Source: Tubiluchus corallicola
Lineage: Eukaryota > Animalia > Priapulida
Assembly: GCA_030141605.1 (NCBI GenBank)
Contig: JAQGDQ010000046.1
Location: forward strand, 62,001 to 126,000
DNA length: 64,000 bases
Reading direction: 5' to 3'
Shown one piece after another: positions 1 through 64,000 of the stretch. Under the pieces are notes generated by a model. The model made no database searches. It saw only the letters and a list, made by a program, of their open reading frames with translations, and was not told where the DNA came from. The translations under genes and the position numbers were made by a program. Numbering within the stretch: the stretch's first letter is position 1; each line of letters begins with the position of its first letter.

Positions 1-209
1 TAGATTAATCTGATTATAATCAACAAGACTTTGGACGTATTTGTTGATAAATAGTTTCTGTCAAACCTCTTTTTATTGAGATAATTTATGTAATTTGACA
101 TAAAATCTTTCCATTATCAGATCTAAGGATGTATTTACACAAGTTTGTAAGAGTTTGCTTTAAAATCTTATGAAAAGTATCATAATTTTGCTTTTTCTCT
201 GCCATACAG

Positions 210-15163
<14,954 letters not shown>

Positions 15164-17458
15164 ATCTTAATTCTATTGTAGAATCAGAGGAAAGTTTTTC
15201 TGCATAACAAACTAAGATTAGGGTGCAGTTTCCTTATTCATGCTTTAAGATGCACATTAATCTCCCTATACAGTGGAATTTGGATTATGTGGACAATTCA
15301 TTATTCAGAAAACCCAAATGGTCTAATGTGGGCTATCTGACTTGCCTAATTAAGTGGTGAAATAAGTATCATCTTTATTGCTGCTCATACTTGCTTTTCT
15401 AGTGTACGTATTGAAGAATAGTTGTACTTCAATAAGAAATTTAACAAAAAAGTTTCAGTTTCAGTTTCTAATAAATACACAGCCAGGAATAATGTGTAGC
15501 ATATTTGCTGGCATTCCAGAAGCAACTTGTAATCAGCACATGGGGAAACAAAAGAGATTTCTTAAACTCAAAAAATAGTGATGGGTTTTGTCAAAAGAGT
15601 GTAAAATGGTTCATCAGAAAACAGGAAATCAAGCTTACATAAAAACTTAACCAAAAAAGTGCTGTCTTACTGAAAATAATAGCAGAAGGTTTTGCATGCG
15701 ATGTTTGGTTACAATTGTGTTTAGAATTTAATTAGCTAACTGCAGTGCTAGGACCTGATTATGTAGTTTTGTCTTTCCTACAAGGCACATATGCAGATAA
15801 AATGTACCTACAAAGTGAAACTACCACTTATAATTATGTAAATGAATCCAAACGAGGTTGTGCAAACGATGTCATTTTCCAAATAACTTTGTGCAATAGG
15901 TTACCCCCAGTAATGTCATATTTTGTAGGTGGTTATGTCCATTTGTGCAATTGTAAAATTCTTTAAATGTGCATTTTGTTAAATACAGTAAAATGCCACG
16001 TTGAAGTGAAAGAATTGTGAAACTGCTGTCTTTTGTACTTCCTAAAAGTTATAAATACATAATTGCGACTATTTTAAGGCAAAAGATTTTCAAGGTGAGT
16101 AATCAGTACTTATGGCTGAGCACTGATAGTATTATGGCTATTGTTAAGCAAAGCGTAGCTCGCAAGTAATGCAGCATTTCTTACCAATAAACTCTTATTG
16201 CTTAGTTTTTGCTTTTCTAAGAAGTGTACACGGGCTCAGTACTGTAATATATATTCTGTAATAAAAACGCTTGTGTGTATTAAGTGAAACTCAAGTTATT
16301 TTGCTCACTGTTGCTACTATATAGATCGATATACATACAATATTTTTCTTTTTACAGAGAAATTATTTAAGAGCTGTAGAACTGAGAACAGTGGAACTTC
16401 TGTTTTTTTTTTCAAGTTATATAATTATAAATAAATCATGAATGCCTGATATTCATACATGATCTTTACAACTCTGATGTGACTTTTTATTTTGAGTTTT
16501 GATAAAATTGCTGCTTCATCAGTTACAAGCTATTAACCAATGCTTTGGGGAACAGTTTGTAAAATGTTGTAATTTTTAGTATAAAAATTACTGATTGCAT
16601 TGAAAATTATGTTATTTCTTACTGATGATATTTTATTAAACAAGCATGACTGAGTTTTGTTTTCTAACAAGCTATGTTTGTATGGTATGTTTCATTTGAT
16701 AAAATATATAATTAGTAGTGGTCAAGGCAATGAACAAACTGTTTTTATGCTAAATATAACAGTAAACATTCTGAGCTGCTACTACCTAGCACTGGTTATA
16801 AACCATACTGCAGTGGGTTAAAATTGTGGTAATCCTCGTCCAATGCTACATAACTTTTATAACACCCAAGGTTTTTGTGAGAAAAGAAATAATTTTTTCG
16901 TACAGTCATGTAGTTAAAAGTGCAAATAGCCATAACTCAAAGCCTGTAAAAAACTGCTGCTAAACGCATAATACTATCATGCATTTCACAAGAGATACAA
17001 CAAGATACAATTCAATCTTAATATTAATAATCGCAGTCGTTTATTATAAGCGTTGATTTGGCTCATTAATTGATCTTGTGGATTTCGAGTTGGCAGCTAA
17101 CATAAACACCTAAACAACAGATTCTAGGTCAGTTTCTTTTAAAGTACGCCTAACACTCAGTGAATATAGTATTGTACAGTATTGCACAGAAAACATTTTG
17201 TGTGAATAATTTTTATGACTCACAATTCTTTTTTGTGGTGCCCTAGATATTGTTGAAATAAAATGCTAATCTAAAGTTGTGGAGTCATCTGTTTTGTTCA
17301 TTTTAAAATCTAAAGCTAAAGTAGAAAACCAGTAGACATGTTTTAAAAATTCCAATAATTATTATTATATTATTGCTGTATATGCTTAATCTAGTGAAGT
17401 TATCCTAAAAAATTATTGTGAGACTTACTAAAAATTTAATAAAGAAATGAGTACGTTT

Positions 17459-17940
17459 TGTAACATCGACTTTTATTGGTGCCCAAATGTTGGCAAGTGT
17501 CCCCGTGCTTACTTGTCCTATGTCCTATGCCAAAATCACGTTCCTGCATCGCAATGCTGTACAACCTATCAACACCGCACACACGCACACATCTACACCA
17601 TATCCAGATTCAACAGAAGGAACCTGAGAGGATTCCTAGCTACTTAACTAGGCAAGATGTGGGAATCCTGTGTAAGCCTGTAGACAGGCCTACTGAGTGA
17701 TAACTGGTTGTTAAACCTGAACATTAATCTCGCGCAGCAAAGTATCATAAGCTCCGGTATGGGGGCACCCGCACTGCCCGTCATACATCCAACAAAAATG
17801 ATTTCCTATAGCGAAAGCACGACAGCATGTGGTCGGATAGAGATAATGCACATTGCTAACGTTCGGGTAGTTACCATGCGATCAGCTGACGGCTGCTTCA
17901 ACCATGGCTCTTTTTTGGTTAGTGTGACGTGTCCACTAAA
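17459..17940 (-). mobile_element. Candidate solo LTR or other GC-richer insertion
   Basis: A ~480-bp segment visibly more GC-rich than its flanks. The minus strand ends ...AATAAAAGTCGATGTTACA (polyA signal plus an LTR-like GTTACA end). The other terminus and a TSD could not be identified. Confidence 0.3.
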
Positions 17941-18499
17941 AATTATAATTTCTTTTTTGCAGATAGCTTGCTGGTTAGTGTGCTGTGGGAAAGTATTCCC
18001 AATAAGTTATTAGTTGATATTCGTGTTTTACTTAATTTACATACAAATGATATTACATACCTAAGTAATACTAGTACTAGTAGTAGTAACTAATATTACT
18101 AGTAATAGTAATTTTTAGGGTCATAATTTTGTTATTGTTTTTTAATTTGGACGTAGGCACAGCCATGCGCCGATTAGACTCTTACGCCATGCAAACTAGT
18201 ATTATGCGTGAGGTCTAGGCATTTGTCAATGATTGGTCGCCCGCTGAATTCAAAGCCAATTGGCAATACACTTAATCTTGCCCCAAATTTACCGTTACAG
18301 CACCACTTATTATATTTTAGTTTATTTTAATTACCATTTTAACCAGGCACGCCGGACTCGACTGTATTTATGTAATATTGTGCCTTTTGTTCTAAACTTG
18401 CTCACTTTAAATAATAAGTAGACTTCTTTTTATTTCATAGAAGTTAATAAAAGAAGTACCGATTTGACTTCCGACCTAAACATTAGACAATTAAATTTT

Positions 18500-21400
18500 A
18501 TGGTGCCTGTAATTTTAACGTCTTTATTTAGGAACTGTTTTGTGTTGCTTCTTATCGACACCGTGGTTGCTGACGTCGTTACTGAACCTCATCTGCATGT
18601 TGATGAATGCTTGTCAGAACCTTGTCTGAATGGCGGCACTTGTTTAGATGGCACAAATGTTTACGTATGTGTATGCCAAATTCATTATACTGGTGTTCAG
18701 TGTGAAACGCATAATGAATGTTTCTCAAGCCCTTGTCGAAATGGAGGGACATGTATTGATGGTAGAAATAAGTATGAGTGCAAATGTCCTCAGGATTACA
18801 CCGGCAAAAACTGTGAATTGCTTATTAAGCCTGGCAGGTGTCCTGAACCAAAAAAATTGGGTGGTGATGACGTGTGTCCTGTTGACTTATGCAATGCTGA
18901 CAGTGACTGCTCAGATGAAGAAAAATGTTGTAAATTTGAAAAGTGTGGACCAGTTTGTGTTACACCTTTATTAACAGTCTGCGAAATTAATCGAGCCAAC
19001 TTCAATTTACAGCACGTTTCCAGTCTATCAAGCAGTGGGTATACAGATCATTATCCACAGTGTATGGCAAATGGTGAGTACCAACGGCATCAATTTGACA
19101 TTAATAATGGTTATTCGTGGTGTGTTAACAAAACTGGTGAAAACATTCCAGGATCAAAGAGGTCATTGTCAGCCCCAATAGCTAACTGTGATGAGCCAAT
19201 CTTACAGGTATGCACCATGTATAATTTGATTTTAGTGTGTTCTATTTGCTAAACTCCTTCGACTTTACTCACTATTAAAGTTTAACATTTTTAATCAATG
19301 CATCCTTGAAAACCAAAACATGTTTTTGGCGTTACAAGAAGTGTGCTTACTATGGCAATACAGTGTCGATATTTTTTATTATTGCAGGAATGTGAATTCA
19401 CAAAGGCTAACTGCCCATTGAAATGTGTTCATGGATTTGAATCTCATCATGATACGCTTTGCCCTTTATGTAAATGTAAACTTTCACCATGTGAACTTGT
19501 TAAATGCCCTGGCTCTACATACTGCAAATTCTTTCACGTAGACTGCGGTCATTTTCATTGCCCAAAACTTGCCAAATGTTCTAAGACTGATAAGCTTGGA
19601 CACTGTCCTTACATTACTGAGCTTAACATGATGCGATGTCCTCCTATTTCATGCAGATATGACACAGACTGTGTAGCAGAGGAAAAATGTTGTTATTTCA
19701 CTGCATGTGGACATACCTGTATCACACCTATTCTAACGGCTTGTCAAATCGAGCAAGTAAATTTTGACCTGAAAAGCTCATCAAGTAACTTCAGTGCTAT
19801 GTTTGGCTTTCATCGACCCCAGTGTCAAAGCAATGGTGAATATAATCCCTCGCAAGTTCACATACATACTGGCGATTCATGGTGCGTTAATAAAACTGAC
19901 GGCTCAGAAATTCCAGGAACTAAACGGAACAATGATCTGCCAGTGGCAGATTGCAATGCATCTTCTACTAATCTGTGTAAATTTAACATAAATGTGTGCC
20001 AAACTAAATGTGAGTATGGATATTTGGTTGATGAGGTCACTTTATGCGCTACTTGTAACTGCAAAGCTTCTCCATGTATGGGGGTTTACTGTGCAAGTTC
20101 ACAGGAGTGTCAACTAAAAGAAGTAATGTGTCGTACCAACAATTGCCCAAAACTTGCAAAATGCCCTCACATAGTCAAACCTGGAATATGTAAATATACA
20201 GATTTGTTTACCAGCAGCAAATGTCCAACTCGTTTGTGTGTTTACGATAATGATTGTCCTGCAGAACTAAAATGTTGCAAGTTTTTAAAATGTGGCAAAG
20301 TTTGTTCTGCTACTGTCTTAGGAGCATGTCATCTCGAGCAAATGAATACTAATAGTCGCATTTTGAGTTCACATCCAGTAAGTGTCGGTGCCTTTCTTCC
20401 TCAATGTTACAGTAATGGTACGTATAAAAGCACACAAATTCATGACAGCTTTGGTTATTTGTGGTGTGCTAATGAAACAGGTCATGCTGTGCCTGGAACA
20501 AAGCGGCTTGCTGCCGAAAGTAACTTTTGCACACATTCAGCTGTTTTGGGACAGCTTAGTTGTGAACTAAGCTTAGAAGACTGTAAAAAGAAATGCCCTT
20601 TTGGATACAAAACTGATAACATGACTCTGTGTCCAATTTGCGATTGTAAACCATCTCCTTGTAATGGTGTTCAATGCCCAGGTCTACAAGAATGTCATTT
20701 GATTAGTGCTGAGTGCTCTGATGACCATTTTTGCCCTAAACTTGCAAAATGTACAGACCTTTATTTAAACGACAATGGCACTTGCATTGATATGAAAAAT
20801 GCCACACATACCGAATGTCCAAGCAAACTCTGTGCTAGTAATGCTGATTGTCAGACTGGTCAAGAGTGTTGTCATTTGTTAGGCTGTAATAGCATGTGTG
20901 CTGCTAAGCTATCATTATGTCAGAGAGAACAAGCAATTGTTGATTTGAAATTGTCAAGTGTCAATCCAGCACTTAAAGGTATTTACCGCCCGCGCTGTCA
21001 AAATAATGGTGACTACCAACCTTTACAGTTTCTTAACAGCACTGGCACAAGCTATTCATGGTGTGTTACTCCAGAAGGTAAGCCAATTTATAAAACATTA
21101 ACACAGTCAGCTTACAGAGACTGTGCATCAGTGCAAAATAAACCTGGAATCTGTCAGAATTCTACCGCATTTCTAAAAAGAAACTGCCCCCATCGGTCAT
21201 GCAGAAGAGATTATGACTGCCTAGCAGAAGAAAAATGTTGTGATTTCGACAATTGCGGGAAAGTTTGTATTACTCCAGTATTAACTGCATGTCAAATTGA
21301 ACAAGCAAATTATAATTTGGAAATGTCTGACAGTAATTCAAACTCATTTGTTGCTTTTCATCCTCTGTGTACTGGCAGTGGTGAATATCAACCCATCCAG

Positions 21401-24400
21401 TATGACCCAAAGGACAATAGCTTATGGTGTGTTTCTCAAGATGGTCAGCCAGTTCCAGGTACTAAGAGATTTCCTCTTTCTAATCCAATAACATGTAAAG
21501 CTGCGATAGAATGTGAGGGTCAAAAGAGTAAGTGTCAAAGAAAGTGTGCATATGGACATAAACTTAATAATAAAACATTTTGCCCTACATGCGAATGTAA
21601 ACCATCTCCATGCAAACACATTAAATGCCCCGGTATTCTAAAGTGTGAAATTCTGCACTTGGATTGTGGCTCAGCTTTTTGCCCTAAATTAGCAAAGTGT
21701 GTAAAAACAAAAAGTTCTGGTGTGTGCCCTGAATCAAGGGAATTTCATGAAAATGAATGTCCGGTTAATAAATGCAATTCAGATTACGATTGTCCATTTA
21801 ATAAAAAATGTTGCAGCTTTGAAGACTGTGGAAGAATCTGTTCTATTCCTGTGTTGGACGCATGCAGAATTGATCAAATAAATGCAGAACTGGTAAATTC
21901 TAAAATTCGTTTACCTCAGTGCACATCTAGTGGAGACTACTTACCCATACAGTTTGACGAAACTTATAGGTACTCATTTTGTGTTAACCAAGCTGGAAGT
22001 CCTATTCCCGGCACAAAGCACTATAAAGATAAGTTACCTACAGTTGACTGCTATGCCATAATGGAAAAAATAGGGCATCATCTCATATCTCTAAATACTG
22101 AAACTAAAAAATGCCCTCCACAGGCATGCCGTTACATCCGCAATAAGGCTGCAGCAAACAGCTCAAAAAACTGCAGTGATTACATTTATAACAGTACAAG
22201 TTGTAAGCAATCTTATAATGCTAGATCTGAGACAGGGGTAGAGCAATGCCACTTAAATTTGTGTAACAATACTTACTCTTTCTCAACTACAAACAGATTA
22301 TATGAATGTAGGAAAAATTACTGTCCTTTAAAATGCATTTATGGGTATGCAGTCCACAGTGAAACTCTTTGTCCTATGTGTCAGTGTAAGCCTTCGCCAT
22401 GTGAAGGTGTTGTGTGCTCTGATTCTCAAGTTTGCCATGCTGTGGACATAGATTGTGGAATGGAAATTTGTCCAAAATTAGCAAAATGTATTTTAAAACA
22501 GTGGTTTCATTTAAAAAGTATTGGATGCTCAACTCATATTTGCAAGAAAACTGGTAAGTGGAAAACTTGGATGACTTCTTGCCAGATAAGTCAGAAAAAT
22601 GCAGACTTGTGCCAGGTGACTCACTCAGGTTTTGGAGAAATGTACCATCCTCAATGTACAAAATTAGGTGAATATGAAAAGAGACAGTGGGATGCAACCA
22701 GAAGTTTTTCTTGGTGTGTTACCAGCAATGGCATTGAAATTCCAGGAACACTGCGACATAAAGACGAGAAACCTGCTGACTGCTACGCAATTGGGGAAAA
22801 AGAGGGTCTATGTCATGGCTTTGGTGAATTTAAAAATGCTAAATGTCCACAGTTGATGTGTAGTAGCGATAGTGATTGTCCGTTTGACGAAAAATGTTGC
22901 AATTTTGAAAAATGTGGGCAAGTTTGTGTCAGTCCTGTACGAGAACTAAATAGGCGGGGTATTTGTTATGATCCTAGTTACTATGAAAATGTCACAGTGT
23001 GTCCAACTCAGTCATGCAAAACTGATAATGACTGTGAAGCAGAGAAAAAGTGCTGCCCTTTTACTGCATGTGGAAATGTTTGCACTGCGGCTTTGATGGC
23101 AACTGTGAGCAAACCTGGGGCATGCTTAGACAATAATGAATTTGCCAAAAAAGAGTGCCCGACATCATCCTGTACTGTTGACATCGACTGCCCATTGGAT
23201 AAAAAGTGCTGTCAATTTGAAAAATGTGGAAGAGTGTGCTCTGACCCACTGTTACTGCAAAATGAATCAATCATTTGTCCAAATCCAAAGATGTTCATCA
23301 ATAGCCAATGCCCAGCTGAGACATGTAAAAATGATAGTGACTGCACGTTAAGTAAAAAGTGTTGCCACTTTGATGTGTGTGGACAAGTTTGTTCGAGTGT
23401 TGATTTTGTTCTAAATAAGCCAGGACATTGTTACATACTTAACAAAAATGATGCCCAGAAGTGTATAAGTTTACCTTGCCAGTCTGATGCCGAATGCCCA
23501 GGTGATAAAAAATGTTGTTTTTTTCCAGATTGTGGAAAATCCTGCTCCAAACCAGTACACTTGTCAATACAAAAATCAGGTATTTGCCCAAACACGTTTA
23601 AAGGTCATAAATGTCCTAACCAGAAATGTAGTGATGACATCGATTGCAAAGGAAAGGAGAAATGTTGTTATTTTCTGAACTGTGGTTACGTTTGTTACTT
23701 GCCAATTATTTCAGGTTTGCAAGTATGTAATGTTAGCACCGGCGATTGTCAGGTGAATTGCACTCATGGGTATATTATTGATAATGAATCTATGTGTCCC
23801 ACATGTAAGTGTAAACCTTCACCCTGTGATGTTATTCACTGTCCAGATAGGCAGGACTGCGAACTGATGACCATTGACTGCGAAAGTGACTTCTGCCCTA
23901 AACTTGCTAAGTGTGTGGAAAAAAGTAAACCGGGAAAGTGTCCTTCTCGTTCTCTCTTTGACATAAAGTTTTGCCCACACCAGCTTTGTCAATCAGACAG
24001 TGATTGCCCAAGAGAAGAAAAGTGTTGCCAGCTAGATGTATGTGGATTGGTGTGTCTTACTCCAAAATTAACAAATTGTCAAATAGAACAAGCTAACATA
24101 AATTTGTATTTGCTTAGCATGTCAACGGATGTTATAAAACCTCATTTTCCCAGCTGTTTTATTAATGGTGAATATAAGCCGCTGCAATATAACATCGCTG
24201 CAGGTTATTCGTGGTGTATTAACAAAGACGGCTTTGCAATCCCGGGTACAAAACGGCTTCTTGGATCATTGACTCTTGATTGTGATGTATTTACAAGTAA
24301 AGCAGGGATATGCCATAATGATATAGAACTTCAAAAAAACAAGTGTCCTCGTTTTTCATGTAGCAGTGACTACGATTGTCCAAATTCTGAAAAATGCTGT

Positions 24401-27400
24401 TTGACTAAGACATGTGGTTTTATTTGTTATCCTCCAATATTTTATGAATCAAAACCAGGAGTTTGCTATGACTCACGACATTTCGATGCACTTTACTGTC
24501 CAACAGAATTGTGTAATAATGATTTTGATTGCCGTGCTTCTGAAAAATGCTGCATGTTTTTGGAATGTGGCAGTGTATGCTTTCCACCTGCTTTGCCTAT
24601 AACCAAACCGGGAAATTACCAAAATCCAAAAAACATTACACATTACACACTAAATAGATCTAAACCTGGAATATGTCACCACCCAAACACGTTTAATGCC
24701 AGAAATTGTCCCAGCGTATCTTGTGAAAATGATTACAACTGTCCTGCAGGAGATAAATGTTGTTTTTATGATGCATGTGGAACTGTTTGTTCAGCACCTT
24801 TATTATCAGCAAACAAGCCAGGTGTATGTCATCATTCAAAGTTATTTAAATACAAAGATTGTCCACCTGTGCCATGCTACACTGACATAGAGTGTCCTTC
24901 AGATGAAAAGTGTTGTTATTTTGAAAGATGTGAAACTGTGTGTTACACACCAATAGTATCTATAACTAAACCCGGTGTTTGTCCTGAAATACTTGGTTAT
25001 ATCATGTGTCCCAATGAATCATGTAGTGATGATATCGATTGTCTGGAAAACAAGAAGTGCTGTTACACCATATCTTGTGGAAATGTGTGCTTAACACCAA
25101 ATGAAAGGAATTCTGTTGCATGCAAAGACTGCCACTTAAACTGTGTTTATGGATATGAAATTGATTTTGAGACTTTATGTCCAATCTGTAACTGTAAAGC
25201 TTCTCCATGTGCAAATGTGCAGTGTCCTGGAACGCAGCAGTGCAGAACAATAGACATGGAGTGTGGCTCCCATTTTTGCCCAAAACTTGCCCAATGCATG
25301 AAAACAAATAAACCAGGAAAATGCCCAACTTACTATGCTTATGACAGACATACATGTCCAAATCAGTTATGTAGTATTGACGATGACTGTCCAATGGAAG
25401 AAAAATGCTGTTATTTTGAACCATGTGGAAGTGTGTGCTCAACACCAGTATTATCAGCATGTCAGATAGAGCAAGTAAACTACAATCTGAAAAAATTTGG
25501 TAGTGAACAAATAAATACAGAAAACACTCAACCGCAGTGCTTAAGCAATGGTGCGTATAGTCCAGAGCAGTCTGATATGAGTACAGGTTACTCGTGGTGT
25601 GTAACTCAAGATGGAAATCCTATTCCAGGAACGAAAAATTCGACAAACACTTTACGGCCTAACTGTCACGAAGTGGAGCAAAAAGCTGGAGCATGTTATG
25701 ATTTAAATACAACAGAAATAGAAGTGTGTCCTTTTCACTCCTGTAAAGGAGATTATGATTGTTTGGCTGAGGAGAAATGCTGTTACTTTTTAACATGTGG
25801 CCGAGTTTGTTTCAAACCATTGTTACAAATTAACAAGCCAGGAATTTGTCCTCATTCCAGTCACTTCAATGTTAGCACATGCCCCCTGCAGAATTGCAGC
25901 AATGATATCTTCTGTCCTGCTGAGCAAAAGTGTTGCAGATTTATTGATTGCGGAAATGTTTGTACTACACCTATTGTGTCTAGAAACAAGCCTGGTTTGT
26001 GTTATGACACTGTTCACTTTGAAAGCAAGCTATGCCCCAAAACAGTATGTCATAATGACATTGACTGTCCACTACAGAAAAAATGTTGTTATAGCAAGAC
26101 ATGTGGACATATTTGCGTCTTACCAAAAAGTTCTGGCAGAAAGAGGGGCTTGTGCTTAAATAGTGATCACTTTGAATATAAAAAATGTCCACACCTGTCA
26201 TGTAGGAATGACAATGACTGTCCAGCTAGTGAAATATGCTGCAACTTTAAAAATTGTGGTAATGTTTGCTCTAAACCAATTTTATCTGTAAATAAGCCAG
26301 GAATTTGTTATGAACCAGATAAATTTCATAATAATGATTGTCCAAAAGTTGCTTGCATGAATGACATTGATTGTCCTTTTGAGGAAAAGTGTTGTCAGTT
26401 CTTAAAATGCGGAAATGTGTGTTTTAAGCCTGTGCTATCTATTAACAAGACTGGTACTTGTCCCATAAGCTTTAGTTGTGAAGAATGTCCTCATCATTCG
26501 TGTGATAATGATATAGACTGCAAAGGTGAGGAAAAATGTTGCAATTTTACATGTTGTGGAAAAACCTGTACTGCTCCAGTCGAAAAAAGTTTTGTAACTT
26601 GTCAAAATAACACAGTAAATTGTCACACGGAATGTATTCATGGATATTCAGTAGATAACGAAACTCTTTGTCCTACTTGTAAGTGTAAAGCTTCCCCTTG
26701 TGAAAATGTAACTTGCACCGGAACACAAATGTGTGAAGAATTAGATGTGCAGTGTGGAAGAAGTTTTTGTCCAAAGCTAGCTAAGTGTTCCAAAGTCACA
26801 CGACCAGGAAAGTGCCCTGACCCTAGTAAAATAATTAGTGGTGGACTGTGTACACATGATACCTGCAGCACAGATGCTGACTGCCCTGCTAATACCAGAT
26901 GTTGCTACACTTCAGCATGTGGCACTGTTTGCATTACTCCAATTTTAACAAGATGTCAGGTAGAGCGAGCCAATATTGATTTTAAGATGAGATTTGGAGG
27001 CCTAGCTTATTTACAGATTTATCGCCCCTTGTGCAAAAATGATGGCATGTATTCACCTTTACAAGTACAGAACAGCAGTAGCTACCGTTGGTGTGTCAGC
27101 CCAGATGGTCAGCCAGTTCCAGGAACAAAGAGACCACTGAGTGCAGTGCCTATTGATTGTGACATTTTACAAGGGAAACCTGGTATTTGTCCAGACTCGT
27201 ATGAGTTTGAGGATGGCAAGTGGCCAAGTCAAACTTGTGCTGCAGATCACGAATGCCCAGGTGATGAAAAATGTTGCAATTTTGCTTCACACAGAAAAAC
27301 TTGTACTCCTGCATTGCTGTCATTGAACAATCCTGGAAGTTGTCCACCTACCAATTACTTTAATGGTAGTTCGTGCCCCAAACAAGCTTGTACAAATGAC

Positions 27401-30400
27401 TTTTACTGCGAAGTTGGCCAAAAATGTTGTCGCTTTATTTCCTGTGGAAATGTTTGTTCACAGCCTATAGAAAATATTAATGAAAGAAGTGTATGTCAGT
27501 TTGAAAATAACATTTCAATATGTCAAAAAACTCAGCCATGTAATAATGATAGTTATTGTACATTTGCACAAAAATGCTGCTTAACTAAAGCTTGTGGAAA
27601 AGTTTGCTTGCCTGTTACACAGCCAGTCAAATTCGGAGTTTGTCCTTATTTTGACAAGTTTCATAACAAAAACTGTCCTAACCATTCATGTAACCATGAT
27701 ATAGAATGTTTAGCAGATAAAAAATGTTGCAAATTTCAAGGCTGTGGAAATGTTTGTTCTGATCCGGTACTTTCTGGAACAAAATCAGGGATTTGTCCTA
27801 ATGACTTTCTTGACTTGAAATGTCCTGAACAGACTTGCAAAAATGATATTGATTGCTTTGGTACTGCAAAATGTTGCAGAACAAAGTTTTGTGGTGCAGT
27901 CTGTCAAGAACCATTGGCAGTTGGTCTGCAAATATGTGACAACAATAATAAAACAGATGGCCATCTGCAATGCATCCATGGATATTTAGTTAATAATGAG
28001 ACACTTTGCCCAGTCGGAGAGTGCCCATTTTCCCCATGCCAAGGTGTTACATGCCCAGCAACTTATCAGTGCAAGTCAGTAGATGTAGGTTGTGGCACCA
28101 GTTTCTGTCCCAAACTGGCAACATGTTCGCGCATCAGTAAACCAGGAAAATGTTTACCAACAAGTAAATTTGATGGTTTAACATGTCAAGGTTTATCATG
28201 CAAAAGAGATGCTGACTGTCCTGAAGAAGAAAAGTGTTGTTATTTTAAAGCTTGTGGAAGAGTGTGTCACACTCCTACTTTAACTTCATGTGAAACTGAA
28301 CAAGCTAATTTCAAATTGCTGTTTTCTTATAATGTCACAACTGCTGACATCTCTCCGCAGTGCCTTGAAAATGGGAACTATAGGTCATTGCAAATTGACA
28401 CTGGTTTGGGATATTCCTGGTGTGTTTCTCAAGAAGGCTATCCTCTTCCTGGAACAAAGAAACAATCAATATTGGAATCCAGAAACTGCACAGAACTAAT
28501 GGTCAAGCCTGGAGTTTGCCATAGTAATCTATTTTTCAAAGATAGTAAATGCTCTAAGCAAAAATGCATTATGGACCATGATTGTGAAGGAATAGAGAAA
28601 TGTTGCACTTCTGCAGCATGTGGTAATGTCTGTGCCACTCCTATCCTATCTGTCAACAAACTGGGTTTGTGTCATGATCCTAAATATTTTAATAACAAGA
28701 AGTGTCCTTCTATGTCTTGTACTAATGACCATAACTGCATGTCAGATTTTAAATGCTGCCACTATGTTGCTTGTGGAAGAGTATGTTCTTCGCCATTGTT
28801 ACTTATGGATAAACCAGGATCATGTTATCATCCTAACACATTAAATGGAAAAGGTTGTCCACGTCTGTCATGTCATAAAGATGATGACTGTCCAGCAAAA
28901 GAAAAATGCTGCCCATTTGATGGATGTGGTAATGTATGTTTTACACCAAATTTAGAAGACAGCAAACAAGGTTTTTGTCCTAATCCTAGTACAATAACAA
29001 ATAGTAAATGTTCAAGTCAGCCATGTGAAACTGATACTGATTGCTTGGGTGATGAGAAATGTTGTCATTTTATGCTGTGTGGAAATATCTGTTCAGCTCC
29101 TGTGTTATCATTTAACAAACCAGGGCTTTGCAACAACTCCCTCATATTTGGCAGTAACAATTGTCCTTCTCAACAGTGTTACAATGATATTGAATGTCCT
29201 GGGGAGCAGAAGTGTTGTTATTCTGAAAATTGTGGAAGCATTTGCTCTACTCCCATTTTGTCGGTGATAAAATCTGGAAGTTGTCCCACTGAACCAGACA
29301 TCACAAACTGTCTTACTCAAAAATGTTCTGATGATATTGAATGCAAGGGAGAAAAGAAGTGTTGCAAGACTGAAGCTTGCGGAAATGTCTGCTCAGACCC
29401 TGTAGCAGCAAACATTCAAAAGTGCAAAATTAATGTAGAAAATTGCCAGAGGAAATGTGTGCATGGCTATGTGATGCATCATGAAACCCTTTGCCCCACT
29501 TGTTGGTGTAAGCCTTCTCCGTGTGAGAAAGTTAAATGTTCTGGTTTACGTACTTGTCAAACAATAGATATGGCTTGTGGCAGCATTTACTGTCCAAAGC
29601 TTGCAAAATGCAAGCATGGCCATGATTCTGACAAATTAGGTGTGTGTTACTCTGCCAATAAGATTATAGCTCCTGACTGCCCAGAAAAGGGTTGCATTAA
29701 TGATACCAGTTGTCCAGCAGAAGAAAAATGCTGCATGTCTAAAGCATGTGGTATGGTATGTTCAGTTCCATCACTAACTAACTGCCAAACTGAGCAGATA
29801 AATGTTGATCTACAGCTGTCAGGCAACAACTCTATGAAATGGTCTATAATATCAGGAAGACATAGACCTCAATGTTTGGAAAATGGACAATATCAATTGA
29901 AGCAATTTCATATTTCAAAAGGATATTCATGGTGTGTCACTACCAAAGGCCAGCCAATTTCAGGAACTAAGCAACCACATCATGCAAAACAAATTGACTG
30001 TGATATGAAAAGCCACAAAATAGGGATTTGTGATGATTTTAATAAATTTAAAGGCAAAAGGTGTCCAAGTCAACTGTGCAAGAAAGATAACGGATGCCCA
30101 GGAGAAGAAAAATGTTGCAGTTTTGAAGGTTGTGGCAAAGTGTGTTTTGCTCCAATATTATCTGCAAACAAACCAGGCCTTTGTCCAGAAGCAGGCTATT
30201 TTAATACAGACAGTTGTCCAACTAAAATATGTAGCAATGATATTTATTGTCCAGCAGAAGAGAAATGTTGTAGATTTGCTGCTTGTGGAAGCGTATGTAC
30301 AACTCCCATTTCAACGGTGAACAAGCCAGGAATATGTCTTTTTCGCCTCAAAATGAAAAAAGAAGAATGTCCCACATACTCTTGCAAAAATGACAATGAC

Positions 30401-32668
30401 TGCCCAACTTTTGAAAAATGTTGCCACTTTAAAGGATGTGGGAAAGTATGTTATGAACCACAGCTTAATGCAACGAAGCGTGGAACTTGTTATAATCCAA
30501 ACAAGCTTAAGAAGGATGCTTGTTCTCCATTAACCTCATGTGAAGCTGACAATGATTGTCCTGGAAATGAAAAATGCTGTTATTTTGAATCATGTGGGTA
30601 TGTTTGTTTTAAGCCCATAATGTCAGTGAACAATCCTGGCATTTGCTTTGATGCCCAAAAATTTGTAGGGAGAAAATGTCCTACCGTTATGTGTGCCAAT
30701 GACATAGACTGCACAAAACATGAAAAATGTTGCCATTTCCAGGGATGCGGGACTGTGTGTTTCAATGTTATTTCTGCAGGTCCAGAAGCGTTTAGTGAAA
30801 AACCAGGAATATGCATTGACACATTTCACAGCAATAACTGTCCCACTCAGAAGTGCAGCAGAGACAGCGATTGTGATGGAGCAGCGAAATGTTGCCAGTC
30901 TGCATCATGTGGTAACATCTGTTCCGTGCCATTGCTATCCAGTTATGAAATCTGTAGGCCTAATACAATTGCTTGTCAGAGGGAATGTCATTATGGGTAC
31001 CTTACACACGACAAAACTCTCTGCCCTACTTGCATTTGCAAAGCATCTCCATGTGAAGGCGTTAAATGCCCATATCTGCAGGAATGTGGAACTATCAATA
31101 TTGAGTGTGGCAGTACATCCTGCACAAAACTAGCAAAGTGTGCTTACCCTCATGGAAATAAACCTGGTAAGTGCCCCACTTCCTGGGAATCTGGTGCCAA
31201 AAGTTGTACAATTCCAGGTAAGTCGTGCAAAATAGATAGTGAATGCCCGGCAGAAGAGAAATGCTGCACACATAAAGATCGGATGGTATGTTTGACTCCA
31301 AAATTAACATCCTGTGAGATTGAACAAGCAAATATTAATCTTCAGCTGTCTCGCACTTTCCATATTTCAAAAGTTGACAATGTTCAATGCATGGATGATG
31401 GGCAGTATGAACCAATACAGTACCATAGCAGCAGTGGCTACTATTGGTGTGTGACAGAGAAAGGTGTTCCAATTCCAGGGACAAAATTATATTTTGAATC
31501 ACCACTTGCTGATTGTAACTCAGCCAGAGAAAATTCCAAAATTTGTATAAATCTGCACAAGCATAGTGACACTCAGTGTGCTAGTCTTAAATGTAGCAAA
31601 GACAGCGATTGTAGATCAGGACAAATGTGTTGCAGGTCGATATCTTGTGGTAGAGTCTGCTCAACTCCAATAAAAGTAGGCCTCCAACTTTGTGACCTTA
31701 ATATTACCGAATGTCAGCAAAAATGTAATAACGGCTATCTAATTAACAGTGAGACTCTTTGCCCTACATGTGAATGTAAGCCTTCTCCTTGTCAATATGT
31801 TGAGTGTAATGACACGCAGCAGTGCAAAACACTGGACTTGCCATGTGGTTCAACATCATGCCCAAAACTCGCAAAGTGTTGTGGAAAAAGCCAAGCACAG
31901 CTTATCAAACCAGGAATTTGTCCTAATTCAAGTACTTTTGAAACTTTTGAGTGCCCACGGCAGAAATGTAATTCCGATTCGATTTGTCCTGCAGAAGAAA
32001 AATGCTGTTTTTTTCTAGCATGTGGCAAAGTATGCGTAACACCCCGCCTAACAGCATGCCAGATTTTGCAAGCAAATTTCAAGCTACATCTTTCTAATGC
32101 TCACTTAAAAGCAACCGCTGTCTACCATCCACAATGTACTGACAGTGGTGACTATGAGCTTATACAATTCAACGGTACCACAGGTGATTCATGGTGTGTT
32201 ACTCCCGAAGGTCACAAAGTGGCAGGCACAAAACTGCCGCTTGAATCAGTGCGTGTGAGCTGTACTGCTTCACTGACATGTAAACCACACATAGAAGAAT
32301 GTCCACATGAATGTGACCATGGCTATAAAACAGATAACGAGACATTATGTCCTACATGCGACTGTAAATTGTCACCTTGTCATGAAATTGTATGCAATGG
32401 CTCACAGAAGTGTGCCTTATTAAATATAGACTGCAGTATGAAAGAATGCCCTTTACTTGCAAAATGTCAATCAACTACTGATGATGTAAATCTCGAAGAA
32501 TTAACAAATGGGATAGCCACACTTGGCACTGTTTGTGTAGGGATCGTTTTTGTTGCAGTGCTTCTGCTTGCATTTGGCTTAATTTATAGACAAAGAAATC
32601 GCCGAAGGAGAGACAGAAACAGAGATGAACATATTGTCTCACTTTATCAATCCGAAACAGGTTTGTGA
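18500..32668 (+). CDS. Giant (~4662 aa) cysteine-rich type I membrane protein: SP-EGF2-[WAP/thyroglobulin-1/antistasin-like/6-Cys module super-repeats]-TM-PDZ-binding tail
   Basis: Exon 1 is 18500-19207 (ATG MVPVILTSLFRNCFVLLLIDTVVA, signal-peptide-like; an upstream exon splicing to the AG at 18531 is an alternative start). A 180-bp phase-0 intron (CAG|gtatgc...ttgcag|GAA) is followed by exon 2, 19388-32668, which is open. Motifs: EGF (DECLSEPCLNGGTC), WAP (KPGxC...CxxDxDCPxxxKCC...CGxxC), thyroglobulin-1 (PQC...G.Y...Q...SWCV...G..IPGT), antistasin-like (CxxxCxxGY..D..TLCPxCxC). TM GIATLGTVCVGIVFVAVLLLAFGLIY, then RQRNRRRR, ending ETGL*. Confidence 0.93.
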
Positions 32669-35599
32669 TTTATGAAATTAGTGTCACACCCCTTTCTAAC
32701 GGAAAGTTATCACCCTGCAGTGGCTCTGAACTACATATTAATGATTATCTAATAGGTTGTTTTGGATAATAGGAACACTATGCCCGTTGCACTATAATTA
32801 ATAGAATATGCATACAATATCCAAGAAATTGGATAGTGGCTGCTTAGTAAAAAGTAGTAACTGCATCCAAAAGCTGACACACTTTGTAGGAAAATCATGT
32901 GACAAGCTGGTGTTAAAAAATGGTAATTTTAAAACAATTAGGGAGTTTCCTGAAGTAGATACTAGTGAATTCTTATTATGCAGAAAATGAATTATGAGGA
33001 AGAAGCTTATATTTGCAATTTTAGAATCTCAATCTCAACTGTTGTTACCAGTAAATGACTTTGTAAGGCATTTAAATGAATGTCTGTAAGTTCTGTATTG
33101 CTTTAGAAATGAAAGGCGTAATAATAATTAATACGCTTTACAGAATTCTCTTTTCCACAAATGCTCTGTTATACAGTCTGAGAGAATGCAAAACCCTACA
33201 GTGTTAATTTCATCAGAAATTTTCGGATTTAATCTTACAAAAAGTTGGAGGACGCATCTTAAATGCATAATCTTAGACAACTGCTCGAAAGACTGCATTT
33301 TTACCAGCATTTAGGAATACCATAGTATTGTCTTTCTATCTGCTCACAAACTTGAAATTACACATTGAAAACTTAAAATAAGTAATAACCAATTAAATGT
33401 GTGCAGTCGACATACTGGGATAGTTATTTGACTCTGTAGTTTGACAAAAGAAGTGCACAACGAGAAACTGCAGATTTCAAAAAAATGTGAATAAATTTTT
33501 CATGTTCGTCTAGCCTAATTAAGTTGCATCTGAAATATCTGGGTGCAACTATACTTCATTATGGAACTAACTGTGTCTTCCTTTATGAACATCATGATAA
33601 TTCTGATTCGTTTGAGTTGTACAAATTTAAAGCGTATTACATGTGATAATATCATTGAACTGAGTAACATTAAGAACTAAGGGAGTAATTTACCTTTATG
33701 TAATTGCAGCAGTCACGAAAACTGTTTCAAAATGAACTCAAACAGTAATCATGTAAAATATTATGGAAATACAATATTAGTATAGTGGTGAATAATCTTG
33801 CTTGATAATGTATTATCAGGTTGATGTTTTGCTGCTAGATATTATTGTATGTACCCTGCCGCTAAAAGTTCTGAAATGATCGCCACTGTCATTTTAATAG
33901 GTGGTGATCTAATTTGCCGGACATGGATGCCTAAGACAGCATATTTTGGAATCAGAGGAACAAGTGACTAAAAAACAATAAGCTTATTTATAAAAATTGA
34001 TGTACATATGCATTAATAACAGTCACTTGTGAATACTGCTGTAAATAAGTGTCTCACTGCTACTGCATGTTTAAGAATGGTATACTAAGATGCCTAACTT
34101 TAGGTTTGTCACTGTTGTGTTTCATTTGTTATCGATTCACTTATTATTATTATGCTTATCATGTGTTTCTAATCAGTCAGCTTTGATCAACTCATATCTT
34201 TGCGGGCTAAAGAAACCACAGATTAACCAAGTGAAACCAGTGTTTGTTGTCATGTTTGTATACATAGAAGCTTACTGTGAAATGTTAAACAAAGAATTAA
34301 TAACGGTAGTCAAGCAGATTTTTAAATTCTTCAGTAGTTTAATGTTGAAACTTTTGATGTATTTGATAATTTATTACTCATTGGTCAGCATACTGCATTG
34401 TTGTTAATGTGTTTCTGTAACTTGTAAAGTGAATTGTAAGTACTGCTTTGTTTTTTCCTGCATTCCTCAACAGCTATTTAATAAAACTGCATAAAGTATT
34501 GCTGATATAAGTCTCTAACTGTAACTGAAGCAACAATTGCCAGTAGCATAATAATCTTGCTTGCTTACTTTGTTTTTTCTTATTCGTGATTACCATTCTA
34601 AACTTACAAGTCTGTGGCGACCGAGGAACCAGGGTTGCTGAAATGTGGCAACCACTTTCGCTATCATCCTACTGCTGATTAATGAATAATAAAATATCAC
34701 AGATTTTTAAAAAATGGATGACTACTGAATTCAGTTTGTGTTGATTTGCCCTAGGATTTTTGCCAAAACATCAAAGAAAATTATGCAACTTATTTAACCT
34801 AAAATGGACGTGTTGTTATTTTGAAGGTAGCTCGAATCTTACATTTCAAGGTATTAAATGCTTATTTAAAACTGACAGAACCGCAAAAAGATGTAATAGA
34901 AATCCAGTAAAACCTTTGCTTTATCGGTACCGACTACAGATATCTTGCAAGTAATTTCACTTGTTAATTAGCACTGACAAAGTATTTAAAATATGACAGT
35001 AACACAGAAAAATGACTGCTTGTTTATCAAGCACAAAGTTTAAAATCTTTAAAACTCAGAAACTGAAAATGATGGGACAGTATTTATAAAATGCCAATTC
35101 AAAGACTGCCTTGCATACAGGAAATGAGACTTATAACACAAAAACATGTCAGAGTTGAAAAGTGATTAGTGCATTCACAACCAGAGACAAAATATGAAAA
35201 AGGATAAAAAAGCCAGTTAAGAATACTACAGAAAAGTTTTATTGTTAAAAAGTCGTATCCTGTATGGAACATGATACAAACCTGAAAAATGAGTATGAAG
35301 CAGAAGATGCAGTTGCTGATTGGACAAAATAGAATTCCCACATAATTTATCTAAGTGCTGAGCCACTAAAGCTGCAAGAAATCTACAAAAACATGTGAAA
35401 GTCATTTCCAATACTACCTTGTATACAATGCCCATTGTAACTTGTATACTGCAACTTTACACAAACGTGTAAAAGAGCAGCATACAAAGATGTTATAAAT
35501 AAAGGAAAAACTTCACAAATAGATAAAAACTTTCCACGTCAGTGTATCAAGATCGTCCTTTGATTCCTCTACTTGTCGTGTTGATGATTCCCAAGGCAA

Positions 35600-38500
35600 C
35601 TACTCTTCGATTAATTTTTCTTCTTCCTTAATAAAGAATTCAACAATTTCCTCCTCCAAATCTTCTACATTGCTCTCCAGAGTATCAGTATTCACACCTG
35701 CAAAAATAAAGGTACAACTTTATTTCAAAATGCAGAACTGCTATAAAATGCCACCTGGGAGAAAACTGTTTGATAAGGCAACTAAATGGCCATCTTCAGA
35801 GAACGATCAAGTAGAATACCAGTTGTCATAATAAGTTGCATACCAGTTGTCATAATAAGCATGTTTTGAAATTGGTAAAATAAAAAGCCGAAAATGTGTA
35901 CCTAATACACAGATCTGCAGACTAGATTAGAGTTAAGTTAATTCAAACAATCAACAAACTGATTACTTGAACAAGCAAGGACTGTTTAGAGTATAGTCAA
36001 CAGAATTGTTAGCATTATATCATAGCAAATCATCGAGAAAAATTGATGTATATCAATTTATCAACTACTGTTATAATTACTGAAACATAATCACCTCTGC
36101 GCATCTCTAAGCGCTTTTCAAAATTATTGTTAAAATTTTCTTCGGCTTTCTTCTTAAAGGCATTGAATTCCTTCATCAGAGCTTGACGTTTTTCAATCAA
36201 TTCCTGTGAAAGAAATTCAGTTTACTCAAAAAATTATCTGCTGTTCAGTACAATAAACTACTTAACAAAACATCTATTAAATATACAACTCTATTCGGTG
36301 CTTGCACGAATCCAGATTGAATACAGCAGCTTAGAGAAAAAAAGTTTACTACTACAAAATAAAACAGTTACCACCAAACAACAACAAATACAATACAGAC
36401 CTAGCAAAAATGTCTATTTTATTCATCGTACCTTTGATGCTTTAGACTGTGACATTTTATCTTTCAATTCAAACTGAGCCTGGTACTTCTTCAAATTCTT
36501 CTTAATATCCTTCGTCTGCTGAGTTTTAAGTAATGAAGGTGGACGTGGCCGCCATAACAACTGGCAGAATCGCTCTGGACTATGTCGTTGCAACAATTTG
36601 CCTTGAAAAGTCCAGATCCAATAAGCATTGTCCACCTAATGTGAAAACACAAAAAAAAAACAGATTTGGTTACTTACTTTAAAAAAGCAACAATAAAATT
36701 CTGTAAATACTATACACCAAATAAAAATATTTTACTGCCATTTCTTAAGTTCTACATATTCTGCTCTTTCACTCAAGTGTACACTGCAACACCATTTGAT
36801 TAAAAAAATTAAGTTACAGCAGAATCTAAACTAAATCTGGTATATTCAACTAAGAGAATGATTTGTACCTTATGGGTCCACCAGCTAACCATGGAAATAA
36901 CGTAGCGTCCAGTCGGATCCCATTCTACATCTGTAGCCATGTAATGTTCTGCTTGATTCATTATTGTCATGTCATGAGTGTCAACAAACTCAAGAACGCC
37001 ATTCATACTGCGGAGACCAGCAAGCACACAAAACTGTCCAGTGGGAGACCAAAACAGCTTGTTAGCAGCTCGCTTCTCAAAAGTTTCTGTAATCATGTCA
37101 AACAAATGCTTGCAGAAAATCAAATAATATAAAATAATGCATAAACTGTAATTTTACTATTACAGAAAAAACCAGTAAACATGAAAAACCCGTTGAACAA
37201 ATGTAAAAATGTTTTACATATTATGACTGAGGCACACAACTTTTCAGTTGTTACACTAATGTACTGGTTTCAAACACACGCAGGCAGTATTGTACATGAT
37301 AATGTTTAAATTTCTAGTTTGATGTAAATATCTTTCCTAAAAAAATCATGGTAAAAAATTATTAATCGAAATGTTTTTTTTCCAAAATCTTATACTACAT
37401 GGCACAAAAAATCATTGTAATTTGCAGGCAAGAAACGATATTGACTGTAATTTCAATTTTACTATCACACGTGAAGCAGTATTTGAAAGTGAAATTACAG
37501 TTTTTTTTATAAAACTTGAAAAAGGTGTGGAGTTCTCACTTTCAGCTAGGGCAAAGTAAATTTGGATTTCTTACTTCATGTTCTAAATAAAAGTCAACAG
37601 ATATTCAGGTATTATGCTTTTTGTGTGGCAAATAATTCAAGTCAAAAACTTGCAAATACCAATGTCCCATAATAACTTACTGTCTAGCGTAACTTTAGCA
37701 CCAGACTTGATGGCATAAAAGCTGACACTTATGCGCGGTGACTCTCCATGGATTATTCCAAATTTGTTTCCAACAGGTTCCCAGGCAAACTCAACAATGG
37801 GCTCTGAAATAAAATGCAAAAAACATATCCTGTAGCATCACTGACAAAGAAGTTCCAGAATTAAATTTACGTTAATACAATATTCACTTCTATCAATCTT
37901 AGAATAATTTATAGCTGTAAATGGCGGAACCAGCATGCGGAATCTGATGTGTGAAATAAAATTCATAGTTCATAGCATTATAAACTCTATGCTATCCAGT
38001 GCCGCTAAAGAAGCATAAGTAATGTTAGTCTAATAAAATTTTATGAAACAGGCTTCTGAACAGTTAATGGTTCACTAATTCAGAAATCCTCTCACTGTTA
38101 GTTTGCAAGCAAAGAATTATGTGAAATTTAACATTGAAGATAATTTCACATCACATGCTTACCCTTTTGCTCTACAACATCAACAGGAATTTGCTTCTCT
38201 CTGACGTGGAAGATCTCAAAATTGTAATAAAGACCCTACAACAAAAATGGCTTATTTGGAAAGCTCATGTTTGAAGATGACAGTAATTCTTTTCTGTTCT
38301 TATGGCACAACTAAAAAGCCTGAGAAAAAACTAACAAAATTTCCTATATTGTACTTAGTTGAGACTTAAAAACATAATTCTCGGCTACCCAGTATTAAAA
38401 TTCTTATAATAAGACATTCGATGGACAATTCTGTAAAACTTACAAAAACACACTTGCATTTACAAAAAATCGGCGTAACTGTATAATTTACACAAAAGAA

Positions 38501-41500
38501 AAATAATTCTATTTTTAACCTACAGCAAACTTTGATTCGCCTTTTTCATCTTTACGAATTTTAGAGTATCGGTCTACTTTGACAGCTAAGTAGTCGCCAG
38601 TCTTTTGCCAAAACATTTTGCTGTCGCAGACATTAAAGAGGTTCTTCACACGCAGTTCTCTCCTGTAAAGAAAGAAATCACCATTGGAAGTGGATGATGG
38701 TTATTAATCTAATGTTTTAACTCTATGCAAGCTGGTGCATGTCAGTGTCAATTACATGCATGGACAATCAGGTTGTAACAACATTTTAATAGTGACTATT
38801 ATTTTTAACTTTAACATTATGTAACTTTACAATAAGTTGCCAAACTCTAACAAATACTAAATGATAAAATTAATTACTATTTCTAACCACTAAGGTATTA
38901 CACAACAATATGAATACTGGATCGGAAAATGTTTTAGCAAAAATTTTATCTAGCAGTTACTTACAAATAACCTAAAAAGGCTACGTGAGAAACAACTTAT
39001 CGTGCTGGATGGCAATAAATTAGTTCCTACACTACATAACGAGGCAAAAATAGGCCCTCAAAAGTTTCTAAACAAATCTTACACAATCGGCATACAGACT
39101 TTAAAGATCATACTGGAAGTTCTAAAGTCTTTGTAACAAAACCAGACTCTTCTCATGCTAACTAAATTAATTACACCACAAAGACAAAGACTACTGCCAA
39201 TTCATTCTTGCATTTGGCAGACTTTGAAGAAAAGGCACCCTTGTAAGGATTTTAAAAATAAATTGGAAACAACAGTGTCTTTCTTTGACTATTTTATTTA
39301 TGGGTGCTTCAATTTCTAAAATAAAAAATATATCACCATGCCCAAGTAGCTAGCGTTACAAAGAGATAAGTACTGCAACAAAAGAGTGAAGTTTCGCTAC
39401 ATTATCAAAAAACAGCAAAATAAAAAAATGAATAAAGGCACACACATACCGGCTTGGTATTTCTACGAGTACAACACGAGCGGGTACATTGTCTTCTTCG
39501 GCTACCCAATAGGCGACTATATTGTCTGACGGCGACCATGTGAAATCCCGTAACTTGGGAATCTTTAAACTTTTCTTATCCAAAAGGCCAAATGACTGTA
39601 AAAAATATATGAGATTCCACTATTTAATAATGAGGCACAGTTTCAAACATTTTTGCTACTGGCAAAAATCAAATACATAGCAAGAGTGACTGTAGGTCTC
39701 TCTCTGCACCCCATTATTCTGGAAAATAACTTCTCATAAGTCAAAACTATACCTAAAGCTTATTTGTCTGGATATAGTGCTCAAGGATGAATGTGCTAAA
39801 ACTACTAATGCTGTGTGAATTCATGATAGCTTGTGAATAATACTGCTGGCAAAATCTCCAATGAGTTTACCAAGTGCTTTAGCTCACAATCAAAATTTTG
39901 TAAAAGTAATCAACGTAAAACTGCTTAAATATAGAAAGCACCTTGCCTAATAAGAAAACAAACACAGGTACCAAAAGAACATAATGTGGCGGCAATGTCA
40001 GACTTTGGTATTATAAAACACAAACACTTACAGGAGTTTCATATATAGACAGCATATCCTGGCCCATTCGAGCGAAGTATTTTCCATCTGGACTCCACCT
40101 GTAAAAAACAAATAACTTACATTTTGCAGCTAATGGTACTGAATGAAGGGTACTAATAGATGTGGATTGGGAAATATGCAATGACAGTTATGCACTGAAA
40201 CAAGTAGCAAATTGCATTGGAAACTGTGCACCAGCAGATATAACAGCAGCAAAAACAATGATGGTAACAAAGTTAACAGCAACAGTAGCAATGACTATAG
40301 TGGCAACAGGAAAAATAAAAGCAGTTTTATCTTTTCATATAACTTTTCATATTTAAAACATCAATTAAAATCCTAAAATTATGCAACTTCCAGAAAATGT
40401 TACGCAAATTTCACTTTGTGTTTCTGATACACATTTGACTGTGCATAGTACGTAATCTCGATGTGCGGGTTTCTTTCAGTGTGAATTTCTTGGTGCGTAG
40501 TTGACGGTGTATAACTACTAGTGCACAATTACCACACACCCATTTTCAGTTCCTAATTTATTAAAGCAATATTCATAAGCAGAAGCAGCAGCACAACCTC
40601 ATATACATAACTCAGCAAAATAATTAACCTTACTTGAAAACTGGCCATGCAGTAGCAGTTTCGCAATGAAATCCACGCTTTTTCTGACCAGTTCGAATGT
40701 TCCATATGATAATGGCTTGAGGGTCGTCCTTATTATCAGGCAAAGGACTAAATGTAACTATGTATCTGCAAAGCAAAGCAAAAATTGTTAATGATATTTT
40801 GCAAGTATTACTACAATGAAATAAAGAAATTAAAATGTTTTGCCGAAAAAACTCATAAGCCAGCCAATCAGTCAGGTTATTTCACCCAACATCCTGCTCT
40901 TTTCACAAGTTTTCTTGGAGGAGCTTACAATGAGGCTTGAAAGCAAACACCTGCCAAAAATGGCGAGATGCCCAACTGCACATGTTTACGTGTCTGTATG
41001 TCCACCCACAACATATTTCAAAAACATATAATCAAAATATAATTAAATTAAACTGCTGCATTTCTATTTGCAGAGTTCAATGTTACTTAGGAAACTTACA
41101 CAGTTCACATATCAGCCCACAAATTATCTTAAAAATAAGTATGAGTAAAATAAAATTCTAAATGATTTTTCTTAAAATTCATTAGAATGCTATGTTACTG
41201 AAGGCAAAGGTCGACGTCACAGGACAAAACGGTAAATTTTTCATTCAGCAAGATCACCGAACAAAGTGGTAAATCTTTCATTAATTACCTGTCTATGCAG
41301 CAACAATTAAATGAATTGAAAGTTGTAAATTCCTTTATTTAAAAACACAACAAATTTATTTCTTTAGTACTTTCATCAGGATGCTGACTGGCATTTGGAT
41401 GACAAAATTGGAATGATTTAGCAGCACGTCCCAGTTCAACTCTTTAAGAAATTCTTTAAATCAAAACTCGTAATTCTTTAAGAATTTCTGATGTTGTGGA

Positions 41501-44500
41501 AAGGTTTTCAAATGTTAATGAATAAAAAAATTAATAAACACACCTTTCACATGGAGAAAAGTCTATGAGCTGCACCCCAGTATGACCAAATTTCATTATC
41601 TGTTTGAAATTGTCGCCTCCCCATAATGCAATGCCTCGCGCATGAAAAGTGGCTAAATAAGTTCCTAGAGGTGACCATTTGACATACGTCTCTGTCCAGC
41701 GCTATAAAGAAATTAAGACATGAAGTAATACAACAGTTGCTTACTTACTGCTCAACCCCTTTCACTCACCATCATACTATAACAAACAGTACTATTCATT
41801 GATATGCCAATGAATACAAAAAACACAACTAGTTCCACAGAAATGAAAAAACACAAGTTGATTCATTCACAGTTGTACTTTTTTCTGTTTTGTCTACCCT
41901 TAACACAGTAAGGTAAATTTTAATGTGTAATCACTAACTTTTAGCTTAAGTTGCTAAAATTTACTTTTGACAATTGCAAATTAAAAACTTTTATAAAATA
42001 AATTTATGAAAATTACCAAGTTAATACTAAGCCAAGTAGTTTTTTTGCATTAATTTACATACTTATTTAAAAGTACAAAGTGGTTAATGAATGAGAAAAC
42101 TGCTTAATTCAAGAATTTTCGATATAAGTATTATAGTTAACACTATTCGCAACCACTACAAAGGCAATTAAGTAAGATACAATTGCAAATGTAAAAAGAA
42201 CCATTACCTGCTTAAGCATTGTAATAGCAAATGAAATAGCTGATGTCAATCCAACAGATTATGTAAGAACAATAAGAACACAGCTTAAAATAAGCTAAAA
42301 AATGAGACGACTAGCCAGACATAACTTACGCAAGCAGAAAATTGTGAAGAGAAAACACAGTTCTTTCATGCACTCCAGGTGTCAGATTAGAAGTTAAATA
42401 GAAATGAGCAGCATCATTAAAGATTTTAAAAAGGGGTCATTTTGTGTATTTATCTTCTACCAGATTCCTATGACAAATATTTCTGACAAACCTTCCTAGT
42501 TTATAGCCACTGATGCCAAAAACAGCATCTGCAACAATTAATGCTCCATTACGTTGTACTTGCTGAATAGATGCGACACAAGCTTCGCTACTATTATCCC
42601 AAATACAATTATAAAAGTCTAAAAGTGGCCGTACAAAAGTCTGGTACAAACAATACAAAGATCTTTTGTCTAAGAGAAATTTAAATTTACATATAGAATC
42701 TAGGCGCTTAGCTAGTATTTGGGTAATATATCTCTTCCACGTAAAATTACTGACAAGTAATAAACGTAGGGGTTTGTGCTGAAGGTAATCACCAATTTTA
42801 ACACCGCCAGGAAAAAGATCAGGATGAACCAGAGGATGGATTTTCCTTGAAAAAACAACAGATTCAGTTTTATTTGCATTAAAAAATGCAAGCCACAAAT
42901 CAGACCAGACATAAATTCAATTTATACCTTGCTGTGAAATGGTTGCCGAGGTTACATAGTTCTCTACAACTTAGTTCCTACAAGTCAGCAGTCTAGTGTA
43001 ATGCATGTTTACAAATTTGTCCATGTGTGCACTGGCACATAACTCATTTCCCATTCACCTTTGCATGTTTGAAATCTGACACTTGCAAGCAGCCTGTTTT
43101 GGCATACTTCGTACAATACATGATTTAAATATGGCAATAACTTTGACCTGTGAAATGTGACTAATTGAACAATTAATTTCCAAACACTATCCATGAACAC
43201 GACAGTCTTGAAACTTTTTTCTCTTTCTAAAAGGATTCCTGAGTCACACTGTTTAAAATAGTAAATATCTTAAAAGATTTCAACACGTTTGGCCTCAACT
43301 GTGAAAATTTATTAGCAGTTACCAACTACTTTTTAGAAACGAAAAAATAAAAAATCAATAACAAATGAAGGCTTACCACTCTTTCTTCTAGTTTTTTAGC
43401 CTCTTGAGGTGTATTAAGGAATATACAAGTCTTCTCTCCCGCATCAAAGATAACACTATACTGATCATAACAGTCTGGATCCAACAACCACGACCGCAAA
43501 TTACCCTGTATATTTAAAAAACAATTACCAGTAGGTAAAAATCACGAAAATGCAAGAGTAGAACAAAATTACCTGCTTTTGTGTATGTACACCAATTTAC
43601 TAAACTTGGTATGGCAAACAAACCCGGGAAAATACTATGAAATTTACCATAAAATACAATACTTACTGGATCCTTGTAAGGCTGAGGTTCTGGGGGCTCC
43701 CATTCTTCGGGAATATTTGAATATCTGCAAAAATATACGTATTCCACATAAACATGTTTTATAACAAAATTTAAAAGAATTCTGCACTTGTAAAGACAGC
43801 AAGATATATGCAATATGCAAGATACATGCAGATATATTGCAATATATGCAATAAACAATACAGGAACACACTTGGTTTTTCAATCAAAAATAAGCATCGT
43901 GAACATCATATCCTGGAATAGTAATGTCAACTTCAACAAAAACAGCTCCAACCAACTATACTTATTATTTCTACAGTAATTACATAAAAACAATTTACTT
44001 ACTTTTCAAAATCTGTTAAAAGATTTACATCAAACGTGTGAAGCTTGTCCAACTTGTATCCATTACACATTTTCACCGCTTCTTGCGCACTTCCAGGTGC
44101 AGCATATTCCAAAAACATGTAGCTATGCATATGAAAATGAAGTAATGTAAAAATAAACTATCAAAAAAGTAATGAAGTTGATACCGTGACTCAAATTTTA
44201 TTAAAATTCATTGCTATTTGATGGAGACAAAATGCTTTTATTTTTACATTGCTAAGTATATTAATTAAGAATATGTCTAATATTTAATGACATGGACACA
44301 AAATTTTCTAAATCTAATGACCTGACTTGATATTCAGCTAAACTAAAAATGTAAAATCATTGGAGCGAAAAATAACAAAAGAGTGAACACTGGATTCTAG
44401 CTTGCAGCCAACATATAAGACCGACTTCTGTTTCCGTCTAATCGTCCGAGTACTATTTTCTATCGCACACCCAGCCGGGAATTTTCTAATTTTTTTGTAC

Positions 44501-47500
44501 GTTCATATAGTTAGTTACCTGCTGCAGTCATATAAGAAATAATTTTTTAATTTAAAACGTAAAATGCAAAAATTATAATAAAATCGTTGTTCTGGCGAGG
44601 ACGCAGCCATGTTTTACTGCAGCTAACTTTCGGTCAGGGTTGCCGCATTGTATGATCAGCTGGCGGCTAAAAAGCACCGCGCTTTCAGCTAAATCATTGT
44701 ATTAACGACCGAGTAGTGTTGCCGCTAATACCTTAATTATCAGAGCATACATTCATGCCATACAAAAAGAGAATATAGTAAAGCGAAACAAAAAAGTAAA
44801 AAGCAATCCGTGAAAAAATGTGCATTAAAACATTACTGCTAGCCAGTGGGAAATAAACAAACTTTGATTTCAACTGATTTTAAATATTCTACGATTCAGC
44901 TTTAAACATTCACAAAGCTTTAAAAAAATTTTGCAAAAAAATGTTTTCCTCCCTCCCTCCCTACCTGACATCTTTTGAGCTCAGGAGGTAATATAGAAAC
45001 AAATTCTTTTTGTGGCCGGCTTAAATAAAACTCAGAAGTGTCTCAGAAAACCAGCCATAATATTATTAGCTCATGAGATTTCATCTTCTCATATTTAACA
45101 GCCAATTGACGTGCCTTTCTTGGAAACACTTCGTGTTAGCACAGTTTCAGCTTCAGTAGAAAACAGTGCTCAGCATTATCGCTAAAAAGTCAGATTTTAA
45201 CCTTTTCCCACCCCGCCTCAATCCACCTTGCTTATAGATTGCCAAACTTCTTCTATGCACAGTTCAATTCTTCTTCATGTGAGCTTTTCAAGTAATACAC
45301 TACAACACAAACTTTGCAACTGCAACCGTTTAAATGCTAACTGGTGTAACCATTTAAAAAATCTCTAACCATTTAACCATCACTAAGCCAACTTTTCTAT
45401 GTATCAGTATTATTGAAGTCTTGTATCTGAGTTGGTTAATGCAGATAGCGATGTCCCTCTTACATAAAATTGTACTATTTACACATTGTTTCAATTAATC
45501 TGGTTGCCTAAGCGTATAACAGTAAATTGTAAAAACTTTTTTACTCGCGTATGTTACGAGAATGCCGCCATTCTTGATGGTGCATGCTAGATTCGAACTG
45601 CACCACTTACAGTTTTTCTGGTGTGGTGATTCCATGATGTGTGAATAAATCATTTAAGCATGGCGTGATTCTGGGGCGGTAACTGCGTCGCAAGTATTTC
45701 TTTATAAATTGAATTTTGTTGTTCAAAAACACTCAAAAGGGTTCAAAATTTTTTCACCTGCTGCAGAAATACGAACTTGAGTGAATTTCAATGATTATAT
45801 AATGGGGTAGGTTATTTCTTCATATTAGTTCGTCATATGTATTCAATAATTTGTTCTATGTATGACGGCATCGGAAACAATTAATCGGTTGACCGACGTA
45901 ATTATAAAGCCTAAGCGTCTCGGCCCTACTAGCTACATCTTCAGACCCACCCACATACTGGCAATGTTCATTTCATTCATCACAACAGAATTTGTCTTAT
46001 GGCATACTTTTAAATGCAAATTACAAGAAACACTTTCCATATTTCCAGTCAAAAGTCACACACCTAGCACGTGTCTACCTCCAACCTACCCACACTTTTC
46101 CAAAATTCATTTTATATGTCTTACCACAAGCTTTCAAATTATATACTGCACTAGGTAGTTGCATACTTTTTTAACCAAAAATTACATTTTATAGACCCAG
46201 TGAGATTTCTCCTTCCATAGCCTCACCCACTTAACCAAAGTAAATTCATTTTCTTCCATGCACTAGAACTGCACACCCTCTATCACCCACCTAAGTTTCA
46301 GCAACCTGCTATTAAAAGCTCAGGAGAAGATAGTTTCCAAAACTTACGACAAAAAGAGATGTTTGACCTTGAACCACCCACCCAAGGTCACCAAGTATCC
46401 AAAAAGTCATTCACCCAGCCGAGCCTATTTATAAGCTTACGAAGTTCCTTTTTTCAACTCTTTATAGTTTCCTAGTTATTAAACCCCAAATAAAAGCCAA
46501 AGCAGAAATAAATAAACATGAAACTTGGGCATCCAAAAGCAAAGGTACATGAAATTTCATTTTTAACATTAAAATATCAACTACACAATAAAAAATCTAC
46601 TAAAAACAACAGGGTTATAATGAAAAACTGTTATGCACATATGCATCAGTGCTCACTGACAAAAAGGCATGAAATGTTTAGCGTCATTAAAGCGAAATTT
46701 CGTTAAATGGGGAGTCGTCACAGGAGGACTTACTGTAATTAAATTCATAAATTTCCACCTAACTAATTCGTGAAACTTATATGAAAGACTAGTGATGAGA
46801 CAAAGAATACAAGGTGCTCCAATTGCTTTAGGTTTAAATAAGAAAGACAAACCCTTTTGTCTTTCCATCAGCCTGAGGAAAAAACTCATTCACAATCTTT
46901 CCAAATTTAGAAAAGATTTTCCGAAGCACAGTTTGCAGCTTTTCTAATCTTTCTGGTCCAACTTGGGGTATATTGTCTACGACAATGCAAGATTCGACAC
47001 CATCTGTTTCTTTGGGCTTCTTCTTCAGCAAATCACCTAACAACTCTAAAAACGAAAACGAAAAGATTAAACTTTGACCAAATATCTGGCATAATCAAGG
47101 ACTACTATACACAGGACGTGCACGCTCAGATCTCTGATTCCGCCAGCGGAGGCGATCAATACTTGTATGAACGTAATCTAGAAATAGTGCGCTTTAGAGA
47201 GCAGTGATCTTGGAAATTAAAGAATGGGCGGATCGGTAGATAGCGAGTATTATTTTTCATTTAATTGGTTCTTTACATTACGGGAGAAAAGTACCAATTG
47301 TTTATTTTATGTATCAAAGGAAATTAGTGTTCATTTTTACTTCTTAAATAGCGCACTACTTTAGGCGTAAGTGTGTTTTTTTTGGGAAGGGGGGTATCAT
47401 AGGTACCACTGTTTTTAAATTACTAGATGAATGAGGAATATGTTCTATGTGTATTGTGGCATGCTATAGGTCACCATGGGGGGTAAATATGTCCAAATTA

Positions 47501-49732
47501 TTAGCACTAAATGTTAAAAATAGATCGCCTCCGCTAGCCGAATCAGAGATCTGACCGTGCACGTCCTGTTGTATAGTAGTCCTTGGGCATAATATATATA
47601 TATATATTGTAATAAATGTTGTACTAAATTATTTACAATAAATCTATAAAAAAGACATTGACGAATTGGTATTAATATATTTAGAGCATTATATTATTAT
47701 TTTATATTCTCTACTTAATTTTGTCAACTTTGCAAAAATGCAATCAAGAAACATACTTCATAAAACATATAAAGTCATAAAAAAAATAACAACTCCAGAT
47801 TTTGCTATTTTGTGAAGGGTAATACTGTGATAACAGTTAATATAATTCCTACCATAATTATTATTTCAGTCCAGCTGACCAATGATATAAATAAAAACTT
47901 AAAAACTTGTAACAGTAAGCACTAAAGAACAAAAATGCATGCAATTTTATAAAAACTAGGACTTCACTAAAAACTAGGAGTTCTAAATCAGGTGGTGAAA
48001 GTGCTATAATTAAACTGGTAACATAAAATATTTGGTCAACAAATAACTGCGATTTAAAACATTAGGTCTACAACTTCAGTAATGGTAACTTGTAAACATT
48101 TGATAAAATTAGGCCTTGTCGATAGCCAGTGTTATCTGGTACTACTTGTATGTGGTGTTCCAGAAGTAAAAAATCTAACATTGTCAGACAAATTCAATTT
48201 TTTAATATAAAAATGAATAGAGCATCTGGATACCATTTAAAACAAAAGTCTTACGATTTAACTGTGTGACAATTTTAACAAAGTTAAAACAGTTCATAAA
48301 CATATATTATATAATACATGCATTATACATACAATATGTTATAGTCTCTGCATATATGTGGGTCACATAGGCCTACTTCTGTCAAGACTGAGAAAATGCA
48401 GCAATCACTTTAAAATTGTCATGCTGGCAATAAACTAGCTAATGCTCACAATTTCAGTTCTTCTAATAGAATTTATCGTGAGGCTTCTTTTTTACAAGAT
48501 GTGCTTTTCTAACATAGGCACAAAATTTTTAGTTGTAGCCACAACTTTAAACAAGTCTTGCAGGTCTACTCTATTGAAATGTAGGTTTACAGATCTATTG
48601 AAATATACTATATCCCACTTCTCGTGCAAGTTTGGTTAAACCATGTGAATGACCGCAATTACACTTTTGCACCGCCTAGTTTTTTGTAGGTTATTACTCG
48701 TTTCTAGGCTCGTACGTCATTATTCTATTATTCTCATGTCATCAGTGAATGTTTCCGCTAATCTCGTGGAAATTTAATCATATATTTAGGTATAATTACC
48801 AATAATCACGTTGTATTCACAGTTCTACACCTATACAGTTTGTATGACCATCTTGTTTGTGTGTGTAGTCACGTGACGAATTTTGTACTAGTTTATGCAT
48901 TATCAGGGCCTAGCTTAAAAGCACGTGACACACTTTCATCTTCACCGCATTTACGAAATAAAGGAAAAACCTTTACTTTTTTTATAATCTAATAGTAATA
49001 ATACTACAGTAATAAATAAAATTAATGAAAATGATAAATAACTGCAATGGTCTAAAATAATTTCCCGCGATACGATACAAACTCCCACTGCAACCCTAAT
49101 AATCATAAATTATGCAAAGAAACTAAAAATACATGTTAAGGGCCACATCGGTTATTCACATGGAGCTTTTTGCGTAATAATATCCCACTTATTCACGTTG
49201 CCATATTGCGACGGTAAGTAATGTATGATTTTAATCTGGAATTATAAAGCCTAAAAACCAATAATATTATGGGAATATGGTGTATATTAGTATTATTACG
49301 CCTGTTGGTCTGCTTTCTGGCCTGCAGGCGTGAAAACAACCAATAGGCCAGGAAAAACTAGGCGGTGTGAAAGTGTAATAGCGCCGCGCAATTGTACTGT
49401 GCTAGTTTTGATATTTTCACCACGAGAAACGTAAAGCGCGGTGCATGGTATTTCCCACGAGATACAAAGTTAATTACTCATTAATTACAACGCTTTACTA
49501 ATAAACTTTCGCTAAATTGTTCACACGTAAGTGAACTACAAAACAAGTTAAAACTTGACTTTCGTGATTGCGAAACACAAGCGCGACTTACTGTCTTAGA
49601 AGTAAAAATTAAATGTTAATTACCTTCATCGCTAATATCGTCAACAAAATCTTCACTGTCGCTAAAATCTTCTTCGCTATCGCCTTCATAGCCGTGGTGA
49701 TTTAACCCGTCAAAATCCACTATATTGTCCAT
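35600..49732 (-). CDS. EIF3B: Eukaryotic translation initiation factor 3 subunit B (Prt1); 16 exons, 691 aa
   Basis: Exons (5'->3'): 49732-49624, 47045-46853, 44122-44003, 43724-43667, 43505-43377, 41701-41544, 40765-40634, 40098-40032, 39595-39450, 38662-38524, 38235-38163, 37803-37681, 37086-36869, 36635-36432, 36203-36095, 35697-35600 (2076 nt, phases consistent). RRM peptides [17 protein letters not shown] and TKGYMFLEY; WD40 peptides [55 protein letters not shown]. Confidence 0.98.
42437..42912 (-). mobile_element. Decayed non-LTR retrotransposon (CR1/L2-like) ORF2 C-terminal fragment in an eIF3b intron
   Basis: [14 protein letters not shown]...[18 protein letters not shown]...IQQVQR matches the post-RT region of CR1/L2-type LINEs (LY.s.vRP.LeY...vW). 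Confidence 0.8.
47096..47585. mobile_element. 490-bp non-autonomous DNA transposon (MITE), ~65-bp TIRs, 8-bp TSD (hAT or P superfamily)
   Basis: The left end CAAGGACTACTATACACAGGACGTGCACG..CAGATCTCTGATTC.G..AGCGGAGGCGATC is the reverse complement of the right end ...GTATAGTAGTCCTTG. A perfect direct repeat GGCATAAT lies at 47088-47095 and 47586-47593. Confidence 0.95.
48655..49382. mobile_element. Possible older MITE bounded by ~30-bp imperfect inverted repeats
   Basis: gcaattacacttttgcaccgcctagttttt (48655-48685) versus aaaaactaggcggtgtgaaagtgtaatagc (49353-49382). No clear TSD. Confidence 0.5.
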
Positions 49733-50008
49733 AATGACAGATTATTTTCGAATTTAGAAACATCAGCATGTGACACGTTCAGCCGCCATTATCGCTACTT
49801 CGTATGTGAAATTTTCGAGAAAGGCGCACTATTTGAAGTATGACGTTCAATTCATTGGCGTTTTTTTCTTATCGTATTTCGGCATCGACAAGCTAAGACA
49901 GGTAACACTTGGGATAGTTTACTAACACTACGTAGTCATTTCGAACGCACTCGGTTATTCGGAATTAGTGCCCTTTGTGTGCCAGACTTAAAGTTTGAGT
50001 TCTCAACT

Positions 50009-51110
50009 TCATAGGCAGAATGATACTTGCTCCCCATAAGGCCAATTGTCCAACGATGCACATCCTCCAGCTATGGGTGAATAGCTTTTGCAGTTTTCAA
50101 ATTTGACAATGTTTATACCAATTCTACCACACCACAGCTCTTCATCAGAAACTGACAATTGTACCACTTCCTTAGTTGTCAATGCATTAGGCATTGCTTC
50201 ATCTGCAATGAACTGCACATACTCGTTTGCACCATGTTTATGATTACTGGCTTCATCTACCTTTAAAAGACGCAGAGTGGATCAGCCATCTTCTGTTGTC
50301 CTAGTACGTAAACTATTTATAGTCATATGGTTGCAGTCGAAGTACTCAAAGTTCTAGCCATGCACAAGGTTTTGATCTAGGTCTGCAAATAGTTTGCAAA
50401 ACTTTTTACCCATTAACATTTCAATTTTGTGTCCATGTAACTATGCATGGAATCGTTCACTTATAGTCCGCAAATAGTTTGCAAAACATTTTTCCCATTA
50501 ATAGTTCAATTTTGTTTCCATATACATATGCATGGAATCGTTCACATACCCTGACTAGTGCTAATGACTCTTTCTCCATTTGCGAGAATCTACTGTCACA
50601 AACTGTCAAGCCACTACTTACATAGTATACTGGTTGCATTTTACCATCCTTTTCTTAGATCAGTACAGCTCCAAGACCAACAGACCCTGCATCAGCTATC
50701 ACTTGGGTGGGCATATTTTTATCGTAATAGGCCAATGTAGCAGTTTCTGCCAACCTCTGTTTCAGTAACTTGAATGCTTATTTCTGTTCTGGTCCAAATT
50801 TAAATGGCTCTTCTTGCTTGCAAGTTAGCTTGTGAAATGGTTCTAACGTAGTAACGAAATCTGGGATAAATCAGCTGCTAAGTCTTAAAAAGCTACGAAC
50901 TTTCAATGTAGTTTCCGGCTCTCGAGTATCTGTGATACCCCGTACTCACCCTTCAGTTGGACCTATACCTTTCTTGGACAGAAGTATCCCCACGAAAACT
51001 AAGTGATCCATGATGATAATACATTTGTCTGGATTCAAGGTCAAGCCAACTTCAGACAATTTCTGCATGACAGCCATCATTGTCTGTTTCCTCATCTGGA
51101 CCATGTACTA
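50009..51110 (-). mobile_element. Decayed Ty3/Gypsy LTR-retrotransposon pol fragment (RT C-terminus and RNase H)
   Basis: Frameshifted and stop-containing peptides KLSEVGLTLNPDKC, VRSFL, FKFGPEQK*AF, ADAGSVGLGAVL, PVYYVSSGLT...FSQMEKESLALVRVCERFHAYVYG. Confidence 0.9.
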
Positions 51111-52459
51111 AAGGTTTATGACATTTCAGCATAATATATTACTATCTATGTTCGTTGTGAACCCCCAATCCGTTATTCAACAAGTCTAAATATCAGATCC
51201 CGAAAATAAAAATTCTTGACCGTCTGTAATGCGCAATGGTTTTTGTTTCATATGAAAAAACTAATTTCTGAACAAACTTTTCTCAAAAGTGAATGTTTAA
51301 GACGTAAAGAAAATAGCCATGTTAACGTCTTCATAAGTATTATACTGATACTAAATATTTTTACACATGATAATGTAACCTCTCATCTAATACTAATGAC
51401 TAATACTCAAATGTAACCATTTAGGTATACACAAAATTAACATGCAACTGCCATTTAAGCCATTGTTTTTATTATTAATCATTGTTTCAAATTCATACTA
51501 TAAAAACGTATATATCCAAATACATATATATATATATACAAAAGATAATTCTCACAGAATTGGTTTATGTTAAATACGAAAATCACATGAGCTGACATAC
51601 GCGTAGACCTACTAATGCTGTACTCCGAAATTATAGTATAATTACGCCGTAATAAAATTCTAGCATTCACAATACAATAAACAATTTGTGTTATAATTAT
51701 AAACCATCAGGAAGTTAATGTTACGAAAAACTTATAAATGAAAAAATCACCGGCATTTATCACCTTATTATTGATATAGACGAGATTATACAGGCATGTT
51801 GTGAGCTTAAAAAGTAACGTTTGTCTAACTCTTTACATGCATCAGCATTATAATAGAAGAATATACATGCGAAATCAACAAATACTGATTCACATTGAAT
51901 TAATTTTTTCATAACTCATTAGAAAAAAGTGACCAGTCGCTATACGGTATCAATCACAGAAACAGCATGTCTATATCGAGACATGACTACTCTACAACTT
52001 GAAACTTATGTACAAGCAATAACTTTAATATCCTAATTTGTCTATAACATATTATTATTTATATTAATTTGTACCTTATTACTGTATGCGACCATAAATA
52101 AAATTGCTAATCCATTAATGATTATTACTAAAACGTTGCTAAGAAACATTTAAATTAGGAACTAATGTGCAAACAACACTTTCTTTGACAAAACAAATAT
52201 TCCTTTAAAAAATTTCACGGAGTAGTCTCAATCTACCATGTTCAGGGGATCGGGATTATAAATCTAATCGCTTCTACTATAATAGACTAAAACATGAAAG
52301 TGATCTAACTCAACAAAGTTAATATAGATACACCAAGAATGAAGTAAGTTCACTAAGTGGCAATCAAGGACTTCTGACCTACGGTTATCGCAACAATTAG
52401 GACAAATGTTATCAATTTACATCTAAACAAAATTCAAGTTAATTTTTTAGAAGAAGCAC

Positions 52460-52515
52460 TTAAAATCATATATCGTGACAACAGTAGTCTGTCGAAACGT
52501 TTGGCATGATTTTAA
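52460..52515 (+). other. Degenerate minimal type-I hammerhead-like motif (Penelope-like element remnant)
   Basis: A 10-bp stem TTAAAATCAT/ATGATTTTAA encloses ...TGAC-AACAG-TAGT-CTGTC-GAAACGTT, with AATAAA downstream. The CUGANGA core is mutated. Confidence 0.45.
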
Positions 52516-53030
52516 CTATGTAAAGTACAGGTTTTAATAAAGTTGTCTTGTTTTAACTATAAACAAAATTTAATACTGAAACTATACCATTTTTTAACAG
52601 TAATTGTTGTTTTTAGCAAATTTAAAAAAATTGATGCTCGTTTGGTGTATGCTGTTGATTGTAAGAATTAATAGAATAAATGGAAAACTACAACGCCCTT
52701 TCTTAACTAAACGAGACTATTGAAGAGACATTAGCCCATGTAATCTTTTCTTATCAATAGATGTCGCTATAAGCTTTGTATACAGTGTCGTGCTGACTGC
52801 TTAGCCTGCGCTTAAGATAGTGTTAAAAACTCTACTGAGCCAACTAAATAGAAATTAAGGTACATGTAACTTTAACTTATGGAGCCATTCAAGTTAGCCT
52901 GTATCAACATGAACATATTGCTCTGTGCTAAACTCTAACAATTTTGGAAATTTGGATACTTGTTGCTGTGTGCTTTGGCACTTTCCAAAACTAAGGCTTA
53001 TGTTTTATCTTTGCGAGGCTACTTATAAAG

Positions 53031-56000
53031 TCACTCTGCTTCTGCTTGACCAGCAGCTTCTGCGTCCGAAGATTCAAGTATTGAAGCGTCATTGTTTCCC
53101 TGAGCAGATCCAGAAGAATCAGATACCGGGAAAGTATTATTGTTTGCTCGTCTACGAGTGAAACTGGAACATATTCCTAGGACACAAGCCTGACAACCAT
53201 TACTTTCGTGAGCTTTTATTCTGTTACTATTCGTTGATAATCTTTTAGGCATCGTATTATGAGGTCTTCTCTTAAAAGTGCTTTGGTAGTAGTGCTGCCC
53301 CACCTCGCAACCAATATTATGAATAACCTGAAATAATTATTATAAATAGCTGAGTGTATTAATTAGGTAGTAACATAGTAAACTGTAATATTTCACTTAC
53401 ATGTTCCTGCATTATTCTGCATTATGTTCTTTCATTGGTAAATGCCAATGAAATTGACTCTCTGACATCGCACACTATATATAGTTCGATACAGTGGTTT
53501 TAGACCATGCAGTTTGCAAGGCAAAAATCAGATTCATTTTAACTTTTTTATGCAAACACTCAACGTCAAAATTCAAAGTGTAACGGCAATCTATGTTGTG
53601 AATTTTCCGTAGTAGTTGTCAAGATTTAGCAATTAACCAAGTTCCATCTACACATGCAGCTGGGCTAAGGTACAAACTATACAATCCACAAAAAAACGAG
53701 AAAAGCTTCTTTTATACCATAAAGTTAAAAAGAAACCAATAGAGAACACTGGAAATGCATCGTACATAATGCTTGCCTCAAAAATTTAAAATGTCGCCAC
53801 CAAAATGCAGGCAAAGTACGATTTTGGGGGCGACATTTTAAATTACTTCTGAGGCAAGTATTATAACTTGCCATTAGTTTACATATGGTATCACCTAAAA
53901 AAAATTTTGAAATATTTGTCAGTAGCAATTCGTAACCGGAAGTTGATACTGATGCGACGGAAGTTTTTACGGTGTAAACTTACCCTGTCCACCTCTTCAT
54001 GGTACCACATTGCATATTGAAAGTCTCTGCTCGGACATTTTGAACATTGTTGTCCAAACAATTTGAACATAACATAACCAATTCTTTCGTCACTTCTATT
54101 CAGAAGTTTGTAATAAAAAACCATAGCGCCTCTATAAGACGTCCAGTCATTTCCGCATTTCTGGAACATAAAACTTTTAATCAGAGACTTGACAAAACAT
54201 GTATATACGCTCTACGAACTGAAAATGAAATACTCAAACTGAACTTTTATAGTGATCACAACATAGACTGAAATAGTTAAACCGCAAAAGTTTCACCAGT
54301 TGGAAAACTTCAGTGAAGCTGAAAACAGCTGTGTAAATTTATATGTTTGATGAGCTGACTGAAATACCATTTATTGAAATTAATAAAACATAACAAAAGT
54401 TGGAAATGTTCAGTAAAGTGCTTGATAATTGTTTTTGAAATGCCTCATAATTCACAATGTGAAATTTAGAAAAAAAAAGAAAAATAGCGAAAGCATCCAC
54501 ACTGGCCAGATAATGTTCAAAAAAACTTGATTACCACCAAAGAAATTTTTTTAGTTAATCATAATTTACTGCACATGACGAATGGCATATAGAAGAGGAT
54601 GCACCTTTCGTACAATCTGTGCCTTCACCTCACATTCTAAATGGCCAAACGTGCATGTAATTGATGTTTGTAGTCAAAAACCACCAAAAAGTAAAAGCTA
54701 ACTTAGTATTGACTCAAGCAAAAAACCCAGTAGAACAAAGTAATAATCATGATGAATATGTTAAACAGCTTAAATAGAATCAGTGGCTCGTTATTAATTA
54801 TCAGAATCCAAGTATAGTAATAATGTACGAAGCGTCGTAGCTCGGTATCAGTAATAGTGAATGTGTTCTTTGAGTGATGTAGTTGATTATCGATTGTAGA
54901 CTTCTCTTAGAATAAGCACTATAATTATCGTCAGGTGTTGAAGTATAAAACACGAAGTCTAGTTTAGCATATGTGATCGTATAGTATATTATGTATAAAG
55001 TACACTAACGAACATCCACAATAATTCCATGAGGGCAGAAAAACGCCTTGTGCAGAGTGTATAGCAAAGCACTTGAGTCTACAAACTGACTGCTTTCCAG
55101 CAGATAATGCTGGTCTGAGACCCAATTCTGAGGCTAAACTTAGTTAACTTATGTCACACATCTAAAAATATCTATCCTTAGCAACACCTAACAACGAGCC
55201 TCTGCTGACCTGCCACCATAGTAACGTCCTCTGCTGCCGTGTCACAATGGAGACGGGCACTGGCACTATTTCTAAGTTACTGATGATTTTCCTTTAGGCC
55301 CAGTAATATAAGACATATCTCAATACACGTATGATTGGATAGTGTAACAGCTTCTAGCGTACTTCCGGTTGTAGGGTCACTGACTCTTAACCTTAAGTAT
55401 TATAATCTCACGCCAGCAGAGCGTTCACAGGCAGTTGCTCTGTGCACTTGGCGTATGTCCATAAGATACAGATGCAAACAGGCAAGCAGACTACGCAAAG
55501 CGTTTACAATACTGAAACGTTTGGCTGTTACTTCTTCAAAAGCTTTCATCAATACTTACGTTACATGTAAATCGGACCTTGGCATACTCTGGCTTAGGTC
55601 TCTTGTTCCAGCTTTCTCTGCTCTGGCCTAAATCTGCGCACTTGTTCGCTATATCAGACTCGCTCATGCTGGAGTGGACAGGAATCAAGTGCCACTGATC
55701 TGGGAACTGGGAAAAACATTTACTGAACTTCTGGTTCCATATATAACTCAGTTCCCTGTGAAAAATATTATTGGATTGCAGTGATGAAACAGACAGACAG
55801 AAATTTAATTGAAAAATAGCCGGGCTTTGCATTACGGATAAAATTTTCATTGCCAGCTACGTAAAATTTCAAAGTTGAAACGAAAGAAAAAAACTTGCTT
55901 ACATAAACAAATTAAACAAATGATAAAAACAGAGATGGGATACCGTACAAGATTCTAATTAAGTGATGGCCATTAATTACAACAATGCTGATTACGATAA

Positions 56001-57913
56001 ATGTCCAGTCAGTTAGCCTAAAAAGGGGACTGATTGGAAATAGCTACCAAACTTTCAGGAACGTTTCTTTAGGCCATTTTAACACCGTTTTGGACATTGT
56101 TATAAAATTTCGCATTTTGGCTCGCTGTCCCAGGAAACTAAAAGGTCACGTAACGGTCCTGCACTTTGGAGGCTTATAACTCCAAAACGTTCACAGACAG
56201 ACAGTTGGGTACTCTTAGCAGGTATGAATAGAAACTTATATGTGGGCTTTCATTTGGTAGTACAATTAGTGATCTGGGAACACAGAAAGCAGCCAAATTA
56301 TGTTATCAGTACCCTCTAACCCTTTCACAAAATCAAATATTTATACATAACTTGCAAGCGAAGTCACAAAATGTAACGAAATGTATTATGGACCAAGAGG
56401 AAATCAACCATTTGCTACAAGAATTTTGAGTCTAAGTTGTACGCCAGGGGCAGTGATGACGTCATCTACACCCCTGTCCCATGCACCAAATTTAGATAAT
56501 CTTATTTTTTGTCATGCATGTCATCTACAATAGTCATGCAAAGTGTGTTAATTATCTACACTAAGTAGGTTACATTCAGTCTGGGTGTGAGTCCCGTGAA
56601 CTGCATCATCAGCACCCTGTCCCAAACATCAGGGCTACTGTACTTGTAAATTTAATGGCCAGGTAACCGTTAATAATCATAAAATACATCAAATGGTAAT
56701 AAAAGAATGAAAAATTCGTGCCCAGCTTTTTTGTCCAATAGCTAGTTAGCATCGTGACATCATTAAAGGCTTTATTGTTAGTTATGGCAAAAATACTAAA
56801 ATGTTACAAGAATAGGCAAAATCACTAACTAATTACTCATGTGAAAAATGTATTTTATGCAGATGACCTACTCAGGCCATTAATTTCGCGAGTAAAGTAG
56901 CCTTGATGTTTGGGAAGGGTGCTGACGACGTCATAGTCCCGTATGGTCGTTCGCAGGACACGCCATCAGACTGAATGTAACTTACCTAGTGCAAGTAATT
57001 AACACACTTTTATGAATATAGATGACATATATGACAAAAAATTACTAAATTTGGTACATGGGACAGGGGGGTGCAGATTACGTCATCGCTGCCCCTCGCA
57101 TACAACTTAGAACCAAAATTCCTTTGATTTCCTATTGGTCCATAATACATTTCGTGACATTTTATGGCTTCGCTTGCAAGTTATGCACAAATAGAGGGTA
57201 CTTATAACGCAGTTTGGGTCACTTCATGTGTTCCTAGGTCACTTATCGTACTACCTAATGAAACCCCACATATAACTTCTTATTCGCCTCTGCTAATAGT
57301 AGCCATTTGTTAAACCAGCAGCTGTATCCAGTCAGTCCCCATTTCATCAAATTTTTTTAACAGATCGGACTATAATGAATAATGATAGTGACGATAAAGA
57401 AGTGATGATTATATGGTGATGATAAACAATGAAATTAAAGCACCAGCAAGCGCCCAGCACGTACATTATCTGTACGTACTTGAATTCATTCTTTATTTAA
57501 CTATAAAACATACACGATTTCATTTTATATAGTTTTCGTAAGTTAATTATTAATAATAGTAATAGCAATAATAATAACTTATAACCTAGATGAAAGAGAG
57601 GCTGCGATATGTTAGAATAAATAAACTAAACTAAACTATACTAATGTTTACTTGTCAGGAATACAATACAAGGTATCGAAAAAAAGAACAACTTTCTCGA
57701 AAAACAATATCTAATTTCTATTCTAATTCACATTTGTTGTATATATATGGTTAATAAGTTTATATACTATAGGTTTATATTATTATGACACTAATTTTCA
57801 AAGTAATGTCGTGTTGAACACACATATATTGGTGCATTATGTATTAAATCTATATTTTTAAACTAACCTTATTTATTTAACCCATATTGTTATTGTTTTT
57901 CTAATCCTTGTAC

Positions 57914-58010
<97 letters not shown>

Positions 58011-60275
58011 TCATTATCTGTTGCTCGCATGTACATAAATAGCTAGCAACTAACAGCATTGTTATTAAACAAGAGGTCGCTGCTTTTGAAAAAGGAAAGA
58101 CAATACAGTTTAACCATCCTCGCGAAGTTAGCTATATTTATGAACTTTGACAACTTTCTGAAATTAATACACGGATTAAATGCATTTGTGCATAGCTTCA
58201 GGACTTTGTACATGTACATCGATGTCCGTTATTTGTTCAACGCTAATTAAGCTGTATTTGATGTTTTCTGTTGTTTCAATATTGCATAGATACAGCGATT
58301 GATAAATGACATGGAGTCACAAGTCAGTGTAATAGTTCCCTCACAAAAGTCTAAATATAACACGCTTGTATAATGTATATCTTGTGCGAAGTTTCAAAGC
58401 GTAGGCGGTTTAAAGATATGAACCACTGTCAATTCTAAAGTTCACTCTCTTACACCACGTCATTAATTCTTGTTTGTGTAAATGATCCGGTAATAAAGTT
58501 GCGTGCAAATCACTGATTGGCTAAAGAAATAACCAGAGAATTTTGATTGGCTAAAACATAGCCAACAAAGTTTATCAATAGCGTATAGTTATATAGAATT
58601 TTGGTTTCCCAACAAAACAATTGTTTACAGATAGACAACTACAAAAACCTTCACACCTGGCGTGCAAGCAGTACTAAGTACAAAATACTCATGTTTTTGC
58701 ATCTAGAATCAAAAGTTTTAAAGGCATTATGCAATTTTATCGTAGGTCTGCTTTAACTTTCAATAATATCTTAAACTAGATTAATTCGTTTTAACTGCTG
58801 TAACTATAACAGGTCTACATATTTCATGTCGACCTTTGCTTCAAATCCTTCAGTCACTTCCACTGTGTCAGCGGTAAGGGCAATGCAGCTGTCTAGCGAT
58901 CCGGTGGATTGTTTAACTGTTTTATTTAGATTAATTTTGCCAAACACAAATAAAAACGCAGTGCTATGCTGTGTTCTTAGACGCATTTTCCAAATTGAGA
59001 AATCATTAGTTTTGACCCAAAGTTTATACTGTAATTCTGTGGAGAGATGCTCTCTCACAGTGATACAGTGATTATCATGTGATACTGTTTTGACTACTGA
59101 TTGGCTGAATTCCATGAGTTAGTTTTAAGACAACTTTTGTCTTGGTAGCTGTCTGACACAGCTTTGTTTGTGGACTTCGACATTTATAACTCCGCATTAT
59201 CCCATAGATTCACAGTTGGTCTTATACTGGACTAAACAATGGATAAATGGCTTTCCAGTCAGAAAATGCAAAAATTTCCATTTTCAGGGAAAATGTTACT
59301 CAATCTTTTTTGCCTTGGGACAGTCATACGTACTGCCTTCGCAATAACTAATTATAACGTTAACGTGAGCACTTACCGCGGGTCTTGGTTCGCCCGAGTA
59401 GGAACGATCAACAAAAATTCAGGAGTGACAGGTAGAGTATGCAGAGCAGGAACTGAAGGGGAATGTGGTAACTGGTTGACATTCGACTGTAGTAATGGCG
59501 TTTCTCCAGATGGTGGTGGTGGTGGCACATAAGATATAGACTGAAGGTTATGTAACCGTATTGGGTATACAGGTTCTGTAGAAACGCATATAGGTGCCAT
59601 ATGATTGAGTAACGACATTTGTAGGAAAGATTGATGTTGCTGAGGATACAGTTGTTGTGGATGAGGCATTGAGGGGAAAGGCAATGTTCCTTGGTAGAAG
59701 CATTGATTTCTATCCCAATCAGCGCCCAAACAGGTGCAATTGTTGTAGCAGCTACTGTTGAAATGACGTAGTCCATTTGTCCATTGTGTAAATGGTTGAT
59801 TCATCGAAACTATATGGAAGTTTTCTTGGTGTACAGCTTGTTGGGGATAAAAATACACTGCACCGTCACTGCCTCGAAATGAAACGATCTGTCCTAAAAA
59901 CAAAATTTGTGACATTAATCACTCAGTTCAAGACAAGATGGCGCTTTAAGTAACGTCTTTAATGTATTTATTGGGGCAAACTTTGCAACCAGTTTGAAAC
60001 CTCTTTTAAAGAATTTATTGATTTAAGAAAGGTGACACAGTCCCAAGAAAGAATTTACACTCTTGGCTCTGTGTCCACTCTGGCACCGTCTCCACTCTCT
60101 CTTTTCCTTCTTTTTCCCTCTCTTTCTTTCCCTCTTCTCTTGCGTTCTCTCTCCAATCCCCCCTCTCTCTCGCATCATCCATCCACCATCCTGTTGTTTT
60201 GTTTATTTATTAGCTAATTATCATACCTGCAGATTCCTCTTCATTGACGTGTAGTTTGCCGATGTACGGAGCCAT
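53031..60275 (-). CDS. 3CxxC-type zinc-finger protein (RTP/ZAR1-like domain), 411 aa, Pro/Gln-rich N-terminus, no TM
   Basis: Exons 60275-60227, 59893-59377, 55755-55560, 54160-53984, 53327-53031 (1236 nt; intron phases 1,2,0,0 all match). Domain: W...F...W.L...AKVRFTCNKCGNDWTS...F...FKLFGQQCSKC...HESNGCQACVLGIC, the zf-3CxxC pattern. A probable 5'UTR exon ends at 60399 (gtaag donor). Confidence 0.85.
56202..57309. repeat. Long imperfect inverted repeat (foldback-type element): ~450-bp arms, ~210-bp spacer
   Basis: Arms lie at ~56202-56662 and ~56875-57309. Examples: cataacttgcaagcgaag/cttcgcttgcaagttatg, aaatgtattatggacca/tggtccataatacattt, gttacattcagtctg/cagactgaatgtaac. Confidence 0.9.
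57914..58007. repeat. (AAT)n microsatellite, ~31 units
   Basis: Direct reading. Confidence 0.99.
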
Positions 60276-60437
60276 AGAATTACTCAACTTTTCTGAAAAT
60301 ATGTTGCCATTAGTTTATAAAAAGCAAGTAAACGAACGCATGCATAAAACTGCGCTCATTATTCAATAATACTAGTCACCTTATGCTCTTCAGCTTACTG
60401 CAAACCGGAATCCAGCACCAAAAGGCAGTATCTACTC

Positions 60438-60648
60438 ATCAAGACGTTTCTGGCCTGACTGAAACCAGGCTGATTATCAATGATAATACACCAAGTCTAA
60501 GATGAGCCACTAAACAGCAGCAGTATCTCAGCCATGCATGTTCGGAGGTAAACAGCTAAGATTTGCGAACGATACCGCCCAGAGTGAGTATTGAACCCAG
60601 ACAGCTATATTCCACTTGCATAAAGCGTCAGTCCACTCAGTTATCGCT
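60438..60648 (-). mobile_element. Degenerate tRNA-derived SINE head followed by a hammerhead-like remnant
   Basis: The minus strand reads GATAACTGAGTGG (A-box-like) ... GGGTTCAATACT (B-box-like) at tRNA-like spacing. About 100 nt downstream is TTGATAA-TCA-GCCTGG..TCAGGC-CA-GAAACGTC. Confidence 0.45.
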
Positions 60649-60904
60649 ATTAAACACTAAAATATGGTATGCAGACCTCAAATTGCTGATTGAAGTTACA
60701 ATACTAACAACATTTGTGACAATGACAATGACAATGACGATAACGATGCAACAGCAATAACGTAAATAGCTTAATGGTAAAAAGAAAATCAGAATTATCA
60801 AGCATCTTGGATAATTATTGTGTGGGGTTTAGACAGATGTCGCATAGTGAAAAATAAACTTATTCCACTCATGTAAATAAAAGCGTGTGCAGGTTTAAAA
60901 GGGT

Positions 60905-61647
60905 TCTTTGCGACGAACTTCTTACGAAACGTTCGTTGGACGCTTGTAATAGAAGACAACATTTTCCTTGAAGGGTCTATGTCCTTCGAAATTCATACAA
61001 CAATTACTTTTGCATTTTTCCGAATCGGATGTGCCGTTAATACCGCCATTTTGAATTTAAGACGGCAAATCGAAAATTCAACCTGTGAATCCATGTAGAA
61101 TTTGTTCTTACAGTAGAATTTCATCTGTTGATCCGTTGCAAATTGGCAGAGCCTTAAGCTTTTCGCTAGAATGACATTGATGCCATCTAGAGAATTCAAG
61201 ATGTTAAAAATCCGACTCCATCATCGTCATTAAAATTTGTTTTATCACATTTCGATAAATTTCATGGTGATTCAAAGCTTTGTTCGAAAATGGCGTTATC
61301 ACTGACATCTTGAATCTGAAATTGTGGTCCCAATTCCCAAAATCTGACTCCAACAATCAGCATGGGATTCGTCTTAATATAATATTATTTTATACAAAGT
61401 TGCAAAGAGTATGGCAAAGCCATAGACTCTTTTCTTAAATTATGTTTTTGCCCCATCTTGAATTCAAAATGGCGATGGACGAAGCAGAATTCATTCTAGT
61501 ATATTTCATGATGATCCCTTTGTGAATTCGCGGAGCCTTAGACATTTTTGAAAATGACGTTATTAATGCCATCTTGAAATCAAAATGGCGGATAGAAAAT
61601 TTTACTCCATCAGTTGATGGACGGATCCCCGTAGCCTACTTGTCTAG
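60905..61647 (+). mobile_element. Non-autonomous element with repeated palindromic GCCATCTTG-aatt-CAAAATGGC motifs; possible Helitron-type 3' end
   Basis: About 5 motif copies (~61045, 61182, 61306, 61453, 61568). A short hairpin ACGG-atcc-CCGT is followed by ...TACTTGTCTAG. Confidence 0.4.
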
Positions 61648-61949
61648 AAGATCTCTGTGAGACCAGGTCTGATGTTTCACTGATTAGTAGCATTATACTG
61701 GATGAAACCTCTATTACTCAGATGTTGAAGACATATAAAGCGAATACATAGGATAACTACTCTTGCAGATTCCCTAAAGGGTACAGCTAGAGCCAAGTGT
61801 GCTCTCAGCTTGTGTATGTCGTGCTAGCTTGAAACTTCATCCAGTGCAAATAAAAATAGTTTACAGCGGTGCATAATATAACAGGTAGTAATATCCTAAA
61901 TGTAGGGGAGTTCACACCCTACACCGCATTCTTCACAGGGTGGATTACC

Positions 61950-62650
61950 TTGTTCCAGTTTAGATCGAATGTATGGCACTCCTGAATAAGTCGAGAGCGC
62001 CAAGCTGGACTGTTGACTCTGGTAGATAGTTCCATTCCCTTGCGATGCACGGGAAAAAAGAGTGTAGGTGATAATTGCAAGAAGAATATGGCATGTTGTA
62101 TGCAAATGAAATTTCTGTACGTGAAGGAATAGAGTGGCATTGTGGCTGGAGAGGCATGTCGAGCTACCAGGTGTTGTGGATTTTGTAAAACACTGCGAAC
62201 CTAGCCATCCTGCATCTCTTGGCTAGTGGGCACCAGTTCAGCTCTGTCATGGCAGTCACACTTGATGTTCTCCTATAACAGTTCAAGGTAAACCTTCCAG
62301 CTCTTCTCGGAACTGATTCCAACTAAACCGACGGTGTGTGGATCCCAAACAGTCTGGCTATACTCAAGTGTCGGGTGCACCAGGCTCATTTATGCTAATT
62401 CCTTAATTTGTATGTTATTAACATCAGTATTTTGTCGTGAAAAGCCAAGAGTAGGGTTAGCTTTAGATGTAATCCGATCTTCGTGATCAATCCACCTGAT
62501 ATCACGAGGGATATTGACTGAGTCCACATGCATTTGCAGATGTCCCTGAAGCATATATTGGTATCTCACTGGGTTCCTTTTCCTTGTTATACTGATGACC
62601 TCACACTTGTCACAATGAAATTCTATCTTCCATTTGCTTGACCAGACCAT
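61950..62650 (-). mobile_element. Decayed CR1/L2-like LINE ORF2 3' fragment
   Basis: WSSKWKIEFHCDKCEVISITRKR...KANPTLGF...LVHPTLEYSQTVWDPH...HSFFPCIAREWNYLP, with stops and frameshifts. Confidence 0.88.
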
Positions 62651-63269
62651 ATCTTGGACATATCAAAAATGGTACAAAAACTACATAAGCCATGTTAAAT
62701 CTTACAAAATGCAAACTGATATTGTAATCATAGGTTGTTTCGAGCAATGCTGTATAATTTAGAAAAAAAATGCATTTTTGAAAAAACGCAAAAATGGAGA
62801 TAGCAGATTTCATCAGGAAGCCTACGTATTGTAACCTCAGCTTCTCCAGAGTATTAACTCTTAAGATCCTGTTGTTGATCAAATAATGACCGAAGTCAAT
62901 GTTTTCATAACTATTTTCCCAATCTAGCCTTATTATTGGTGCCATAGCGAAGATAAACAGTAACCTTATGGCAATCAATGCATGTGATGAACATTTATTA
63001 GGGTCTTTTTCCGTTACTGGCTCCATTTGGAGTAAACATTTTTTGATTTTCATGATGTGTAAAAAAATATGTGTGTGACGTCCGTGACGTCAGTCTGGAA
63101 TATAAGAACTACCGAGCAGCATTGGAACCCCTTCTAATATAGTTGAACTGTATTCTAGTATGATTTTGTTGCATTAATAGCTTAAGTTAGCTAATTACTT
63201 ATGTTAATTGAATGAGTCATTAGTTAATTACTCATTAAGCGAATTTACCTACTACAGTAAAGCAAGTTG

Positions 63270-64000
63270 TGACTGTACATATATGAGCATGCACATAGTT
63301 AGCTCTGGGAAGGGTCCCACCTCATACCTGTCCTAGATCTCCTTTACAAGAAAGTAAGTGATTGGTTATACGCTCAACTGAACAGGCTATCTGGCCAATG
63401 AATCGTCGTGTTAAAGGACAAGGTCATCCAGTTTTACCTGTTCTAGAAATTGAAACTAGGTTCAACACAGTGTGTCGAACGTGCTAAGCCAGTGAAGTCG
63501 TCGAATATGGCTTCCGACGAACACTTATTAACAATCGAAGTCAAGACTTAATTACTGTGGCGACAGAAAGTGATTAAAAGGGCACAGACACACCAAAGGG
63601 TTAGGTGTTCGAGCCGTGAGGCGGAAACACCAATAAACTGGCTGTTATTCGTTATTAGACGTACTGCTGTAAACGGAAATTCAGGAGATCCGGTGCAGAA
63701 ACAACCAGGTTATGACCAGACGTTGAACCAATGGTAGTTCCACGAGCTCCACGGGTCAGGACTCCACTGCACTACACTAGGATTGGTGAAGTAACCACTT
63801 ACGACTTCGGTACACCTGACAAGCATTGTAGAAGTGGCGACGTAAGATTCCACCCCCTGCTGAGCTTTGAAAGAGTAACTGCTCAAGATTCCACGAAGTT
63901 CGCATAACCGGTTAGTCACGTTATTCCAGCTTCCAGAGTGATGGAGAACGTCAAACGTTAGAATCCGACAGCTTCCGACTGCACTCACTACAACTGATAA
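63270..64000. mobile_element. Possible LTR or 5' region of a retroelement running off the window edge
   Basis: GC-richer non-coding segment with CCAAT-like motifs, AATAAA and TGGCGAC (PBS-like) strings. No recognisable ORF. Confidence 0.25.

What the first reader, a model, noticed from the sequence alone, without database searches (positions are those of the whole stretch)
18500..32668. Giant membrane-tethered WAP/thyroglobulin/antistasin array (~4,660 aa): candidate undescribed cell-surface system
Seen: by manual parsing, a signal-like N-terminus, 2 EGF, ~48 WAP, 14 thyroglobulin type-1, 13 antistasin-like and 13 6-Cys modules, one TM helix and a short tail. Established: WAP and antistasin folds occur in serine-protease inhibitors and antimicrobial or biomineral proteins; thyroglobulin-1 domains occur in cathepsin inhibitors and IGF-binding proteins. 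Invertebrate proteins mixing these folds exist, but characterised WAP proteins mostly have one to a few copies and are secreted. Inference: dozens of divergent copies on one anchored chain could form a surface 'protease shield', a multivalent ligand-capture coat, or a rigid disulfide stalk holding the EGF pair far from the membrane (cuticle, egg coat, shell or tube, adhesion). I cannot confirm it is absent from databases.
Basis: partly seen in the sequence, partly recalled or inferred. Interest (0 to 1): 0.88.

Follow-up and report, generated by a model that had tools for sequence, protein, structure and literature searches.

The report
Giant membrane-anchored WAP-repeat protein
This animal gene encodes one intact chain of about 4,660 amino acids built from 90 small cysteine-rich modules with a predicted membrane anchor; it is a greatly expanded relative of an unstudied coral-to-insect protein group and likely works as a long structural coat or tether on the cell surface rather than as a protease blocker.

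Summary
The ORF is intact and the counts are exact: 2 EGF, 48 WAP, 14 thyroglobulin-1, 13 antistasin-like and 13 six-Cys modules, one C-terminal hydrophobic helix and a 26-residue tail. One correction: an unnamed 77%-identical ortholog fragment points to a start in a mini-exon at 17904, not at 18500. The 'undescribed system' claim is only partly right. The same antistasin/6-Cys/WAP/thyroglobulin cassette with a C-terminal anchor occurs in 15 of the 150 best database hits, and named relatives come from insects, chelicerates, myriapods, nematodes and a hemichordate; a coral protein shares the domains and anchor. These relatives are 1,000-2,250 aa with at most 9 WAPs in those scanned, and I found no functional study of them. 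New here: twice the length, six 446-510 aa super-repeats on one 13.3-kb exon, an EGF pair, and no Kunitz or Lustrin domains. 0 of 48 WAPs have the elafin-type inhibitory spacing and 0 of 13 antistasins have Arg at P1. That favours a structural surface or matrix rod over a protease shield, though the thyroglobulin modules may still inhibit cathepsins. Expression and function are untested.

The parts
17904..17917 (+). Likely first coding mini-exon: start codon and first residues of the signal peptide, phase-2 donor at 17918
   Evidence: Translates MALFWLV then stop; ortholog fragment P0087 begins MVLFWLV; found independently as a donor candidate; 2 of 2000 shuffles give such a match. No RNA support.
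18532..19207 (+). Exon: rest of signal peptide, 2 EGF, WAP 1, thyroglobulin-1 module 1
   Evidence: Pyrimidine-rich acceptor ends at 18531; identity with P0087 (77% over 237 columns) starts at this boundary and both read into the same downstream intron; Pfam.
18599..18817 (+). Two tandem EGF repeats at the distal tip, Notch-like in pattern
   Evidence: Pfam EGF E 3.8e-13, hEGF 7.8e-11. O-fucose, O-glucose and beta-hydroxylation consensus read by eye from recalled patterns.
19208..19387 (+). 180-nt phase-0 GT-AG intron
   Evidence: Sequence; the frame stops at 19252 if unspliced.
19388..32668 (+). 13,281-nt terminal coding exon, 4,426 codons plus stop
19388..22054 (+). Four compact antistasin/6-Cys/WAP/thyroglobulin cassettes (about 195 aa) plus one extra WAP-thyroglobulin pair
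22055..22579 (+). Two decayed, still in-frame module remnants (aa 1126-1205 and 1271-1300, 8 stray Cys) around cassette 5
   Evidence: no out-of-frame module found.
22295..30946 (+). Six super-repeats of 475, 461, 497, 446, 495 and 510 aa: one cassette plus a run of 5-6 WAP domains
   Evidence: the last WAP of all 6 runs has the short 8-residue C1-C2 spacing, seen in 7 of 48 WAPs overall.
30947..32470 (+). Two more cassettes and a final antistasin/6-Cys pair next to the membrane
32513..32587 (+). Predicted single transmembrane helix
   Evidence: KD peak 2.92; run X1 contig 32085-33134 matches with 0 differences (may be the source sample).
32588..32668 (+). 26-residue basic cytoplasmic tail ending ETGL, like a class I PDZ-binding motif (pattern recalled); a possible splice donor at 32661 leaves the last residues unsure

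Best explanation
This is an intact gene for a 4,656-aa, cysteine-rich, predicted single-pass membrane protein that likely serves as a long, glycosylated, disulfide-stiffened structural tether or coat on an epithelial surface, built from protease-inhibitor folds whose serine-protease loops appear disarmed. Shown: the ORF, the module order, homology of the four-module cassette to anchored proteins of other animals, the expansion by super-repeat duplication, the non-inhibitory WAP spacing, 53 N-glycosylation sequons. Inferred: secretion and anchoring; a beads-on-a-string rod of very roughly 200-250 nm if extended (module lengths assumed); many weak WAP contacts with matrix, mineral or mucus; a few unpaired cysteines that could cross-link; an EGF pair at the tip as a contact site; a tail that could hold a PDZ scaffold. 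The 14 thyroglobulin modules may still restrain cathepsins locally.
For: WAP C1-C2 spacing is 10, 8 or 11 and C2-C3 is 4 in 44 of 48; none has 6/8, and Pro follows C2 in 37 of 48. Elafin has 6/8. PMC11408880 says 3, 4 or 7 residues between C2 and C3 may leave too little room for an inhibitory site (passages). Antistasin P1: Arg in 0 of 13, Lys in 1, mostly Gln/Pro/His, against Arg in 18 of 41 pattern-matched modules of relatives (P1 position recalled). No Kunitz domain, while 7 of 11 scanned TY-WAP-antistasin relatives with an anchor have them. Limpet shell matrix holds proteins with 8 and 11 WAPs in runs split by antistasin domains, one a major constituent by mass spectrometry (PMC3374290, passages). 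C. elegans MLT-11 (thyroglobulin, lustrin, Kunitz) sits in and patterns the apical matrix (PMC12642537, passages). Folds look maintained: paired Cys losses in WAP 2853 and antistasin 3086 (pairing recalled), ortholog 79-86% identical in each domain, cassette model pLDDT 79.8.
Against: No localisation or activity data for this protein or for any anchored relative. All 14 thyroglobulin modules lack the L2 disulfide, but so does saxiphilin domain 2, and saxiphilin's tandem domains bind two protease molecules (PMC10889554); saxiphilin is the best structural match (Z 10.7, rmsd 2.1, 72 aligned). The spacing rule comes from human WAP domains and allows 'reduced or inconsistent' activity. Anchored relatives also have short C2-C3 loops, mostly 3-7, so that feature is not special to the giant. 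A secreted antistasin/WAP protein is called a serine protease inhibitor in echinoderms (PMC11310086, passage). pTM of the cassette is only 0.52, so rigidity is not shown. In MLT-11 the thyroglobulin and lustrin domains were dispensable. One X1 contig of depth 2.4 shows a 1-base deletion at 26396, probably an error.
Confidence: 0.5

Rival explanations
1. Multivalent protease shield: the anchored chain carries active inhibitors (thyroglobulin-1 modules against cathepsins, some antistasin or WAP modules against serine proteases) and protects a surface from proteolysis.
For: All three main folds occur in inhibitors; the thyroglobulin module matches saxiphilin and the p41 fragment (Z 10.7 and 9.5); a domain without the L2 disulfide can bind protease; one antistasin has Lys at P1; relatives carry Kunitz domains.
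Against: 0 of 48 WAPs with 6/8 spacing; 0 of 13 antistasins with Arg at P1; no Kunitz; the expansion favoured WAP runs (34 of 48 WAPs lie in the six runs), the module least likely to inhibit.
Confidence: 0.25
2. Long-reach receptor or adhesion molecule: the repeats are a spacer that holds the EGF pair beyond the glycocalyx to contact a partner cell or ligand, signalling or anchoring through the short tail.
For: EGF pair at the tip, absent from the 16 relatives other than P0087 scanned; conserved in the ortholog (29 of 36 and 31 of 37 residues); tail ends in a PDZ-like motif (pattern recalled).
Against: The EGFs are no more conserved than the neighbouring WAP (37 of 47) and thyroglobulin module (60 of 74); no DSL or other ligand domain in Pfam; tail end unsure; a mere spacer would not need four kinds of module.
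Confidence: 0.13
3. Antimicrobial or growth-factor-binding coat: WAP modules act like omwaprin or crustins, or thyroglobulin modules bind IGF-like ligands.
For: Short C2-C3 spacing as in omwaprin (3); IGFBP C-domains match the thyroglobulin module (Z 8.9).
Against: Whole chain is near neutral (pI 6.9); no IGFBP N-domain in Pfam; tethering limits access to microbes.
Confidence: 0.08
4. Not a working gene: assembly artefact or silent relic.
For: Two decayed modules; one low-depth contig with a 1-base deletion.
Against: 4,426 stop-free codons at about 38% GC; divergent repeats; paired Cys losses; a 77%-identical ortholog exon; 43 of 67 laid X1 contigs are 99% or more alike.
Confidence: 0.03

Closest known systems
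Uncharacterised anchored thyroglobulin-1/WAP/antistasin(/Lustrin/Kunitz) proteins of arthropods and nematodes, e.g. Photinus XP_031347773.1, Ornithodoros XP_064489867.1, Centruroides XP_023226834.1, Chamberlinius GAB6024412.1, Auanema CAI4227197.1; the Thy-WAP-Atn group of PMC3407033
   Same: Contiguous antistasin/6-Cys/WAP/thyroglobulin cassette (hhalign 99.2%, E 3.6e-19, 176 columns, 32% identity), same Cys spacing and 7-8 residue WAP-TY linker, C-terminal TM.
   Different: They are 1,300-2,250 aa with at most 9 WAP, 7 TY and 4 antistasin by Pfam, carry Lustrin and mostly Kunitz domains, mostly 6-Cys TY, often Arg at P1, and no EGF. The giant has 48 WAP, only 4-Cys TY, no Kunitz or Lustrin, 2 EGF and a short stalk-free join to the membrane.
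Acropora 'thyroglobulin-like' XP_029189769.2 and Glandiceps XP_077995049.1
   Same: WAP, thyroglobulin-1 and antistasin on one chain with a C-terminal TM, no Kunitz or Lustrin.
   Different: 1,000-1,300 aa, TY-dominated, 1-4 WAP, one antistasin, no EGF.
Long WAP-only arrays: Glandiceps XP_077983615.1 (20 WAP + TM), Gouania 'papilin-like' XP_028309692.1 (32 WAP)
   Same: Tens of WAP domains on one chain, one of them anchored.
   Different: WAP only; the Glandiceps repeats are near-identical, while the giant's average 40% identity and are interleaved with three other modules.
Lottia shell-matrix WAP/antistasin proteins Lotgi1|201804 and Lotgi1|239125; perlwapin
   Same: Runs of WAP domains separated by antistasin domains, found in an extracellular matrix (PMC3374290).
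   Different: 85-103 kDa, 8-11 WAP; the passages seen mention no thyroglobulin domain or anchor. Sequences were not compared here.
Elafin and SLPI (inhibitory WAP proteins)
   Same: Four-disulfide core fold (Z 5.5 and 5.3).
   Different: 6/8 spacing absent in all 48 copies; 1-2 domains, secreted.

Membership tests
Anchored TY1/WAP/antistasin cassette proteins (coral to arthropods) | Contiguous antistasin/6-Cys/WAP/thyroglobulin-1 cassette | tested here: met
   Single-stretch profile matches 8-188 in firefly protein, 96.5 bits; hhalign 99.2%.
Anchored TY1/WAP/antistasin cassette proteins (coral to arthropods) | N-terminal signal and one C-terminal TM with short tail | tested here: met
   Hydropathy only.
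Arthropod/nematode subgroup | Lustrin-type Cys repeats and usually Kunitz domains | tested here: not met
   None in the giant; Lustrin in 9 of 9 anchored arthropod, nematode or unnamed members scanned, Kunitz in 7 of 9. Not filed in this subgroup.
Arthropod/nematode subgroup | Orthology by gene tree or synteny | not tested
   No genome held; no cross-species tree was built.
Elafin/SLPI-type inhibitory WAP | Eight-Cys four-disulfide core | tested here: met
   Pfam WAP 47 stretches; 45 of 48 copies have exactly 8 Cys in the counted span; fold Z 5.5 to elafin.
Elafin/SLPI-type inhibitory WAP | C1-x6-C2-x8-C3 binding loop | tested here: not met
   0 of 48.
Antistasin inhibitors | Six-Cys antistasin pattern | tested here: met
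   Pfam Antistasin in 12 of 13 modules at E<=10, best 2.5e-5; the first scored 15.2 bits, below the 21.2 cut-off; weak bdellastasin match E 0.053.
Antistasin inhibitors | Basic P1 residue after the second Cys (position recalled) | tested here: not met
   Arg 0 of 13, Lys 1 of 13.
Antistasin inhibitors | Antistasin fold by structure search | tested here: inconclusive
   Model pLDDT 80, pTM 0.45.
Thyropins (thyroglobulin-1 inhibitors) | Thyroglobulin-1 fold with WCV core | tested here: met
   Pfam 14 stretches; Z 10.7 saxiphilin, 9.5 p41.
Thyropins (thyroglobulin-1 inhibitors) | Three disulfides (subtype 1A, as in p41) | tested here: not met
   0 of 14 have the L2 Cys pair; not required for protease binding.
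Thyropins (thyroglobulin-1 inhibitors) | Measured cathepsin inhibition | not testable with these tools
   Needs assay.
Follistatin-N-like / CREMP modules (for the 6-Cys module) | C-x4-C-x5-C hairpin module | tested here: inconclusive
   Weak sequence hits to CREMP (E 3.8) and bdellastasin N-part; BM-40 FS domain E 5.7.

The most novel reading that the evidence does not exclude
A lineage has turned an old membrane-anchored protease-inhibitor cassette into a 0.5-MDa 'cysteine mucin': a roughly 200-nm disulfide rod of disarmed inhibitor folds, with a Notch-like EGF pair at its tip and a PDZ-type tail, that builds or tethers a surface structure (cuticle, shell, tube or adhesive layer) and has paralogs forming a new coat-protein family.
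Probability: 0.25. Interest if true: 0.7.

Novelty: new variant of a known kind. Interest (0 to 1): 0.43.

Why it matters
It is the longest WAP array seen in these searches (48, against 32 in a WAP-only fish protein and at most 9 in the scanned cassette relatives) and a clean case of repeat expansion going along with loss of inhibitor signatures. It also draws attention to a widespread membrane-anchored family for which the paper searches here found no functional study; the fly, worm or tick members can be tested directly. If the rod reading is right, it shows how inhibitor folds become structural surface material.

Tried and rejected
No genome is held, so paralogs, synteny and the species could not be checked. 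Expression: no RNA holder listed; run X1 reads through the intron donor like DNA, and X2 gave only short partial matches; no spliced joint was seen. Parts without contig cover prove nothing. Full-length search found 2 of 232 candidates, both Asterias alpha-2-macroglobulin-type proteins with WAP/TY, 25-26% identity, not orthologs. The word-based alignment search found 2 of 2,033 candidates and missed the family that the full HMM scan found, so word-based blanks are weak. The exon search returned only P0087, 1 of 8 candidates. JGI metagenomes: 76 pattern matches, none confirmed. The ESM Atlas did not complete. Fold searches of the antistasin/6-Cys model gave no match with Z>=2 and none with E<=0.001; this shows neither a new nor a different fold. 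The WAP tree was mostly unresolved (1 of 45 branches starred) and is not used; positional identity within runs is only slightly raised (0.45 vs 0.40 for last and second WAPs, none for first). Hidden frameshifts or out-of-frame modules: none. Recent duplication or assembly collapse rejected. Paper searches with no paper holding all terms; one search was swamped by thyroid papers; Novinec 2006 (Mol Biol Evol) is not held and may already describe this architecture class. That fly CG5639 is the fly member is recalled, not tested; one search lists 4 papers with one mention each, and the one read labels it 'serpin' in a table (PMC3348937). Earlier scan findings: none.
Full report
Observation. The window is intron-rich animal DNA of 35.5% GC. 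A stop-free frame runs from 19310 to 32668, and a shorter one from 18422 to 19252. Pfam gives EGF x2, WAP 47 stretches and Thyroglobulin_1 14 stretches. Antistasin is weak in Pfam: none in the whole-exon scan, 12 of 13 excised modules at E<=10, best 2.5e-5. The strongest hydrophobic segment is aa 4617-4635, followed by a basic stretch and a 26-residue tail.

It is a real gene, not an artefact. The 25 longest of 59 DNA self-matches are 64-75% identical; WAP pairs average 40% and reach at most 62%. Contigs of run X1 match at 99% or more in 43 of 67 cases, including 18582-19242 and 32085-33134 with no differences; this run may be the source sample, so it is not independent. One contig of depth 2.4 lacks one base at 26396. 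Two modules lost both partners of a disulfide (WAP at 2853, antistasin at 3086; pairings recalled), as expected if free thiols are selected against. An unnamed Logan protein, P0087, is 77% identical to the EGF-WAP-TY exon.

Gene model. Identity with P0087 starts at the AG acceptor at 18531, not at the ATG at 18500. P0087 begins MVLFWLV; the window reads MALFWLV then stop at 17904, with a good start context and a donor at 17918. Shuffles of the 3.4-kb upstream region gave such a match in 2 of 2,000. The likely model is three coding exons, 4,656 aa. No RNA confirms it. The tail ends in ETGL, like a class I PDZ motif (recalled), but a possible donor at 32661 leaves the end unsure.

Architecture. 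After the EGF pair comes a four-module cassette (antistasin, six-Cys, WAP, TY; about 190 aa; 11 full copies aligned, 41-48% identical to the first). In the middle, six super-repeats of 446-510 aa add a run of 5-6 WAPs to each cassette. The last WAP of all six runs has the short C1-C2 spacing of 8, found in 7 of 48 WAPs, which points to duplication of whole super-repeats; the WAP tree itself was unresolved. AlphaFold2 of one cassette gave pLDDT 79.8, pTM 0.52. The TY part matches saxiphilin (Z 10.7, rmsd 2.1, 72 aligned) and p41 (Z 9.5), the WAP part elafin (Z 5.5). The six-Cys module has only weak hints of follistatin-N, CREMP and the N-part of bdellastasin.

Relatives. A profile of the cassette against 1.84 billion representatives gave 1,800 hits at E<=0.001. 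Scanning the best 150 with profiles made from the giant, 15 have WAP, TY and antistasin or six-Cys modules plus a C-terminal hydrophobic segment (only rows of 450 aa or more, or with those modules, were printed). I looked up names for 20 of the 150: firefly, thrips, tick, scorpion, centipede, millipede, horseshoe crab, three nematodes, a hemichordate, an annelid, abalone and a fish; five were unnamed. A coral 'thyroglobulin-like' protein has the same domains and anchor. The whole cassette aligns without a break to a firefly protein (99.2%, E 3.6e-19, 176 columns), and Cys spacing and linkers agree. PMC3407033 (passages and supplementary file 3) already lists Thy-WAP-antistasin proteins shared by arthropods and states that no arthropod thyropin had been characterised then. 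So the anchored design is old and widespread. What is special here is the size (4,656 against at most about 2,250 aa), 48 WAPs against at most 9 in those scanned, the EGF pair, and the lack of Kunitz and Lustrin domains. No cassette-bearing protein of comparable length was found. WAP-only arrays of 32 (fish) and 20 plus TM (hemichordate) exist. Orthology to the arthropod gene was not tested, so I file it as a variant that shares the cassette.

How it likely works. Elafin has C1-x6-C2-x8-C3, and PMC11408880 (passages) ties antiprotease activity to that spacing. Here C2-C3 is 4 in 44 of 48 copies and never 8. The antistasin P1 position (recalled) is never Arg and once Lys in 13 copies, but Arg in 18 of 41 pattern-matched modules of 17 relatives, of which two gave no match; these counts are not independent of each other. 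All 14 TY modules lack the L2 disulfide, unlike most in relatives. That does not exclude inhibition: saxiphilin domain 2 lacks it too and the tandem domains bind two proteases (PMC10889554, passages). The expansion favoured the WAP runs. With 53 sequons and assumed module lengths the chain could span about 210-260 nm. Empirical parallels: limpet shell matrix holds proteins with 8 and 11 WAPs split by antistasin domains (PMC3374290, passages), and MLT-11 patterns the worm's apical matrix, though its TY and lustrin domains were dispensable (PMC12642537, passages). I put a structural tether or coat at 0.5, a protease shield at 0.25, a long-reach receptor at 0.13, antimicrobial or ligand binding at 0.08, and a dead gene at 0.03. 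An echinoderm antistasin/WAP protein is named a serine protease inhibitor (PMC11310086, passage), which counts for the shield.

What is in print. Ten searches found no paper on a protein of this size or on the function of the anchored family. The library lacks most subscription journals, including the 2006 survey of TY domains, which I saw only as a reference entry; supplements of the other papers were not read.

Verdict. Observation confirmed; start codon corrected; novelty is a new, extreme variant of a known but unstudied kind. Interest 0.43.

Noticed in passing
window 186-15163 (+): Multi-exon TSC2/tuberin-like gene ending about 2.7 kb upstream of the likely start (Pfam Tuberin and Rap_GAP).
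   Followed up: partly
window about 35600-49741 (-): Multi-exon eIF3b gene, tail to tail with the giant gene (match to mammalian eIF3b E 2.8e-35).
   Followed up: partly
window 28297, 30251, 30570, 30611 (loose ends of run X1 contigs): Loose ends read by eye as WAP or WAP-TY linker sequence not found in this protein, hinting at paralogs elsewhere in the genome.
   Followed up: no
window 3203-3367 and 12397-12618 (+): Two introns or exons of the TSC2-like gene share a near-identical translated stretch of about 25 residues, a small duplicated element.
   Followed up: no
window 17963-17973 (+): An 11-nt stretch between a good acceptor and a copy of the same donor as at 17918; a possible micro-exon, but it would give a stop if joined to the mini-exon.
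   Followed up: partly
window about 13990-14280: Long (CT)n/(GT)n microsatellite in a TSC2 intron.
   Followed up: no
window 50012-51107 (-), 42440-42916 (-), 61900-63089 (-): Retrotransposon remnants: RT_RNaseH_2 at 50658-50777; the others look LINE-like by eye and had no Pfam hit.
   Followed up: partly
P0001/P0002 (Asterias rubens): Alpha-2-macroglobulin-type protein extended with EGF, Kunitz, WAP and TY modules: another long WAP/TY mosaic.
   Followed up: no
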